Shown: in pieces, positions 1 to 64,000 of the stretch
How positions within the stretch are numbered: position 1 is the stretch's first letter
How the letters are laid out: each line of letters opens with the position of its first letter
Assembly: GCA_038065095.1 (NCBI GenBank)
Contig: JBBTRR010000001.1
Location: 113,546-177,545 of the forward strand
Direction of reading: 5' to 3'
DNA: 64,000 nucleotides
Source: Patescibacteria group bacterium
GTDB lineage: Bacteria > Patescibacteriota > Minisyncoccia > JACQLN01
Position numbers and translations under genes: made by a program
The notes under the pieces: model-generated
What the model was told of the DNA's origin: nothing
The model's database searches: none
Seen by the model: the letters and a program-made list of their open reading frames with translations, nothing else

Positions 1-224
1 TTGCCGTATACGGTAGTTGTTTGAAGGCTCTTTATGGTCGTCGTTGCTGTCGCCTTTTAGGCGATAGAATTTTTAGATTATCGGAAGACGAAAGCTATCT
101 TTTAGCAGTTCCTTCCAGAGGAGGAACTCCAACCGCTGACGATGCCTTCAGTGTATATCGTTATTTTACAGACTGGATACTTGTTAAAAGTAAAAGAATT
201 CCTGTTTTAATGTCACTGAACTAA
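1..224 (+). CDS. 3' end of a gene running off the window start (frame 3). Unidentified; possibly ftsA C-terminus, judged only from position upstream of ftsZ.
   Basis: Open frame from nt 3 to the TAA at 222-224. The C-terminal stretch ...FTDWILVKSKRIPVLMSLN could be an amphipathic tail. No diagnostic motif visible. Confidence 0.3.
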   Translation, partial: AVYGSCLKALYGRRCCRLLGDRIFRLSEDESYLLAVPSRGGTPTADDAFSVYRYFTDWILVKSKRIPVLMSLN

Positions 225-230
225 ATAAGC

Positions 231-265
231 AACACTCCGGAAACAAACCGGAGTGTTATTTTTTT
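231..265 (+). terminator. Rho-independent terminator
   Basis: Stem AACACTCCGG (231-240) pairs with CCGGAGTGTT (248-257), loop AAACAAA, followed by a T7 tract. Confidence 0.6.
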
Positions 266-367
266 GTGGTCGAACTTGTGTTTTTTCAATAGGGCGCTAT
301 AATCCTATCAATTAGATTTACAATTGTTTTTATAAATTAGATATTATAATTTAGAAATTTTCAAGAT

Positions 368-1546
368 ATGCCCCAAGTTAAACCCGATGTAGAAACTTTT
401 GCCCGAATAAGGGTTGTTGGTGTTGGTGGTTCTGGTGGCTCGGCTATTCACCGAATGATGGCGAGCAGAATTCAAGGCGTAGATTTTGTGGCGGTTAATA
501 CTGATGCGCAGGCACTTCATCATTGTTTAGCGCCTAGAAAAATTCATATTGGCAAAAACACAACTCGTGGCTTAGGTGCTGGCATGAATCCAGATATTGG
601 CCGGCAAGCGGCCGAAGAAAGCCGTGAAGAAATAGAAGAGGCAATTCGTGGTTCCGATATGGTTTTTATAACTTGTGGTATGGGCGGAGGAACGGGTACA
701 GGGGCGGCACCAATAGTGGCGGAAGCTGCCAAAGAATCTGGTGCTTTAACCGTGGCTGTTGTAACTCGACCGTTTTCTTTTGAAGGTTTACAAAGAAACA
801 GAATTGCCGAATCTGGTATAGAAGAATTAAAAGAAAGAGTAGATACTATAATCGTTATTCCTAACGATAGACTACTTACAATTATCGACCGTAAGACTTC
901 GCTTGTAAGTTCGTTTGAAATTGTGGACGATGTTTTGCGTCAAGCGGTTCAAGGTATTTCCGATCTTATAACTTTGCCCGGTATCGTTAACGTCGACTTT
1001 GCCGACGTTAAAGCTATTATGAAAGACGCTGGTTCGGCTTTAATGGGTATAGGGCGCGCTACCGGAGACGACAGAGCCCAAGAAGCGGCCAGAGCAGCTA
1101 TTAACTCACCATTGTTAGAAGTATCTATAAACGGGGCCAAAGGAGTTTTATTTAACATTTCTGGTGGCGCCGATTTAAGTATGAGTGAGGTAAACGAAGC
1201 GGCTCAAATTATTACTGAATCCATAGATCGCGATGCCAAAGTAATTTTTGGAGCAGTTATAGACGACAAACTCAAAAAAGGCGAAATAAAAGTTACGGTG
1301 GTGGCCACAGGTTTTAATTCGGAAGTTTCCGAAGGAAAATCTTTACTTAACGATACTTCATCTTTTCTTAAGCCTAGAGAATCTTACGCGCCAAGAAAAG
1401 ATGACAGTGTTGAAGAAAATATTTTTTTAAAAACAGTAAAACCACAAGGCAAAGCTTTTGAAGCACAAGTTTCTTCGGTTAATGAAGAAGATGAAAACGA
1501 CGATGAGTTTATTGTGCCAGCGTTTATTAGAAGAAAGATGAAGTAA
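368..1546 (+). CDS. ftsZ: Cell division GTPase FtsZ
   Basis: Tubulin signature [19 protein letters not shown]-terminal [11 protein letters not shown], and an acidic C-terminal tail ending ...PAFIRRKMK typical of FtsZ. Confidence 0.96.
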
Positions 1547-1617
1547 CTATAGAGGATTAAGCCTCTATAGTATTAACTAAACATTTTAGCACGAGAATAC
1601 GATCGTATTCTCGTGCT
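1547..1617. terminator. Two tandem hairpins after ftsZ. The second is a member of the TACGATCGTA-core palindrome family and is followed by a T-tract.
   Basis: CTATAGAGG (1547-1555) pairs with CCTCTATAG (1562-1570). A perfect 30-bp palindrome AGCACGAGAA-TACGATCGTA-TTCTCGTGCT lies at 1588-1617, then ATTTTTG. Confidence 0.6.
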
Positions 1618-1660
1618 ATTTTTGTTGAAACAAAAATGTATTCGTGGTAGATTATTAATT

Positions 1661-1879
1661 ATGAAAAAGCAGTTTACTGTGGTTTATAAAAAAAGAGGCA
1701 AGTGGTATGTGGGCTGGGTAGAAGAAGTTCCTGGCGCAAATTCACAGGCCAAAACCTTAAAAGGGCTTAAAGAAAATTTGAATGAAGCCTTAAGTTTGGT
1801 TTTGAAATCAAACAGAAGTATTTTAGAACAGGAACTAGGCGGAAAGTTAGTAAGGGAATCGTTAGTAGTTTCTTACTGA
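1661..1879 (+). CDS. hicB: HicB-family antitoxin (UPF0150-like)
   Basis: The 72-aa product MKKQFTVVYKKRGKWYVGWVEEVPGANSQAKTLKGLKENLNEALSLVL matches the HicB N-domain pattern. Its stop overlaps the hicA start (ATGA). The ORF-track start at 1613 lies inside the ftsZ terminator, so the internal ATG at 1661 is preferred. Confidence 0.6.
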   Translation: MKKQFTVVYKKRGKWYVGWVEEVPGANSQAKTLKGLKENLNEALSLVLKSNRSILEQELGGKLVRESLVVSY

Positions 1880-2070
1880 TGAAACGGATAGATTTAGTTA
1901 AACATATAATTATTCACGGATGTGTTTTTGTCCGAGAAGGCGCTAAACATAGCGTCTTTTTTAATCCTAAAACAAGACAAACTTCTACAGTACCTCGGCA
2001 CAGTGAGGTCGATAAGTTTCTAGCTCGAAAAATATGCCGAGATTTAGGCGTAGAGGAAATAAAGAAATAA
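1879..2070 (+). CDS. hicA: HicA-family mRNA interferase toxin
   Basis: The 63-aa product ...GCVFVREGAKHSVFFNPKTRQTSTVPRHSEVDKFLARKICRDLGV follows the HicA pattern GSHxxxxxPxxxxxxTVPxH. Confidence 0.65.
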   Translation: MKRIDLVKHIIIHGCVFVREGAKHSVFFNPKTRQTSTVPRHSEVDKFLARKICRDLGVEEIKK

Positions 2071-2074
2071 AATA

Positions 2075-2110
2075 CCCGCTCCGATATTGTCGGGGCGGGG
2101 TTTGTTTTTG
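2075..2110. terminator. Bidirectional hairpin terminator between hicA (+) and a small membrane protein gene (-)
   Basis: CCCGCTCCGA (2075-2084) pairs with TCGGGGCGGG (2090-2099), loop TATTG, then GTTTGTTTTTG. Confidence 0.5.
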
Positions 2111-2113
2111 GGT

Positions 2114-2320
2114 CTAGGTTTTTGTGACAGGACATGAATCTTTTTTGGCTTGATTCTGTGTTGGTTCGGTAAACAGCTCGATGATTCTAGCTATACACAT
2201 ACCAGAGAGAATAGCCAGTGATAATTTGGCATATTCTGGGCCTGCTAATACCAGTAAAGCTGGAGCGATAAAGAAGAAAGTCATCAGCATTAAAAAACCA
2301 TATAGCGCATCCTTGTTCAT
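2114..2320 (-). CDS. Small membrane protein (68 aa, 2 predicted TM helices)
   Basis: AAGGAG RBS lies 8 nt upstream of the ATG on the minus strand. The product has hydrophobic helices LMLMTFFFIAPALLVLAG and LSLAILSGMCIARIIELF. Confidence 0.45.
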   Translation of the reverse strand: MNKDALYGFLMLMTFFFIAPALLVLAGPEYAKLSLAILSGMCIARIIELFTEPTQNQAKKDSCPVTKT

Positions 2321-2440
2321 TATGCAGACTCCTTTTCTTAAGGTTTTTACTTACCTGATCAAGATGGAATTGTTAATTCTATCGAAGTGGGACTTCAATA
2401 GAAGTTATTTTTTCTTTCTAGGTATGTTGCCTCCCCTTTT

Positions 2441-2623
2441 TTAATATTCAGAATCAATTGGTAATGGTATGCCGTATGTTTCTATGGCCTCCCTAAGACG
2501 ATCAAATTCTTCTTGCGGTTTTTCTTGGAGTGCTTTTAGAGCTTTCTTCAAACTGATAGAGTGGTAAGGTGTTCTTGTTGTTCTGTTTCCACCTCGATCC
2601 TCTGAAATTTTTCTTTTAGCCAT
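2441..2623 (-). CDS. Hypothetical small basic protein (60 aa)
   Basis: Internal start MAKRKISEDRGG... is preceded by a GAGGAG RBS. This is preferred over the longer 87-aa ORF-track call. Confidence 0.35.
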   Translation of the reverse strand: MAKRKISEDRGGNRTTRTPYHSISLKKALKALQEKPQEEFDRLREAIETYGIPLPIDSEY

Positions 2624-2802
2624 GCACTGTTCTCCTCGAAGGAAGTGTTTGGAGTTCTTACAACTCCGTTTAGAAAAATCCAAGTAGTTAAAGATCCTGC
2701 CCATACATATACAGCTATGTTTTCGTTTATCAAATAAGCAAGAAAGGTAAAACCAAATATAGGTACTAAAGAGAGTCTTGTAGCCATATCTCCTTTTTGC
2801 AT
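2548..2802 (-). CDS. Hypothetical membrane protein. It overlaps 2441-2623 in another frame, so one of the two may be spurious or a frameshift may be present.
   Basis: The 84-aa ORF has an N-terminal TM segment MATRLSLVPIFGFTFLAYLI. Confidence 0.25.
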   Translation of the reverse strand: MQKGDMATRLSLVPIFGFTFLAYLINENIAVYVWAGSLTTWIFLNGVVRTPNTSFEENSAWLKEKFQRIEVETEQQEHLTTLSV

Positions 2803-3108
2803 AAGCCCTCCTTCTAATTTTGAGAATTTTTATTAAGGAACTTTATTAAATTAAAGCAGTCTAAATTTTTCTTGTCAAAGTTGTCAATTTTTATGCATTT
2901 ATCTGTGGATATCCGTTTTAAAAGTTAAGGGTGTAAAATGAATTTAAGTAGTTTAAATTTTATAAAAAAATGCGGTTCGGATTTTTTGCAATTAGCCCTT
3001 GAGTTTAGAAGTCTCTGGTAGTTTTGGTCGTCTGGAGACTTTTTGATTCAAGGTTTTCCCTTGAATAAGGTGGATTCTGGTTGCAAGCTAACGAATCTCA
3101 TAAAAAAT

Positions 3109-5946
3109 ATGGGAAATTCTTCTATTGCCGATCGCGTCAAACGCGACGAGTCGGGCAAACGCGATTCGTCAACGAATAAAATTTTTTTAGTTAAAAGATA
3201 TTTTACTAAGCCCAATGTTCACCCTTACGATGAATTTAAATGGGAAAAGCGAGATATAAAAATATCTGGCCCGCAAGGCACGTTGGTAGATGCTAAAAAT
3301 TTAGAATTTCCAAAATTTTGGTCTCATAACGCGGCTAGTATTACGGGTTCCAAATATTTTCGAGGTTCGGGCGATAAACGTGAAACTTCGGTTAAGCAGA
3401 TGATAAACCGTGTGGTAAAAAATATTACTGCATGGGGCGAATCGTCTGGTTATTTTAATACAAAAACCGAAGCCAAAGCGTTTGAAGACGAGCTAACTCA
3501 TTTGTTGGTTTACCAAAAATCGGCGTTTAATAGCCCTGTTTGGTTTAATGTGGGTATAAAAGAAAAGCCACAGTGTTCGGCTTGTTTTATTTTAAGCGTA
3601 GACGATAGTATGGAATCTATAATGGATTGGATTTCTACCGAAGCTAGAATTTTTAAAGGAGGTTCGGGGGCTGGTATAAATTTATCGGCATTACGTTCTT
3701 CAAAGGAACCATTGTCGCATGGTGGTTTTTCTTCTGGCCCAGTTTCTTTTATGCGTGGAGCGGATTCGGTAGCGGGCATGATAAAATCTGGTGGTGCTAC
3801 ACGCCGTGCCGCTAAAATGGTTTTGTTAAATATAGATCATCCCGATGTAATGGAATTTATTCGTTGCAAAGCCGAAGAAGAAAAAAAAGTTAGGGCTTTT
3901 ATATCCTCTGGTTACAATATGCAAAATTTGAACGAGCCAGCTTGGTCATCTATTCAATATCAAAATGCCAATAATTCTGTGCGCTTGTCGGACGAATTCC
4001 TAAAAGCTGTAGAGGAAGACAAAGAATGGAGTACTAAATTTATTACCACCGGAAAAATTGCCAACACTTATAAAGCTCGCGAACTTATGCATGAAATTTC
4101 TTTGGCGGCTTGGGAATGTGCTGATCCTGGGGTGCATTATAAAACCACAATAGATAAATGGCATACGTCTTCTAACACTGGGCCAATCAATGGCTGTAAC
4201 CCATGCAGTGAATATATGCACCTAGATAATTCGGCCTGCAATTTATCTTCTATAAATTTAATTCATTTCTTGGCCGAAGATGGAAGTTTTAAGGTTAAAG
4301 ATTTTGTTCAAGCGGTAGATGTTATGATTTTGGCACAAGAAATTATTGTAGGGCATTCTTCGTATCCAACTCCAAAAATAGAAGAAACCGCACACAATTT
4401 TAGAGAATTAGGTTTAGGTTTTACAAACTTGGGCGGATTATTAATGGCTAAAGCTTTGGCTTACGATTCTAACGAGGCTCGGGCTTGGGCGGGTGCTATA
4501 ACTGCGCTTATGACCGGCGAAGCTTATAGATTATCGGCAGTGATGGCTTCAAAAATTGGTGCACATAATGGCTACGCCATAAACAAAGAACCTCAATTAA
4601 AAGTTATCGGTATGCATCGCGATAAAGTAAAAGAAATAAATCCAAAGGCAATGGATGATAAAAAACTTTTAAAAACTGCGGGTGACACTTGGGTGGAAGC
4701 ATTTAATTTGGCTAAAAAACATGGGGTTAGAAATTCTCAAGTAACTGTTATTGCACCAACTGGCACGATTGCCTTAATGATGGATTGCGCTTGTACAGGT
4801 GTTGAACCTTTATTTGCCCCATTAATTTATAAACAACTTGTAGGTGGTGGTTATATGAAATTTGTGGCCGACACTATTCCTTTGGCTTTAAAAAAACTTG
4901 GATATTCTACAAGCCAGAACGAAGAAATAATGAAATATATAGAAGAAAAAGGTATTGTGGAAGGTGCGCCAAATTTAAAAGAGGAACACTTGGCAATTTT
5001 TGATTGCGCAGTTAAGCCGGCCGCTGGCACAAGATCGATTCATTGGCAGGGTCACGTTAAAATGGTGGCGGCGGTTCAACCGTTTATTTCGGGTGCGATT
5101 TCTAAAACATTTAATATGGACGAAGGAACCACTGTGGAAGAAATTCAAGAAGCTTACATAATGGGTTGGAAATTGGGCTTAAAAGCTTTTGCGGTTTACC
5201 GAGATGGTTGTAAAGCGGCTCAACCTTTATCTACTAAGAAAAAGGAAAAAGATTCTACATCGATTGAAGCCAAAGCAGAGGCCGAGGTTAAGACTGTTAA
5301 TGTTGTACCACAACAAAGAAAACTTCCAGCTACTCGTCTTTCCGAAACTCATAAGTTTACAATTGCGGGGCATCAAGGTTTCTTAACGCATAGTATATAC
5401 GATGACGGCACGCTTGCCGAAATATTTATTCGTATTGCTAAACAAGGTTCAACTTTAGCCGGATTGTTAGATACATTCGCTATTTCTGTTTCTATGGCGT
5501 TGCAACACGGCGTGCCTTTAAAAAAATTATGTCACCAATTTATACACGGGCGTTACGAGCCGATGGGTTTTACCGAAAACGCCAATATTCCAATGGTGAG
5601 TTCCATAACCGATTATATTTTTAAATATTTAGCTTTAAGATTTTTACAGGCCGATGATTTAGCTGAATTTGGTTTAGATTCTGCCAATAGAATAGAAACT
5701 CATATGCCTTCCATTAAAGATAATTCATCCGAAGCAAGTGGCTTGATTATGGAGAGTTTAGCGGCTAAAGAACCTGTGGTGGTTGCAACAGTTGCCCAAC
5801 CCGAGGTTGGTCAGCCTAGGGCTGAAAAAACAGTTGGTGTAATTTATGCGGGAACCGTCTGCAAACTTTGCGGTGGTATGATGATTCGCACTGGCACTTG
5901 CTTAACCTGCAGGCAGTGTGGAGAAGCGAATGGGGGGTGTTCCTAG
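3109..5946 (+). CDS. nrdJ: Class II (adenosylcobalamin-dependent) ribonucleoside-triphosphate/diphosphate reductase with a C-terminal Cys-rich zinc-ribbon tail
   Basis: RNR hallmarks read from the translation: SACFIL, the active-site loop NPCSEY, and GLGFTNLG. It is a single ~945-aa chain with no separate beta subunit nearby. The C-terminus is CKLCGGMMIRTGTCLTCRQCG. The ORF could start at 3043, but the ATG at 3109 is preferred. Confidence 0.9.
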   Translation: MGNSSIADRVKRDESGKRDSSTNKIFLVKRYFTKPNVHPYDEFKWEKRDIKISGPQGTLVDAKNLEFPKFWSHNAASITGSKYFRGSGDKRETSVKQMINRVVKNITAWGESSGYFNTKTEAKAFEDELTHLLVYQKSAFNSPVWFNVGIKEKPQCSACFILSVDDSMESIMDWISTEARIFKGGSGAGINLSALRSSKEPLSHGGFSSGPVSFMRGADSVAGMIKSGGATRRAAKMVLLNIDHPDVMEFIRCKAEEEKKVRAFISSGYNMQNLNEPAWSSIQYQNANNSVRLSDEFLKAVEEDKEWSTKFITTGKIANTYKARELMHEISLAAWECADPGVHYKTTIDKWHTSSNTGPINGCNPCSEYMHLDNSACNLSSINLIHFLAEDGSFKVKDFVQAVDVMILAQEIIVGHSSYPTPKIEETAHNFRELGLGFTNLGGLLMAKALAYDSNEARAWAGAITALMTGEAYRLSAVMASKIGAHNGYAINKEPQLKVIGMHRDKVKEINPKAMDDKKLLKTAGDTWVEAFNLAKKHGVRNSQVTVIAPTGTIALMMDCACTGVEPLFAPLIYKQLVGGGYMKFVADTIPLALKKLGYSTSQNEEIMKYIEEKGIVEGAPNLKEEHLAIFDCAVKPAAGTRSIHWQGHVKMVAAVQPFISGAISKTFNMDEGTTVEEIQEAYIMGWKLGLKAFAVYRDGCKAAQPLSTKKKEKDSTSIEAKAEAEVKTVNVVPQQRKLPATRLSETHKFTIAGHQGFLTHSIYDDGTLAEIFIRIAKQGSTLAGLLDTFAISVSMALQHGVPLKKLCHQFIHGRYEPMGFTENANIPMVSSITDYIFKYLALRFLQADDLAEFGLDSANRIETHMPSIKDNSSEASGLIMESLAAKEPVVVATVAQPEVGQPRAEKTVGVIYAGTVCKLCGGMMIRTGTCLTCRQCGEANGGCS

Positions 5947-5962
5947 CTAGCTTTTAGGATTT

Positions 5963-5996
5963 ACCCAGTAACGCATACGAATGTACGTTACTGGGT
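5963..5996. terminator. Hairpin terminator after nrdJ, shared with the convergent minus-strand ORF
   Basis: ACCCAGTAACG (5963-5973) pairs with CGTTACTGGGT (5986-5996). A T-rich run follows. Confidence 0.55.
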
Positions 5997-6070
5997 TAGC
6001 TTCGTTAGCTTTTTAGGAAAATAAAAAGACCGCCGCTTGGATTTTTCCAAACGGCGGAGTGAACCTATAA

Positions 6071-6379
6071 CTATCCGATTTCTATCCTGTTATTATTACC
6101 GATTATGGTAATGGTGCCTTTTTCTTTGTCGATCGCGAATCTGCTCAAGTTTTCTGAAAGTTTGTGTACTTTCTTTGGAAACATCTCGAACGCTTTCAGG
6201 ATGATATTCCACTTTACGAGGTCAAATTCTTCAGAAGATATTACTATGTTTTCATCCCGATCTTGGAACAGTTTGGGTAGTGATTCGTTTAATGTATCCA
6301 TATCTCCTTCGGTTTTTTCACTGATTTTCACCACCAATTTAGCGAGCATAAACAATGACAAGTATAATAGCCTGAACAT
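6071..6379 (-). CDS. Hypothetical small protein with an N-terminal hydrophobic segment
   Basis: The 102-aa ORF has a GAGGAG RBS 9 nt upstream. Its N-terminus is MFRLLYLSLFMLAKLVV. Confidence 0.4.
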   Translation of the reverse strand: MFRLLYLSLFMLAKLVVKISEKTEGDMDTLNESLPKLFQDRDENIVISSEEFDLVKWNIILKAFEMFPKKVHKLSENLSRFAIDKEKGTITIIGNNNRIEIG

Positions 6380-6450
6380 GACGGGTATCTCCTCGGTTTG
6401 AGTTAAGGAACGATGGCAAAAATATAGCAGTTATAAACAAATAAAGTCAA

Positions 6451-7023
6451 ATGCTAATTGTAGTCACTGGTAATGGTAAGGGAAAGACCACGAGCGCACT
6501 TGGGCAGGCTTTAAGAGTGGTTGGCGAGGGCGGAAAGGCTGTAATGTATCAGTTTATAAAAGGGCCGTGGGTTTCGGGCGAGGATGTCCTAATCTCAAAA
6601 ATCAAATCTCAAAAATCAAAAATAAAAGACAATAAATTATTAGAGGGTCTGGAGAATTGGTATGATTTTGACATTATTAAGGGTGGCAAAGGTTTTGTTG
6701 GAATATTGGGCGATTCGTATCCAAAATCAGTTCACATCAAGGCGGCCGAAGAAACTTGGGGTGTTGCCAAAAAAGCCATAGAATCTAAAAAATACCAGTT
6801 AGTTGTTTTAGACGAAATTAATGTAGCTATAAAATTAGGCTTGTTAAAAATAAGCCCAGTATTTTCTTTTTTGAAAAAATATCGTGGAATTGTTAATATT
6901 ATGGTTACAGGGCGAGACGCCCACAATAAGCTTATAGAACTTGCTGATTTGGTTTCGGAGGTTAAAGAAATAAAGCACCCTTTTAATAAAGGTGTTTCAG
7001 CCAGAAAGGGAGTGGAGTACTAA
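6451..7023 (+). CDS. cobO: Cob(I)yrinic acid a,c-diamide / corrinoid adenosyltransferase (CobA/CobO/BtuR family)
   Basis: P-loop VVTGNGKGKTTSALGQALR..QFIKG and the C-terminal VLDEIN...TGR pattern are characteristic of CobA. The gene contains a 14-mer x2 tandem repeat at 6591-6618. Confidence 0.85.
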   Translation: MLIVVTGNGKGKTTSALGQALRVVGEGGKAVMYQFIKGPWVSGEDVLISKIKSQKSKIKDNKLLEGLENWYDFDIIKGGKGFVGILGDSYPKSVHIKAAEETWGVAKKAIESKKYQLVVLDEINVAIKLGLLKISPVFSFLKKYRGIVNIMVTGRDAHNKLIELADLVSEVKEIKHPFNKGVSARKGVEY

Positions 7024-7028
7024 AAATT

Positions 7029-7148
7029 ATGTTTGCCCTAGGTTTAATAATTGGTTTTTTAGCAGGGTTTTTCTTAGGCGGAACTATCGCTGTTATTTCG
7101 TCTGCAAACTGGGAAGAAATTACAAACTTTTTTTCTGGTAAAAAATAA
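7029..7148 (+). CDS. Tiny hydrophobic peptide (39 aa)
   Basis: Product MFALGLIIGFLAGFFLGGTIAVISSANWEEITNFFSGKK is below the ORF-track length cutoff. It is a tandem paralog of the next peptide. Confidence 0.35.
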   Translation: MFALGLIIGFLAGFFLGGTIAVISSANWEEITNFFSGKK

Positions 7149-7149
7149 A

Positions 7150-7239
7150 ATGCTTATTGGTTTATTAATTGGTTTTATAGTTGGTTTAATACTTTCGCTT
7201 TTAATTGCTTTTGCCATGGCTTCAAAAAATGGATTTTAA
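7150..7239 (+). CDS. Tiny hydrophobic peptide (29 aa), paralog of 7029-7148
   Basis: Product MLIGLLIGFIVGLILSLLIAFAMASKNGF. The start lies 1 nt after the previous stop. Confidence 0.3.
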   Translation: MLIGLLIGFIVGLILSLLIAFAMASKNGF

Positions 7240-7262
7240 TTTAATTTTAATTAGTAAAAAAT

Positions 7263-7292
7263 ATACCGAATCTACGATCGTAGATTCGGTAT
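7263..7292. repeat. 30-bp perfect palindrome of the TACGATCGTA-core family; bidirectional terminator-like
   Basis: ATACCGAATC-TACGATCGTA-GATTCGGTAT, located between convergent genes. Confidence 0.6.
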
Positions 7293-7337
7293 ATTCTGTC
7301 TTTAAATATAAATCTACTATCCTTTAATCCTTTCCAT

Positions 7338-7901
7338 CTAATCAACTTGGGCTCGGCGGACGTAGGATCCTGTTCTAGTATCTACTTCTATTTTTTCACC
7401 GGCCTCAATAAATAATGGAACTTTTATTTCGGCACCGGTTTCTAAAATGGCGTCTTTTAATGCACCTTGCACAGTGTCGCCACGAGCGGCTGGCGGAGCA
7501 TCTTTTACTTCTAGAATAACTTTAATTGGTAATTCTAAAGATATTGGTTTTCCTTTAAATAAAAAAATATCTGCCGGCATATCCTTTTTAAGGAATTTAA
7601 CTTTATCTTCTAAGGTTTCTTCACTAAAACTCATTTTTTCTCCACCTTCAGCCTGAAAGAAAAACTCATTTTTGGTGCGATAGGTAAATTTAGATTTTAA
7701 TCGTTCTATATCGGCTTCCTTAATGCTGTCGGATTGTTGGAAAGTTTCCGAACGAACTTTGCCCGTAATTACATTGCGGATTTTAGTTTGCATAACTGGC
7801 CTTCTTTGAGCAACTTTATTAAAGTTGGATTCTAAAACTTGGTAGGGTTCGCCCTCTAAATCTATTAAAACGCCTGGTCTTAGATTGTTCATTGATAACA
7901 T
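7338..7901 (-). CDS. efp: Translation elongation factor P
   Basis: The 187-aa product has GEPYQVLESNF, ITGKVRSETF, GDTVQGALKDAILETGAEIKVPLFIEAGEKIEVDTRTGSYV and the KOW/OB pattern of EF-P. Start chosen at MLSMNNLRPG. Confidence 0.85.
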   Translation of the reverse strand: MLSMNNLRPGVLIDLEGEPYQVLESNFNKVAQRRPVMQTKIRNVITGKVRSETFQQSDSIKEADIERLKSKFTYRTKNEFFFQAEGGEKMSFSEETLEDKVKFLKKDMPADIFLFKGKPISLELPIKVILEVKDAPPAARGDTVQGALKDAILETGAEIKVPLFIEAGEKIEVDTRTGSYVRRAQVD

Positions 7902-8009
7902 AATAATAGCGACACTAATTACGAATACACACAAATTTACAAATGAATTTTATTCGTGTCATTCGGGTGAATTCGCGTATTGGTGTCGCGATGAGTATAC
8001 TAAAAGATA

Positions 8010-9161
8010 ATGAAATCATCAAGAGCTTTAGCGGGTGTTTCTTTTGGATTTTTAATAGGTGTATTGGCTCAATCTATTATCGGTTTTTATTTTTGGCTGG
8101 TTTTTATTTTTATTTTAATAGCTATAATTTGTGCTGTTTTAGAAATTTTTGGCGGTTCTGATAAATTATTTTTAGCTTTTATAATTTTATTTTCTGCAGC
8201 GCTGGGTTTTTTAAGAGCGGGAACTTACCACGAAGATTTTTCTCTAAACGAAAAAACTTTTTGGAATATTTCGCGCGAATATTTGGTTAATCGCACAAAA
8301 TCAATTTTACCGCAAAATGAAGGTGCTCTTTTTAATGCTATGGTTTTTGGTTATGAAAAAGATGTTTCTAGTAAAATCAAGAACGATTTTAATATAACTG
8401 GTACTCGGCATGTTTTGGCGATTTCTGGTATGAATATTTCTATAATCGCCTTAATGATTATGGATTTTGCGATTGGTATTGGCTTATGGCGGAAGCAAGC
8501 TTTTTATGTGGCAGTTCTGGCTGTAATCGCTTTTATATTTTTAGTGGGTTCGCCAGCTTCGGCGGTGCGCGCCGGCATAATGGGCATACTTTTACTTTGG
8601 GCCAAAAATAAAGGCAGGTTGGTGCAGGCTTGGCGGCCAATAATGTTGGCCGCGTTTTTTATGGTGGCGCTAAACCCACGGCTTTTGGTTTTTAGTATTG
8701 GTTTTCAACTTTCTTTTTTGGCGGTTATTGGCATTGTTTATTTTAAAAATTTTTGGGACAAAATTTTGTTTTGGATTCCCATAAAACCAATGCGCGAATT
8801 AGTGGTGCTTTCTATGGCGGCGCAAACCACCACTTGGCCAGTTATGGTTTATAATTTTGGCACGCTTTCGGCTATAAGCCCAGTAGCCAATATTTTTGTG
8901 GTGCCGATGCTTAACCCGATAATGTTTTTAGGTTTAGGGTTTGTGGCGGTTTCTTGGAATAGTTATTTAGCGCAAATATTTTTATGGCCAGCTTGGCTGA
9001 TTTTAAAAGCTAATATAAAAATTGTAGATTTTTTTGGTTCGTTTAGTTGGGCTAGCATTAACTTAGGTAAAACCGGTTTAATTATTTTTATTTTTTATCC
9101 TCTTATTTATCTATTTTGGTTATACTTAGAAAAACACGGTTACAATGATTCAATTAACTAA
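8010..9161 (+). CDS. comEC: ComEC/Rec2 competence channel, membrane (competence) domain portion
   Basis: Polytopic membrane protein with the ComEC core motif NITGTRHVLAISGMNISIIA. Confidence 0.8.
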   Translation: MKSSRALAGVSFGFLIGVLAQSIIGFYFWLVFIFILIAIICAVLEIFGGSDKLFLAFIILFSAALGFLRAGTYHEDFSLNEKTFWNISREYLVNRTKSILPQNEGALFNAMVFGYEKDVSSKIKNDFNITGTRHVLAISGMNISIIALMIMDFAIGIGLWRKQAFYVAVLAVIAFIFLVGSPASAVRAGIMGILLLWAKNKGRLVQAWRPIMLAAFFMVALNPRLLVFSIGFQLSFLAVIGIVYFKNFWDKILFWIPIKPMRELVVLSMAAQTTTWPVMVYNFGTLSAISPVANIFVVPMLNPIMFLGLGFVAVSWNSYLAQIFLWPAWLILKANIKIVDFFGSFSWASINLGKTGLIIFIFYPLIYLFWLYLEKHGYNDSIN

Positions 9162-9972
9162 AAGCTTTATTTTAGGTATTTTAACTTTTATTACAGTTTT
9201 AATTTTTTGGTTTGTTTTTGAAAAAGATAATCAAAAAGCAGAAGTTATTTTTTTAAATGTGGGCCAAGGCGATAGCCAGTTAATAGTTTTACCAAGCGAC
9301 ATACAAATTTTAATAGATGGCGGGCCTAACACCGATATTTCGGCAAAAATTTCTAAATATTTACCTTTTTACGACAAAGATATAGAGTTGATAATTTTAA
9401 CCCACCCGCACGCCGATCATTTGCGCGGGTTACTTTCTGTTTTAAAAGATTATAAAGTTCAAAACTTTATGTTTGCAGGTGCTAATTACGAAAGCAAAAT
9501 TTATGCCGAGTTTTTAGATGCGCTTAAAAAAGAGGGTAGTAATGTCTATGTAGCAGAAGCTGGAGATTTAATTAGTTATGAAAAAGATCCAATTTTAAAA
9601 ATATTAACCCCTTTAAAAAATACACTAAGCAAAAATTTTAAAGGCATACACGAAAGTATGGTGGTGAGCGAACTTAGTTTGGGCAATAAAAAGTTTTTGT
9701 TAACAGGCGATATGGAAGAAATATTAGAACGACAACTTATCGCATCAAAGACGGTTGAAGACGTAGATGTTTTAAAAATTGGGCATCATGGTTCTAAAAC
9801 TTCTACATCGGAAAATTTTTTAAAAATTGTTAAACCCGAAGAAGCTATCATTCAAGTCGGCCGTAATTCCTATGGCCACCCTACAAAGATTATTTTAGAT
9901 AGGCTAAATAAGTTTGGAGTTAAAATCTTCCGTAACGATCAGTTGGGCGATATAGTTTACCGAGCCAAATAA
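9145..9972 (+). CDS. comEC: ComEC C-terminal metallo-beta-lactamase domain protein; separate ORF overlapping the upstream part by 17 nt
   Basis: FLNVGQGDSQLIVLP, HPHADHLRGL and KIGHHGSKTSTS are the MBL-fold motifs of the ComEC C-domain. Confidence 0.8.
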   Translation: MIQLTKSFILGILTFITVLIFWFVFEKDNQKAEVIFLNVGQGDSQLIVLPSDIQILIDGGPNTDISAKISKYLPFYDKDIELIILTHPHADHLRGLLSVLKDYKVQNFMFAGANYESKIYAEFLDALKKEGSNVYVAEAGDLISYEKDPILKILTPLKNTLSKNFKGIHESMVVSELSLGNKKFLLTGDMEEILERQLIASKTVEDVDVLKIGHHGSKTSTSENFLKIVKPEEAIIQVGRNSYGHPTKIILDRLNKFGVKIFRNDQLGDIVYRAK

Positions 9973-9987
9973 CAAATCTAAATCAAA

Positions 9988-10027
9988 AACGTATCCCGAG
10001 CTTACGATCGTAAGCTCGGGATACGTT
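9988..10027. repeat. 40-bp perfect palindrome of the TACGATCGTA-core family after comEC
   Basis: AACGTATCCCGAGCT-TACGATCGTA-AGCTCGGGATACGTT. Confidence 0.65.
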
Positions 10028-10177
10028 ATGAGTTGAGATAAAAATAGCCCATAAATAGCTAGTAAATAAGCCAAGTTTTGAACTATAACAAGCTATTGAC
10101 TTTTATCTTTGTAATATGGTATTATTATGGTGTACTTTAATTTACCAAAAATAATCTAATCAACCAAAGGAGGAGAA

Positions 10178-10351
10178 AATGCTTGGAAGTATTAGTGGCA
10201 CGATCATAGTCGTTGGTGCAGTGGCTATATTTTTCGGAGCCTTCGATCTGTGGGTGGATAGTCCCAGTAACTGGAAAAAGATTGCCACAAAAATCGTGGG
10301 CGGTGTAGTGGTGGTCTGTATTGGCATGTTGATGAAAAAGTTCGGTTTGTA
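10178..10351 (+). CDS. Small membrane protein (57 aa)
   Basis: AGGAGG RBS lies 7 nt upstream. Product MLGSISGTIIVVGAVAIFFGAFDLW...VGGVVVVCIGMLMKKFGL. Confidence 0.45.
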
Positions 10352-10397
10352 ACAGTCTTATTTTTTTGAAGTAAACCTTTTTCCGTATCGGAGGCCT

Positions 10398-10517
10398 TAT
10401 GAAAAAGATGGCTATGCCGGTGTGGAGGTGGTGGGTCAAGGAATACTCTCAAGAAATGTTCATCGGTGCTGCTTTCTTGGCGCTGGCGATTCCGTTTATC
10501 AAATTCTTTTTTGGATA
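10398..10517 (+). CDS. Tiny membrane peptide (39 aa)
   Basis: GGAGG RBS. Product MKKMAMPVWRWWVKEYSQEMFIGAAFLALAIPFIKFFFG. Confidence 0.35.
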
Positions 10518-10526
10518 GGAGAAAAA

Positions 10527-10829
10527 ATGGCTACAAAACCTAGTATAGAAAAGCTCAGAGAATTGGCAAGCAGAAGGAACGTGGCTTACGAAATTAGCAG
10601 GTGGTATTATGAACCATGTTCTTTGTATCAAGAAGTTCAAGAAATCCAGAAAATAGGATTTAAGTCTCAGGCGGCTAGGTGGTTAGAATCTATGACCTCT
10701 GCTGGTATGCAGTTCGGTACTGCTTCAAAAGAAGAAAGATTGAAAGAAGCCCAAAGTATGGCTGATCTTGCCGGTATACCTCTTAAAGAGATTACTGACG
10801 AGATAGGTCTATCGGGCGTGCTTTTGTAG
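10527..10829 (+). CDS. Hypothetical soluble protein (100 aa)
   Basis: AGGAGA RBS. This is the internal start MATKPSIEKLRELASRR... of the 135-aa ORF-track entry. Confidence 0.45.
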   Translation: MATKPSIEKLRELASRRNVAYEISRWYYEPCSLYQEVQEIQKIGFKSQAARWLESMTSAGMQFGTASKEERLKEAQSMADLAGIPLKEITDEIGLSGVLL

Positions 10830-10878
10830 TATTTCCCTCGGACAAATCGTCCATCACTTTAATCAAAGGATAATTCTG

Positions 10879-11202
10879 ATGATAATCACGATAGGCGAAC
10901 TGGTTCGTGACATAAATGGCACAAACCTCGCATGCGTGCCTATGGGAGGGGAAAGTTTCGCATCTCTAACAAGTGAAGAGCGTCTGACGCTTTGGCGTTT
11001 CGATGGGGTAGCTCTGGAGGTTGATGCACAGGCGTTACCGCTTCATGTTTATCTGATGGGCGGTTCGATGAAACGACTGGCCATCTATCCTCGTAGTGGT
11101 TGCATCAAAATTCCTGGAACAAGGTGTATTTCACTCAGCGATGAAGAAAATGGTCACGAACTGGTAATACATCGTGCACCGAAGGATTATATTTACCCTT
11201 GA
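10879..11202 (+). CDS. Hypothetical protein, compositionally atypical (GC roughly 50% against a background near 35%)
   Basis: 107-aa ORF. The GC shift is judged by eye. It is followed by a GAAA-tetraloop terminator. Confidence 0.4.
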   Translation: MIITIGELVRDINGTNLACVPMGGESFASLTSEERLTLWRFDGVALEVDAQALPLHVYLMGGSMKRLAIYPRSGCIKIPGTRCISLSDEENGHELVIHRAPKDYIYP

Positions 11203-11218
11203 CCAAACTGTACACAGT

Positions 11219-11251
11219 CCTCGACGAAAGTCGGGGGCTTTTTTATTTTTT
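11219..11251 (+). terminator. Rho-independent terminator with a GAAA tetraloop
   Basis: CCTCGAC-GAAA-GTCGGGG followed by CTTTTTTATTTTTT. Confidence 0.55.
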
Positions 11252-11271
11252 CAAACCATGGTTTGAAAAAA
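11246..11271. repeat. 26-bp perfect palindrome TTTTTTCAAACCATGGTTTGAAAAAA
   Basis: All 13 base pairs are complementary. It is centred on CCATGG, between the terminator and the next operon. Confidence 0.6.
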
Positions 11272-11354
11272 TATCCTGAGCGAGTTTGCGAGTCGAAGGA
11301 TTACATAAATAGGTAGGACTTTTTTTATTCTAAAAATTTGCTATTATCATCTTT

Positions 11355-11603
11355 ATGGAGATATACTTTACGGATCATGCTAGGTATCAGTTTAAAGAAA
11401 GAAATATATCTCTGGCCGAAGTGGATAGAACCGTCAGGAGACCCGATAAAATATTAAAACAACTATCAGGCAGAATCCGTGCCGTGCGAAGGTTCAAGAA
11501 ACAAAGAAAAGTTTATGCGTTGGTGGCGGTATATGAAGTTAGAAAACACAGAATAGAGGTTGTAACGGTTTTCCTTACTAGCAAGATTAAAAAATATTTA
11601 TGA
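11355..11603 (+). CDS. DUF4258-family protein (putative toxin of the DUF4258/DUF2283 toxin-antitoxin pair)
   Basis: 82-aa product MEIYFTDHARYQFKERNISLAEVDRTV...; family assignment by recall of the DUF4258 pattern. Its stop overlaps the next start (ATGA). Confidence 0.5.
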   Translation: MEIYFTDHARYQFKERNISLAEVDRTVRRPDKILKQLSGRIRAVRRFKKQRKVYALVAVYEVRKHRIEVVTVFLTSKIKKYL

Positions 11604-11818
11604 AACTACATTACGATAAATCAGAAGATGCTTTTTATGTTCGGTTTGATGACAGCCCCTACGCTCAAAGCGATGAGATAGATGAAGGGGTTATTTTTGA
11701 CTACGACAAAAAAGGCAAAATAATTGGTATTGAAATTCTGGATGCCTCCAAAAAACTTTCGCCATCTTTTAGGGCGTCTTTGCGGCTTAAAGAGATTCCT
11801 GTTAGTGTGGGAGCGTAG
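11600..11818 (+). CDS. DUF2283-family protein (putative antitoxin partner)
   Basis: Product MKLHYDKSEDAFYVRFDDSPYAQSDEIDEGVIFDYDKKGKIIGIEILDASKKL matches the DUF2283 consensus (YDxExDxLYIxL...GxIxGIEIL). Confidence 0.55.
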   Translation: MKLHYDKSEDAFYVRFDDSPYAQSDEIDEGVIFDYDKKGKIIGIEILDASKKLSPSFRASLRLKEIPVSVGA

Positions 11819-11878
11819 TTTTTATTTTTAACAAAAGTATCCTCACATAAGAGGATTTTTTATTGTCCTAGTAAATTT

Positions 11879-12469
11879 ATGAATCATCCAAAAGAAGAAA
11901 CAACATTTTTAATGGTTAAGCCTGATGGTGTTAAGCGCGGCTTAACTGGAGAAATTATAAAACGTATAGAGCAGAGGAATTTAAAGTTGGTTGCGCTTGG
12001 CATGGAAAAACCAACTCGCGCCAAAATAGATGGGCATTACCCTAAAGATGCTAAATGGGTTCACCGCTTAGGCGAAAAAACTTTAGCTACATACGAAAAA
12101 TATGGTTACGATGCCAAAAAAGAATTAGGTACAACTGATCCAGATAAAATTGGTAAAATGGTTCGTAGTTGGCTTTTAGATTTTATGTGTTCTGGCCCGG
12201 TGGTAAAAATGGTTATAAAAGGTGTGCATGCGGTGGATATGGTTCGTAAATTAGCAGGAAGCACGATGCCTTCGGCGGCGGAGATGGGCACAATTCGCGG
12301 AGATTATTCGGTGGATTCCCCAGCTTCGGCTAACCGAGATAAGCGTTCGGTGCATAATATTGTGCATGCTTCGGAAACTCCAGAAGAAGCTAGACACGAA
12401 ATTGGATACTGGTTTAGAAAAGATGAGCTTTGCGATTATAAGCGAACGGATGAAGATTTAACTTTTTAA
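11879..12469 (+). CDS. ndk: Nucleoside diphosphate kinase, long form (196 aa)
   Basis: ETTFLMVKPDGVKRGLTGEIIKRIEQ and NIVHASETPEEARHEIGYWF are Ndk motifs. Confidence 0.8.
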   Translation: MNHPKEETTFLMVKPDGVKRGLTGEIIKRIEQRNLKLVALGMEKPTRAKIDGHYPKDAKWVHRLGEKTLATYEKYGYDAKKELGTTDPDKIGKMVRSWLLDFMCSGPVVKMVIKGVHAVDMVRKLAGSTMPSAAEMGTIRGDYSVDSPASANRDKRSVHNIVHASETPEEARHEIGYWFRKDELCDYKRTDEDLTF

Positions 12470-12477
12470 GGTTTTTT

Positions 12478-12559
12478 AAAAATCACTCCGAGCAGCGACA
12501 TGGAGTCCTCTCAATTGTATATTTGGTCATCTCCATGAATGCTACTCGGAGTGATTTTT
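12478..12559 (+). ncRNA. Candidate structured RNA element, copy 1: nested stems around a conserved 25-nt loop
   Basis: Outer stem AAAAATCACTCCGAG pairs with CTCGGAGTGATTTTT. Inner stem CATGGAG pairs with CTCCATG. The loop is TCCTCTCAATTGTATATTTGGTCAT. It lies in the ndk 3' region before the terminator at 12592. Confidence 0.35.
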
Positions 12560-12591
12560 GGGTAAGTGGTTTTAAAAATTAAATAAAAAAT

Positions 12592-12616
12592 CCGAGATCA
12601 AAAGTCTCGGGTTTTT
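12592..12616 (+). terminator. Rho-independent terminator
   Basis: CCGAGA-TCAAAA-GTCTCGG followed by GTTTTTT. Confidence 0.55.
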
Positions 12617-12633
12617 TATTGAACCCCGTAAGA

Positions 12634-12670
12634 GTTTTACACTTATAGTTTAGTGTAAAACATTTTTTTA
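12634..12670 (+). terminator. Second hairpin with a T-tract
   Basis: GTTTTACACT (12634-12643) pairs with AGTGTAAAAC (12652-12661), then ATTTTTTT. Confidence 0.45.
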
Positions 12671-12721
12671 GCGGTTTAGACTTTACTTTGAAAAATACTC
12701 TAACAGTAAAATTCTAACGGG

Positions 12722-12905
12722 GTGAACTTGGTCGGGATTTTAAAAGTATGTTCAGCCTAGTTAATAGGTGGGTTTCCGCAACGATCAACGCCCGAACGAA
12801 TCAGCACATAGTCGCAATTTAGGAATCCCTAGAACAATTATTTTGAGCTAAAACTTTTAAAATCCTTAATCCCGACTTTACGTCGAGACCAACCACCAAG
12901 TTCAC
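12722..12905. ncRNA. Candidate long-hairpin ncRNA (~184 nt) closed by an 11+7 bp terminal stem; 6S-like rod architecture, strand undetermined
   Basis: GTGAACTTGGT-CGGGATT (12722-12739) pairs with AATCCCG (12868-12874) and ACCAAGTTCAC (12895-12905). No credible ORF lies in the region. Confidence 0.25.
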
Positions 12906-12977
12906 TTTTATTATAGCTCCACAACGTATCAATTCAAGTATGTTTATCCACCTAGTTTTTGTAGGTTTTTTGTTTTT

Positions 12978-13060
12978 AAAACATAACCCTAAATAGACGA
13001 TGCGGAGGCCTCTCAATTGTAGAATTGGTCATCTCCGCGATGCTATTTGGGGTTATGTTT
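12978..13060 (+). ncRNA. Candidate structured RNA element, copy 2 (same family as 12478-12559)
   Basis: Outer stem AAACATAACCCTAAATAG pairs with CTATTTGGGGTTATGTTT. Inner stem GCGGAG pairs with CTCCGC. The loop GCCTCTCAATTGTAGAATTGGTCAT is 22/25 identical to copy 1. Confidence 0.35.
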
Positions 13061-13101
13061 AGGGAGTAAAAGATAGAATACAAAAATTATTTTTGTTATA
13101 G

Positions 13102-13773
13102 TTGTTTTGTATGTCTTTTATAGATTACGCACAGGATTTTACTAAAAAAGAATCGCTTTCAGAAAAAAAGAAGCGGATGCTTAAGGTTATTAAATTTTTA
13201 AAAGGCAAATTCCCCGAGGCTAAAATTGCCTTAAGTTTTGAAAACCCCGTTCAACTTTTGGTGGCGGTAATTCTTTCGGCGCAATGTACAGATAAAAAAG
13301 TTAACCAAGTAACAGAAAGTATATTTAAAAAATACAAAACCTCGGCAGATTTTGCCAAATTAACCCAAACTCAATTAGAAAAACTAATCCATTCGTGCGG
13401 ATTTTACAGGGCCAAGGCTAAAAATATAATTGGTGCTATAAAAATTATAGAAAATAAGTTTGGCGGCAAGGTGCCAAACACAATGGCAGAAATTTTGATC
13501 TTACCTGGTGTGGCTAGAAAAACTGCAAATGTTGTTTTGGGTAACGCTTACAATGTGGTTGACGGTATAGCTGTGGATACGCATATGATTAGAATAAATC
13601 AAAAATTAGGGTTTACTCGCCAAAAAGATCCAGTTAAAATTGAACGCGATTTAATGCAGATAATTCCTAAAAACGAATGGTTTAGTTATACTTATAGAAT
13701 AATAAACTATGGTCGCGCTGTTTGTACGGCGCGGCATAAAAAATGTGAGTGCAAACTTTATCAAATTAAATAA
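13102..13773 (+). CDS. nth: Endonuclease III (HhH-GPD DNA glycosylase with a 4Fe-4S loop)
   Basis: LPGVARKTANVVL is the helix-hairpin-helix motif. GIAVDTHMIR and the C-terminal CTARHKKCECKLYQ (C-x6-C-x2-C-x5-C) complete the pattern. Confidence 0.85.
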   Translation: MFCMSFIDYAQDFTKKESLSEKKKRMLKVIKFLKGKFPEAKIALSFENPVQLLVAVILSAQCTDKKVNQVTESIFKKYKTSADFAKLTQTQLEKLIHSCGFYRAKAKNIIGAIKIIENKFGGKVPNTMAEILILPGVARKTANVVLGNAYNVVDGIAVDTHMIRINQKLGFTRQKDPVKIERDLMQIIPKNEWFSYTYRIINYGRAVCTARHKKCECKLYQIK

Positions 13774-13798
13774 AAAGGGAATTAATGGAAGAAATGGG

Positions 13799-14923
13799 AT
13801 GAAAGGGGTTGTTTTTCTTTTTCTTTGTTTTCTGTTGCTTGATTTTAGTATTTCGGCTGAGGCGGGTAAGGTGGGCGATATTAAAAAAAGAATCAAGACA
13901 AAAGTTTCGGTTTTTTTACCTCAAAACAGGCAAGCTCAAATGCAATCGGTAAAAACGGGCATATTTTTTAGCCCAATGGAGACTGTTATTTTGGGCGGAC
14001 CAGAACAGAACAGTATTATACAAAATACCAAAGTTGAGTTTACTTTAGACGGTTGGCAAGTTTTGCCCTTCGAAAAAACAAATCGTTTTGATGTTTGGTT
14101 GATTGGCTACGATACTGGTTGGCGGGCGGTTAGTAGCAAAGTCACCTATAATCTTCCTGCGGGTAAAAAGACTTATACGTTATTGGCTCGTGCCAAAAAC
14201 GCTCAAGGTGAATACGACAATACGGCCGTAATCAGAAGTTTTTTGGTAAATGTTTCCGATAACTTTGGAAAAGTTAAAATTAGCAATGTTAATTACAGAG
14301 GATCTTCTAATAAACCTAACTACGAAAAAGTATCTATTGTTAATCGTTCTAGTGATTTAGGTGTAAACATTACTGGTTGGACGTTAAAAACAAAGCGTTT
14401 TAGTAATTCGTTTCAAATTCCTCAAGCATCCAGAGTGTATAATCCAAGGGATTTAAATGCTACAGATAATATTGTTTTAAATAAGGGCGGAGTTGCAGAT
14501 TTTTTTGTAGGCAAGAGAAGCCCATTGAGTGTGAATTTTCAAGAAAATGCTTGTGATGGTTATATATCTAGCGCTTTTGAAAGTTATGATTCTCTTTCCA
14601 GTACAGGCAGGTGTAATTTACCAAGTCGATCCGATTATAATAGTTACAGTATATCTTGCAGGGGGTATCTTAATGGTATAAGTTCATGCAAAGAGCCAAG
14701 GTTAGAATATTTTAGCTTTATTAACGAACCTTCTTGCCGAGAATTTATTACTAAAAATTATAATTACCAAGCTTGTGTGGAGCGTTCTAAAAATCAAGCT
14801 AGTTTTTATTTAGGCAAGTGGAAAATATATTTGGGACATAACGAAGAAATTTTAGATGATCTTGATGATACTTTATATTTATATGATTCTATGGGGTTGT
14901 TGGTAGATACCTATAGTTATTAA
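13799..14923 (+). CDS. Secreted lamin-tail-domain (LTD) protein with a Cys-rich C-terminal region
   Basis: Signal peptide MKGVVFLFLCFLLLDFSISAEA. LTD-like segment NVNYRGSSNKPNYEKVSIVNRSSDLGVNITGWTLKT. Ten or more Cys in the last 120 aa. Start set at the internal ATG 13799 to avoid overlap with nth. Confidence 0.6.
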   Translation: MKGVVFLFLCFLLLDFSISAEAGKVGDIKKRIKTKVSVFLPQNRQAQMQSVKTGIFFSPMETVILGGPEQNSIIQNTKVEFTLDGWQVLPFEKTNRFDVWLIGYDTGWRAVSSKVTYNLPAGKKTYTLLARAKNAQGEYDNTAVIRSFLVNVSDNFGKVKISNVNYRGSSNKPNYEKVSIVNRSSDLGVNITGWTLKTKRFSNSFQIPQASRVYNPRDLNATDNIVLNKGGVADFFVGKRSPLSVNFQENACDGYISSAFESYDSLSSTGRCNLPSRSDYNSYSISCRGYLNGISSCKEPRLEYFSFINEPSCREFITKNYNYQACVERSKNQASFYLGKWKIYLGHNEEILDDLDDTLYLYDSMGLLVDTYSY

Positions 14924-14950
14924 TGGTTGGGTAATTAATTAGAGATAAAA

Positions 14951-14982
14951 TAGCACGAGCTTACGATCGTAAGCTCGTGCTA
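14951..14982. repeat. 32-bp perfect palindrome of the TACGATCGTA-core family; bidirectional terminator-like
   Basis: TAGCACGAGCT-TACGATCGTA-AGCTCGTGCTA. Confidence 0.65.
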
Positions 14983-14990
14983 AGTGCTTT

Positions 14991-15209
14991 TTATCGGAGC
15001 ATTTCATCTGCCAGATTTCTGATTTCGGGTTTAACCCGAGGATCGTTTAGGATTTTTTCACGGCAGGCTTCCATCATGCCTATGGGGTGTATTCGGGATC
15101 CAGCCAAGCTTTCTATTGCCAGCTCGGCTAGTTGGGTTGGTGTGGTTCCATGTGGTAATGGTTCGAGATCGAAAGTAGCCAAAAAATAAGCCTGTTCTAA
15201 AATATCCAT
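14991..15209 (-). CDS. Hypothetical small acidic protein immediately downstream of murD
   Basis: 72-aa ORF MDILEQAYFLATFDLEPLPHGTTPTQLAELAIESLAG... It is co-directional with murD, 3 nt away. Confidence 0.4.
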   Translation of the reverse strand: MDILEQAYFLATFDLEPLPHGTTPTQLAELAIESLAGSRIHPIGMMEACREKILNDPRVKPEIRNLADEMLR

Positions 15210-15212
15210 TGA

Positions 15213-16574
15213 TTAACTCCTTTCTTTAAAGAACTGGTTAAACCGCTCGCCTCTATCAAATTCGTTTTTGAATTTTTCAAAACTGGCGGCGGCAGGCGAA
15301 AAAAGCAATATCTTTTTGCCTTTAATTAATTTGGCATGTTTTACGGCCGAGGTCAAAAGTGTGGAGAAGTCTATAAAAAGTTGAGGTCTAGTGTTTTTAA
15401 AATATTTTTCTCCCAGCGAATCTAACATTTTTTTGGTAGCCGAGCCGTCTAACAAGAAAAGATTGGCCGGTTTTATATATTTTTTAACAGATTTAGCCCA
15501 GTCATCAAACTCCAAATTTTTACTGGTGCCGCCGGTTATTAATATCAAGGTTAAACCTTGATGGGTGAATCGGTTTAAGGCGGCGATGGTGGCATCGGGT
15601 GAAGTAGCGGTGGTATCGTTTACTACTGTTAAATTTTTGTCTTTTAAAATTATTTCTTGTCTAAATTTTATTTGAGGCAGAGTTTTTATGGCTTTTTTAA
15701 TTGTCTTCCAATCTACGCCAGCTAAATTAGCGGCAAGAGAAGCTGTTATTAGGTTTTGGATATTATGATCGCCAAGATGCAAAAAAGAGAACGGGATTAA
15801 ATGAGAGGAAGGAGGAAAATGCGTAAAAAGAACTTGGCTGGCTGGTTTTTGTTTTAAATAAAAATTTGTCCAAGGGTTTTTCTTATTAAGAATCAAAAAA
15901 TCATTTTTGGTTTGGTGCTTAAAGATATTGGCTTTAGCTTCGGCGTATTCGGCTATATCTTTGTAGCGGTTTAAATGATCTGGATAAATATTTGTTATAA
16001 CCGCAATGTGGGGTGATTTTTCGGAAACGGGTAATAGCTCTAAATGCCAGCTTGAAAGCTCAACCACAACTGGGCTTTTTTCGTCTAAGCTATCTAAAAC
16101 GCCAAGCATGGGGCTATCGGAAGAATTTCCGGTTAAAACTGAATTAGGAAATTTTTGTTTTAAAAAGTGAAGAATCCAGTTTGCAGTGGTGGTTTTACCA
16201 CGCGTGCCAGTAACGCCAATAATTGGATTTTTACAAAAGCGGAAAAACAAACTAGCTTCGTTTTCTAAAATAGCGCCAGCTTCGCGCGCGATTTTTAAAT
16301 ATGGGCTTTCTTTGGGTACGGCCGGGTTTACTACAATAATTTGATTATTTTTAAAATCGGATTCGTTGTGTTTGCCTAAAACAAGTTTTATTTTCTTGGC
16401 GGCTGACCCAAGTGCTTTTATAGAGCTTGATAGATCGGCACGAGATTTTAAGTCGGTTACAGTAACCTTTGCGCCATGTTTAACTAGCCATTTGGTTGTG
16501 GCAATTCCACCACCCAAAAGGCCTAAACCCATTACCAACACCTTTTTGTTTTTGAGATATTCGGAAGGGGTCAT
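15213..16574 (-). CDS. murD: UDP-N-acetylmuramoyl-L-alanine--D-glutamate ligase
   Basis: N-terminal Rossmann KVLVMGLGLLGGGIATTKWLVKHGAKVTVTD, Mur-ligase P-loop GVTGTRGKTTTANW, and a C-terminal Mur ligase domain. Confidence 0.88.
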   Translation of the reverse strand: MTPSEYLKNKKVLVMGLGLLGGGIATTKWLVKHGAKVTVTDLKSRADLSSSIKALGSAAKKIKLVLGKHNESDFKNNQIIVVNPAVPKESPYLKIAREAGAILENEASLFFRFCKNPIIGVTGTRGKTTTANWILHFLKQKFPNSVLTGNSSDSPMLGVLDSLDEKSPVVVELSSWHLELLPVSEKSPHIAVITNIYPDHLNRYKDIAEYAEAKANIFKHQTKNDFLILNKKNPWTNFYLKQKPASQVLFTHFPPSSHLIPFSFLHLGDHNIQNLITASLAANLAGVDWKTIKKAIKTLPQIKFRQEIILKDKNLTVVNDTTATSPDATIAALNRFTHQGLTLILITGGTSKNLEFDDWAKSVKKYIKPANLFLLDGSATKKMLDSLGEKYFKNTRPQLFIDFSTLLTSAVKHAKLIKGKKILLFSPAAASFEKFKNEFDRGERFNQFFKERS

Positions 16575-16575
16575 T

Positions 16576-17055
16576 CTATTTTCCTAAATCCAGTTGCATT
16601 ACTAAATCGTAATTTTCAAAACCATTTTTTCTATAAAATTTAATAGCGCTTTCGTTTTGTGCCGATGGTATAACAGAAACATAGTTAACTTTATTTTCTC
16701 GGCACCAGTTTATAAAGTTATTTGTTAGTTGTGAACCTAATTTTTCGCCTTGATGTTCTGGCTTTATATAAATACTTTCTAATTCTGCGTATTTAACGTC
16801 AATTCTATATAGTGGACGTTTGAGTATGGTGCACATTATATAGCCTATAATATTTTTTTCTTCGTTTTCCACAATTTCTACAAAACTATCTTCGCCAGAG
16901 ATTCTTGCTTTAAAATATTCTTGGCCGTCGGCGCTAAAAGTCCAATCCAAATTAGCAGTAGGATCAAATTCGTGTTGAATATTAAAAAGTTCCAAATTTA
17001 GTTTGGAGACTTCTGATAAATCTTCGGGTTTGGCTTTGCGGATGGTTGTAGGCAT
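16576..17055 (-). CDS. GNAT-family N-acetyltransferase
   Basis: Motif IYIKPEHQGEKLGSQL...KFYRKNGFE is the acetyl-CoA binding motif A. Confidence 0.7.
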   Translation of the reverse strand: MPTTIRKAKPEDLSEVSKLNLELFNIQHEFDPTANLDWTFSADGQEYFKARISGEDSFVEIVENEEKNIIGYIMCTILKRPLYRIDVKYAELESIYIKPEHQGEKLGSQLTNNFINWCRENKVNYVSVIPSAQNESAIKFYRKNGFENYDLVMQLDLGK

Positions 17056-17056
17056 A

Positions 17057-17150
17057 AAGGGTCAAAAGGGGGTGAATGGGTCAAAAAAGGAAAATGGAAT
17101 TAAGGGGTTAAAAGGGGAAAGTAAGGGGTCAGGAAATAAAATGGGAGGCA
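17057..17150. repeat. ~94-bp polypurine (top strand) / polypyrimidine tract with repeated GGGTCA and GGGG units
   Basis: GGGTCAAAAGGGGGTGAATGGGTCAAAAAAGG...AAGGGGTCAGG. The top strand has only 3 C. On the minus strand this is a near G-free leader between tRNA-His and the GNAT-murD operon. Confidence 0.6.
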
Positions 17151-17215
17151 TATGGGACTCGAACCCATGACAACGGGTCCACAACCCGCCATGTTACCAC
17201 TACACCAATGCCTCC
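17144..17215 (-). tRNA. tRNA-His (anticodon GTG) with a genomically encoded G-1
   Basis: Folded by hand: G-1 pairs with C73. Acceptor GAGGCAT/ATGCCTC. D-stem GTGT/ACAT. Anticodon stem GCGGG/CCCGT with loop TTGTGGA. T-arm ATGGG-TTCGAGT-CCCAT. CCA is not encoded. Confidence 0.8.
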
Positions 17216-17301
17216 ATACAACTAATTTTCAATTATCAATTTACAATTTTCAATCAAAAACCAGCAACCCCAGTTTAGCTCTTTTGGCTGAAATTATCAA
17301 T

Positions 17302-17550
17302 TTATTCCTCCAGTTTCGATACCAAAGCTCCTTCGTGTATTTTCTGATCAACTTTAATACCAACAACATCCCCAGCTTTAGCCGAAGCTACACTTTTATG
17401 ATCAACCTGCATTTCTGTAACAGTTTGATTGAATTCTGTTTTTCCACTTTCTAACTTTATTTTATCGCCAGTTTTTAGAGAATCTGACAGTTTTATAATG
17501 GCTACACCTAGTTTGCCGTAGTAATGTGTTATTTTTCCGATAGGTTTCAT
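17302..17550 (-). CDS. Hypothetical small protein, beta-rich (possible EF-Tu domain-2-like barrel; low confidence)
   Basis: 82-aa ORF MKPIGKITHYYGKLGVAIIKLSDSLKTGDKIKLESGKTEF... Confidence 0.4.
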   Translation of the reverse strand: MKPIGKITHYYGKLGVAIIKLSDSLKTGDKIKLESGKTEFNQTVTEMQVDHKSVASAKAGDVVGIKVDQKIHEGALVSKLEE

Positions 17551-17605
17551 GTTTTAATTAAATAAGAAATTAAAAATGCTCGACCTTTGGAAATCGCAAG
17601 TGTAT

Positions 17606-17626
17606 TGGTGCCCCTGGAGGGAATCG
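17606..17626 (-). pseudogene. Orphan 3' fragment of a tRNA-Arg-like gene (T-loop 3' half + acceptor 3' strand + CCA). It forms a 19-bp direct repeat with the intact tRNA-Arg 3' end.
   Basis: Minus strand reads ...CGATTCCCTCCAGGGGCACCA. No 5' half can be found. GTGCCCCTGGAGGGAATCG at 17608-17626 is identical to 17785-17803. Confidence 0.5.
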
Positions 17627-17785
17627 GTCACAACTTTTATTTTCGCCGTCGCTCAAACAAAGTCGCGACCCCACCTCACTGTGTTGTCTGCTGACAACAC
17701 ATCGTTCCGGCTTTCGATTCCTCTCTAGAAACACTTACATTCAAATCCAAACATTCCATAAATGGAATATTCGGATTTGATTATG

Positions 17786-17857
17786 TGCCCCTGGAGGGAA
17801 TCGAACCCCCATCAAGACCTTAGAAGAGTCCTGTTCTATCCATTGAACTACAAGGGC
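17786..17857 (-). tRNA. tRNA-Arg (anticodon TCT)
   Basis: Folded by hand: acceptor GCCCTTG/CAGGGGC, D-arm GTTC-AATGGATA-GAAC, anticodon stem GGACT/GGTCT with loop CTTCTAA, T-arm GGGGG-TTCGATT-CCCTC, discriminator A. Confidence 0.8.
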
Positions 17858-17963
17858 GGACTTGGTTGTATTGACTACAATTTTTAGGGTTGGTATGCTA
17901 TTATCACTCTAAAGGTTACAGTGATAACAAGACCTAATTAATTAAGTCTATAAACATTCTACA

Positions 17964-20582
17964 ATGAATTTCGGTAATTTTACCACTAAAGCCCAAGAAG
18001 CCTTTCAAAAAGCGCATTTTTTAGCTCAAGAGAAAGGGGGAGAACAAATTAATTCTCTCCATTTGCTTTTGGCTTTATTAAGGCAAGAAGAAGGTTTGGT
18101 TTCTACAATATTAAGAAAGATAGAAGTAGATGTTTCGACCATAGAGAAGATTTTAGAACAAGAACTAAATAAACTGCCAAAAGTTATTGGTGGAGGTGTT
18201 TCCCAGCTTTTTTTGAGCCAAGACTTGGCTTTAATAATTGAACAAGCCCAAAAAGAAGCAGGCAAATTTAAAGATGAATATGTTTCCACAGAACATTTAT
18301 TATTGGCTCTACTTTTTGTGCCTTCACGTGGCAGACAAATTTTAGAAGACGGTGGTGTAAAAAGCGACCATATTTTGCGTGCTTTAAAGGAGATAAGAGG
18401 CGAGGAAAAAGTAACTTCACCTGAACCCGAACAAACTTACCAAGCTTTAGAAAAATATACGCGTAATTTAACCGATTTGGCGCGGCGCGAAAAACTTGAT
18501 CCTGTTATTGGTCGAGACGCTGAAATTAGACGTGTGATGCAGGTTTTATCGCGTAGAACTAAAAACAATCCTGTTTTAATTGGAGAGGCTGGTGTAGGTA
18601 AAACTGCAATTGTGGAAGGTTTGGCTCAAAGAATAGTTTCTGGTGATATTCCAGAAAGTTTGCGCGATCGTGAAGTTGTAGCTTTAGATATTGGTTCGCT
18701 GGTGGCTGGCACAAAATTTCGTGGGGAATTTGAAGAAAGATTAAAAGCTATTTTAAAAGAAGTTAATCGTGCCGAAGGAAAAATAATTTTATTTATAGAC
18801 GAACTTCATACTATGGTTGGCGCGGGTGGGGCAGAAGGCGCCATAGATGCTTCTAATTTGTTAAAACCACCTTTGGCACGTGGAGAACTTCATGCTATTG
18901 GCGCTACAACTTTAAAGGAATATCAAAAATATATAGAAAAAGATCCTGCTTTTGAACGCAGGTTTCAACCAATTTTGGTGGTAGAACCTTCCGAAGAAGA
19001 TGCTGTAGCAATTTTGCGTGGTATTAAAGAAAAATACGAAGTCCATCACGGTGTGCGTATAACCGATGCGGCTATTGTGGCTGCGGTAGAATTATCTCAA
19101 CGCTATATATCGGACCGATTTTTGCCAGATAAAGCTGTGGATTTAATAGACGAAGCTACTTCGGCTTTGCGTATGGAAATAGATTCTATGCCAGACGAAT
19201 TAGATATACTTTTTCGCGAACTGCGAAGGCTTGAAATCGAAAAAGAAGCTTTAAAAAGAGAAAAGGGTACAGGCGACAAACAAAAAAAGATAAAACAGGA
19301 ATTAGCTAATTTAAAAGAAAAATATCAGGTTTTAGAAGTACAGTGGTTGCGAGAAAAAGAACTTATTACCAAGATGCGACAATCTCAAAAAGAAATTGAG
19401 CGTTTAAAAGGGGAGGCTGAAATTGCTGAACGTGAGGGTAAATTAGAACGTGTAGCCGAAATTAGGTATTCGGAAATTCCAGCCCTAGAAAAAACAGTTA
19501 AAGATTCTTCTCAAAAATTTGGTGAGTTAGAAAAGACAAACAGATTATTAAAAGAAGAAGTTGGCGAAGACGATATTGCCGAAGTGGTGAGCCGTTGGAC
19601 AGGTATTCCAACCAACCGTCTTTTAGAGGAGGAATCCAGAAAACTTACTCGTATGGAAGAAGAGCTTGCCAAAAGGGTAGTTGGTCAAAGAAAGGCGGTA
19701 GAGGCTATATCTAATGCTATAAGAAGAGCTAGAACTGGTTTAAATGAAAGTTCAAAACCAATAGGCTCGTTTATTTTTTTGGGTCCCACGGGTGTAGGTA
19801 AAACAGAACTGGCTAAGGCTTTGGCAGAATTTATATTTAACGATTCTAATTCTTTAATTAGGGTGGATATGTCGGAATATATGGAACGCCACACCGTAAG
19901 TAAATTAGTGGGTTCACCTCCTGGTTATGTTGGTTATGAAGAAGGTGGACAATTAACCGAGAAAGTTCGCAGAAAGCCATATAGCGTTATTCTTTTTGAC
20001 GAAATAGAAAAAGCGCACCCAGAAGTATTTAATACCCTACTTCAAGTTTTAGATGATGGCCATTTAACGGATGCTAAGGGTAGAAAAGTTAACTTTAAAA
20101 ATACTATTATAATAATGACGTCTAATTTGGGTACAGAAATTGTTCAGGAATATCACGGGCTTGGTTTTTCTCATAACGATGATAAAGCCGAAGAAAACGA
20201 AACCAAAGAAGTTGAGGCCAAGATAATGGAAACCTTAAAAAAGCATTTTAGGCCAGAGTTTTTAAATAGGTTAGACGAGATAATAATATTTAATGCTTTA
20301 AAGAAGGATGAAATAGAAAAAATTGTTGAATTAAGGTTGGAAGAAGTTAAAAAGAGATTGGCGGATAGAGGAATTAAATTAAAAGTTTCTGTGGAGCTTA
20401 AAGATTATGTGGTTAAAAGGGGATTTGACCCTATATATGGAGCCAGGCCATTAAAGAGGTTGATACAAACTTTAATTCTTAATCCCCTAGCCCAAAAACT
20501 TTTAGAATTGAAGGATGTTTCCAAGATAGAAAAAAACTTTAAGGCAGATATAAATAACAAAGAAGAAGTTTTTATTAGATAA
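17964..20582 (+). CDS. clpB: ATP-dependent disaggregase chaperone ClpB
   Basis: 872 aa. Clp N-domain; NBD1 Walker [19 protein letters not shown]; a long coiled-coil M-domain; NBD2 [16 protein letters not shown]; sensor-2 GARPLKR. Confidence 0.95.
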
Positions 20583-20585
20583 ATA

Positions 20586-20611
20586 ATCCCCCCGACCTAG
20601 GTCGGGGGGAT
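20586..20611 (+). terminator. Rho-independent terminator after clpB
   Basis: ATCCCCCCGACC-TAGG-TCGGGGGGAT is a perfect palindromic hairpin, followed by TTTCC. Confidence 0.65.
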
Positions 20612-20897
20612 TTCCACAGCAAAGTTGTTTTAAGGTTTTAATTTTTATGTTAATATTATTTGAGCATAGTACCCTGAAATTATATAGGTTTTACGTCGTT
20701 GTTTAGTTTTTTCCACAGTTTATAAGTTTGTATAAACTAGACACGTTTTTCTTTGTGCTATAATGACATTAAACATAAGTGCAAGGGTTTCCTGTTTAAT
20801 AAGCTGTTCGGAAACTCGGTGTTGTTTTGCCTACCTGATTTGGAAAAGAACGCATTTTGACATAAAAATCAAACTGTTTCAAATTATAATAAATTAT

Positions 20898-20927
20898 TGA
20901 CACAGAAGGGGTTAGATGAGTAAAATA
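20898..20927 (+). promoter_or_regulatory. Sigma70-like promoter candidate in the long leader upstream of the giant surface-protein gene
   Basis: TTGACA (20898-20903), an 18-nt spacer, then TAAAAT (20922-20927). It sits about 480 nt upstream of the ATG at 21412. Confidence 0.35.
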
Positions 20928-21411
20928 CCACAAGGTAAGTTGAGTAAGTGAAACCTATGAATTTACCAAATAAACACTTCAGGGCCAGTAAAAGGGCTAT
21001 TTTGTTGTTTGTTTGGTGATAGTAGTTTTAAAAAAGAATCGTGATTCTTAATTCGTTACCAAAGAAATGAATGAAAAGAGATAAAATGGTTATGGATTAA
21101 GGATCGTGATGGGTAAAAAATGATGAAAGGCAAAGCCCTTTAACAATTGAATATTTATCTGAAATCTGGAAATTCTTAAAGATTTATTCTGTTGATTAGA
21201 AAGATATGCTCTATATCCAAATTTGGTTTTGGTTTTATGGAGTTAAGAAAGTCGGGTCGGTTCCCCTTTTGGGATAATAACTTGACTCCGATTATTTAGT
21301 TATTCGATTTATTAAGTTAGTTTTAGAAATTAATTAAGAGGTTTGAGTTTGTTTAGGGACTTCTTTACAGGGGTGTCTGGGCATATTTAAACCAAAAAAG
21401 GAGAAAAACAA

Positions 21412-24400
21412 ATGAGTTATTTTACTAGCAAGCGCCGTGAGCTCGCTAGCAAAGTTGTTTCTTTCGGTTTGATGGTAACAACTTTTGCTTGGCTCGTAGG
21501 CGTTCCTACTGCTGGTGCAGCTACAACCGCCGAGACGATCGCGCTTTTAATGGCACAGATCCAATCTTTGACGGCTCAGTTAAATGCACTAAGCGGTTCT
21601 AGTTCTACTGCAACTGCTTGCAACATTACTAGAGCATTAACAGTTGGCGCACGAGGCGACGACGTTACATGTTTACAAGGTTATTTAAAATCCACAGGTC
21701 ATTTTAGTGTTACACCTACTGGTTACTTCGGAAATGTAACCAAAGCTGCAGTTGCAGCTTGGCAAGCTGCCAATGGTGTTAGCCCAGCCGCTGGTTATTT
21801 TGGCGCTATTTCTAGGGCTAAATATACAGCTGTTGCTGGTTCTGTTGTGACTACGCCAACCACTCCAACCACACCAACGACTCCCGCGACACCAGCAGGA
21901 ACTGGTTTAACAGTTTCTGCGGCTTCAGATCAGCCGGCCGCTGGTTTGTTCGGTGAGAGCTTTGCTTCAAGGCCTTTCACAAAAGTTAATCTTACAGCTT
22001 CTGCCGATGGCGACATAACGGTTAAGGGTATGACAATAGAAAGAACTGGACAAGCTATGGATGCTGTATTTAGCGGTGTTATTCTTTTAGATGAAACCGG
22101 AACAAGAATCGGTACATCTAAAACCTTAAATTCCAACCACCAAGCTGTATTTAGCGATCAGATAGTTGTTAAAGCCGGAACAACCAAAGCAATTACAATT
22201 GCTGGTGATTCCGACAGCAACCAAGACGCTTATGCTGGCCAGGTGGCTAGTTTGACTTTGGTGGCGGTAAATGCTGGTTCGGCTACAGTAAATGGATCAT
22301 TGCCAATAGTCGGTAATGCTATGACAGTTAATTCCACATTATCTATTGGTACATTAACGATTGCTACTGGCGCACGCGAACCTGGTTCTAGCCCAACTAA
22401 AGAAGTTGGTTTAACCAATTACACTTTTGGTTCTATTAAGATGACAGCTGGTTCAGCTGAAGATGAAATTGTAAAATCAATTCGTTGGAATCAATCTGGT
22501 TCTGCAGCTTCCAGCGATTTAGCTAATGTTCAAACTTGTATTGATGGCGGAGAATGTTACGCAGTAACAGCTTCTACCGATGGTAAGTACTATACATCCG
22601 CACTTGGTGCTAGCGGTTTAAAACTTGCTAAAGGAGAATCCAAAGATATTTATGTTAAAGGCGATATAGTTTCTGGTTCGGGAAGAACAGTTAGCTTCGA
22701 CTTATACAGATATGGCGACATAAAAGTAACTGGTACAGTTTATGGTTACGATATATTGCCAAGTTCTGCTGAAGGCGGTGCTTCGGCTACAGACCACAAC
22801 GGTACTTTCCAAGCAGCCAATCCTAACTATGATGGTTGGCAGGTAACGATTTCTAACGGCACAATAAATGTTACAAAATCCAACACAGTTGCAGCTAGTA
22901 ACATTGCTGTTAATTTGTCTAGCCAAGTATTAGGCGGTTTTGATGTAGAAGTAAAAGGTGAAGCTATCAGTGTGGCTTCAATGAACTTTGATGTTTCTAC
23001 AGTGGAAGGCGCAGGCACAGGTGGTGCTATAGACAGCATTGATATTACTAGCATCAGCTTATACGATAAAGCTGGTAATGTAGTAGCTGGTCCAGTTGAT
23101 GGTGTAGCTGGCGGTAATAATGGTATTCAGTTTACTGATTCCGTTACTTTCCCAATTGGTACAAATACTTACACCATTAAAGGAAAAGTTGGTACAGACT
23201 TTTTAAGCAACGACCAAATTTTAGCTTCTACAACTCCAAGTTCCGATTGGTCAACAGTAAAAGGCAGTGTAACTGGTAATTCAATTACACCAAGTCCAGC
23301 TGCTGCTGTTACGTTTAATACGATGACGGTAAAAGCTGCCGCATTAGCTGTTTCTGTTTCTCCAACTCCTTCAGCTCAAAATATTGTAACTGGTTCCAAA
23401 TCTTTCACTTTTGCCAATTACATATTTGATGCTTCCGCTTCTGGTGAAGATATTCGCACTACGCTTATAAAGACCAAATTTACTGGTACGAGCAATACAG
23501 CTGATCAGTTACAGAGTTGTCAGTTGTTTGATGGTGCAAACGCTCTTACTACGGGAGGTAATACCAACAGTCCTGCTAACACTGTAGCTACTGCCGATGA
23601 TCTTACATTCAATTTGGATAGTGGTTTGATTACACCTAAAGGAACAGTTAAGACTATTAAGTTAATATGTGATATTAAAGGTAATACGGACACAGAAGCT
23701 ACGGCCGGCACGACAACCTTTAGTTTGGGCGTGACTAATGCTGTGGGTAGCATAACTTCTACAGGTATGACTTCGGGCCAAGCGGTTACCGAAACTATTA
23801 CTGCGGCTAATGGTCAAGCTATGACATTGCAGAGCGGTGGTTCGCTTACGGTGGTTCTAGATTCTTCTAGCCCAGCCTTAAAATGGATTCAAGCAGGTGC
23901 AACGGATCAAACCTTGGCTGTGTTTAGAGTGAATGCTACTTATGAAGATATAAAATTAGAAAGCATGGGTCTTCAGATTGCTACATCAACCAGTGCATCT
24001 GATTCAATGGCTTCCAATACTCCTTCCGATATTGCGAAGATAAGTTTGTGGAATGGTTCTAAGAAAATTGGTGAAGTATCGTCATTAAATAATGACTATG
24101 CTACAACTACATTTAGCACGGCATGGGGTGCCACAGAAGCTGATTATACAGTGTTGAAAGATACTCAATTATTGATTACGGCTAAAGGTGACATTGGGAC
24201 CATTGGCACAGTTACTAATGCGTATCCTGGTCACTTGATTGTTGTTAACCATGATGCCGGTACTTGCGCTACGCACGTTACTGGGAGCACAGATACAAAT
24301 TGCGGTGCAAAAGGTGTAGGTGCGTCTTCTGGTACGGCTCTATATTCTGCTGGTTCAGATACAGCTTCTAATGGAGCTAGAATTGCAAAAGCTGTTCCTA

Positions 24401-25203
24401 CTGTGGAAAGAGTTGCTTTGTCTAGTACAAAGTTCTCGAATAGCACAGGACAGAATTTATACAGATTTAAAGTTACTGCTCCTGCGGGCACTAATGGTAT
24501 AAGCTTGTATAAATTTGCATTCTCGGTAGCTACATCTGTAAGCGGTTATTTGCAAGAATTGCCAGGTGATGGTGATCAAGATCCAGAAGTTTCTGGTTTC
24601 AGGGTTACAGCCTTTGAAGTTTATTGTTACTCTGATAGTTCGTTTAGCTTAGCTGCTTGCGGAAACTCTTCTGGATTGTTAAACGATTCAGGTATTTCTG
24701 ATGAATCTACTCAAGTTGGTAGTTCTACAGCTTCAATAGCTGGTTCAGCAGCTTCTAACGTTCAGCACGTCAGTATATTGTTTAATCCAGCCAACCCAAC
24801 CAGTTCTACTGCAGAAGCTGTTCAAATTCCAGCTGGCGAGACTAGATACTTTGCTTTGAAGGCCTCGGTTATAGGTGCTAGCTCTACACCTGCTATACAG
24901 GTAGCTCAGTTAGGTGATGCTCAATTTGCTTCGCTTAATAATGCCCAGAGCACTTATTCTGAAGGTGATGGCGTTTTGAATGATTTAACTATCGGTGGTG
25001 ATAACTTCACTACTGGTCGTTATATCTTTGCTACCACAGCTGCTAATGTAGATGCTTGGGATGACGATGACTTTATTTGGTCTGGTAATTCAACCAATAC
25101 GTCTATGTCTATTAGCACTTACGATTGGTTTAACGGGTTCTTAGTACCAGGATTATCCAACAGCGATGGTGGTGTATCTGAAACTTTGACATTGACTAAC
25201 TAA
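21412..25203 (+). CDS. Giant secreted cell-surface protein (1263 aa) with an N-terminal peptidoglycan-binding domain, a Pro/Thr linker and a Thr/Ser/Gly/Ala-rich beta-rich body; putative S-layer or cell-envelope protein
   Basis: AGGAG RBS. Signal peptide VVSFGLMVTTFAWLVGVPTAGAA. Coiled segment TIALLMAQIQSLTAQLNAL. PG_binding_1-like LTVGARGDDVTCLQGYLKSTGHF...TGYFGNVTKAAVAAWQAANGVSPAAGYFG. TTPTTPTTPTTPATPA linker. The remainder is low-complexity S/T/G/A/V-rich. Confidence 0.75.
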   Translation: MSYFTSKRRELASKVVSFGLMVTTFAWLVGVPTAGAATTAETIALLMAQIQSLTAQLNALSGSSSTATACNITRALTVGARGDDVTCLQGYLKSTGHFSVTPTGYFGNVTKAAVAAWQAANGVSPAAGYFGAISRAKYTAVAGSVVTTPTTPTTPTTPATPAGTGLTVSAASDQPAAGLFGESFASRPFTKVNLTASADGDITVKGMTIERTGQAMDAVFSGVILLDETGTRIGTSKTLNSNHQAVFSDQIVVKAGTTKAITIAGDSDSNQDAYAGQVASLTLVAVNAGSATVNGSLPIVGNAMTVNSTLSIGTLTIATGAREPGSSPTKEVGLTNYTFGSIKMTAGSAEDEIVKSIRWNQSGSAASSDLANVQTCIDGGECYAVTASTDGKYYTSALGASGLKLAKGESKDIYVKGDIVSGSGRTVSFDLYRYGDIKVTGTVYGYDILPSSAEGGASATDHNGTFQAANPNYDGWQVTISNGTINVTKSNTVAASNIAVNLSSQVLGGFDVEVKGEAISVASMNFDVSTVEGAGTGGAIDSIDITSISLYDKAGNVVAGPVDGVAGGNNGIQFTDSVTFPIGTNTYTIKGKVGTDFLSNDQILASTTPSSDWSTVKGSVTGNSITPSPAAAVTFNTMTVKAAALAVSVSPTPSAQNIVTGSKSFTFANYIFDASASGEDIRTTLIKTKFTGTSNTADQLQSCQLFDGANALTTGGNTNSPANTVATADDLTFNLDSGLITPKGTVKTIKLICDIKGNTDTEATAGTTTFSLGVTNAVGSITSTGMTSGQAVTETITAANGQAMTLQSGGSLTVVLDSSSPALKWIQAGATDQTLAVFRVNATYEDIKLESMGLQIATSTSASDSMASNTPSDIAKISLWNGSKKIGEVSSLNNDYATTTFSTAWGATEADYTVLKDTQLLITAKGDIGTIGTVTNAYPGHLIVVNHDAGTCATHVTGSTDTNCGAKGVGASSGTALYSAGSDTASNGARIAKAVPTVERVALSSTKFSNSTGQNLYRFKVTAPAGTNGISLYKFAFSVATSVSGYLQELPGDGDQDPEVSGFRVTAFEVYCYSDSSFSLAACGNSSGLLNDSGISDESTQVGSSTASIAGSAASNVQHVSILFNPANPTSSTAEAVQIPAGETRYFALKASVIGASSTPAIQVAQLGDAQFASLNNAQSTYSEGDGVLNDLTIGGDNFTTGRYIFATTAANVDAWDDDDFIWSGNSTNTSMSISTYDWFNGFLVPGLSNSDGGVSETLTLTN

Positions 25204-25249
25204 TAACCTCTTGTGCTCCTTCGACCTTGCGTCGGAGGAGGGTTATGAA

Positions 25250-25286
25250 AACAACCCCCGCCTGATTAGGCGGGGGTTGTTTTTTA
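25250..25286 (+). terminator. Rho-independent terminator after the surface-protein gene
   Basis: AACAACCCCCGCC-TGATTA-GGCGGGGGTTGTT followed by TTTTT. Confidence 0.7.
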
Positions 25287-25308
25287 TTAGTATTTAGGTT
25301 ATTATTTT

Positions 25309-26094
25309 TTGGCTATGTTTATGCTTAATAAAAAAATATTGACGGTTTTAGTTATTGTGTTATTAGTGATTATAGTTATTGTGGCTCGTTATATATTTGA
25401 GAATAAAGAGACTGTGCCTCAGTCATATCAGAGTTCTGATAGTTTTGATACCACAAAAGAGAACTTAACTAATAATTCTAATCTATCTATAAACAAAATT
25501 CCTAAATATATTGGCCGACCTTTAGACGAGGTTATTTTTGGCAAAGGTTTTACTAATCCAGGAGATGATATTGTAGAAAAAAAACGAGGAGATTTAAAAG
25601 TTTTAGCTGCTGTTTTAAACGCAAGTCCGATGGGAAATGCCGGTGTGGATGATTGGATTGCAGTGGGAGTTATAAAAAAGTTTTTTAACGATTATGAGGG
25701 CGTGCGAGATGTTTGGGAATATGCTGGTGTGTTATACCCAGATAACGCCCTTTCTTTTGCTAATCTGGGAAATTTATATGCTTTTTATTTACATAATAAT
25801 GTTAAAGCAGAATTAAATTTTAAAAAAGCTATTAAAAATGATCCTTACCAGCCTAGTTACTATCTTGGTTTTGCTGATTTCTATAAGAATGTTTATACAG
25901 AGAAGAAAGCAGAAGCGCCGAAGATTTTATTAGATGGTATAAAAGTTATTAAAGATGTTAATTTAGTTTTAAGTTTAGCTACTTACTATAGAGATACAGG
26001 TGATAAGGCTAATGCTTTGAAATACTATGAAGAAATTTTAAAAATGGAGCCTAATGCTGCTGGTATTCAAGATGAAATAAACCGCTCAAGGTAG
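25309..26094 (+). CDS. Membrane-anchored TPR-like repeat protein
   Basis: N-terminal TM ILTVLVIVLLVIIVIVARYIF. The C-terminus has TPR-like helical repeats (...ANALKYYEEILKMEPNAAG). Confidence 0.5.
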   Translation: MAMFMLNKKILTVLVIVLLVIIVIVARYIFENKETVPQSYQSSDSFDTTKENLTNNSNLSINKIPKYIGRPLDEVIFGKGFTNPGDDIVEKKRGDLKVLAAVLNASPMGNAGVDDWIAVGVIKKFFNDYEGVRDVWEYAGVLYPDNALSFANLGNLYAFYLHNNVKAELNFKKAIKNDPYQPSYYLGFADFYKNVYTEKKAEAPKILLDGIKVIKDVNLVLSLATYYRDTGDKANALKYYEEILKMEPNAAGIQDEINRSR

Positions 26095-26148
26095 ACGTTA
26101 TTTCTACTCGTGGGTTATAGTTATATTCATACGGACGCATATAGCACA

Positions 26149-28545
26149 ATGAAAAAACCACGGGTTTTAATTTTTTCTTTGGCTTATTTCCCCTTAGTGG
26201 GAGGAGCCGAAATAGCCGTCAAAGAGATTACAGATCGCTTAGCTTCTCCGACGTCTGTCAGCCCCGACGTTACATCGGGGGAGCTCGGAGCCCCGACCCA
26301 TTCTGGCGTCGGGGTTGATTTTGATTTAGTAACTTTACGGTTTAATAAAAAACATTTACCAAAAGAAAAAATAGGTAATATAAATGTTTTTAGAGTTAAA
26401 GGAAGTAAATTATTTTTTCCTCTAAAATCATTATTTTTAGCTAGGAAATTACATAAACAAAATAATTATAAAGTAGTTTGGTCTATTATGACGGCTTACG
26501 CTGGTTTTGGTGTCTTATTTTTTAAGATATTAAATCCAAAAGTTAAGTTTTTATTGACACTTCAAGAAGGTGATTCAGAAAAACATATATTAAAACGTGT
26601 CGGAATATTTTATCCATTATGGAAGTATATATTTAAAAAAGCTGATTACATTCAAGTTATAAGTAATTATTTAGCCGATTTCGCCAAAAAATACGGAGCA
26701 AAATGCCCTATAGAAGTTGTGCCAAACGGGGTCAACTTAGACAAATTTAAAACCCCCTACTTCGCTAAAGCTACGCAGGGCAAGCAAAATTCAAATACCA
26801 AAACTATCATTACTACGTCTAGGTTGGTTTATAAGAATGGGGTGGATATTCTTATCAGATCAATGGCCATGCTAAAAGCTAAAAGTCCCGATAGCAAAGC
26901 TATCGAGGATCCTCGACAAGGTCGGGACTATAAACTAATTATTGTTGGTGATGGTCCAGATAGATCAAAATTAGAACAATTAACTAAGGATTTATCAGTT
27001 GATGATATAGTGCAATTTGTCGGACATGTTGATCCCAATGAAATTCCAAATTATTTATATAAAGCCGATGTTTTTGTACGGGCTTCTCGTTCAGAAGGTT
27101 TAGGTAATTCTTTTTTAGAAGCTATGGCGGCGGGTTTGCCGGTTATAGGAACTTCAGTAGGTGGAATAGTTGATTTTTTAAAAGACGGGGAAACAGGTTT
27201 TTTGGTTGAACCAGAAAATATAGAAAGTTTAACTAATAAAATAGATTGGGTTTTAAGTAATCAAGATATTTCAAAAGAAGTTGCTTTAAATGGTAAAAAT
27301 CTAATTTTTAAAAATTATTCTTGGGATGGTATATCCGAAAAAATTGGAAAAATTTTTAAAAAAAATATTGTAAATATAAGATTACTTTTAGCTACAGGTA
27401 TATATCCTCCAGATATTGGCGGGCCAGCAACATATGCCAAACTGTTAGTAGATGAATTACCTAAGAGGGGAGTTTCTATTGATGTTGTTTTTTACGGTGA
27501 TAAAGGTGTTTCAAGATCAATTCCAAAAGGAATTAGGCACATAGTTTTCTTTTTTAAATGCTTTTTTAAAGCAATTAAAAGTGATGTTGTTTTGGTTCAG
27601 GATACTATAAGCGCTGGTTTGCCGGCACTACTAGCCTCTAGATTGGCTCGTAGGAGGTTTTTAATACGCGTACCAGGGGATTACGTTTGGGAACAGTCCG
27701 TTCAACGTTTTGGGGTTAAGGACTCAATAGATGATTTTCAAAATAAAAAATATGGTTTTAAGGTGGAGTTCTTAAGAAGTATCCAAAAGTTTGTAGTTAG
27801 TAATGCTGATGTTGTTATAACACCAAGTAATTATTTTAAAGATCTAGTCAAAACTTGGGTCAAAGATAAGAATAAAGTTATTACTATATATAATGGAATA
27901 GATATAGCGACAAGCGACAAGCGACAAGCGACAAGAAATTCTAAAACAATTGTCTCGGTTGGTAGGCTAGTACCGTGGAAAGGTTTTGATATGGTTATAG
28001 AAATGATGATAGATTTACCCGATTGGAAACTTGTTATAATTGGAGATGGGCCAGAGTATAATAATCTCAAATCTCAAATTTCCCTACTTCGCCCACCCTC
28101 CGCTCAAGGCTACGACGTGGCACAGCAAGGCTCCGAAGGGCAAGCAAATTACCCCTCAATAAAACTCGGGGCAGGCAAATTACAAGATCGAGTTATACTC
28201 ACAGGTGCAATTTTGAGAGAAAAAGTTTTGGAATATCTGGCTAATTCAGAAGTATTTGTTTTAAATACTTCGTTTGAAAGTTTTTCATACCAAATAGTTG
28301 AGGCTATGGCTATGGGTATTCCCGTGGTTACTACAAACATAGGTAATATTTCGGAGATAGTTAGAGATGGAATTGATGGAGTTTTGGTTGAGCCTAACGA
28401 TAAAGATGGCTATATAAATGTTATTAAAAAAATTAATAATAATTTTGAGTTTAGAAATAGTTTAATAAAAAGTGCTATAGAAAGATCTAAGGATTTTTCT
28501 ATAGAAAGAACTTTAAATAGCTTAGTATTAGTTTTAAAAAGATGA
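26149..28545 (+). CDS. Tandem-fused double GT4 glycosyltransferase (two GT-B/GT4 modules in one ~800-aa chain)
   Basis: Module 1: VGRLVYKNGVD...IIVGDGPDRSKLEQL...EGLGNSFLEAMAAGLPVIGT. Module 2: VGRLVPWKGFD...VIIGDGPEYNNLKSQI...ESFSYQIVEAMAMGIPVVTT. It contains two GC-rich in-frame insertions and heptamer repeats at 27906 and 28064. Confidence 0.8.
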   Translation: MKKPRVLIFSLAYFPLVGGAEIAVKEITDRLASPTSVSPDVTSGELGAPTHSGVGVDFDLVTLRFNKKHLPKEKIGNINVFRVKGSKLFFPLKSLFLARKLHKQNNYKVVWSIMTAYAGFGVLFFKILNPKVKFLLTLQEGDSEKHILKRVGIFYPLWKYIFKKADYIQVISNYLADFAKKYGAKCPIEVVPNGVNLDKFKTPYFAKATQGKQNSNTKTIITTSRLVYKNGVDILIRSMAMLKAKSPDSKAIEDPRQGRDYKLIIVGDGPDRSKLEQLTKDLSVDDIVQFVGHVDPNEIPNYLYKADVFVRASRSEGLGNSFLEAMAAGLPVIGTSVGGIVDFLKDGETGFLVEPENIESLTNKIDWVLSNQDISKEVALNGKNLIFKNYSWDGISEKIGKIFKKNIVNIRLLLATGIYPPDIGGPATYAKLLVDELPKRGVSIDVVFYGDKGVSRSIPKGIRHIVFFFKCFFKAIKSDVVLVQDTISAGLPALLASRLARRRFLIRVPGDYVWEQSVQRFGVKDSIDDFQNKKYGFKVEFLRSIQKFVVSNADVVITPSNYFKDLVKTWVKDKNKVITIYNGIDIATSDKRQATRNSKTIVSVGRLVPWKGFDMVIEMMIDLPDWKLVIIGDGPEYNNLKSQISLLRPPSAQGYDVAQQGSEGQANYPSIKLGAGKLQDRVILTGAILREKVLEYLANSEVFVLNTSFESFSYQIVEAMAMGIPVVTTNIGNISEIVRDGIDGVLVEPNDKDGYINVIKKINNNFEFRNSLIKSAIERSKDFSIERTLNSLVLVLKR

Positions 28546-29183
28546 ATTTACAAGTAAAAAAAGAACATTATTTTAGGAAAAAATATAATAGTTTAAATAG
28601 GTTTATTTCTTATTTTTATCAAATAGATTTGGTTACTAGCTTGACTGCGTCCCAAGAATCAAAGATTTTAGAAGTTGGTATTGGCAATGCTTTTGTTTCC
28701 GACTATTTAAAAAAGATTGGCTACCACGTTACAACTTGTGATTTTGATGAAAGATTAAAACCAGACATTGTGGCAGATATTAGAGAGCTAGCCATAATGG
28801 ATAGGGATTTTGATATAGTTACTGCGTTTGAGGTTTTAGAGCATATTCCTTTTGAGGACTTTGATAAAACACTTAAAAAACTAAAAGAGGTTAGCTCTAA
28901 GTTTGTGGTTATTTCTTTGCCGTATCGATCAACTTCTATAGAATTTATATTAAAAATACCCTTTGGCCGCACTTTTTTTAATAGGGATTTTTTGGTGTTT
29001 TTCCTAAGATTTCCTTGGTTTTTTAAGGGTTTTTCAAGTTCGGGTCAACATTATTGGGAGATAGATGGTTATAAATATAGGTTGGGTAAGGTATTAAAAA
29101 TTTTAAAAAATAATTTTAAATCCGTTAAAAAAATCCGCCCAGTTTTGGATAGTTATCAGCTATTTTTTATTCTAGAAAGATGA
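28542..29183 (+). CDS. Class I SAM-dependent methyltransferase
   Basis: ILEVGIGNAFVSDYL (motif I) and DIVTAFEVLEHIPFEDF (motif II/post-II). Confidence 0.65.
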   Translation: MNLQVKKEHYFRKKYNSLNRFISYFYQIDLVTSLTASQESKILEVGIGNAFVSDYLKKIGYHVTTCDFDERLKPDIVADIRELAIMDRDFDIVTAFEVLEHIPFEDFDKTLKKLKEVSSKFVVISLPYRSTSIEFILKIPFGRTFFNRDFLVFFLRFPWFFKGFSSSGQHYWEIDGYKYRLGKVLKILKNNFKSVKKIRPVLDSYQLFFILER

Positions 29184-29332
29184 CCCCAGCCCAAAAATCC
29201 GTTCGAGTTATTACTATTAAATCGTATCACAGCGAGACGCCTACGGCTTTCTGTTTGTATCCAGAAATGCTTATTGCTAAATTTTATGCGGGGTCTATAT
29301 TTTTAGTCGCTCGCTAATGCTCACGAAAAAAT

Positions 29333-30427
29333 ATGAAAGTTTTAATGTTATCTACGGATGAGAATATTTTTAAAGAGGGTTCAGAAGTTTCCTCTCGGAT
29401 ATTAGACTACGGTAAGTTAGTAGAAGAATTACATGTAGTTGTAAAAAGTTCTCAAAAAATTAGCAAAATTGTGGGGAATGTTTTTTTATACTCCACGAAT
29501 AGTTTTGGTTTGTTTTATTTTAAAAAAGCTATAAATATTTCTAAAAAGATAGTAAGCCAAAGTGGTCGTTGGCTGATAACAGCTCAAGATCCTTTCGAAA
29601 CAGGTTTGGTTGGTTATTTAGTTAAAAGGAAATTTAATTTAACACTACAAATTCAAATTCATACAGATTTTTTAAGTTCATATTTTAAAAAAGAGTCTAT
29701 TAAAAATAAAATTAGAGTTTTTATCGCGAAAAAAATAATAAAAAAAGCTGATGGCATCAGGGTTGTTTCCGAACGAATAAAAATTTCCATAATTGTAAAT
29801 TGTAAATTAAAAATTGAAAATTCTGCGATAGCAGTGTTACCTATTTTTATAGATACCCAAAAAATAAAGAACAGTCCTATTAGTACGGATTTACACAAAA
29901 AATATCCAAATAAATTTATTATTCTTATGGCTTCTAGGCTAACCAAAGAAAAAAATATTGGGTTAGCAATAAAAGCTATGTTTGAAGTAGTCAAAACAAA
30001 TAGTCGGGCACTTCTTTTAATAGTTGGTCATGGTCCAGAATTCAATAATCTTAAGTTACAAGTTACAAGTTACAAGTTACAAGATTTTGTTGTTTTTGAA
30101 GATTGGTCTAATGATCTATCTTCATACTACAAAACTGCTGATTTATTTTTATTAACGTCCAATTATGAAGGTTATGGTATGACAATTATAGAGGCGTCTG
30201 CTGCTGGTCTGCCAGTTGTAATGACTGATGTTGGGGTTTCGGCTGGTATGGTGTCGGCTGTTGGTGATTATAAAGAAATTTCACGTAACATAGTTAATCT
30301 AATTGAAAATCCGAAAAATAAGGAGAGTGTATTAAAAAACCAAGAAAGTTTGCTTAATACATATAAAACGAAAGAAGATTACTTAGATCAATTAAAAGCT
30401 TTGTGGTCTTCTTGTTTATTTTCATAA
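29333..30427 (+). CDS. GT4 family glycosyltransferase
   Basis: SRLTKEKNIGLAI...LLIVGHGPEFNNLK...NYEGYGMTIIEASAAGLPVVMTDVG. Contains (GTTACAA)x4 at 30055-30082. Confidence 0.8.
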   Translation: MKVLMLSTDENIFKEGSEVSSRILDYGKLVEELHVVVKSSQKISKIVGNVFLYSTNSFGLFYFKKAINISKKIVSQSGRWLITAQDPFETGLVGYLVKRKFNLTLQIQIHTDFLSSYFKKESIKNKIRVFIAKKIIKKADGIRVVSERIKISIIVNCKLKIENSAIAVLPIFIDTQKIKNSPISTDLHKKYPNKFIILMASRLTKEKNIGLAIKAMFEVVKTNSRALLLIVGHGPEFNNLKLQVTSYKLQDFVVFEDWSNDLSSYYKTADLFLLTSNYEGYGMTIIEASAAGLPVVMTDVGVSAGMVSAVGDYKEISRNIVNLIENPKNKESVLKNQESLLNTYKTKEDYLDQLKALWSSCLFS

Positions 30428-30433
30428 AACTAA

Positions 30434-31483
30434 ATGAAAAATCTTTTATTCATAACTCAAAAAGTAGATAAAAATGATGATGTTTTAGGAGTGTATCATC
30501 GTTGGGCAGAAGAATTAGGAAAAAAGACAGATAAGCTCAATGTTATTTGTTTGTATAAAGGGCTGTGTGATTTAGATAAAAATATAGGCGTTTTTTCTTT
30601 GGGTAAAGAAGGTGGAATTAGCCGTATAAAATATATTTACAGATTTTATAAATATATTTTTTCAATAAGGAAAGAATATGATTCAGTTCTTGTCCATATG
30701 AATCCAGTATATATAATTCTAGGTGGAGTTTTTTGGAAAATTATGGGGAAGAAAATATTTTTATGGTACAACCATCCAATGGGTAATATGATGGCTAAAG
30801 TTGCAATATTATTTTCTAATAAGGTTTTTTGCACTTCGCCATACTCTTTTTCTGCAAAGTATAAAAAAACAGAACTTATGCCGGTGGGCATTGATACTTT
30901 TTTATTTAGATTTGACCCAAGTGTAGTTAAAAAAAACAACAGGATTTTATGTTTGGGGCGAATATCGCCCATAAAAAAAATAGAGGTTTTAATAGAGGCT
31001 GTTAAAATTTTAGATAATAAGAATATCGATTTTGAACTTTTAATTGTTGGTTCGCCAAGTTCAGATTTGGACAAGGCATATCTAGTTAGTTTAAAGGAAA
31101 TTTCTTCGGAACTGGTTTTAAAGAATAAAATAATTTTTAAACCATCAGTTCCAAATTATAAAGCTTTCGAAATATATAATTCAACTCGTATTTTTATTAA
31201 CCTAACTCCTACTGGCAGTTTTGATAAGGCCATTTTAGAAGCCATGGCTTGTGAAATTCCTGTACTTGTTTCAAATAAAACATTGCTATCTATTTTTCCT
31301 GAATCAATCAGAAATTTTTGTATTTTTAAAGAAAATGATTCACAAGAATTATCTAGAAAAATATTGGCTCTATTTTTATTAGATAACACAGGTGTTAGAG
31401 ATATTGGAAAGAAAAGTCGCGAGCTGGTTGTAGCAAATCACAGCCTAGATAGTTTAATGCAGAGTTTAATTAAGATTGTTTAA
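30434..31483 (+). CDS. GT4-like glycosyltransferase
   Basis: CLGRISPIKKIEVLIEAVK...LLIVGSPSS...GSFDKAILEAMACEIPVLVSN. Confidence 0.7.
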   Translation: MKNLLFITQKVDKNDDVLGVYHRWAEELGKKTDKLNVICLYKGLCDLDKNIGVFSLGKEGGISRIKYIYRFYKYIFSIRKEYDSVLVHMNPVYIILGGVFWKIMGKKIFLWYNHPMGNMMAKVAILFSNKVFCTSPYSFSAKYKKTELMPVGIDTFLFRFDPSVVKKNNRILCLGRISPIKKIEVLIEAVKILDNKNIDFELLIVGSPSSDLDKAYLVSLKEISSELVLKNKIIFKPSVPNYKAFEIYNSTRIFINLTPTGSFDKAILEAMACEIPVLVSNKTLLSIFPESIRNFCIFKENDSQELSRKILALFLLDNTGVRDIGKKSRELVVANHSLDSLMQSLIKIV

Positions 31484-31486
31484 AAA

Positions 31487-32887
31487 ATGCGCAATAAAAG
31501 TTTTGTAGGAAAACATGGCTCTTTGGGAGAGTTTCTTATAAAAGGTGAATCAGTTACACGTATGTGGGATTTAGTTGGTAGCGCTTTTAGTTTGATAAAC
31601 TCGTTTTTTATAATACAGGCTTTAAGCCTTTATCAATTCGGACTCTATCAGCTTGTTTTAGCTTTTATTGGACTCGTTAATAGTTTTAACCTTGATCTTT
31701 TTGATACGGTCGTTAATGTGGAAATACGCCGTTATTTTAATAGTGGAAAAATAGCTGTAGCTAAAAGAATTTTAAAAGAATATGCGGTTGTAAAAATCGT
31801 TGTAGCTATTCTTATGACCATTGGTGTTTTTTTGGGTGCAAATTTAGTTGCGCATTATTATGGATCAGATGTGGCTCAATTTATAAGAATTGCTAGTTTT
31901 ATTTTTTTAATTACTACTTTTCAGAATATAGAAATGATTGTTTTAAAAAATTCTTTTTCTATGATTTATTATAGTGCCGGAGGCATAAGGGAGGTGTTTA
32001 AGTTTTTTCTTTTATTTGGAGTTGTTTTTTATAGCTATCTAGATATATCTAAAATTTTAGTTATTCATATACTAGGTTTGCTTGGTTCTCTTGTTTTTAC
32101 CAGTTTTTTCTTTTGGCGTATTTATAGCAATCTTTGGTTAAAAGTTATTTCGGCTAAAGGTTTTTTCCTTAATGGTTTGGCTAAGGCCCATGGGAAATGG
32201 GTTTCGTTACGTTTCCTACTGGCTAAATTTTCTTCTGGCAACATAAATCCTTGGCTTATTAAATTTTTTATTAACACGGAAGCTGTAGCTATTTATTTTT
32301 TAGCCTATAACTTAGTAGCCTTTATTCAGGAATTTTTTCCAGTTAATGCTCTTTCATGGATATTTTTAATGAAGATAGATGATAAAAATGAGATGGGGTA
32401 TATTTTTAAACGCTCGGCTAAATATTTGTTTTGGTTTGGTGTTTTGGCAGGGTTATTTTCTTTAGCGGCTGTGCCATGGATTGTTAATATAATTTTCCCT
32501 AAATTCCATGACGCTTGGCCGATTTTTAAAGTTATGTTGGTGGTGTTTCCGATTTTTGGGGTCTACAAAATAATTAAAGAGGTTTTGAGTACTTTAAGAG
32601 AATATAAAACCCTGACATTGAGAATGCCAATAGAATCATTGGTAAACTTAATTTTCTTAGCGGTACTTTTGCCTTTATTTGGGCTTATGGGAGCGGCTAT
32701 AGCATATGTTGCCGTGTATGTAGCTAGAATTTTATTTTTTTATCCTGCCCTGATTCGTCTGCATCCAAATTTTAAAATAAAAACGAAAGATATTTTTAGT
32801 TTTAATGATGATGATATAATTTTTATCAAAAAAATATATCAAAAGTTTCTATCTACATTTCGCTCTTTTTTCTTAAGATATAGATAG
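31487..32887 (+). CDS. Polytopic membrane protein, polysaccharide-biosynthesis/flippase (Wzx/MOP-like) candidate
   Basis: 466 aa with about 12 hydrophobic helices. No catalytic motifs seen. The context is GT genes. Confidence 0.5.
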   Translation: MRNKSFVGKHGSLGEFLIKGESVTRMWDLVGSAFSLINSFFIIQALSLYQFGLYQLVLAFIGLVNSFNLDLFDTVVNVEIRRYFNSGKIAVAKRILKEYAVVKIVVAILMTIGVFLGANLVAHYYGSDVAQFIRIASFIFLITTFQNIEMIVLKNSFSMIYYSAGGIREVFKFFLLFGVVFYSYLDISKILVIHILGLLGSLVFTSFFFWRIYSNLWLKVISAKGFFLNGLAKAHGKWVSLRFLLAKFSSGNINPWLIKFFINTEAVAIYFLAYNLVAFIQEFFPVNALSWIFLMKIDDKNEMGYIFKRSAKYLFWFGVLAGLFSLAAVPWIVNIIFPKFHDAWPIFKVMLVVFPIFGVYKIIKEVLSTLREYKTLTLRMPIESLVNLIFLAVLLPLFGLMGAAIAYVAVYVARILFFYPALIRLHPNFKIKTKDIFSFNDDDIIFIKKIYQKFLSTFRSFFLRYR

Positions 32888-33608
32888 CATTGTAAGCCCA
32901 TCTTTTTTCTAGTTCTTTTTTTATTTTTATAGAAATTTTACCAGCAATGTCATATATTAATTTTCTTAGTTTGCCTTTTAAGTTATTACTAAAAACTTTA
33001 TCTCTGATATGATATTCTATGGCTATTACTTCAAAATATTTCAAAATAGCTTTTTTAATAATATTTTGAGTGAATATTACTAAATGGTTATTTGATTCTT
33101 TATAACTTCCAAAATCTCTCATATTAGTAAAATAGCTAATACTAGCCTTTGAAAGTATATTAGGAACAGAGAATATAAATAATCCATTTGGTTCCAATAC
33201 TCGATGTGTTTCTCGAACACAATGAAAGGGATTCTCTAAGTGAGGTAAAACACACCAAGCTGTTACCACTTTAAAAGAGTTATCTGGCCAAGGGGTTTTA
33301 TCAAAGCTTAAATCAGCGGTTTTAAATTCTTTTAAAAGAGGTTTGTTTTGAAGGGAAAGATAGTTATCTATATCAATACCGTAAACATTTTTATAGCCCT
33401 TTTTGTTGAGTTGTTGAGCAAAGTTGCCACTGGCTGGCCCAATATCGAGTATGTTACAATTTTTGTCCCAATTTGATTGTAATATATGGTTAGAGGTTAA
33501 GTTTAAAGCAAAGAAGTTGCGAAGATTTTTACCTATGTGATTCTGTAATTGTTTCTTTATTTCTTCTTTATTTTCAATTTTTATTTCGTGTGGATTAAAG
33601 TATTGCAT
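32853..33608 (-). CDS. Class I SAM-dependent methyltransferase; paralog of 34960-35718
   Basis: ILDIGPASGNFAQQL, DLSFDKTPWPDNSFKVVTAWCVLPHLENPFHCVRETHRVLEPNGLFIF. About 70% identical over the core to the downstream plus-strand copy. Confidence 0.7.
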   Translation of the reverse strand: MQYFNPHEIKIENKEEIKKQLQNHIGKNLRNFFALNLTSNHILQSNWDKNCNILDIGPASGNFAQQLNKKGYKNVYGIDIDNYLSLQNKPLLKEFKTADLSFDKTPWPDNSFKVVTAWCVLPHLENPFHCVRETHRVLEPNGLFIFSVPNILSKASISYFTNMRDFGSYKESNNHLVIFTQNIIKKAILKYFEVIAIEYHIRDKVFSNNLKGKLRKLIYDIAGKISIKIKKELEKRWAYNAIYILRKKSEM

Positions 33609-33634
33609 AAAATGTATTAATAATTGTTTTTGAT

Positions 33635-34987
33635 ATGACTATATTTATTTCTTGTTTTTTTAATTTAGTTGCGAGAAATGTTTTACATACAAAGTTTTTT
33701 GAATATTTAAAAAAAACGAAGGGTTACAGGATTATTTTACTTGTGCCTAAAATTAATGCTGATGCTTTTAAAAAAGAATTTTCTAATACTAACATAATTA
33801 TAGAATCAGTTCATTTTTTGCCTATGTCTAAAATTAATTTGTTATTTCACTGGTTGTCCTGGAACCTGCTCAATACTAAAAGTAAAAAAATTCATAAAAT
33901 AGTCCAGTTTGGAAAAGATTCTAATAGGCTTATGTATATGTTTACATCCTTTTTGGGTTGGTTGGGGGGATACAAAATAATCAGAAAAATCTTTAGAAAG
34001 CTAGATTATTGGTTGGTGCCCAGGGGTATGTTTGACTACTTATTTAACAAATATAAACCCGATATGGTTTTGGCCACAGATATACAGGATTTAAGGGTTC
34101 AAGAGCTATGTGATACATCGTTGGTCAGAGAGGCTAAAAGAAGGGGTATCTACAGTATGGGTATGGGTAGGTCTTGGGATAGTATGACCACCAAAGGCCT
34201 GTTAAGAACATTGCCAACTAAACTGGTTGTGCAGAGTGTTTCTATTAAGGATCAGGCTGTAAGGTATCACAGCGTTGACTCTGAACAGATTGTTGTAACT
34301 GGTACTTTGCATTACGATAAATATGTTTTAGATGAACGCACGTCTAGAGAAACTTTTTTTAGAGAACTAGGTTTTGACCCATCTAAAAAACTAATTCTTC
34401 TTACCATCCCTAGTGATATTTGGACAGGCAACGCTTCTCTTAGCCATTATTTGCTTAATATATTTTCTCAATTGAACGATCAAATAATTGTTCGTTTTCC
34501 ATTATTTGGTAAAGTTGATATTGGAGATTTTAAACCAGCTCAAACGATGGTTTTTGATAATCCATATAATTCTGATCGTTTGGAAGAATCTCGTTTAAGT
34601 ATAAGCGACGATGATCATTTGGCCGACTTAATATATCATAGTGATGTTGTTGTGACTGGCCCGTCGAGTATAATATTAGATGCGTCAATTTTTAATAAGC
34701 CGATAGTTTTGATAGGTTTTGATGGTGAAGAAGCTAGGCCATATGGGCAGAGTATGGCCAGATATTATGATTATGAACATCAACAATTAGCTATTTTATC
34801 GGGTGGAATGAAAGTAGCTAAAGATAGAGATCAATTAATAAATCTAGTTTTAGAATACCTAGCAAATCCAGATTTAGATAATAAAGGTCGTCGGCAAGTA
34901 GCAGAAAATATTTGTTTCAAACTAGATGGCCAATCGGGTTTGCGATTGGCTCAATTAATATGGAATACCTTAACCCCGAAGAAATAA
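33635..34987 (+). CDS. GT-B-fold transferase, paralog family member 1 of 4 (TagB/TagF-like CDP-polyol phosphotransferase motif resemblance)
   Basis: SWDSMTTKG mid-motif. C-terminal VVVTGPSSIILDASIFNKPIVLIGFDG resembles the TagF DYSSVxFDFxxLxKPxIFF pattern. VRFPLFG resembles the HP motif. Confidence 0.55.
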   Translation: MTIFISCFFNLVARNVLHTKFFEYLKKTKGYRIILLVPKINADAFKKEFSNTNIIIESVHFLPMSKINLLFHWLSWNLLNTKSKKIHKIVQFGKDSNRLMYMFTSFLGWLGGYKIIRKIFRKLDYWLVPRGMFDYLFNKYKPDMVLATDIQDLRVQELCDTSLVREAKRRGIYSMGMGRSWDSMTTKGLLRTLPTKLVVQSVSIKDQAVRYHSVDSEQIVVTGTLHYDKYVLDERTSRETFFRELGFDPSKKLILLTIPSDIWTGNASLSHYLLNIFSQLNDQIIVRFPLFGKVDIGDFKPAQTMVFDNPYNSDRLEESRLSISDDDHLADLIYHSDVVVTGPSSIILDASIFNKPIVLIGFDGEEARPYGQSMARYYDYEHQQLAILSGGMKVAKDRDQLINLVLEYLANPDLDNKGRRQVAENICFKLDGQSGLRLAQLIWNTLTPKK

Positions 34988-35718
34988 TAACCTCTAGAAA
35001 AAACATAAAAGAAAAACTAAGTAAATTTGTTGGTCCGACGATAAGACACAAATCTGGTATTAAGTTTTTTTCTAAATATGCAGATATTTTTTTAGTTCAG
35101 TACAATCATTTAAAAGAAGATATTAAGGTTCTTGATTGTGGAGTTGCTGGTGGAGGTTTCGCAAAAGATCTTTATGAGGCCGGCTATAAAAACATCTACG
35201 GTGTTGATATTGATGACTATTTATCTCCAGACAATAGACCTCTTATTAAAGAATTTAAAACTGCCGATTTAAGTTTCGATAAGATTCCTTGGCCAGATAG
35301 TTATTTTAAGGTTGTTACAGCTTGGTGTGTTTTACCGCATTTGGAGAATCCACATAACTTTATTAGAGAAACTTACAGAGTTCTTGAGCCGGGTGGTTTA
35401 TATATAATTTCTTTAGTCAATATAATTTCTTGGCCCAATAGAAAATATTTTATGATTCATAAAGAATTTCCTTCTTATCACGCTAGTAATAATCATATTA
35501 CACTTTTTACTCCGGCAATTTTTAAAAAGACCATTTTAAAATATTTTGATTTAGTAGGTACAGAGTATTTTATAACTCCAAGAATTTTTTATGGATTTAA
35601 AGGTAATATCAGAAAATATGTACTAAATTTTTTGTATTTTTTAAATAATTCACTCGGAGAATTACTATATGCACGTTGGGGCGCTAAGATAGTTTATATT
35701 TTAAAAAAGAAGAACTAG
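34960..35718 (+). CDS. Class I SAM-dependent methyltransferase; paralog of 32853-33608
   Basis: VLDCGVAGGGFAKDL, DLSFDKIPWPDSYFKVVTAWCVLPHLENPHNFIRETYRVLEPGGLYII. Start set at MEYLNPEE by alignment with the paralog's MQYFNPHE. Confidence 0.7.
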   Translation: MEYLNPEEIITSRKNIKEKLSKFVGPTIRHKSGIKFFSKYADIFLVQYNHLKEDIKVLDCGVAGGGFAKDLYEAGYKNIYGVDIDDYLSPDNRPLIKEFKTADLSFDKIPWPDSYFKVVTAWCVLPHLENPHNFIRETYRVLEPGGLYIISLVNIISWPNRKYFMIHKEFPSYHASNNHITLFTPAIFKKTILKYFDLVGTEYFITPRIFYGFKGNIRKYVLNFLYFLNNSLGELLYARWGAKIVYILKKKN

Positions 35719-35719
35719 C

Positions 35720-37174
35720 TTATTTTTTAATTATTTTATATATACTAACTTCTGGATTTTTATAAACTAATTCGAATTTATCTTTTTTATCAAAATTAGT
35801 TTTACTAAATTGTTTTTCCCATGGACCATAGTATATAAAATCGGCATCAATTTTTTCTAGATCAATAGGTATTTGGTCATAGTTTTTTATCAAATTAGTT
35901 ATATATTCTTTGGTTATATGTTTAGGATCGGCTAAATATTTGTTAATGGAACCTATTCGAAAATAATGGAAATAAAGATGCCAAAGATTTTTTCGTAGGT
36001 TTTGATCGGTATTAGGAGGACATAGTTCTTTGGAACAATCTATATTAAGAGTACCTGTTAATTGCTTTTCAATAGTCTCAGAATTAACATTAAAAATTTT
36101 GTTAGTTAATAAAAATCTTTTTTCTAATTCGTCGGTAGTTTTAGTGGTTAAATTGCCTAGTGGCAAAAAAGGCCGAGCCGATGTATAGGCGCCTAGGTAT
36201 AAAGAAGTCATAAACGAATTTGAGATTATTTTTGGTTCTGGTTTTAGATCTGCGTTAATCCATTCCCAAGATTCTTTTATGCTTTGTGAAAATTTATAAT
36301 TTTCCTGAATTCTAATTTCGGGATTATTTTTAATTACAAAGACATTAACTATTTTTTTTGATACAACCACTAAAGTTAGAATAACTAAGGTAATTGTTAC
36401 TATCTTTTTAACTTGTGAGCTTTTTATAGTAAATCTGGATGATAGTTCATAACAGATCATTCCAATTATTATAAATAAAAGAGGGCTGATGGTTCTTCTA
36501 AAATTATTAGGAGCAGGCACAAAACCTGTAATCAACTGGATATTCCAAATTAAGGTGGCAGATGTTAAAAAACTCCAAATGAGTATTGTTTTTAGACGGT
36601 CTTTATGCCAAAAAACTTTATAAGCTATTAATGCTAAGACTATATAAAAAATATAATCAAAGCCGAGTTCGGCAAGTCCTGGTTCTCTGCCTTCTGCTAT
36701 TCCGAGGCGATGCGTGTAGTCTGCTGATGCATTTGATTTAGAGAAGTTTAGGTAATTAATAAAATATGGAGTAGCAATTAATGTTAATGTTGCTATTAAT
36801 AAAATAAAATTTTTGAAACGAGCATTATTCCGGTGTTCGAAAATTAATGTATATAAAAAAAGTAGTGAAATTACTATTACCCAATAAACCCAATAATGAA
36901 AATAAAAATAAAATAATAATCCTGCTGGTATGGCGGCACCCAGGGCGTTTAGTTTGGTGGGTTTTTGCCAAAAATATATTAAGCCAGCGATAGCCAGAAT
37001 AAAAATAGGAAAGACAAATAATGGATAATCAAATCTGGCAAAGTAAAGTTTTTCTATTTGAGTATTTATTCCCGGAAAAAATTGTTTTACAAAATAGCCC
37101 AGAAACTCTCTAAAAGTTTCTTTTAGACCATCGGAACCTGTATCAGTAAAAATTTGTTGTAGTTTAAGCTCCAT
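35720..37174 (-). pseudogene. GT-C (ArnT/PMT-like) membrane glycosyltransferase, C-terminal ~485-aa part of a frameshift-split copy; paralog of 54110-55948
   Basis: YFARFDYPLFVFPIF...HYWVYWVIV and the C-terminal ADFIYYGPWEKQFSKTNFDKKDKFELVYKNPEVSIYKIIKK align to the intact paralog. It continues the 37164-37625 ORF in a different frame. Confidence 0.6.
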
Positions 37175-37625
37175 CAAAATTTAAAATTCTTAAAGCAATA
37201 GGCGTAAGAATTCCAATATATGCAAAAAGTAAAGACCAAATAAATGATCTATTAAACAAAATGCGACCCAGTAAGAAAAATAATAAAAATATTATTAAAG
37301 AAAATATAAATACCGCCGATAAATATGAAGTGACTACATTGCCATCAAACACAGTTAGAAAGGTAGTCATTATTAGCGAAGGGATAGCATTTAATACTGT
37401 TTTACCCTGATCATCAAAGTAAATATCTACGGGTGGCCAGTGTCCATCGTATATTTCTCTGGCTCGGTTCATATATATAAGTTCATCACGGTGTATTGCG
37501 TAATTAAGAACAAAGGGTTGTTCTTTTGCTTCAAATTGCTGTTTAATTACAAGAGGTGGCAGAATGTATAGAATTCCAACCAGAATAGATGATCCAGCAA
37601 TGACTAATATTTTTGCTAGTTTCAT
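37164..37625 (-). pseudogene. GT-C (ArnT/PMT-like) membrane glycosyltransferase, N-terminal 153-aa part of the split copy
   Basis: HRDELIYMNRAREIYDGHWPPVDIYF carries the DE loop-1 motif of GT-C enzymes. It overlaps the downstream part by 11 nt, out of frame. Confidence 0.6.
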
Positions 37626-37695
37626 TAGTTATAATATCTAAATTTACTTAGTATTTATAACAGAATTGCTAAAAATTGACAAGTAGTTTTCTATT

Positions 37696-38757
37696 ATGAA
37701 AATTTGCTATTTAAATAATGACCTAAATAATAAAACCGGTTCAGGTCGATTTTGTTTAGCTCTTGTACAATCATTGAATAAACTAATTCCTGCTTTTAAT
37801 TATAAGGTAGTAACCTTGGAGAGTATATCTTTAAAAAAGCCTTTTGGACTATTTTATTTTTTAATACGTTTAAGAAAAATACTAAAAGATTTTGATATTG
37901 TTCACGCTTTGGATGGCTGGCCCCATGGTTTTTTAGCTACATTGGCGACAATTGGATTAAAGAAAAAAGTGATTATAACTTTGATTGGAACTGGGTCAAT
38001 ACAACCAATGTATCATTTCCCTCATAAATTAATTATGAAGTGGGTTTATAAACGAGCCGATAGGTTGGTAGCTGTTAGTCAAAATACAAAAAAAGAAATC
38101 CTTAAAATTATTCCCAGTTTAAAAATTGAAGTTATAAATCATGGAGTAGACTTTGATAAATATCAAACATTAAATATTAAAAATAAAAATGATGCAGAAA
38201 TCCAGAGACTTAAACCTTATATTTTAAGCGTGGGAACATTAAAAAAAAGAAAGGGTTATGAATATTCCGTTCGGGCTTTTGCAGAAGTTGCAGAAAAATT
38301 TCCAGAATTAAAATATGTAATTGTAGGACAAGGCCATGAAGAAGAAAATCTCAAATCTCAAATCTCAAAACTAAAAATAGAAGATAAAATTATTTTTTTA
38401 AATTATTTGTCGGAGGAATTTTTGGTGGCTTTGTATCACAATGCTGAATTGTTTATTTTATTATCTCAAGATAATGGCAAAGACATAGAAGGTTTCGGTT
38501 TGGTTTTTTTGGAAGCTGCCTCTTGTGGTTTACCGATTGTAGCTACGTTAGAGACTGGAGCGGCAGATGCTGTTAGTGATGGTAAAAACGGTATATTGGT
38601 TCCAACAAGAGACAGTCATAAAGCTACTCAAGCTATAATTAAGATATTATTAAATTCCAATTTAAAAAATTCTTTTTCAGAATCGTCTTTAGAATTTGCT
38701 AAATCCATGAATTGGGAAAAGGTAGCTGATTCCTACTTTAAAATATATAAATTTTAA
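37696..38757 (+). CDS. GT4 family glycosyltransferase
   Basis: VGTLKKRKGYEY...VIVGQGHEEENLKSQISKLKI...EGFGLVFLEAASCGLPIVAT. Contains (AAATCTC)x3 at 38346-38366. Confidence 0.8.
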   Translation: MKICYLNNDLNNKTGSGRFCLALVQSLNKLIPAFNYKVVTLESISLKKPFGLFYFLIRLRKILKDFDIVHALDGWPHGFLATLATIGLKKKVIITLIGTGSIQPMYHFPHKLIMKWVYKRADRLVAVSQNTKKEILKIIPSLKIEVINHGVDFDKYQTLNIKNKNDAEIQRLKPYILSVGTLKKRKGYEYSVRAFAEVAEKFPELKYVIVGQGHEEENLKSQISKLKIEDKIIFLNYLSEEFLVALYHNAELFILLSQDNGKDIEGFGLVFLEAASCGLPIVATLETGAADAVSDGKNGILVPTRDSHKATQAIIKILLNSNLKNSFSESSLEFAKSMNWEKVADSYFKIYKF

Positions 38758-38879
38758 AGTAGGTTAAAGAAACTAAATTAGAGTTGTTTGTTGTTATAAT
38801 TATGTGCTAGTTTGTTATAGTTCTTTAACAATTAAGACTAATTGAATTTATCTTAACTATCCTAAAAAAGGAGAGAGTT

Positions 38880-40205
38880 ATGGCTATCAAGTTAGTTCAT
38901 AAACACAAGATCGCGGTAGTAGGCTTATGGCATTTAGGAGAAATTTATTCTGTTGGTTTGGCCGAGTTGGGTCACCATGTTGTGGGTATAAGTGATGATG
39001 ATATTGTAATTAGAAATTTATTAAATAATATACCACCACTAACAGAACCCGAATTAGTTGAGTTGCTGGAAAAAAACCAGTCTTCAAAAAGATTAACATA
39101 TACTACGGATTTTAGTTTGATAAAAAACTGTGAGATATTATGGCTTACGTTTGATACGCCAGTGGATGACCAAGATGAAGTAGATCTTTCTCTTATCCGC
39201 GACGCTTTGATAAAAGCTGTGCCTTTTTTACAAGACGGTGTGTTAGTGGTAATGACAAGTCAGACTCCCGTGGGCACTGCCATAGAATTCAAAGATATGA
39301 TTCGAAAAACACGACCCGATCTTATTTTTGATTATGCGTATGTACCGGAGAATTTAAGATTAGGTGAATCTCTGCATTGTTTTATGAATCCCGTAAGAAT
39401 AGTTGTTGGAGCGGAAAATGAAAAAACTTTTCAACTGATAAGAGAATTGTTTTCTTCACTAAAAGTTAATTTTATAGAGATGTCACCAGCTTCGGCTGAA
39501 ATGTCTAAACACGCTCTTAACTCTTTTTTAGCTACCTCGCTTACATTTGCATACGACATTGCTGATTTGTGTGAGAGAGTTGGAGCGGATGCTATTGATG
39601 TAATTCGAGCTTTAAAATCAGACGACCGTATTGGTCCAAAAGCATATTTGGATGCCAATGTCGGTTTTTCTGGGGGAACATTGGGGCGTGACGTGAAAGC
39701 GCTTTTAAGGGTTTCATTACAAATAGGAGTAGATATACCTGTTATTAGCAGTGTCTGGGAGAAGGGTAAAGATCGCCGTCTTATCGTGCTTGCAAGGCTT
39801 AGAGAACAACTTGGTTTGTTGGAAGGTAAAAGGGTAGCCTTGTTCGGCTTAACCTATAAGGCTGGTACGACTACTATGCGTCGTTCATTGTCTTTAGAGG
39901 TGGTTGGGGATTTGAGCTCTGCCGGAGTGGTTTTGAGGCTGCATGATCCTCATGCAGATATAGACGGACTTAAGTACCTTGATGGATTATGTTTTTTTTC
40001 AAGAGATCCATATGAGACTGCTTGTGGTGTACATGCAATAGTGATTATGACCCCTTGGCCTGAATTTAAGAATTTGGATTTTGCTAAGTTAAGAAAGGTT
40101 TTAGATTCTCCGGCTATTTTTTTAGATGGCCGAAACTTTTTTTTGGGTAAGGAACAAGAAATCACAGAAGCTGGCTTTATTTATCTTGGCATAGGGAGGA
40201 GTTAG
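38880..40205 (+). CDS. Nucleotide-sugar dehydrogenase family protein (UDP-glucose/GDP-mannose/UDP-ManNAc 6-dehydrogenase-like)
   Basis: N-terminal Rossmann KIAVVGLWHLGEIYSVGLAELGHHV, central domain, and a C-terminal UDPG_MGDP_dh_C-like region. The expected catalytic Cys position reads GFSGGTLGRD. Confidence 0.7.
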   Translation: MAIKLVHKHKIAVVGLWHLGEIYSVGLAELGHHVVGISDDDIVIRNLLNNIPPLTEPELVELLEKNQSSKRLTYTTDFSLIKNCEILWLTFDTPVDDQDEVDLSLIRDALIKAVPFLQDGVLVVMTSQTPVGTAIEFKDMIRKTRPDLIFDYAYVPENLRLGESLHCFMNPVRIVVGAENEKTFQLIRELFSSLKVNFIEMSPASAEMSKHALNSFLATSLTFAYDIADLCERVGADAIDVIRALKSDDRIGPKAYLDANVGFSGGTLGRDVKALLRVSLQIGVDIPVISSVWEKGKDRRLIVLARLREQLGLLEGKRVALFGLTYKAGTTTMRRSLSLEVVGDLSSAGVVLRLHDPHADIDGLKYLDGLCFFSRDPYETACGVHAIVIMTPWPEFKNLDFAKLRKVLDSPAIFLDGRNFFLGKEQEITEAGFIYLGIGRS

Positions 40206-40207
40206 AA

Positions 40208-41050
40208 ATGCTAAAAAACAAAAAGGCAGTAATTACTGGTGGTGGGAGGGGTATTGGTAAATCCATAGCTCAACATTTTTTGTTGGAGGAAGCAGAAGTT
40301 TTGTTAGTAGCTCGAACTCTAGCCGAGTTAGAAAAAACACGTGACGAATTAACTCCTTTGGGTCATGTAGAAATTTTATCAGCAGATGTATCTGTAGAGG
40401 ATGATGTTGAAAAGATATCTGCTAGGGTTTTGAATTTGTGGGGCGGTGTTGATATTTTAGTAAACGTCGCCGCTATTCAAGGGCCGATAGGGCACATAAC
40501 GGATGTAAATATAGTCGAATGGCGAAAGGTCATAGAGGTGAACCTCATTGGTACCTTTTTAATGATTCGGGCTTTGGTACCTTTTATGAAAGAGCTTGGC
40601 AAAGGTAAGATTGTCAACTTTGCTGGTGGTGGTGAGGGTCCTTATACTAACTTTTCGGCTTATGTAGCTTCTAAAGGCGGTATAGTGCGTTTAACGGAGA
40701 CTGTGGCAGCAGAGTTGAAAGACTTTAATATCGATATAAATGCTATAGCTCCTGGAGCTGTTAATACGCAAATGTTGAGAGAGGTTCTTGAAGCGGGTCC
40801 AGTTAATGTAGGTCGTGATACTTACGAAAAATGTTTGAAGCAAAAAGAGACAGGAGGAATATCGCCAGATAAAGCAGCCGAGTTAGTTGTGTTTTTGTCC
40901 AGTGAAGCTTCTAATGGCTTAACTGGAAAAGTTATATCTGCTATTTGGGATGATTACCATAATTTTCCTCAGCATCTTAAAGAAATTATGGGAACAGATA
41001 TATATTCTTGGCGGCGGATAAAACCAAATGATCGCGGTTACGAGTGGTAA
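40208..41050 (+). CDS. SDR-family oxidoreductase
   Basis: VITGGGRGIGKSIAQ (TGxxxGxG) and YVASKGGIVRL (YxxxK). Confidence 0.8.
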   Translation: MLKNKKAVITGGGRGIGKSIAQHFLLEEAEVLLVARTLAELEKTRDELTPLGHVEILSADVSVEDDVEKISARVLNLWGGVDILVNVAAIQGPIGHITDVNIVEWRKVIEVNLIGTFLMIRALVPFMKELGKGKIVNFAGGGEGPYTNFSAYVASKGGIVRLTETVAAELKDFNIDINAIAPGAVNTQMLREVLEAGPVNVGRDTYEKCLKQKETGGISPDKAAELVVFLSSEASNGLTGKVISAIWDDYHNFPQHLKEIMGTDIYSWRRIKPNDRGYEW

Positions 41051-41072
41051 AACAAATAAAGGAGGAGTAGCT

Positions 41073-41753
41073 ATGAAGCTATTCATTGATTCAGCAGATA
41101 TTGGTGAAATAGAGAAGTGGTTGTCTGCAGGTATTAGAGATGGAATTACTACGAACCCAACCTTGCTTAAGAAAGCTGGGGTGACGGATACTGTTTCGGC
41201 TTGGCGAGGGATTGTAGATCTTATTAAAAAATACTCGCTAACTCCCTTATCGTTAAGTGTGGAAGTTTTTAAGGATGATGCTGAAGGTATGGTTGAACAG
41301 GCTAAAGATTTTGTTAGTAAATTAAATTATCTCGGTACCACCATCAAAATTCCGATTTTAGGAACCGACGGCACAGATCGGCTTGAAGTAATAAGAATAT
41401 TGTCAGATTTGAAAATAGCTGTAAATTGTACAGCTTGTGTCCATTGGTTTCAGGCTTTTTCGGCGGCTAAGGCTGGTGCTAAATATGTTAGCTTACTTTA
41501 TTGTCGCAGTAACGATGCTGGCCTTGACGGTTTGGATATGATTACACGGACACGTCGATTGATAGACCAACATGGCTTAGTTTCCGAAATAATCATCGGT
41601 AGCATCAGACAGGCCAAGCAAGTTTTTCAAGTTTACGATGCGGGTGCGCATATTATAACTGTGCCACCCAAGTTCTTTCCAGAACTTTTGTTTCACCAAA
41701 AAAGTGTTGATACACAGAAACAGTTTTTGGCAGATGCGGGAGTGGAAGTTTAG
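41073..41753 (+). CDS. Transaldolase / fructose-6-phosphate aldolase family (short TalC/FSA-type)
   Basis: AGGAGG RBS. Product MKLFIDSADIGEIEKWLSAGIRDGITTNPTLLKKAG, about 226 aa. Confidence 0.75.
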   Translation: MKLFIDSADIGEIEKWLSAGIRDGITTNPTLLKKAGVTDTVSAWRGIVDLIKKYSLTPLSLSVEVFKDDAEGMVEQAKDFVSKLNYLGTTIKIPILGTDGTDRLEVIRILSDLKIAVNCTACVHWFQAFSAAKAGAKYVSLLYCRSNDAGLDGLDMITRTRRLIDQHGLVSEIIIGSIRQAKQVFQVYDAGAHIITVPPKFFPELLFHQKSVDTQKQFLADAGVEV

Positions 41754-41817
41754 TTCTTTATATTTAATACCCCTTGAGTTGCACTCAAGGGGTATTTGTT
41801 TTATTATCTAATCTATT

Positions 41818-42663
41818 ATGATTTCTATTGTTTTTCCTGTTTATAATGAAGAAGGGAATGTTGAAAAACTGCATTCAATTATCAAAAGAACTATGGATGA
41901 TTTTGGTGAATCTTACGAGATAATTGCAGTTGACGATGGTTCTAAAGATAAAACCCTAGAGGTAATGAAGAAATTGTCTCCGTTAAGGACCATAGTTTTT
42001 GCTAGAAATTATGGTCAAACTTCGGCTTTAGATGCTGGTTTAAAGGCAGCTAAGGGAGAAATTGTTATAACGTTAGATGCTGATTTACAAAATGACCCCA
42101 AAGATATTCCCCGTTTAATTAATAAATTGCGTGAAGGATACGATGTTGTTTCTGGTTGGCGTCGCGATAGGCACGATAATTTTGGAAGAAAAATCTTATC
42201 TCGCTTGGCTAATTGGTTGACGCGAAAAGTAACTGGTTTATTTTTGCATGATTATGCCTGTGCACTTAAGGCTTATAGAAAAACCGCTCTAATTGATCTT
42301 AATCTTTATGGTGAAATGCATGTTTTTTTGCCAGCGATTCTTTATATGCGAGGAGCCAAAATCGCAGAAATGCAAGTATCTCATCATGCTCGGACAGTTG
42401 GTTTTTCTAAGCATAACTTTTTAAAAGCAGTTAAAGATATTTCCGACCTCTTTGTTATTAAATTTATTTTTTCAGTTAAGCGTCCACTCATTGTTTTTGT
42501 TTTGGCGGGAATTGTTTTATTTTTTTTGTCTTTAGTTTCATTAGCTTTTACTGTTAGCTTAACCTTTTTTGCTATGGGTTTTATAGTAGAAATGTTAATG
42601 AGAGTATATTATGAATCTAAGGATAGTCGGCCGTATGTAATTAAGGAGGTGTTCGAAAATTAG
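41818..42663 (+). CDS. GT2 polyprenyl-phosphate sugar synthase (ArnC/DPM1/GtrB-like)
   Basis: ISIVFPVYNEEGNV, IIAVDDGSKD and ITLDADLQNDP carry the DxD motif. There is a C-terminal TM anchor. It is a paralog of 53193-54113. Confidence 0.8.
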   Translation: MISIVFPVYNEEGNVEKLHSIIKRTMDDFGESYEIIAVDDGSKDKTLEVMKKLSPLRTIVFARNYGQTSALDAGLKAAKGEIVITLDADLQNDPKDIPRLINKLREGYDVVSGWRRDRHDNFGRKILSRLANWLTRKVTGLFLHDYACALKAYRKTALIDLNLYGEMHVFLPAILYMRGAKIAEMQVSHHARTVGFSKHNFLKAVKDISDLFVIKFIFSVKRPLIVFVLAGIVLFFLSLVSLAFTVSLTFFAMGFIVEMLMRVYYESKDSRPYVIKEVFEN

Positions 42664-42670
42664 TTTGATT

Positions 42671-43606
42671 ATGATTAAAGAAATTGGTGATTATATAATA
42701 GTAAATTATCATTACGTTGAAGACACTAGGCTAGATTGGGGTGGTATTCACCCCTGTTCTGTAAAAGAATTTGAAAGGCAGGTTGATTTTTTATCTAAAA
42801 ATTTTGAAATTGTTTCTATGGGTCAGGTTTTTAATTCTGCAAAAAATGGATTAAGTGGAAAGTTTTGTGCCATTACTTTTGATGATGGGTTAAAAGGGCA
42901 ATATGAAAATGCTTTACCGATTTTACTTAACAATAAAGTTATCGGTACTTTTTTTCCAATAACCTCAACTTTTGAAGGTAGATTGCCGGCTACTCATAAA
43001 GTACATGCTTTGCTTTCGCATATATCTTCTTTAGAGCTTATTGATATTTTTCATAAATTTATTAAAGAATTTTATCCAGATATTGAGTCCACATATTTTA
43101 TCCCTAAAGATAAGCGTTTATTTGAACGAAGAAAACATGAAGATTTATTCACCGCTAATTTTAAAGAAACTATGATTAGCTTACCAGAAGATATAAAGGG
43201 CAGGTTTTTAAGATATTGTTTTAAAATGATGAAGCTTGATGAGAAAAAAATAAGCAAAGAAATTTTTATGAATAAAGACGATGTTGTAAATTTGTGTGGT
43301 CAAAAAATGGAAATAGGTAGCCATTCCCATGGGCATTATTCTATGTCGGCAGTTGGGGCAGAGTTTTTAAAAAAAGATATTCAACTCTCTAAAGATATTT
43401 TGTCTAACTTACTTAATAAAAATATTGATACTTTTTCTTATTCGCATGGTCATTACACGGATTTTGGTATAAAAGTATTAAAAGATATGGGGTTTAAGAA
43501 TGCTGTAACAATCGAACCTCGTTCTGTTACAAAAGAAGATAATGCTTTTTTGTTACCACGATATGATGCTAACGATATTAGGGATTTTATTAGTAATATT
43601 AACTAA
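42671..43606 (+). CDS. Polysaccharide deacetylase (NodB/CE4 family)
   Basis: CAITFDDGLKGQYENALPIL, HSHGHYSMS and YSHGHY. An alternative TTG start lies at 42665. Confidence 0.75.
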   Translation: MIKEIGDYIIVNYHYVEDTRLDWGGIHPCSVKEFERQVDFLSKNFEIVSMGQVFNSAKNGLSGKFCAITFDDGLKGQYENALPILLNNKVIGTFFPITSTFEGRLPATHKVHALLSHISSLELIDIFHKFIKEFYPDIESTYFIPKDKRLFERRKHEDLFTANFKETMISLPEDIKGRFLRYCFKMMKLDEKKISKEIFMNKDDVVNLCGQKMEIGSHSHGHYSMSAVGAEFLKKDIQLSKDILSNLLNKNIDTFSYSHGHYTDFGIKVLKDMGFKNAVTIEPRSVTKEDNAFLLPRYDANDIRDFISNIN

Positions 43607-43609
43607 ATA

Positions 43610-44506
43610 ATGTCCGATAATAAATTTGATTATAGTCAGGCTAAATACGAAAAAATAAACTGTAACTTATGCAGTCAAGACAATAATGAACCCATTAGTC
43701 GTAAGGATCGTTATGGCTTACGAGTTCAGACGGTGATTTGTATAAATTGTGGTCTAATTTTTATTAATCCTAGAATGAGTCGAATTGATTATGATCAATT
43801 TTATCAATCTACTTACAGGGCACAACTGGAGGAACGTAATGGGAAAAAAATTGATCTAGATAATCTTTTTATTAAGTCTACAAAATTGGGGCAAAAGTTA
43901 GTTGAACGAATTGGCGATTATATAAATTCCGGTTTAACTCTAGAAATTGGATCAAGTTGCGGTGGTATCTTAAACGGTCTTAAACTGGCTAGACCATATT
44001 TAGAAATTTTAGGGTTAGAACCTTCTTCCATAGAGGCCAAATATGCTAATGACAAAGGCATAAAGACTTTCGTTTCAATGTTTGAGGGTTTTCAGGAGTC
44101 TCTGCCTTCTTTGCAAAATATTTTTATAGTGCGCAGTTTTAATCATTTGCTCGGCCCGGCTGGTTTTATAAAGTGGTCGCACGACCAGCTTTCTTCGGGA
44201 GGTAAGTTAGTAATTATGGTTATTGATTTTATAGAAGCTTGTCGTAATCGTGGCGCACTAAAAACACAAATTGATCATCCTTATATGTTTACTCAAAAAA
44301 CCCTAGTTAGTTTTGTGCAAAGTGGTGGTTTTGATATAGAATACAATATTGTTGAAGGTGATTATATTTATCTGGTTGCAAGAAAAAATAACCATAAACC
44401 TTTTAACAAATTGGAAATAAACCCTCTGGCCTATAAAGATGCAAAGAAATATTTGAAGCCGTTCAAGCTGTGGTGGAATTATCAGGTTAATAAGTTATTT
44501 AATTAG
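43610..44506 (+). CDS. SAM-dependent methyltransferase with an N-terminal Cys4 zinc ribbon (sugar C-/O-methyltransferase-like)
   Basis: CNLCSQ...CINCGLIFINP zinc ribbon, then LEIGSSCGGILNGL. Paralog of 52210-53187. Confidence 0.65.
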   Translation: MSDNKFDYSQAKYEKINCNLCSQDNNEPISRKDRYGLRVQTVICINCGLIFINPRMSRIDYDQFYQSTYRAQLEERNGKKIDLDNLFIKSTKLGQKLVERIGDYINSGLTLEIGSSCGGILNGLKLARPYLEILGLEPSSIEAKYANDKGIKTFVSMFEGFQESLPSLQNIFIVRSFNHLLGPAGFIKWSHDQLSSGGKLVIMVIDFIEACRNRGALKTQIDHPYMFTQKTLVSFVQSGGFDIEYNIVEGDYIYLVARKNNHKPFNKLEINPLAYKDAKKYLKPFKLWWNYQVNKLFN

Positions 44507-44508
44507 AA

Positions 44509-45846
44509 ATGATGAATACTATTTTTATTACTTCGTTTCATCCATCAATAGGTCAAAATATTCTATCAGGAGATGTGGTAAAGAAACTACTGTTAAGAGA
44601 AGATGTAAGGATTGTTATTTTTTGTCCGGACTATAAAACAAGTTATTTTAAAAATGAATTTGATCATCCTCATATATTTATTGAAGGTATTAAAATCGAA
44701 AAACCGACATGGCATGATATTCTTTTTGGTTATATAAGTCGATCAGTCATTAGCAGTTCAACTTTACTTATACATCGAAAAGAACTTTTTTACAGGAAAA
44801 AAAAGATTTTACCTTTTGTGTTTTCTTATTTCTTAGTGATTTTAGGCCGAATGTTTTTTCTAAAAAAAGTTATTAGATGGTTAGATCAACTAACATCTCC
44901 CAAAAGTAAATTTGAAAACTATTTTAAAAAATACAATCCTAAACTAATTTTTGCCACAGATGTATTTAATCGAGATGATATTGATTTTTTGGCATGTGCT
45001 AAAAGAGCAGGTGTATTTAGGGTCGGTATGGTTCGTTCTTGGGATAACATAACGGGGAAAGGCTTGATTCGTATAAAGCCAGATATGTTGATCGTTCCAA
45101 ACGGAATAATAAAAGAAGAGGTTATAAAATATCAAAGCATACCACCCAAATATATATATGTGAGCGGGTTACCGCAAATGGATTTTTATGTTAAAAACAC
45201 AGACAGGATGAGTAGAGAAGTTTTTTTTTCAAAAATTGGTTTAAATCCTAACAAAGTTACTATTTTTGTAGCCCCCCATGGTAGACGCTTTTTTAATGAT
45301 GATGGTTTTTTATTAGAAAAACTTAAAGGATTACCTTATCAATATATAGTTCGTCTGCCCCCCAATGACACTATTAATTATCTCAATTTTATTCCTAGCT
45401 CCATTTTTTTTATTGAACATCCCGGTATATCATTTAAAGAGGGTGTATACAATAACAGGGAATTGTCCTTGAGCGATTCTTTTATGTTGGCTACTGAACT
45501 TTTTTATGCTGATGTTGTATTAAACTATGGTTCCACCATTTCTATTGAAGCTGCTTTTTACGATAAACCGATCATAAATTTTTTTGGTGATGCCCAAAAA
45601 AATTTACCATATATACAAAGCGAAAGAAGATTTTTTGACTTTAGTCATTTGAATAAGCTGTGGAATCTAAATTTTTGCAAGGTATCATATAATTTTGATG
45701 ATCTTAAAAAGCAAATTGATGAATACTTAAAAAACCCCTTACTAGATAAAAAGGGTCGATCAGATTTTTTGAGGCTGCAAGCAGGATATTTAGATGGGAA
45801 ATCGGGGGCTAGAATTGCGGATTTTTTATTAAATCACCTGAACTAG
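44509..45846 (+). CDS. GT-B-fold transferase, paralog family member 2 of 4
   Basis: VRSWDNITGKG, IVRLPPND, VVLNYGSTISIEAAFYDKPIINFFGD. Confidence 0.55.
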   Translation: MMNTIFITSFHPSIGQNILSGDVVKKLLLREDVRIVIFCPDYKTSYFKNEFDHPHIFIEGIKIEKPTWHDILFGYISRSVISSSTLLIHRKELFYRKKKILPFVFSYFLVILGRMFFLKKVIRWLDQLTSPKSKFENYFKKYNPKLIFATDVFNRDDIDFLACAKRAGVFRVGMVRSWDNITGKGLIRIKPDMLIVPNGIIKEEVIKYQSIPPKYIYVSGLPQMDFYVKNTDRMSREVFFSKIGLNPNKVTIFVAPHGRRFFNDDGFLLEKLKGLPYQYIVRLPPNDTINYLNFIPSSIFFIEHPGISFKEGVYNNRELSLSDSFMLATELFYADVVLNYGSTISIEAAFYDKPIINFFGDAQKNLPYIQSERRFFDFSHLNKLWNLNFCKVSYNFDDLKKQIDEYLKNPLLDKKGRSDFLRLQAGYLDGKSGARIADFLLNHLN

Positions 45847-45852
45847 GTTAGT

Positions 45853-46470
45853 ATGAATTTTTTCAATAAAAATATAATAGTTAATCATCATTACGTTGAA
45901 GACCCAAGCAAAAATTTAAAAGGGATACATCATTTTCCTATCGACGATTTCGATAAACATATAAGTTTTTTATCGAAAAATCTTAATGTTATTTCTATAC
46001 CAGAGGTTTACCAACCGGCCAATAAGGGAAGTTCCGAAAAGAGTTGTGTAATAACTTTTGATGATTGTTTAAAGGATTAGTGGGACAATGCTCTACCTAT
46101 TCTAGAAAAAAATAACGTCTTAGCTACTTTTATTTGTAAAAATTTGTTTATGTCTGAAAATCATGTTATTTCTTTATATAAAAGGGGTCATACTATAGGT
46201 GGTCATACCCATAAGCACGATGCTCTAGATTCTTTAGAGACTAGTGAGATTAAATCTGATGTTGTTTTAGGTAGAGATAAATTGTTAGAAATTCTAGGTT
46301 TTAAGCCCAACGTATTCTCTTATCCCCACGGCCGTTACAATAAGTCTATTTTAGAAGTTGTAGAAAAAGCAGGATTTACCTATGGTGTAACCACAGAAAG
46401 GAGGGGTTTAAACTCAAAAGAGAATCCAGTAGCTGTTCCAAGGTTTGATGCGACAGATTTGATTATATGA
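45853..46470 (+). pseudogene. Polysaccharide deacetylase paralog interrupted by a single in-frame TAG at 46078-46080
   Basis: VITFDDCLKD-TAG-WDNALPILEKNNVLATF aligns to AITFDDGLKGQYENALPILLNNKVIGTF of the intact paralog. The TAG replaces the Gln codon. The downstream half carries GGHTHKHD and YPHGRY. Confidence 0.6.
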
Positions 46471-46477
46471 GCGAATA

Positions 46478-47854
46478 ATGAAAACAATTTTTATAAGCAT
46501 TCTTCAAGGAGTCGAAGCAAAAAATATATTAAGAACTGATATATATAAAACTCTAATATCCCAACCAGATGTTAGGTTGGTTTTTTTTGTGGGCAGTAAA
46601 GATAAAATTGAATATTACAGTAAGGAATTTTATAATGACAGAATTATCTATGAAGTTGTTCCGAATTTTAGAGTTACAGTAGGAGAAATAATTTTAAGTT
46701 TTTTAAAGTTTAAACTTATCAATACCGAAACTATGGATTTAAGAAGACACATGGCAGCTCGCGATAGTAAATTCCATATAGTGTATTTTCCAATATCATA
46801 TATTTTTAATAGAATTTTTGCTAGATCCTTTGTTAGAAAAATTGTTAGATGGTGTGATATGAGATTTGTTCATAACAATATGTTTAAATTTGTTTTTGAT
46901 AAATATAAACCGGATGCTGTTTTCCTTGCTCATTTATTCGATGATATAGAGGTTGCAATGCTAAAGGAAGCCAAAAGACGCAAAGTTTTTAGCTTTGGGT
47001 TTATAAATTCTTGGGATAAATTAACTACTCGATGCATGATGAGAGCATTACCCAATAAATTATTTGTTTACAATAATATTGTTAAAGAAGAAGCTCATAA
47101 ATTAGGCGATATGAAATTATTGGATATTATTGCTGTGGGTATACCACATTACGATTTTTATTTTAAGGAAAAAGCTAACCCTAAAGAATTTCTTTCGAAA
47201 CATTATGGAATAGACATTTCAAAAGAAATATTATTATATTCGCCTTTAGGTAAATATTTTAGCAATTCAGATTGGGAAGTTATCGATTTAATTCAAGATT
47301 ATATTGTTAAGGGCTCGCTAATTAAGAGTGTGGAGTTACTTGTAAGATTTCAGCCTAATGATTTTCTTGATGAAAAAGAAATTGAAAAGCGACCATGGTT
47401 AAAATATTGTTGGCCTGGTGTAAGGTTTTCTAATAAAAGAGGCGTAGATTGGGATATGAGTAATAATGATCTAAGACATTTACACGATACTTTAGAAAAT
47501 ATATCTATACTTATTTGTTATGCTTCTAGTATAAGTATAGATGCGATTGTTTTTGATAAACCCGTTATAAATATTAATTTTGAAGTTAAAGAAAAACAGA
47601 AACTTTCTAAAACACCTACTTATTTTTACAAGACGAATCATTACCAAAAGGCTTTAAAAACTGGAGGCATAAAGCTTGTAGAAAATAAGGATCAGTTATT
47701 ATTTTGGATAAATAAATACTTATCGGATCCATCCATAGATAAAGACAACAGAAAGAAACTTGTAGAACAGCAATGTTATTTTTTAGATGGACATGCCGGA
47801 GAAAGAATTGGTTTAAATATGCTTTCTTTAATTAATTATGAAATTAGGAATTGA
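46478..47854 (+). CDS. GT-B-fold transferase, paralog family member 3 of 4
   Basis: INSWDKLTTR, VRFQPND, ICYASSISIDAIVFDKPVININFE. Confidence 0.55.
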   Translation: MKTIFISILQGVEAKNILRTDIYKTLISQPDVRLVFFVGSKDKIEYYSKEFYNDRIIYEVVPNFRVTVGEIILSFLKFKLINTETMDLRRHMAARDSKFHIVYFPISYIFNRIFARSFVRKIVRWCDMRFVHNNMFKFVFDKYKPDAVFLAHLFDDIEVAMLKEAKRRKVFSFGFINSWDKLTTRCMMRALPNKLFVYNNIVKEEAHKLGDMKLLDIIAVGIPHYDFYFKEKANPKEFLSKHYGIDISKEILLYSPLGKYFSNSDWEVIDLIQDYIVKGSLIKSVELLVRFQPNDFLDEKEIEKRPWLKYCWPGVRFSNKRGVDWDMSNNDLRHLHDTLENISILICYASSISIDAIVFDKPVININFEVKEKQKLSKTPTYFYKTNHYQKALKTGGIKLVENKDQLLFWINKYLSDPSIDKDNRKKLVEQQCYFLDGHAGERIGLNMLSLINYEIRN

Positions 47855-48158
47855 TATTGTAAAAATAAATAAATTTAAAAAGATTAAAAAAACCGATTTT
47901 TATTTATGGCAGAAAGTTTTTACTAAAAATGAATGGGAATATTCTTTTAAGGATAAACTTTATGCTTGTCATCTAGCTGGTATCTTTGCAGCAAAAGAGG
48001 CAGCTTTTAAGGCTATGGGTTGGACTAATTTTTCTGATTTGGGCAAAATTGAAGTAAGTCATGTAAAGGGTGGTTTGCCTATGTTAAATTTTAAAAAATT
48101 GCATGTCAGTATAAGCCATAGCGATGATACCGCTATAGCCGTAGTAATAGGACAATGA
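47838..48158 (+). CDS. acpS: Holo-[acyl-carrier-protein] synthase (4'-phosphopantetheinyl transferase, AcpS type)
   Basis: MKLGIDIVKINKF, FAAKEAAFKAMG, HVSISHSDDTAIAVV. Confidence 0.75.
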   Translation: MKLGIDIVKINKFKKIKKTDFYLWQKVFTKNEWEYSFKDKLYACHLAGIFAAKEAAFKAMGWTNFSDLGKIEVSHVKGGLPMLNFKKLHVSISHSDDTAIAVVIGQ

Positions 48159-49810
48159 ATTTTATAGATATACAAAAAAAGGTTGGTTTACTATTTGATA
48201 ATTCTGAAACATCTGTTTCGGAATATTTGGCCGTTAATTCAAAAGTTAATGAATTAAATAAAAAAGATATTCCTAGCTATTTTAGAAAGATTAAAAGTGC
48301 TTTTTTGGGTAGTTTTACGCTGCAGGGTTTGCCAGAAATTTTTAGAGTTGAGGGAGTGTTTCATAATTTACTTAGTGATAATTATCTTGCCCCCTACAAT
48401 CAGTTCTCACAACAAATTTTAGATAATACAAGCGATTTATATAAGTTCAATCCCAGTTTAGTTTATTTAATTTTGGATAAAAAAGATATTGTAGATTTGG
48501 GTCATATAAATGATTTAATAAGTAAATTAAAATCTCGTAGCAGTATAAAGAAGGTTATACTTTTTAATTTTGTTGAAGAAGTTTCCAATTGGAACAATAG
48601 TTTATCTAATATGTTTGAAAGTGATAATTTTGTGTCTATATTTGATTTCAATAATTTCTTAAAAGAAATAGGTCATAAAGAATATTGGAATACTAAATAT
48701 GCAGAGTTGGGTGATTTAAGGTTGAGTCCTCAAGCTTTTCCTAAATTGGCTGAAAAAATTTTAAGTTATGCGGTGGCTGAAAGTGGTGGTACTAAAAAAT
48801 GCTTAATGACAGATTTAGATGGTACTTTATGGAATGGTGTTGTTGGCGAAGATGGAGTAGATAATATATCTTTAGATTTAGATTTACAAGATATAATTTT
48901 GCAGTTATATAAAAATGGAATTGTTTTAACTATAAATAGTAAAAATAATTTTCAAGACGCCATGGATGTTTTTGAAAAACATCCTAAGACAGTTTTAAAT
49001 AAAAACCATTTTGCTACTTGGCGTATAAATTGGCAAGATAAATATGTAAATGCTCAAGAAATGGCAAAAGAATTAAATTTGGGTGTTGATAGCTTTGCTT
49101 TTATAGATGACGATCCTTTTCAAAGAAATATGATTAGAGAATTTTTGCCCGAAGTAGCTGTTTTTCATCCGAACAGATTAAAGGATTATATAGGCTTTTC
49201 TTCTTTAGTTATTACAGAGGAAGATAAAAAACGTAGTGAGATGTATGTGCAGGAAAGACAGAGGAATGAACTCAAGACAACCTTAAAGGGCCTGGATGAT
49301 TTTTTGAAAGGGTTGTCGCTTGAGGTTATTGTAAGTGACATGAATAACGCTAATATTTCTAGGATTTCTCAGTTAACGCAAAAAACAAACCAATTTAATT
49401 TAACAACACGTAGATATTCCGAAGAAGAATTAAGGCGTTTTCTAGATAATGGTAAAATACTAGCTATATCAGTAAAAGACAGGTTTGGTGATTATGGTCT
49501 TACAGGTATATGCATGGTTAAGTTTAAAGAGAGCGAGTGGTTTGTAGATAACTTTTTATTAAGTTGTCGCATACTGGGTAGGGGCGTAGAGAATACTTTT
49601 TTGTCTTATATTTGTAACTTGGCTAAAACTGAAGGAGCTAGTAAGGTTATAGGAGAGTTTATTCCAACTGCAAAAAATAAACCATCGGAAAATTTCTTAA
49701 AAGATTTTGAGTTTAATTGTGTTTCAAGTGATGTTGCGAGGATTATTTATGAGGAAAAATTAGATAAAGAATATAGTTATTCTCCGTTTATAAAAATCAA
49801 ACATGAATAA
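48155..49810 (+). CDS. FkbH-like HAD-IIIC phosphatase/acyltransferase-domain protein (glyceryl-ACP forming family)
   Basis: HAD motif I CLMTDLDGTLWNGVVGEDGVDNI, IDDDPFQR, and a C-terminal GNAT-like region (...RILGRGVENTFLSYI...). Confidence 0.6.
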   Translation: MNFIDIQKKVGLLFDNSETSVSEYLAVNSKVNELNKKDIPSYFRKIKSAFLGSFTLQGLPEIFRVEGVFHNLLSDNYLAPYNQFSQQILDNTSDLYKFNPSLVYLILDKKDIVDLGHINDLISKLKSRSSIKKVILFNFVEEVSNWNNSLSNMFESDNFVSIFDFNNFLKEIGHKEYWNTKYAELGDLRLSPQAFPKLAEKILSYAVAESGGTKKCLMTDLDGTLWNGVVGEDGVDNISLDLDLQDIILQLYKNGIVLTINSKNNFQDAMDVFEKHPKTVLNKNHFATWRINWQDKYVNAQEMAKELNLGVDSFAFIDDDPFQRNMIREFLPEVAVFHPNRLKDYIGFSSLVITEEDKKRSEMYVQERQRNELKTTLKGLDDFLKGLSLEVIVSDMNNANISRISQLTQKTNQFNLTTRRYSEEELRRFLDNGKILAISVKDRFGDYGLTGICMVKFKESEWFVDNFLLSCRILGRGVENTFLSYICNLAKTEGASKVIGEFIPTAKNKPSENFLKDFEFNCVSSDVARIIYEEKLDKEYSYSPFIKIKHE

Positions 49811-50033
49811 GCTTTTAAATATTTTAAGCAGAGTACTAGATATTAAAATAGAAGATATAAATGATAATATTGGTCCCGACAACACAGAAGGTTGGGATTC
49901 TTTTAATGGTTTGTTATTAGCCACCGAACTAGAAAAAGAATTTAAAGTTAAATTTACCATGGAAGATATTGTTTCGATTAAAAATGTTGGGGATATAAAA
50001 ACTATTTTAAAAAAACGTGGTTTAAAAATTTAA
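49803..50033 (+). CDS. Acyl carrier protein
   Basis: 76 aa with GWDSFNGLLLATELEKEF; the DS(L/F) phosphopantetheine-attachment serine is in a helix II context. Confidence 0.7.
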   Translation: MNKLLNILSRVLDIKIEDINDNIGPDNTEGWDSFNGLLLATELEKEFKVKFTMEDIVSIKNVGDIKTILKKRGLKI

Positions 50034-50037
50034 TCCT

Positions 50038-50463
50038 ATGAGCTTGAAACCTAACAGTTTGTTATATGAAGAGATAAAAATAGGCGATATTTTTTCTTTC
50101 GAGTATTTTGTAGATGAGTCTACTGTTTTTAAATTTGCTGAACTTACTGGTGATTTCAATCCTCTTCACATGGACGAGTCTTATGCCAAAGAAACTCTAT
50201 TTGGGGGCAGAATTGTTCATGGAATGTTATTAGCCGGATTATTTTCTACGTTGGTAGGAATGCTTTGCCCTGGTGAGCGGGCTTTGTATTTATCACAAGA
50301 TATTAGTTTTAGAAACCCGCTTTTTTTGGGTAAAAAAATAAAAGTAGAAGGGAAAGTTCTTAGTAAGTTCGATGGAATAAATGTTTTAGAAATTAAGACA
50401 TTAATAAAAGATTTAGAAGGGAATATTTTTGTAGATGGATTAGCAAAGATAAAAGTTAGATAA
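50038..50463 (+). CDS. MaoC-like (hot-dog fold) dehydratase
   Basis: FAELTGDFNPLHMDESYAKETLFGGRIVHGML. Confidence 0.75.
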   Translation: MSLKPNSLLYEEIKIGDIFSFEYFVDESTVFKFAELTGDFNPLHMDESYAKETLFGGRIVHGMLLAGLFSTLVGMLCPGERALYLSQDISFRNPLFLGKKIKVEGKVLSKFDGINVLEIKTLIKDLEGNIFVDGLAKIKVR

Positions 50464-50467
50464 TAAA

Positions 50468-51160
50468 ATGTTTAAAGATAAAATAATATTAATATTAGGC
50501 GGTACAGGCAGTATCGGTTCGTCTATAGCTGAAGCTTTCAATGACGAAGGAGCTATCGTTTGCTGTCATGGGCAAACTGGAGGCTATTCGGCTGATTTAA
50601 GAAATAGTACCGAGACGACTCAGCTAATAGAAAAAATTATTGGTAAATACGGGTTTATAGATGTAATCGTTAACTCTGTTAGTAATCTAGCTAATATTGC
50701 TAGTTTCGAAAAGAAAGATTGGGCTGATTTTATTGGCCATTTAGAAATACAGCTTAAATCCTGTGTTGAAACTACAAAATTAGTTTTGCCCTATATGAAA
50801 AAACGGGGTAATGGCAAGATAATAAATATTTTAAGCAGCTATACGATTGGTAGCCCTCCTTCAAGTTTATCTGATTATGTTACAGCTAAGTATGCTTTAT
50901 TAGGATTGACTAAAGCTTTAGCTAAAGAGTTGGGACGGTTTAATATAAATGTAAACGCAGTTTCTCCTAGCTTTATTAAAAATTCTTTTACGAAAAATAT
51001 ACCAGAAAAACTAGATGAGATATTGATTTCACAAACGCCTATGGGGCGACTGACTACAGAAAAAGATGTTGCTAACACTGTTTTATTTTTAGCTTCAGAA
51101 AAGGCCAATTTTATTAGTGGAGAAAACATAGTAGTTTCTGGAGGTAGTGTTATGAACTAA
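50468..51160 (+). CDS. SDR-family 3-oxoacyl-ACP reductase-like (FabG-like)
   Basis: ILILGGTGSIGSSIA, YVTAKYALLGLTKALAKEL (YxxxK), and IVVSGG at the C-terminus. Confidence 0.75.
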   Translation: MFKDKIILILGGTGSIGSSIAEAFNDEGAIVCCHGQTGGYSADLRNSTETTQLIEKIIGKYGFIDVIVNSVSNLANIASFEKKDWADFIGHLEIQLKSCVETTKLVLPYMKKRGNGKIINILSSYTIGSPPSSLSDYVTAKYALLGLTKALAKELGRFNINVNAVSPSFIKNSFTKNIPEKLDEILISQTPMGRLTTEKDVANTVLFLASEKANFISGENIVVSGGSVMN

Positions 51161-51168
51161 ATACTAGG

Positions 51169-52182
51169 ATGAATATATCTCTATACGAAGATAGTGACTT
51201 CAAAATATTTTCTGAATATATAAACAAGTTTTTTAAACCTAACTATATACTTGGTTACAAGGAATATATAAATTGGCAATATGAAAACTCTCTTTACATA
51301 TTAAAGATAGAGAACAGAGTGGCTGGCCATTTTGGTTTTAGAGATATACCTTACAAAATCGGACATAATGTTGAAAATGTTAGAGTTTTGATGAATTTAT
51401 TTGTTGTACCAGGACTTAGAACAATGGGTGCAGGCGCATTTTTGGCTAAAAAAGTTTTTGATACTCCAACCCCCATACTTGTTTCTGGTTATACACCAAT
51501 ATCTCAAAAGCTTTTTTCTTATTTAAGTAAAAGTTGGAAAGAAGCTGGGAATTTTTGTCGTTTTATTAAAATTTTAAATCCCGGAAATAACTTTTTAAAA
51601 AAATATAATATTCCTCATGTTGTTCCCGAGTATAGTAGGGGAAAAAAATATTTAAAAATAAAAAAACAAAAAAATGTTATTATGTTGGAAAGAGCTTGGT
51701 TAGAGGCTAAGGAGAGATATACTGTCACAGTAGAACGAAATCAGGATTATTTAAAATGGCGTTTTTTAGAAAATCCATCTATAGACTATTCGGTATTTAC
51801 TTGTTTTAAAGACGATTCTCCCTGCGGTTTTATTATTGGTAGGATAGAGTCGGATCAGGGTTTTACTATGGCTAGGATCATAGATTTTATAACTGTAGAA
51901 GAAGCAGAAATTCCACTAATAGAAAATTTTGTAAGATGGGCTTATGAGAGTGATTGTGATGCTGTTGATTTTTTATTTTCCGGTAAATTTTATGAAAAAA
52001 GTTTAAAAGAAAGTGGTTTTTTTGATGTTACTGATACAGATTTTGTTAACTTTCCTGTACTTTTTAGTCCGATATCAAATAAAAAAACTTTTATAAATAT
52101 AGCCCACAATTTGGATTTCCCTTTAGATCAGTGTTATTTTAATAAAGCTGATGGGGATCAAGATAGACCTAATCCACATTAA
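51169..52182 (+). CDS. Hypothetical protein (possible acyltransferase, GNAT/FemAB-like fold; weak)
   Basis: 337 aa with no clear motif. It is translationally adjacent to the ACP cassette. Confidence 0.35.
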   Translation: MNISLYEDSDFKIFSEYINKFFKPNYILGYKEYINWQYENSLYILKIENRVAGHFGFRDIPYKIGHNVENVRVLMNLFVVPGLRTMGAGAFLAKKVFDTPTPILVSGYTPISQKLFSYLSKSWKEAGNFCRFIKILNPGNNFLKKYNIPHVVPEYSRGKKYLKIKKQKNVIMLERAWLEAKERYTVTVERNQDYLKWRFLENPSIDYSVFTCFKDDSPCGFIIGRIESDQGFTMARIIDFITVEEAEIPLIENFVRWAYESDCDAVDFLFSGKFYEKSLKESGFFDVTDTDFVNFPVLFSPISNKKTFINIAHNLDFPLDQCYFNKADGDQDRPNPH

Positions 52183-52209
52183 TTGATATATCAGATATTT
52201 ATAAAAGTT

Positions 52210-53187
52210 ATGAAGAAAAAAGCATTAGATGAGTTTCCTTATGGCGAGGCCGAGTTAGAAAATATCCCCTGTAATTTATGTGGGTCGCTAGATCATAAAA
52301 TACTGGCTAAGCGTGACCGCAACAATATCGAGATTAGCACGGTTATATGTAAGAGATGTGGTCTGATCTTTTTAAATCCAAGGATGACACGTACTTGGTA
52401 TCAAAAATATTATCAATTTGAATACCGCAGACAAGTTGAATCTTACGGCTCTAAGGAATCGGCTAGTTTGGACGATCTTTTTGATTGGTCTAAAAAACAC
52501 GGCCGATTTTTGAGCACTCTACTGGGTCAATATTTAGTTTCCGGCGGTCTTACAATTGAAGCTGGTTCTAGTGTTGGAGGAATTTTGAAGGGTTTAAACC
52601 CTTTTTTAAAGGGAGAGGTTATTGGTATAGAGCCTTCTAAATTGGAAGCAGAGTATGCTATAAGAAATGGAATCCCAACTTTGCCTGTTTTTTTTGAAGA
52701 TATTGGAACTAATGATATAGGTAAATTAAAAGGAGCAACTAATATTTTTTGTGTTCAGACCTTAAATCATCTTCAAGACCCTAAAGGTTTTTTTGACTGG
52801 GCTTACAATTCTTTAGTCGACAATGGGCGATTAGTTTTGGAGGTGAAGAATTTTAGACACCATGCTAAAAAAGTAGGTAATCTTCGCCAAGCTATTCAAA
52901 TAGACCATACTTACATGTTTTTACCGGAGACTTTAGAAAATTTTATAAAGGCTTGTGGATTTGAAATTATATTTAAGGATATAGATGAATATAAAAGCAA
53001 GAAAGAACTAGAGAATCAGGGGAAGCCCGATAGTCATATGCGTTTTGTGGCTGTTAAATCCGAGCGAGGTAAATACAAAATTTCTTATGATTATAAAAAA
53101 ATTAAAAAAACAATCAATTTTTTAAAGATTTATCTTAATTGTTTTTTTAATTATCGCTTACCTAGAAAAGTTAAATCGTTACTATAA
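52210..53187 (+). CDS. SAM-dependent methyltransferase with an N-terminal Cys4 zinc ribbon; paralog of 43610-44506
   Basis: CNLCGS...CKRCGLIFLNP and IEAGSSVGGILKGL. The ORF could start at 52183. Confidence 0.65.
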   Translation: MKKKALDEFPYGEAELENIPCNLCGSLDHKILAKRDRNNIEISTVICKRCGLIFLNPRMTRTWYQKYYQFEYRRQVESYGSKESASLDDLFDWSKKHGRFLSTLLGQYLVSGGLTIEAGSSVGGILKGLNPFLKGEVIGIEPSKLEAEYAIRNGIPTLPVFFEDIGTNDIGKLKGATNIFCVQTLNHLQDPKGFFDWAYNSLVDNGRLVLEVKNFRHHAKKVGNLRQAIQIDHTYMFLPETLENFIKACGFEIIFKDIDEYKSKKELENQGKPDSHMRFVAVKSERGKYKISYDYKKIKKTINFLKIYLNCFFNYRLPRKVKSLL

Positions 53188-53192
53188 AAAAT

Positions 53193-54113
53193 ATGGAAAA
53201 AAATTCAACTAAGCTTATGATATCTGTTATATTTCCAACCTATAACGAAGAGGGTAATGTAGGAGAACTTCATAAATTAAATAAAGAAACTTTAGATAAA
53301 ATTGGTTTACCTTATGAAATAATAATCGTAGATAATGGATCTAAAGATAATACTCTCGCTATTTTAAAGGGGCTTTCTCCTATTAAAATTATATCTTTGA
53401 CCAAAAACTTTGGACAAACAGCTGCATTGGAAATTGGGATTAATTCTGCTAAGGGAGACATGATTGTAATTATGGATGGTGATATGCAAAATGATCCGCG
53501 CGATATTCCCAAGTTACTATCAAAATTAGAAGAAGGCTATGATGTTGTTTCGGGTTGGAGAAAAGATAGGCACGATAATTTTATTAGAAAGGCTCATTCA
53601 TATTTAGCTAACTGGCTTACCAGAAAAATTTCTGGCCTCAACCTTCGTGATCATGCTTGTGCTTTAAAAATTTATCGAAAAGAGTTTTTAAAACAAATAA
53701 GATTATACGGTGTTCAGCATGTTTTTCTAGCGGCTCAAGTTTATGGATTTGGTGCTCGCATTGCAGAAGTAGAAGTTGTACATCATGCTAGAAAACACGG
53801 TTTATCCAAGCATCATTTTTTTGCTGGTATTAAGGCCATAGCAGATTTAATAATGGTCAGATTTTTGTCTCCCGATACTAGACCTTTTGTTTTTTTTGCT
53901 GGTTGCGGTTTTTGGATATGGTTTTTAGGTATCGTAAATGCAGTATTGGGTGCTATCTATGGAAGCCGTGGTTTTATTATAGTCGCTCTGATTTTAACTG
54001 GTTTAGGCTTTCTTTTATTTGTTTTGGGGTTTATGTCGGAGCTTTTAAGAAGAATTTATCTTGAATTAAGATCAGAAAGGCCAATCTTGGTAAAAGAAAT
54101 AATTGAACAATGA
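53193..54113 (+). CDS. GT2 polyprenyl-phosphate sugar synthase (ArnC/DPM1/GtrB-like), paralog 2
   Basis: ISVIFPTYNEEGNV, IIIVDNGSKD, IVIMDGDMQNDP, and C-terminal TM helices. It overlaps the downstream GT-C by 4 nt. Confidence 0.8.
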   Translation: MEKNSTKLMISVIFPTYNEEGNVGELHKLNKETLDKIGLPYEIIIVDNGSKDNTLAILKGLSPIKIISLTKNFGQTAALEIGINSAKGDMIVIMDGDMQNDPRDIPKLLSKLEEGYDVVSGWRKDRHDNFIRKAHSYLANWLTRKISGLNLRDHACALKIYRKEFLKQIRLYGVQHVFLAAQVYGFGARIAEVEVVHHARKHGLSKHHFFAGIKAIADLIMVRFLSPDTRPFVFFAGCGFWIWFLGIVNAVLGAIYGSRGFIIVALILTGLGFLLFVLGFMSELLRRIYLELRSERPILVKEIIEQ

Positions 54114-55948
54114 ATTTAATTAAAAAGTACTGGCTCATTGTTATGTTGTTGGCTCTTTTAGTTGGTGTTTTATATATCGCACCCCAAATCATAATTAAAA
54201 TGAGAGTAGAGGGTTTGGGACATAAATTTATTTTATTTCAATTCATTGAGTTGGCTGACGGTGGCGATGCTTATTTTCAATTTGCTAGAGAGATTTATGA
54301 AGGTCATTTTCCTCCTGGAGATTTATTCTCTGACAAAAATTTACCGAATATTTATCCTTGGTTACCCCCGCTTTTTTTTGGTTTTTTAATTAAAATTCTT
54401 AAAGATATAAATTTAGCCTATATAGCTGCTAATTTTATTTTTCCAGCACTTTTTTTTACATTATTCTATTTTTTAGGGCAGGTTATTTTTAAAAAAAATA
54501 AATTATGGTCTTTATTTCTTGCTTTGGTGGCTGTCTTAACCCCGATGCCGCTTTTGGCAGACAGAATGTTTTTTAGTTTTAAATTATTTGGTGATATTTT
54601 TTTAAAAAATTTTTATCCTGAAGTTAAGACTATCTTGCCTACTCTTTACTTTTCTAGAGCTGATTATCCTCTTCTTACTCACATTTTTTATTTGCCAGCT
54701 ATAATCACTCTCTTTATTTTTTGGCGTAGACCTGGGTTTAAAACGGCGATGTTGGCTGGTTTTACAGGAGGATTATTAGCTTACGTTTATTTTCATAAGT
54801 GGGTATATTGGATGGTTGTGTTAGGTTTCCTTTTTTTATTATCTATATTTTTTCTAAAAAAAGAAACCAAAAGATTACAACTTTTTTTAGTTTTAGGTTT
54901 TACCACCATCTTAACTAGTATTCCTTATTTTATAAATTATTTTAGATTAGCCAGCTTCAATGGTTCTAAGGATTTAATACAAAGATTATCTCTTGAAGTG
55001 GGGAGGTCGGTAAATTTATCTGTTTGGCCTCAATATATAATTTATTTTTCTTTGGCGGTATTAGTTTATTTGATTTATTTTAAAAAAGATTTACCATTAA
55101 CCATTTTGTATTGGTCGTTTTTATTAGCAGCTTTTTTTGTTTGGAATATTCAGGTTATAATCGGTTTTGTTCCGCACTCCGATCACTGGCCAAGGGCAAT
55201 AAATCCCTTGATTTTTTTAGTTATTTTTGATTTGGCTTATAATTTAGTCCAAAGAATAATAAAGCGAGTGCCCACATTAAACAGGGTCTTTATTTTTAGC
55301 ATGGTTTTATTGATGGTTTTATTGGTCTTTAAAAAAACGATAAACGCAGTTAAATTTTTAGAAGTCCCAAATGATCAAATAATTTCTAACTATACACTAC
55401 CAGAGAGTGTTTTAGATTCTTATTCTTGGATTGAAAAAAACTATAGCGAACCTATTGTGATTTCGCCTTCTTTTATATCATCTATTTATCTTTCTGCTTT
55501 TACTTCTAGTCGTCCTTTTTTGCCATGGGGTGGCGTTAGTCCTATGTCTAATTACTCTTTAGAAGAGTTATTTTTGAAATCTAATAAGAATTTTTATATA
55601 CCAAAAAACATTTTTACAGAAAGGCTCGAGAAAAATGGTTTGCCGTGTACTAAAAAATGTAATTTGCTCTATGTTAATGCAAATTTTAAAGACACTAGAC
55701 TTTATTTATATCAACTTTATTTTATGGATAAAAATAATACGCAAAATAGAGATATTCCTGCATATAAAATCGAAGAATTATCTCAACGTTATGATAAACT
55801 AGAAACCAGTTGGAAAAAAACAGGGGCTGATTTGGTATATCTTGGTCCATGGGAGAATATTTTTAATGGTTCTATTTTAAAAAATGATAAAGATCTATCT
55901 CTTGTTTATTCTAATAAAGAAGTGGAGATTTATAAAATTATAAAATGA
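54110..55948 (+). CDS. GT-C fold membrane glycosyltransferase (ArnT/PMT-like; polyprenyl-P-sugar dependent), intact 612-aa copy
   Basis: About 12-13 TM helices. Loop-1 motif ADGGDAYFQFAREIYEGHFPPGD. C-terminal periplasmic domain. Translationally coupled to the upstream GT2. Confidence 0.65.
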   Translation: MNLIKKYWLIVMLLALLVGVLYIAPQIIIKMRVEGLGHKFILFQFIELADGGDAYFQFAREIYEGHFPPGDLFSDKNLPNIYPWLPPLFFGFLIKILKDINLAYIAANFIFPALFFTLFYFLGQVIFKKNKLWSLFLALVAVLTPMPLLADRMFFSFKLFGDIFLKNFYPEVKTILPTLYFSRADYPLLTHIFYLPAIITLFIFWRRPGFKTAMLAGFTGGLLAYVYFHKWVYWMVVLGFLFLLSIFFLKKETKRLQLFLVLGFTTILTSIPYFINYFRLASFNGSKDLIQRLSLEVGRSVNLSVWPQYIIYFSLAVLVYLIYFKKDLPLTILYWSFLLAAFFVWNIQVIIGFVPHSDHWPRAINPLIFLVIFDLAYNLVQRIIKRVPTLNRVFIFSMVLLMVLLVFKKTINAVKFLEVPNDQIISNYTLPESVLDSYSWIEKNYSEPIVISPSFISSIYLSAFTSSRPFLPWGGVSPMSNYSLEELFLKSNKNFYIPKNIFTERLEKNGLPCTKKCNLLYVNANFKDTRLYLYQLYFMDKNNTQNRDIPAYKIEELSQRYDKLETSWKKTGADLVYLGPWENIFNGSILKNDKDLSLVYSNKEVEIYKIIK

Positions 55949-56745
55949 GTAAAAATATTTTGTTAAAATTTAAAAAGATTCCATTAAAAATTGTTGATGA
56001 AAAACCTTTATTTATTCCAGAAGAAGATTTTAAAAATATTGAAGAGGGTCTACATTCTGGTTTTTTAAATAGATTTAAGACTTTTCTCAAGAGATTTCCA
56101 CAAATTTATTCTTTTATTTTTTATTTTATAGCCCCAGCAATTTTTCTTGGCCGAGAACCAAAATCAATATTTAGCGTTCTTAATAAAGATAGTTTGATTA
56201 TAGATTTGGGCTCTGGTAATCGCAGACTTAGCAAGAATATTGTAAATGTAGATATCCATCCATGGTCAGAAGTAGATATTTTGGCCGATGCCCACGATTT
56301 GCCTTTTGAAGATAACTCTGTTGATGGAGTTGTTCTTTCTTGGGTGATAGAGCATATGGCTGACCCTTTAAAAGTAGTATCGGAAATACATAGGGTCCTT
56401 AAAAAGGGTGGCTATTTTTATCTCTCAACCAATTTTATAACTCCCTACCATCCATCTCCAAAGGATTATTATCGCTGGACCGCTGAAGGTTTAGGGGTAT
56501 TGTTAAAAGATTTTAATGTTTTAGAACTAAAACCTCACGTTGGTCCAACCTGTGCTCTCTTATCTGTTTTGCAAGAATGGTTGTCTTTGGTTTTATCTTT
56601 TAATATAAAAATATTAAAAGATTTTTTATGGATATTTTTTGTGGTAGTAACCTCACCATTAAAATTTTTGGATCTAATCTTTATTCATTATAAATCAGCG
56701 GATATTATAACCGCAGGCTTTTATGTTATTGCCAAAAAAGGATAA
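55945..56745 (+). CDS. SAM-dependent methyltransferase (Methyltransf_11-like) with hydrophobic segments
   Basis: IIDLGSGNRRL and DGVVLSWVIEHMADPLKVVSEIHRVLKKGGYFY. Confidence 0.65.
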   Translation: MSKNILLKFKKIPLKIVDEKPLFIPEEDFKNIEEGLHSGFLNRFKTFLKRFPQIYSFIFYFIAPAIFLGREPKSIFSVLNKDSLIIDLGSGNRRLSKNIVNVDIHPWSEVDILADAHDLPFEDNSVDGVVLSWVIEHMADPLKVVSEIHRVLKKGGYFYLSTNFITPYHPSPKDYYRWTAEGLGVLLKDFNVLELKPHVGPTCALLSVLQEWLSLVLSFNIKILKDFLWIFFVVVTSPLKFLDLIFIHYKSADIITAGFYVIAKKG

Positions 56746-56799
56746 ATAAATTAACCTCATACTAGATAAGTCCTTTAAAATTTAATCAAGGAGGTTGGT

Positions 56800-57822
56800 A
56801 TGCAGTTTATTCTAGGGTCCTCAGTAGCTCCAGTAGCTCCAGTGGTTACAGAAACACCGTTTCGTTTGCCGCTTGGAGGTGGTTCCACAGATTTGCCTTC
56901 ATACTACGAAAAGTACGGTGGTTTTATTTTTGGAGTTGCTATCGATTTTTATATTCATGTTTTTTTGAAGCGTTTAAGAATAGACCGACGTATTCAGTTT
57001 CATTACACTGCTTGTGAGACGGTAAACTGTTTACACGAAGTGCATCATGGTATAGGTCGCGAGGCATTAAGAATGGTTGGTATTGATAATTCCATTAGTG
57101 TGACATTTAATGCTGATTCTCCATCTGGTACTGGGCTCGGTTCTTCGGGGAGTTACGCTGTCGGCCTTTTAAATGGTCTTTATGCTTTGGAAGGAAAGAC
57201 TAAGGATCCAAGGTTTTTGGCAGAGAAAGCTTTTGAAATAACCACCAACTTGGGTTGGTGTGATGGTAAGCAAGATCCATATCTTGCGGCGTATGGTGGC
57301 TTTACGGTGCTTAATATTGACCAAAACGGTCATGTTGCGGTCTCTAAGCCAGATATAAGGGAATACACCATAGATCGCTTTTTAAGCCAGACCCTATTAT
57401 TTTATACCGGTACCAAAAGAGATGGACAAAGTGGTGATATTCTTAAAGAACAGGATGAACAACGTGTTTTAGAACTAAAGCATGGAACTAAAGAAATAGG
57501 ATTAAAAATTTTGGTAGCTTTTGAAAATGGCGATTTAGATGAGTTTGGCCGGTTGATGGATAAGCATTGGCATATTAAAAGACAGATGTCTGGCAAAATC
57601 AGTTCTGACAAGTTTGATGCCATTTACGAAATGGCAAAACAGGCTGGGGCTTTGGGTGGAAAATTGGTAGGCGCTGGCGGCGGTGGCTATTTTATTTTTT
57701 ACTGCCCCACGTCGCTTTCCAAGAGTCGTGTTTCTATTGCTTTAACAGAAGCTGGTTTGCAAAGAGCCGATTTCGGTATTGATTATAAGGGGTCTACGAC
57801 TGTAACCATACCAAGGATGTAG
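56800..57822 (+). CDS. GHMP-family sugar kinase (HddA / galactokinase / fucokinase-like)
   Basis: PSGTGLGSSGSYAVG (GHMP motif II) and KLVGAGGGGYFIFY (motif III). Confidence 0.75.
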   Translation: MQFILGSSVAPVAPVVTETPFRLPLGGGSTDLPSYYEKYGGFIFGVAIDFYIHVFLKRLRIDRRIQFHYTACETVNCLHEVHHGIGREALRMVGIDNSISVTFNADSPSGTGLGSSGSYAVGLLNGLYALEGKTKDPRFLAEKAFEITTNLGWCDGKQDPYLAAYGGFTVLNIDQNGHVAVSKPDIREYTIDRFLSQTLLFYTGTKRDGQSGDILKEQDEQRVLELKHGTKEIGLKILVAFENGDLDEFGRLMDKHWHIKRQMSGKISSDKFDAIYEMAKQAGALGGKLVGAGGGGYFIFYCPTSLSKSRVSIALTEAGLQRADFGIDYKGSTTVTIPRM

Positions 57823-57850
57823 ATATTCACTAAGTCTAGTTTAATAAAAA

Positions 57851-57882
57851 GACGAGCCAAAAACGGCCCGTCTTTTTTAGTG
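57851..57882 (+). terminator. Rho-independent terminator
   Basis: AAGACGAGCC-AAAAAC-GGCCCGTCTT followed by TTTT. Confidence 0.5.
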
Positions 57883-58007
57883 TACCAAAATTATCTTTTG
57901 ACAAACATAGTTAGTTAATTTATGGTTATACAATTGTGTTATGCACAATGTGTTTTGTACCTTAAAAATATGCATACTAACTCATTCCTAAATATAAGGA
58001 GTTTTTT

Positions 58008-59546
58008 ATGTCAAGAAAAGTTCTTATTATATATCCACCAAACCAGTTAAACCCCACTGAAGCTCCTCGTCCAGAAGGGTCATTGGGCCCTCTTTACTTA
58101 GCTTCGGCTTTGGAAAATGCAGGTATAGAAACTGATCTGGTGGATGCTTCTGTAGGAACGGAAGACGATAAGCTGGAAGACACTTTTAACAACCCAGTGA
58201 TGCAACTAAACGGTCTTATAAGGATTGGTATGTCTTTTGATCGTATCCGTGAGTTTATCGCTTTAGGCGGTTACGATGTGGTAGCGATTCATTCAAATTT
58301 TACTCCCCAGACCCGTATGGTTTTGGAAACAGCCAAAATAATAAAGGAGATCAATCCAGAAATTTTGGTTATCAGTGGAGGGGTAAATGCTCGGCATATT
58401 CTGGAACGTCTTTTGGGTATAGGTTTTGTTGATTTAATCTGCATCACCGAAGGAGAAAGGATTATTGTTAAAATAGTTAAACAGTGGAGGCTTAATCGAT
58501 CATTTGACGGTGTAGATGGTGTTGTCTTTATGGAATCGGGCCGGTTGGTTTATCGGCCAGTAAATTCCGATAGTGTGGTCCAAAATTTAGACGAGTTGCC
58601 TGTGCCGGCGTGGCATAAATTGCCTTTGGCTAAATATGCCGAGATTACTTCTCCGCATGGCGATGTGGTTTTGAGTGAGAAATATATTTATGCTCCCATG
58701 ATGACTTCTCGCGGTTGCCCATTTAAATGTGCTTATTGCCATATATCGTTAGAAAAAGAAAAACATGACGATATTGGTAATCTAAGACTCAAGTCTGTGG
58801 ATCGCGTTATGCGTGAAATAGAAATTTTAAAATCTTTAGGTGTTACCAAGGTTTACATCGAAGATGATAGCTTGCTTGCCAAGAAAGCTCGCGTTAAAGA
58901 AATTTTTACACGCCTTTTGGGTGCTGGCTTAAAAATCGCCGATGTAAATGGTGTCAACCTTGTTCATCTTTTTGTAAGAGACAGAGCTACAGGAAAATTA
59001 AGGGTGGATAGAGATTATTTAGAGTTGCTCTGTGCATCTGGTTTTGATCAAATTAGTTTTCCTGTTGAATCCGGTGTTCAAAGGGTTTTGGATAAATATG
59101 CTACCGGTAAACTCGTTTTAGAAACAATGGACATAGCTGGGTTGGTAAGGGTCGCTTCCGATGTAGGTATTTCTTGTCCTGTCGGTATCATGATGGGTTT
59201 TCCAGATGAAACAGAGGCAGAGATTCTCCAAAGTGTGGAATTAGCAAAAAAGTTAGTTGATGCTGGAGCCAAGTATTGTTCTTTTTATATTCCCATTCCT
59301 TTTCCGGGTAGTCAGCTTTATCATATGGCTATTGCCGGTGGACATCTGGATGCAAATTTTGATCCAGACATTATGAACTGGCATCGGCCGGTTATGAAAA
59401 ACACTACCGTGCCGCCGGAAAGAGTTTTGGAACTTCGTGAATGGGCTTGGCGTTCGGTTAATCGAGATGACTATGTAGCTGAACGGTTGAGTAAAAACAT
59501 AGGTACAAGGTGGAGTTCTTTTAAGCCAGTTAGCGATGAAAATTAA
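58008..59546 (+). CDS. B12-binding radical SAM domain protein (class B radical SAM enzyme)
   Basis: N-terminal cobalamin-binding-like Rossmann domain, then TSRGCPFKCAYCH (C-x3-C-x2-C radical SAM cluster motif). 512 aa. It has its own promoter-like TTGACA/TATGGT upstream. Confidence 0.8.
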   Translation: MSRKVLIIYPPNQLNPTEAPRPEGSLGPLYLASALENAGIETDLVDASVGTEDDKLEDTFNNPVMQLNGLIRIGMSFDRIREFIALGGYDVVAIHSNFTPQTRMVLETAKIIKEINPEILVISGGVNARHILERLLGIGFVDLICITEGERIIVKIVKQWRLNRSFDGVDGVVFMESGRLVYRPVNSDSVVQNLDELPVPAWHKLPLAKYAEITSPHGDVVLSEKYIYAPMMTSRGCPFKCAYCHISLEKEKHDDIGNLRLKSVDRVMREIEILKSLGVTKVYIEDDSLLAKKARVKEIFTRLLGAGLKIADVNGVNLVHLFVRDRATGKLRVDRDYLELLCASGFDQISFPVESGVQRVLDKYATGKLVLETMDIAGLVRVASDVGISCPVGIMMGFPDETEAEILQSVELAKKLVDAGAKYCSFYIPIPFPGSQLYHMAIAGGHLDANFDPDIMNWHRPVMKNTTVPPERVLELREWAWRSVNRDDYVAERLSKNIGTRWSSFKPVSDEN

Positions 59547-59631
59547 TGTGTGGTAACCTCTGTTGTCTGTGGACAATAGGGGTTTTTTATTTTAATCTAA
59601 GTAAGTTAAAGACTGATTATAAATAAATATT

Positions 59632-60540
59632 ATGCGATTTGCTATTACAGGTGGGTGTGGTTTTATCGGCTCACAACTTTCTATACATCTTTTGGAGCTA
59701 GGCTATGATGTTAGAGTTATAGATAAAATTGCTATTGGATCTAGTCCTTACTGGAGTGGTTTTGATTACAGTAAAATAGATTATTGCGAAGTTGATATTT
59801 GTTCTCCAGGAGATATGGATGAATGTTTTAAAGATGTTGATTACGTTTTTCATTTAGCTAGCTATGCGCGAATTAAAGATTGTTTAGCTAATCCAAATTT
59901 AGCCCGAAAAATTAATGTTGGTGGTACGCTTAATGTTTTATTAGCAGCAGAAAAAAATAAGGTTAAACGTTTAGTGTATACCAGTTCATCTTCTGCTTAT
60001 GGAGATCAAGATAATTTGCCATGGAAAGAAGATATGCCAATTAAGCTTCTTAATCCGTATGCTTCTACTAAATATGCAGGCGAAATATTGTGCCAATTAT
60101 TTGGCGAAGCTAATCGCTTAGAAACTGTAAGCCTAAGATTATTTAATGTTTATGGTTCGGTGTCGGCGATTGAAGGAAAAGTTGATTGCCCGAGCGTGGT
60201 GGAAATTCTTTTGAAACAAAAAAGAAATGATCAAGCACTTACTATTATTGGAGATGGTAAACAAAAAAGAGATTTGGTTAATGTTAAAGATGTAGCCAAA
60301 GCTTTTGTTGCGGCTTCAACCAGTAAGCTAGTCGGGAAAGGAGAAGTTATTAATATTGGTTCTGGAAGTAATTATTCGGTATCAGAAATTGCTAACTGGA
60401 TAGGTGGAGAGACTACCAAATTAGATAATCGCTATGCTGAAGCTTATGAAACGCTGGCCGATATTTCTAAAGCCAAAGAGTTACTTAATTGGCAGCCCGA
60501 GCATAATCTTAAAGATTGGATTGAATCCAATAAAAAATAA
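59632..60540 (+). CDS. NAD-dependent sugar epimerase/dehydratase (extended SDR; GalE / UDP-sugar 4-epimerase-like)
   Basis: ITGGCGFIGSQL and YASTKYAGE (YxxxK). 302 aa. Confidence 0.8.
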   Translation: MRFAITGGCGFIGSQLSIHLLELGYDVRVIDKIAIGSSPYWSGFDYSKIDYCEVDICSPGDMDECFKDVDYVFHLASYARIKDCLANPNLARKINVGGTLNVLLAAEKNKVKRLVYTSSSSAYGDQDNLPWKEDMPIKLLNPYASTKYAGEILCQLFGEANRLETVSLRLFNVYGSVSAIEGKVDCPSVVEILLKQKRNDQALTIIGDGKQKRDLVNVKDVAKAFVAASTSKLVGKGEVINIGSGSNYSVSEIANWIGGETTKLDNRYAEAYETLADISKAKELLNWQPEHNLKDWIESNKK

Positions 60541-60552
60541 TAGTAATAATAT

Positions 60553-61560
60553 ATGTCTAATAAAGTTTTTTCCTTGGCGCTCGTGGGTGCGGGTGGTATT
60601 GCTTATAAATGGGTCAAAGCTATCAGTAAAGTTAAAAATTGTTCTTTAAGGTTGGTAGTAGATGTGGATATAAATAAAGCAGAATTACTTTCTAAAAATT
60701 ATAAAAATTGTGAACATACAGATAAGTTAAATGATGTTTTATCAAGATTGGATATAGATGCTGTCATAGTAGCAGTGCCCAATAGTATATCTGCCAAGAT
60801 CTCTAGAGAAATTATTAAGTCGGGTAAACATGTTTTATGTGAAAAACCAGGCGCTGTTAATTCCAAAGAATTAAAATCCATTATTTTAGAGGCTAAAAAA
60901 TATAAGAAAAATTTTATGGTCGGGTTTAATCATAGATTCCATCCAGCCTTTTTACAGGCAAAAGAAATTTTTGATAAAGGTGAAATAGGTGAAGCTATGT
61001 TTATAAATTCTAGATATGGTTTTGGTGGTCGGGAAAACTATAATAAAGAATGGCGTTTTAATAAAAAAATAAGCGGGGGCGGAGAAATAATTGACCAAGG
61101 TGTTCATATGATTGATATGGCCCGTTTATTTTTAGGAGAATTTAATGAAGTTAAGGCTTATACGCCTAATCTTTTTTGGGGTGGAAATGTGGAAGATAAT
61201 GGTTTTATACTTTTAAAAACCATAAAAAAACAAATAGCTGCAATTCATGTTAGCTGGACTAATTGGAAATGGATTCATTCTTTTGAAATTATGGGTACAT
61301 TAGGCTATTTACGTATAGATGGTTTGGATCAGCGTTATAACGGGCCGGAGAAATTAACTATAGGATATCGTGATCTTTTATTTAAAAAATCTCCACAAGA
61401 AAAAGTTATAATATTTAAAAACGAAAAACCCGAAGATTCTTTCACTAGACAGTTAAAAGAATTTTTATCTGCTATAAGTGAAGATAGAAATTCTGTTCCA
61501 GATAGTCGTGATGCTTACGAAGTTTTAAAAATAGTTGATAAAATTTATGAAAAAAAATAA
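60553..61560 (+). CDS. Gfo/Idh/MocA-family NAD(P)-dependent sugar oxidoreductase
   Basis: LALVGAGGIAYKWV Rossmann, and the family's HVLCEKP motif. Confidence 0.8.
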   Translation: MSNKVFSLALVGAGGIAYKWVKAISKVKNCSLRLVVDVDINKAELLSKNYKNCEHTDKLNDVLSRLDIDAVIVAVPNSISAKISREIIKSGKHVLCEKPGAVNSKELKSIILEAKKYKKNFMVGFNHRFHPAFLQAKEIFDKGEIGEAMFINSRYGFGGRENYNKEWRFNKKISGGGEIIDQGVHMIDMARLFLGEFNEVKAYTPNLFWGGNVEDNGFILLKTIKKQIAAIHVSWTNWKWIHSFEIMGTLGYLRIDGLDQRYNGPEKLTIGYRDLLFKKSPQEKVIIFKNEKPEDSFTRQLKEFLSAISEDRNSVPDSRDAYEVLKIVDKIYEKK

Positions 61561-61987
61561 AGGATTGGTTTTGGTTCTTGGTGGAGCTGGCTTTATAGGA
61601 TCTCATTTAGTAGACGCATTACTTAAAGATAATTATAGAGTTAGAGTATTAGACAACCTAGCCCCACCTACCCATAACGGCAAATTGCCCTCTTGGTTTA
61701 ACAAAAAAGCAGAATTTGTTAAAGGGGATGTTCGTAAGAGACAAGACTTGATTCGTGCTATGGTTGGGGTTGATTTTATTTTTCACTTGGCAGCCTATCG
61801 GATTAATATACCTAGACATCAAAGTATGGACATTTCAAAATTGAAATCATTAGGTTGGGCGCCCAATCATTTTATCGAAGAAAATGTTTCGGAGTATGTT
61901 GACTGGGTAAGGTCATTTCCTGAAGCAAAAGCTTTTTTTAAAAAAAGCCAAGTATCGATGGGGAAAAAGGGTATAATTAAGGTATAA
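61547..61987 (+). pseudogene. Internally deleted NAD-dependent epimerase/dehydratase remnant
   Basis: Has the N-terminal LVLGGAGFIGSHLV and a C-terminal tail (LKSLGWAP...), but lacks the catalytic S...YxxxK core. It is about 147 aa against an expected ~310. Confidence 0.5.
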
Positions 61988-62054
61988 AGGCTGATATATT
62001 GTAGCTTAAAACCCAGCAGGGTATTTCCTTATTACACTTGAAAACTATAGAACC

Positions 62055-62213
62055 ATGAAAGCTGATTGGTCACAAACTAATTCTAGCTTTGTTTATTATG
62101 GTCCTTGGGAGAAACAGTTTAGCCAAGTAAATTTTTCTAAAGATTCTAGATTAGAATTAATTTATAAAAATTCTTTAGTCGAAATTTTTAAGATTAAAAG
62201 TGACACTTTGTAA
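62055..62213 (+). pseudogene. C-terminal remnant (52 aa) of a third GT-C paralog
   Basis: SFVYYGPWEKQFSQVNFSKDSRLELIYKNSLVEIFKIK matches the C-termini of 35720-37174 (ADFIYYGPWEKQFSKTNFDKKDKFELVYKNPEVSIYKI) and 54110-55948. Stops lie in frame upstream. Confidence 0.6.
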
Positions 62214-62254
62214 CAATTGTGTGCTAATTATGGTTATAGATATACAGTATCAAT

Positions 62255-63601
62255 ATGAGCAAAAAAACCGTATTTTTAGCCATACCTAATCATATTTCTG
62301 CGTCAGATTTATTACGTACTCATTACTTGGAGTATTTGGCTTCGAAATATAAAGTTATTGTGATAACACCTTTTTTAAATTCCAATGATGCAGTTAAACA
62401 AAAGCATTTTTTATCACCAGATGTGGAGTATAAAAAAAGAGATTTAGAAAACCCAAGATTTTGGATGTTTTTTAAATTTTTACGTATTTGTTGGGTTAAC
62501 GAATTTGATTATATTACTTCTATAAAATATTGGTATAAAAGGCCTAATTATAAAAATAGTTTGGCCAGGCGGATAGTTAGAACTATAGGCAGGCCTTTTT
62601 CTAAATTTTTAACAGCGAATTTTTTTACTAAAGTTGAGTATAGATTATTGCCCAAGTCAAAAGATTTTACCGAACTAGTTAAACAACATAATCCAGTATT
62701 GGTTATTACAGCCACCCCAGGTTTTGATCCGTGGGAAGCCGAAATAATTTTTTTAGCAAAACGTGAAAAAACTCCTACAGTAGCGGTTAATTTTAGTTGG
62801 GATAATTTAACTACTAATTCTAAACACATTCGCAAAACTGATTTTTTGATTGCTTGGAATAATATTATGAAAAAAGAGGCTTTAGAGATTCATAACTATA
62901 CTACCGCTAAGGTTTTTGTATCTGGTACGCCAAGGTTTGACCCTTATTTCGATGTTGCTCAATCAGAGCCAACCAAAGAAAAATTTTTGGTAAGCAAAGG
63001 CTTAAATCCAAGTTATAAAACTATTTTTCATACTACGGTGACCAAAGCGTATCCTTTCCAGAAAAAATATATCTATGATCTAATAAAACTTAGAAAAGAA
63101 GGAAAGATACCCTATGTGAATTTATTTATACGAATTCATCCCTTAGATATTTATGATAATTATAGAGAGTTTTTTAATATGCCCGATTTATATATAGAAC
63201 CCGCCGGCCGATCAGGCAGTAAAGCAGTGGAGATGAATTATCAAGACTTGCTTAATCTTAAATATTCTCTAAAATATACCGATTTAAATATAAATTATGC
63301 CTCCACCATTTCTATAGAAGCCTGTATTTTTGATAAGCCTATTATAAATATTGGTTATTTAGATCGTTTTAAATTGGCTTACGAATTTAATCATTACATT
63401 CCTATATATAAGAGTGGTGCTGTAAGGCTGGCCAAAACAGACGAAGCTTTAAAAGATTTAATAAACTTGTATTTAGCAGACCCATCTTTAGATGGAGCTA
63501 ATAGAAAAAAAATTGTGTTAGATTACGTTATTTTTTTAGATGGCTTATCTTATAAGAGAAGTGTAGATGCTTTAGAACAAATAATAAAATCTGTTATATG
63601 A
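62255..63601 (+). CDS. GT-B-fold transferase, paralog family member 4 of 4
   Basis: NFSWDNLTTNS, IRIHPLD, INYASTISIEACIFDKPIINIGY. Confidence 0.55.
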   Translation: MSKKTVFLAIPNHISASDLLRTHYLEYLASKYKVIVITPFLNSNDAVKQKHFLSPDVEYKKRDLENPRFWMFFKFLRICWVNEFDYITSIKYWYKRPNYKNSLARRIVRTIGRPFSKFLTANFFTKVEYRLLPKSKDFTELVKQHNPVLVITATPGFDPWEAEIIFLAKREKTPTVAVNFSWDNLTTNSKHIRKTDFLIAWNNIMKKEALEIHNYTTAKVFVSGTPRFDPYFDVAQSEPTKEKFLVSKGLNPSYKTIFHTTVTKAYPFQKKYIYDLIKLRKEGKIPYVNLFIRIHPLDIYDNYREFFNMPDLYIEPAGRSGSKAVEMNYQDLLNLKYSLKYTDLNINYASTISIEACIFDKPIINIGYLDRFKLAYEFNHYIPIYKSGAVRLAKTDEALKDLINLYLADPSLDGANRKKIVLDYVIFLDGLSYKRSVDALEQIIKSVI

Positions 63602-63663
63602 AACTAAATATACAAATATTAAAGAATTAAACCCCACAAGCCTTGAAAGATATAAATTTTTTA

Positions 63664-64000
63664 ATGCGTCAGATTAGTTTAACTCCTGTTCCACCAAAAC
63701 CATTGTCACAAGCTTTGTTTAAAGATATTATCAATCAGAAAAATGTTAGTTTTATTATTGCTTCAAAACCGGATGGAGAAATAATTGCCATTTTAATTTT
63801 ATATTTTGTTAGAATTCCTAGTGGGCTCACAGCTATTTTAGAGGATTTAATAGTAGATGAAAAATATCACAAATGGGGGGTGGGTAGGTTGTTAGTTGAA
63901 AAATCTATAGAAATTGCCAAAAAAAAGAAAGCCCGCCATTTAAGTTTACGCACTAATCCTATTAGGGCAGAAGCTAATAAGCTTTATCAGGCTATGGATT
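63664..64000 (+). CDS. GNAT-family acetyltransferase, 5' partial (runs off the window end)
   Basis: LEDLIVDEKYHKWGVGRLLVEKSIEIAKKKKARHLSL matches GNAT motif A. No stop before nt 64000. Confidence 0.6.
   Translation, partial: MRQISLTPVPPKPLSQALFKDIINQKNVSFIIASKPDGEIIAILILYFVRIPSGLTAILEDLIVDEKYHKWGVGRLLVEKSIEIAKKKKARHLSLRTNPIRAEANKLYQAMD

Follow-up and report, generated by a model that had tools for sequence, protein, structure and literature searches.

A class B-type radical SAM protein linked to heptose-type sugar genes in Patescibacteria and DPANN archaea may tailor a cell-surface sugar

Introduction

The question raised by this locus is what a radical SAM enzyme of apparently cobalamin-dependent type does among the sugar genes of a patescibacterium, and on which substrate it acts. 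The gene lies in a stretch of DNA of 64 kb, referred to here as the window. The original prediction for this DNA was that the enzyme binds B12 and that the glycan of the organism contains a C-methylated or otherwise radical-modified sugar. A shortage of information about physiological substrates is one of the main obstacles in the study of class B radical SAM enzymes, most of the characterized members of which are methylases (PMC9204698). Among class B enzymes, GenK, GenD1, MoeK5, Fom3, and OxsB use glycosides or nucleotide-linked compounds as substrates (PMC9204698). Epimerization, which had also been attributed to the class, is absent from the class B reactions listed in two reviews (PMC12931638, PMC9204698), and Fom3, which had been cited as a sugar-pathway example, acts on a cytidylylated phosphonate and not on a sugar (PMC9204698). 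A literature search for work that connects class B radical SAM enzymes with heptose or GDP-heptose, with the glycans of Patescibacteria/CPR, or with the nucleotide sugars of polysaccharides returned nothing relevant. The best overall explanation of the data presented here, with a probability of about 0.5, is that the protein is a class B enzyme of a conserved group that works inside a surface-glycan decoration module.

The Radical SAM Protein

The predicted open reading frame is real and intact (Table 1). It starts with an ATG codon and has a ribosome-binding site, AAGGAG, 7 nt 5' of the start. Both Pfam domains of the product exceed their curated cut-offs: PF02310 (B12-binding) covers residues 25–153 with 39.1 bits (cut-off 32.1) and PF04055 (Radical_SAM) covers residues 233–412 with 56.7 bits (cut-off 29.5). 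The profiles originally named for this protein were B12-binding_2 and Radical_SAM; the latter matches, while the cobalamin domain belongs to PF02310 and not to B12-binding_2. Homologues reach E values of ~1e-290, far from chance. The GCPFKCAYC motif was recovered as described, running from G236 to C244 at nucleotides 58713–58739, and its three cysteines are invariant in 39 orthologues and 103 more distant relatives. The AF2 model of the protein (pLDDT 87.7, pTM 0.87) features a high-confidence barrel that resembles radical SAM structures. The CX3CX2C motif and the partial TIM barrel of the model place the predicted product in the radical SAM superfamily.

With a GC content of 0.41 and a GC3 of 0.33, the genes for the radical SAM protein and the kinase are at the level of the core genes for FtsZ and NrdJ. 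Horizontal transfer was considered as a source of locally raised GC and was dropped, since these two genes are core-like, whereas the glycosyltransferase genes stand out by their high AT content. No cobalamin or SAM riboswitch was detected at gathering thresholds 5' of the radical SAM gene or nrdJ, and the matches at E ≤ 1 were at chance level.

Table 1. Features of the radical SAM locus and related genes in the window.
Feature	Position	Strand	Basis and remarks
NrdJ, class II adenosylcobalamin-dependent ribonucleotide reductase	3043..5946	+	NF005122 1303.8 bits (cut-off 859); Pfam
CobA/CobO/BtuR-type ATP:corrinoid adenosyltransferase	6451..7023	+	PF02572 177 bits (cut-off 25.7)
Short TalC/Fsa-type transaldolase or aldolase	41028..41753	+	PF00923; TIGR00875 131.7 bits (cut-off 245.95)
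ArnC-like GT2, putative polyprenyl-phosphate glycosyltransferase	53193..54113	+	PF00535
Polytopic membrane protein, 612 aa, candidate GT-C-type transferase	54110..55948	+	Start overlaps GT2 stop codon
Class I SAM-dependent methyltransferase	55945..56745	+	PF08241; syntenic in orthologue loci L001, L009, L026
GHMP-family sugar kinase, closest to HddA (D-glycero-D-manno-heptose-7-phosphate kinase)	56800..57822	+	PF00288, PF08544
Terminator-like hairpin and T-run, directly 3' of GHMP kinase gene	57846..57877	+	RNA fold -15.2 kcal/mol, z -4.35
Promoter-like TTGACA-17-TATGGT, 5' of radical SAM gene	57898..57926	+	Consensus scan, 10/12 matches; a pattern match, such sites showing no enrichment over shuffled sequence
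Radical SAM gene, class B type	58008..59546	+	512 aa; MEK7629067.1, labeled merely "radical SAM protein" at NCBI
N-terminal Rossmann-like cobalamin-binding domain, residues ~1-165	58008..58502	+	
β3-α3 loop A93-I-H-S96-N97-F98-T99-P100-Q101	58284..58310	+	"Downstream Cbl-binding motif", GxSxL type; Asn97 at Leu position
Gly-Gly motif G124-G125, end of β4	58377..58382	+	Dimethylbenzimidazole tail pocket; strand 120-124 in model
Gly-Glu motif E148-G149-E150, start of α5	58449..58457	+	Helix 149-163 in model
[4Fe-4S]/SAM cluster motif C237-x3-C241-x2-C244, then invariant H245	58716..58739	+	Sequence, alignments
Terminator-like hairpin, 13 pairs, and T-run, directly after radical SAM stop	59555..59584	+	-17.5 kcal/mol, z -5.10
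Extended SDR, nucleotide-sugar epimerase/dehydratase type	59632..60540	+	PF01370 175 bits; GalE-like and LegB-like matches below cut-off
Gfo/Idh/MocA NAD(P) oxidoreductase	60553..61560	+	PF01408, PF22725

The Cobalamin-Binding Domain

The original prediction would have fallen had the N-terminal domain lacked a cobalamin fold; the fold is present and carries three published cobalamin-contact motifs. The motifs and their structural elements are defined in PMC9204698, and on these elements the protein has a GxSxL-type loop with Asn at the Leu position, a GG motif, a GE motif, and a β1-α1 loop of 16 residues (10–25) that contains no His. The two glycines of the GG motif are invariant in the orthologue alignment and are found in 103/103 and 102/103 distant relatives. 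E148 and E150 are also invariant, and the E148-G149-E150 segment aligns with the EGE of OxsB, TokK, and CysS.

The β3-α3 loop lies between a strand (residues 89–95) and a helix (residues 102–115) of the AF2 model, and S96, N97, F98, and T99 are invariant or nearly so among the orthologues. The distant relatives have G-[IV]-[ST]-x-[LIM]-F-[TS]-x-Q at this loop, so that its form is kept, with Asn in the orthologues in place of the Leu-type residue. N97 is found in 37 of the 39 orthologues versus 3 of the 103 distant relatives, most of which have Leu, Ile, or Met. In the profile alignment to the PDB, N97 aligns with N186 of OxsB, which anchors a water molecule as the lower ligand (PMC13331322, PMC9204698). 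The register of the TokK alignment would make F98 the Leu equivalent; this assignment was dropped in favor of N97, since the canonical register, G-x-[ST]-x-[LIM]-F, is seen in an alignment of 102 distant relatives.

The N-terminal Rossmann-like cobalamin domain marks the predicted product as class B-type, and we infer that it uses cobalamin. AprD4 and ArsL are class B look-alikes that bind no cobalamin, and membership in the class B sequence network therefore does not guarantee binding (PMC12931638).

Relationship to Known Class B Enzymes

Judged by sequence, the protein is a member of a large unnamed, uncharacterized orthologous group that is found mainly in Patescibacteria, with further members among DPANN archaea and in a few other phyla; one orthologue lies on a MAG contig of Pelagibacteraceae (L039). 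Placement in one of the named families was dropped, as every NCBIfam class B model scores far under its cut-off. The top match is NF038361 (SD_1168, a methyltransferase family; 132.3 bits, cut-off 575, residues 4–448), followed by BchE (TIGR02026; 89.4 bits, cut-off 481) and HpnJ (TIGR03471; 87.1 bits, cut-off 578). The match to the AprD4 model, NF033070 (48.4 bits, cut-off 500), is confined to residues 157–464. The NCBIfam and Pfam scans gave no match to a GenK or Fom3 model, only to other class B models, all below cut-off. The names "BchE" and "YgiQ" that JGI automatically gives to homologues were dropped because the class B models score so far below their cut-offs. Among solved structures, OxsB gives the best profile match (E 2.9e-11), in an alignment that includes the N-terminal domain, and the identity to any solved class B member is 16–19%.

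The protein shares the Rossmann cobalamin domain, the CX3CX2C barrel, and the C-terminal cap with GenK, GenD1, MoeK5, Fom3, TokK, CysS, MgmA, and TsrM. The GxSxL-type, GG, and GE motifs and the His-free β1-α1 loop are also those of the class B methyltransferases; however, the residue beneath the corrin is Asn in place of a Leu, Trp, or Arg. As in the case of the class B methyltransferases for glycosides or nucleotide-linked substrates, of which GenK and Fom3 were compared by description, the gene is located in a sugar-tailoring cluster with a Gfo/Idh/MocA oxidoreductase nearby. GenD1 is said to pair with such an oxidoreductase, GenD2. The context differs in that these methyltransferases belong to actinomycete antibiotic pathways, whereas the group described here appears with primary cell-surface glycan genes in Patescibacteria and DPANN archaea.

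SD_1168 (Sden_1168) aligns over its full length, although with a score far below the cut-off. In OxsB, too, Asn stands in for the Leu of the downstream cobalamin motif; this enzyme aligns through the cobalamin domain and acts on a nucleotide-bound sugar, as would the protein described here. OxsB features an extra N-terminal domain and needs an HD-domain partner, OxsA. With 744 aa it is longer than the 512 aa protein, which has no HD-domain neighbor among the annotated window genes. SD_1168 has been proposed to carry out C- or P-methylation, and its own physiological substrate is not known (PMC9204698). There are no phosphonate genes at the radical SAM locus.

Genomic Context

The GHMP kinase, SDR epimerase, and Gfo/Idh/MocA oxidoreductase originally reported as neighbors are all in place. 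The kinase scores 143.4 bits on the HddA model NF049969 (cut-off 600), and the best matches of the oxidoreductase are the inositol 2-dehydrogenase and UDP-GlcNAc 3-dehydrogenase types, below cut-off. The best NCBIfam match of the GT2 is ArnC (NF007986; 160.6 bits, cut-off 529). The 612 aa membrane protein features ~10 hydrophobic segments within its first 410 aa and a C-terminal soluble domain. It has no match in Pfam, NCBIfam, or PDB sequence searches, shows weak similarity to a PMT_2 protein encoded at the orthologue locus L003 (E 3e-4), and has paralogues at 35720–37177 (−) and in the 10 kb downstream (L079). Several class I methyltransferases are already present in the cluster.

Of the heptose-type set, the window locus has nothing beyond the kinase and transaldolase genes and, downstream, one for a nucleotidyltransferase. 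No GmhA-like (SIS) or GmhB-like (HAD) gene was found in the 64 kb window (E ≤ 1e-2) or in the 10 kb downstream, and the full four-enzyme GDP-heptose pathway (HddA/GmhA/GmhB/HddC) is not present at the window locus. The link to heptose therefore rests on the family and not on this locus.

In the family the linkage is conserved. At 28 of 37 non-redundant orthologue loci, versus 1/10 and 0/4 loci in two more distant clades, a distance of 10 kb or less separates the radical SAM gene from at least three of the four genes for an HddA-like kinase, a GmhA-like isomerase, a GmhB-like phosphatase, and a transaldolase. Counted singly over the same distance, the 37 loci contain a GHMP kinase in 32 cases, a SIS protein in 30, a HAD protein in 26, a transaldolase in 31, and a GT2 in 32. 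The recurring order is [NTP] rSAM GT2 (Gfo-)DAO HAD GHMP SIS TAL MT, the locus L018 is one with the full set (TAL, SIS, GHMP, HAD, NTP), and the ArnC-like GT2 is the commonest immediate neighbor of the radical SAM gene in many loci. The linkage to sugar-phosphate genes survives repeated shuffling of gene order and spans bacterial and archaeal phyla. Precursor-peptide or lipid-synthesis genes do not recur near the orthologues in the loci compared. The best family matches of the partner proteins are HddA, GmhA, GmhB, Fsa/TalC, and ArnC; all of the partners are far under the equivalog cut-offs, and the sugar may therefore not be a canonical heptose. The original prediction overlooked this family-wide link, from which the substrate can be proposed far more specifically.

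The orthologue loci encode the same enzyme classes as the GDP-D-glycero-α-D-manno-heptose pathway and the lincosamide GDP-octose pathway, namely a transaldolase, SIS isomerase, GHMP kinase, HAD phosphatase, nucleotidyltransferase, SDR epimerase, and Gfo/Idh/MocA oxidoreductase. The canonical heptose pathway is not known to include a radical SAM enzyme, and all scores at the orthologue loci are far below the heptose equivalog cut-offs. The Lmb enzymes (LmbR/N/P/K/O, then LmbM/L/Z), compared by listed function, are of the same classes, and PMC4351081 lists no radical SAM enzyme among the functions of the Lmb sugar pathway. The dedicated transaldolase is the distinctive Lmb feature that the orthologue loci have in common with that pathway. 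The Lmb transaldolase, LmbR, makes octulose-8-P from ribose-5-P. The ArnC-like GT2, translationally coupled to a membrane protein with ~10 TM segments, resembles the Arn-type (ArnC/ArnT) or GtrB/GT-C systems; however, the membrane protein has no GT-C profile match and only the weak PMT_2 match.

Proposed Function

In many ultra-small bacteria and archaea, the genes of this family are located in a module that makes and exports a seven- or eight-carbon surface sugar, which suggests that the radical SAM enzyme probably modifies that sugar. In the proposed pathway, a GmhA-like isomerase would act on a ketose phosphate, which may be sedoheptulose-7-P or an octulose phosphate supplied by the transaldolase of the cluster, and the adjoining HddA-like GHMP kinase would phosphorylate the isomerized sugar phosphate at C1. 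Dephosphorylation by the GmhB-like phosphatase would be followed by nucleotide activation, and the activated higher-carbon sugar would be tailored by the SDR, Gfo/Idh/MocA, or FAD oxidoreductases together with the radical SAM enzyme. The ArnC-like GT2 would then transfer the sugar to polyprenyl phosphate, and on the outside of the cell a teichoic-acid-like polymer would receive it through the GT-C-like membrane protein.

In the tailoring step, the [4Fe-4S] cluster held by C237, C241, and C244 would cleave SAM reductively, and the resulting 5'-deoxyadenosyl radical would take a hydrogen from an unactivated carbon of the sugar. Methylcobalamin, bound base-off and His-off in the N-terminal domain, would most probably then give its methyl group. 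Radical tailoring of an activated sugar of heptose or octose type for a surface polymer is the somewhat favored function. C-methylation is the leading guess for the reaction and is put forward tentatively, at less than even odds. A C-methylated or otherwise radical-modified sugar in the glycan, as originally proposed, is plausible from the sequence data.

The proposal has in its favor the class B precedents on glycosides and nucleotide-linked substrates, and the closest curated family, SD_1168, is a methyltransferase. Counting against it are the best curated score, 132 bits versus 575 for NF038361, the presence of Asn97 at the position of N186 in OxsB, a non-methylating ring-contraction enzyme, and the several class I methyltransferases of the cluster. 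Also counting against it, methylating and non-methylating class B enzymes are inseparable by sequence or structure (PMC12931638).

Alternative Functions

In one alternative, the enzyme would catalyze a different cobalamin-dependent reaction, such as ring contraction (OxsB, HpnJ) or the C-C bond formation or oxidation of BchE, by which a sugar would be rearranged or oxidized. An unusual higher-carbon sugar would result, with a contracted ring, a carbocycle, or some other rearrangement. This is a rather unlikely function, less so than the others considered below. It draws on the near-exclusive occurrence of Asn97 in the orthologues, the best structural profile match being OxsB with its N-terminal domain, and the ranking of two non-methylases, BchE (89 bits) and HpnJ (87 bits), directly after SD_1168; several class I methyltransferases are also present in the clusters. 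However, characterized class B enzymes are mostly methylases (PMC9204698), one residue in a loop alignment at 17–18% identity is weak evidence, and OxsB differs in its length and its need for an HD-domain protein. A narrower form of the idea, in which the Asn-marked group rearranges, ring-contracts, or extends the carbon chain of a nucleotide-activated heptose or octose from the LmbR/N/P/K/O-like module without methylating it, is less likely still.

The SDR gene directly after the radical SAM gene would fit an enzyme that resembles AprD4, a radical SAM 1,2-diol dehydratase that needs no cobalamin. Such an enzyme would deoxygenate a sugar, with the exocyclic diol of a heptose as one candidate site, and the SDR would then act like AprD3 and reduce the ketone or aldehyde that is formed. 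AprD4 falls among the class B sequences and yet binds no cobalamin (PMC12931638). However, the alignments to AprD4 span only the radical SAM core (residues 156–451 by sequence, 230–469 by profile), and the N-terminal domain aligns to OxsB, TokK, CysS, and TsrM and not to AprD4. The match to NF033070 (48 bits versus 500) falls far short of the AprD4 family, PF02310 is above its gathering threshold, and the GG, GE, and β3-α3 loop residues are near-invariant, which would be unexpected in a vestigial domain; the family keeps all of its cobalamin-contact motifs. An AprD4-like function is therefore improbable. A substrate other than a sugar, such as the polyprenyl-phosphate carrier or another lipid, a polymer backbone, or a protein or peptide, is about as improbable; the position in the cluster would then reflect co-regulation only. 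Class B families that act on lipids (HpnR, HpnP, HpnJ, ladderane/lipid rSAMs) or peptides do match weakly in NCBIfam, the frequent immediate neighbor is a lipid-carrier GT2, and the window gene is flanked by terminator-like hairpins and has a promoter-like site of its own. On the other side are the linkage to sugar-phosphate activation, which outlasts gene-order shuffling across bacterial and archaeal phyla, and the lack of recurring precursor-peptide or lipid-synthesis genes nearby. Tailoring of a heptose- or octose-type sugar is the function preferred over these.

Corrinoid Use and Significance

The nrdJ and cobO genes that had been reported for this DNA segment were both found. NrdJ also passes TIGR02504 (574.9 bits, cut-off 399.95), and the adenosyltransferase falls narrowly under the NCBIfam cut-offs of TIGR00708 (161.6 versus 167.75) and NF004637 (173.2 versus 185). 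As the window encodes NrdJ and CobO, the organism is predicted to handle corrinoids; the two genes show corrinoid use and adenosylation and no more than that. Neither the annotated genes of the window nor those called in the 10 kb downstream, which together cover ~74 kb of the genome, include one for the synthesis or uptake of B12.

The genomic hint in this family is unusually explicit in that it points to an activated heptose- or octose-type substrate made by the adjoining genes and exported via an ArnC-like carrier step, and candidate substrates can therefore be synthesized and tested directly. An ordinary C-methyltransferase would be an incremental result. If the Asn-marked group were non-methylating and rearranged, contracted, or extended the activated sugar, the ultra-small episymbiotic cells of CPR and DPANN would have a previously unknown higher-carbon sugar on their surface and an envelope that depends on corrinoids scavenged from hosts or neighbors. 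If the proposed function is correct, a radical B12-dependent tailoring step would be part of cell-surface glycan biosynthesis and not of antibiotic pathways, and it would add a new envelope sugar in Patescibacteria and DPANN archaea. It would also be a second B12-dependent process, besides NrdJ, that ties these reduced organisms to an external supply of corrinoids.

Domain organization and distribution

The radical SAM protein features an N-terminal B12-binding domain and a radical SAM domain, both above the Pfam cut-offs, and its GCPFKCAYC motif spans G236-C244. Across the 39 orthologues as well as 103 relatives at greater distance, alignments showed C237, C241, and C244 to be invariant. An exact-sequence look-up determined that the existing annotation is only 'radical SAM protein' and that the adjoining GHMP kinase is annotated as 'galactokinase'. 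The top curated NCBIfam model is the SD_1168 family with 132 bits (cut-off 575), followed by BchE (89 bits), HpnJ (87 bits), and others, all far under threshold. Judged by sequence profiles, the protein belongs to no characterised family.

A word-indexed search found at least 543 homologues, the best 120 of which are all 55–85% identical and ~510 residues long, and an exhaustive search returned 246 cluster representatives at E ≤ 1e-30. The species-representative genomes bearing orthologues are mostly Patescibacteria, with further carriers in Pacearchaeota and Woesearchaeota (DPANN archaea) and in MAGs labelled Pelagibacteraceae, Nitrospirae, Elusimicrobiota, Dehalococcoidales, and 'Deltaproteobacteria'. 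The loci from the Pelagibacteraceae MAG (L039) and from Pacearchaeota and Woesearchaeota (L033/L042/L067) carry 50–53% identical orthologues with the same partner genes. The module on SAR11-binned and DPANN contigs reflects either horizontal spread among small-celled lineages or misbinning of some contigs. Locus L008 (ENA ERZ1300416 NODE_93, coverage 0.82) is a near-identical, error-ridden assembly of the window region with fragmented genes, from which the truncated 333-residue cluster representative P0012 originates.

The predicted cobalamin-binding domain

The AlphaFold2 model, computed from 39 sequences, has high confidence (pLDDT 87.7, pTM 0.87), and its top Foldseek matches are TsrM, MgmA, TokK, AprD4, and OxsB (E 1e-19 to 1e-15). 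AprD4 has the same fold, yet does not bind cobalamin (PMC12931638), so the fold alone is insufficient, and the protein was therefore examined for the contact motifs that structures of OxsB, TsrM, and TokK have defined (PMC9204698). Alignments and the model revealed that all four features are present, each on the correct structural element: a GxSxL-type loop after β3, an invariant Gly-Gly on β4 (G124-G125), a Gly-Glu at the start of α5 (E148-G149-E150), and a 16-residue β1-α1 loop without His. The N-domain of the family profile aligns to OxsB, TokK, CysS, and TsrM, and the alignment to AprD4 is limited to the radical SAM core. With the Foldseek matches and all contact motifs, the N-terminal domain is of the cobalamin-binding type, as originally predicted.

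The loop consensus in 102 distant relatives is the canonical GxSxL, G-[IV]-[ST]-x-[LIM]-F-[TS]-x-Q, and the Leu position is occupied by Asn (N97) in 37/39 orthologues versus 3/103 distant relatives. N97 aligns with OxsB N186, which holds in place the water that serves as lower ligand to the cobalt, and reviewers have termed this position a hotspot for tuning chemistry (PMC13331322, PMC9204698). In the wider clade GGxH is replaced by GGVN, and the third Cys is followed by a His that does not vary.

Conserved genomic context

Reference partner proteins were compared with 78 fetched loci by tblastn, and partners within 10 kb were counted in 37 non-redundant orthologue loci (≥50% identity, ≥12 kb flank). 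The partners are a HddA-like GHMP kinase (32/37), a GmhA-like SIS isomerase (30/37), a GmhB-like HAD phosphatase (26/37), a TalC/Fsa-type transaldolase (31/37), an ArnC-like GT2 (32/37), a FAD (DAO) oxidoreductase (21/37), and a Gfo/Idh/MocA protein (13/37). Three or more of the four sugar-phosphate genes are found in 28/37 orthologue loci, in 1/10 loci of the 40–42% identity clade, and in 0/4 below 30%. The repeated order is [NTP-transferase] radical SAM, GT2, (Gfo-)DAO, HAD, GHMP, SIS, transaldolase, methyltransferase, and the linkage persists despite inversions and shuffling. The top family matches of the partners are GmhA, GmhB, HddA, Fsa/TalC, and ArnC, all far under equivalog cut-offs.

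This gene set is the enzyme set of the GDP-glycero-manno-heptose pathway. Taken together with the dedicated transaldolase, an SDR epimerase, and the Gfo/Idh/MocA oxidoreductases, the set also mirrors the lincosamide GDP-octose route, which uses LmbR/N/P/K/O and then LmbM/L/Z (PMC4351081). Literature searches turned up no link between class B radical SAM enzymes and heptose, or between these enzymes and glycans of the orthologue-bearing organisms.

In many loci the GT2 is directly followed by a ~660-residue fusion of Gfo/Idh/MocA and DAO-type FAD oxidoreductase domains, which may form an oxidation-reduction (epimerase-like) pair acting on a carrier-linked or nucleotide sugar. In some orthologue loci (L002, L007, L033, L042) the cluster holds another B12-binding radical SAM gene that differs from the first; L002 has, besides, a GT9 gene of the heptosyltransferase type and a PfkB/cytidylyltransferase fusion resembling HldE.

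The locus in the window

In the window the module is reduced to the radical SAM gene, its GHMP kinase, SDR, and Gfo/Idh/MocA neighbours, the transaldolase, the GT2 with its coupled membrane protein, and a class I methyltransferase. The GHMP kinase, epimerase-type SDR, and Gfo/Idh/MocA neighbours expected from the original prediction were all found with Pfam and NCBIfam, as were NrdJ and a CobA/CobO-type adenosyltransferase. An NTP-transferase lies ~3 kb past the window end (L079, the fetched locus extending the window), and no SIS or HAD homologue was found in the window or 10 kb downstream. The nearest syntenic relatives (L001/L026 and L009, ~70% identity) retain SIS, transaldolase, and NTP-transferase genes downstream, with a NUDIX gene replacing HAD.

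Stable terminator-like hairpins flank the radical SAM gene on both sides and a promoter-like site lies upstream, so the gene may be transcribed on its own. This arrangement is unusual in a cluster that is otherwise tightly packed and co-directional. The base composition of the gene is like that of core genes and thus gives no sign of recent transfer. Between 38000 and 64000 the metabolic genes (UDP-sugar dehydrogenase, SDR, transaldolase, kinase, radical SAM) are core-like with GC 0.39–0.41, and the glycosyltransferase and membrane genes are far more AT-rich (0.28–0.34).

No B12 synthesis or uptake genes were seen in ~74 kb (window plus 10 kb downstream), nor was a cobalamin riboswitch in the regions searched within this part of the genome, including the 1.5-kb gap preceding nrdJ. 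This absence carries little weight for the genome outside that stretch, and the originally proposed reliance on scavenged corrinoids is conjectural. A pair made up of a HicA toxin and a small upstream ORF (1613-2070) is placed between ftsZ and nrdJ; the ORF has only a sub-threshold UPF0150/HicB-like match.

One large glycan cluster takes up the surrounding 26–64 kb, and several TagF-like genes in it suggest a teichoic-acid-like polymer. Within it, a carrier-protein-based module (47838-52182), also containing a MaoC dehydratase, a FabG-like SDR, and a GNAT-like protein, suggests addition of a glyceryl- or acyl-type substituent to the polymer. Past the window end, NeuB, NeuC-like, and CTP_transf_3 genes are followed by a Wzy_C/TPR protein; with these three genes the same region therefore encodes a nonulosonic-acid pathway. 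A 150-residue SDR seems to be what is left of a gene after an internal deletion, a 52-residue ORF resembling the C-terminus of the 612-residue membrane protein is probably a paralogue relic, and a 108-residue polysaccharide-deacetylase fragment seems to have arisen by duplication of the deacetylase gene, of which it would be a remnant copy.

Features of the window and of related loci
Feature	Position	Details
HicA toxin	1879-2070	PF07927, E 1.5e-10
NrdJ	3043-5946	NCBIfam equivalog, 1303.8 bits (cut-off 859)
CobA/CobO-type adenosyltransferase	6451-7023	Clear in Pfam; NCBIfam cut-offs narrowly missed
TagF-like CDP-glycerol glycerophosphotransferase-type genes (four)	33635-34987, 44509-45846, 46478-47854, 62255-63601	Weak to moderate PF04464
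Intact paralogues of 612-aa membrane protein	35720-37177(-), L079:11787-13604	Second one downstream of window
Transaldolase	41028-41753	Module gene
Polysaccharide deacetylase	42665-43606	
Deacetylase fragment	46144-46470	108 aa
PPTase	47838-48158	Decoration module
FkbH-domain protein	48155-49810	TIGR01686, 315 bits
Putative ACP-like ORF	49803-50033	76 aa, called by eye
ArnC-like GT2	53193-54113	Module gene
612-aa membrane protein	54110-55948	Module gene, ~10 TM segments, translationally coupled to GT2
GHMP kinase	56800-57822	Adjoining
Terminator-like hairpin	57846-57877	-15.2 kcal/mol, z -4.4
Radical SAM gene	58008-59546 (+)	512 aa, ATG start, AAGGAG ribosome-binding site 7 nt upstream
PF02310 (B12-binding)	residues 25-153	39.1 bits (cut-off 32.1)
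PF04055 (Radical_SAM)	residues 233-412	56.7 bits (cut-off 29.5)
Terminator-like hairpin	59555-59584	-17.5 kcal/mol, z -5.1
Extended SDR	59632-60540	Adjoining
Gfo/Idh/MocA protein	60553-61560	Nearby
150-aa SDR	61535-61987	N-terminal Rossmann part (residues 1-95) joined in frame to typical SDR C-terminal tail
Syntenic counterpart of 150-aa SDR	L001:12262-13398	378 aa
52-aa ORF	62055-62213	
NeuB, NeuC-like Epimerase_2, CMP-sugar synthetase (CTP_transf_3)	L079:18222-21288	~8-11 kb past window end
Gfo/Idh/MocA-DAO fusion	L018:12529-14514, L002:10272-12281	
Second B12-binding radical SAM gene	L002:1015-2742, L007:16505-17518	

Proposed chemistry

Given the domain architecture, the fold, the motifs for the cofactors, and the conserved linkage, all of which were observed, the enzyme would cleave SAM at its own [4Fe-4S] cluster; the 5'-deoxyadenosyl radical would then remove hydrogen from a carbon that is unactivated in a heptose- or octose-type sugar, nucleotide-activated or carrier-linked, with cobalamin participating in the second half-reaction. 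Methyl transfer from methylcobalamin is the leading, still tentative, chemistry (probability about 0.35–0.4) because methylases make up most of the class B enzymes characterised so far, among them those whose substrates are glycosides or nucleotide-linked (PMC9204698). Methylation is not rated higher because of the Asn97 signature and the affinities to OxsB, BchE, and HpnJ, which leave room for a non-methylating rearrangement, a less likely alternative. A cobalamin-independent dehydration like that of AprD4, whose NCBIfam model scores 48 bits (cut-off 500), is improbable, and a non-sugar substrate is similarly doubtful.

The original prediction holds in part: it is right on enzyme class and setting, and a C-methylated or radical-modified sugar in the glycan is plausible. 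Epimerisation, which had been named as a class B reaction, is absent from the reactions listed in reviews (PMC12931638, PMC9204698), and Fom3, offered as a sugar-pathway example, has a substrate that is not a sugar (PMC9204698). The radical SAM gene is a genuine, intact class B member from a widespread orphan orthologous group, for which this analysis contributes a specific hypothesis on the substrate that can be put to the test, along with the Asn that sets apart the lower face.
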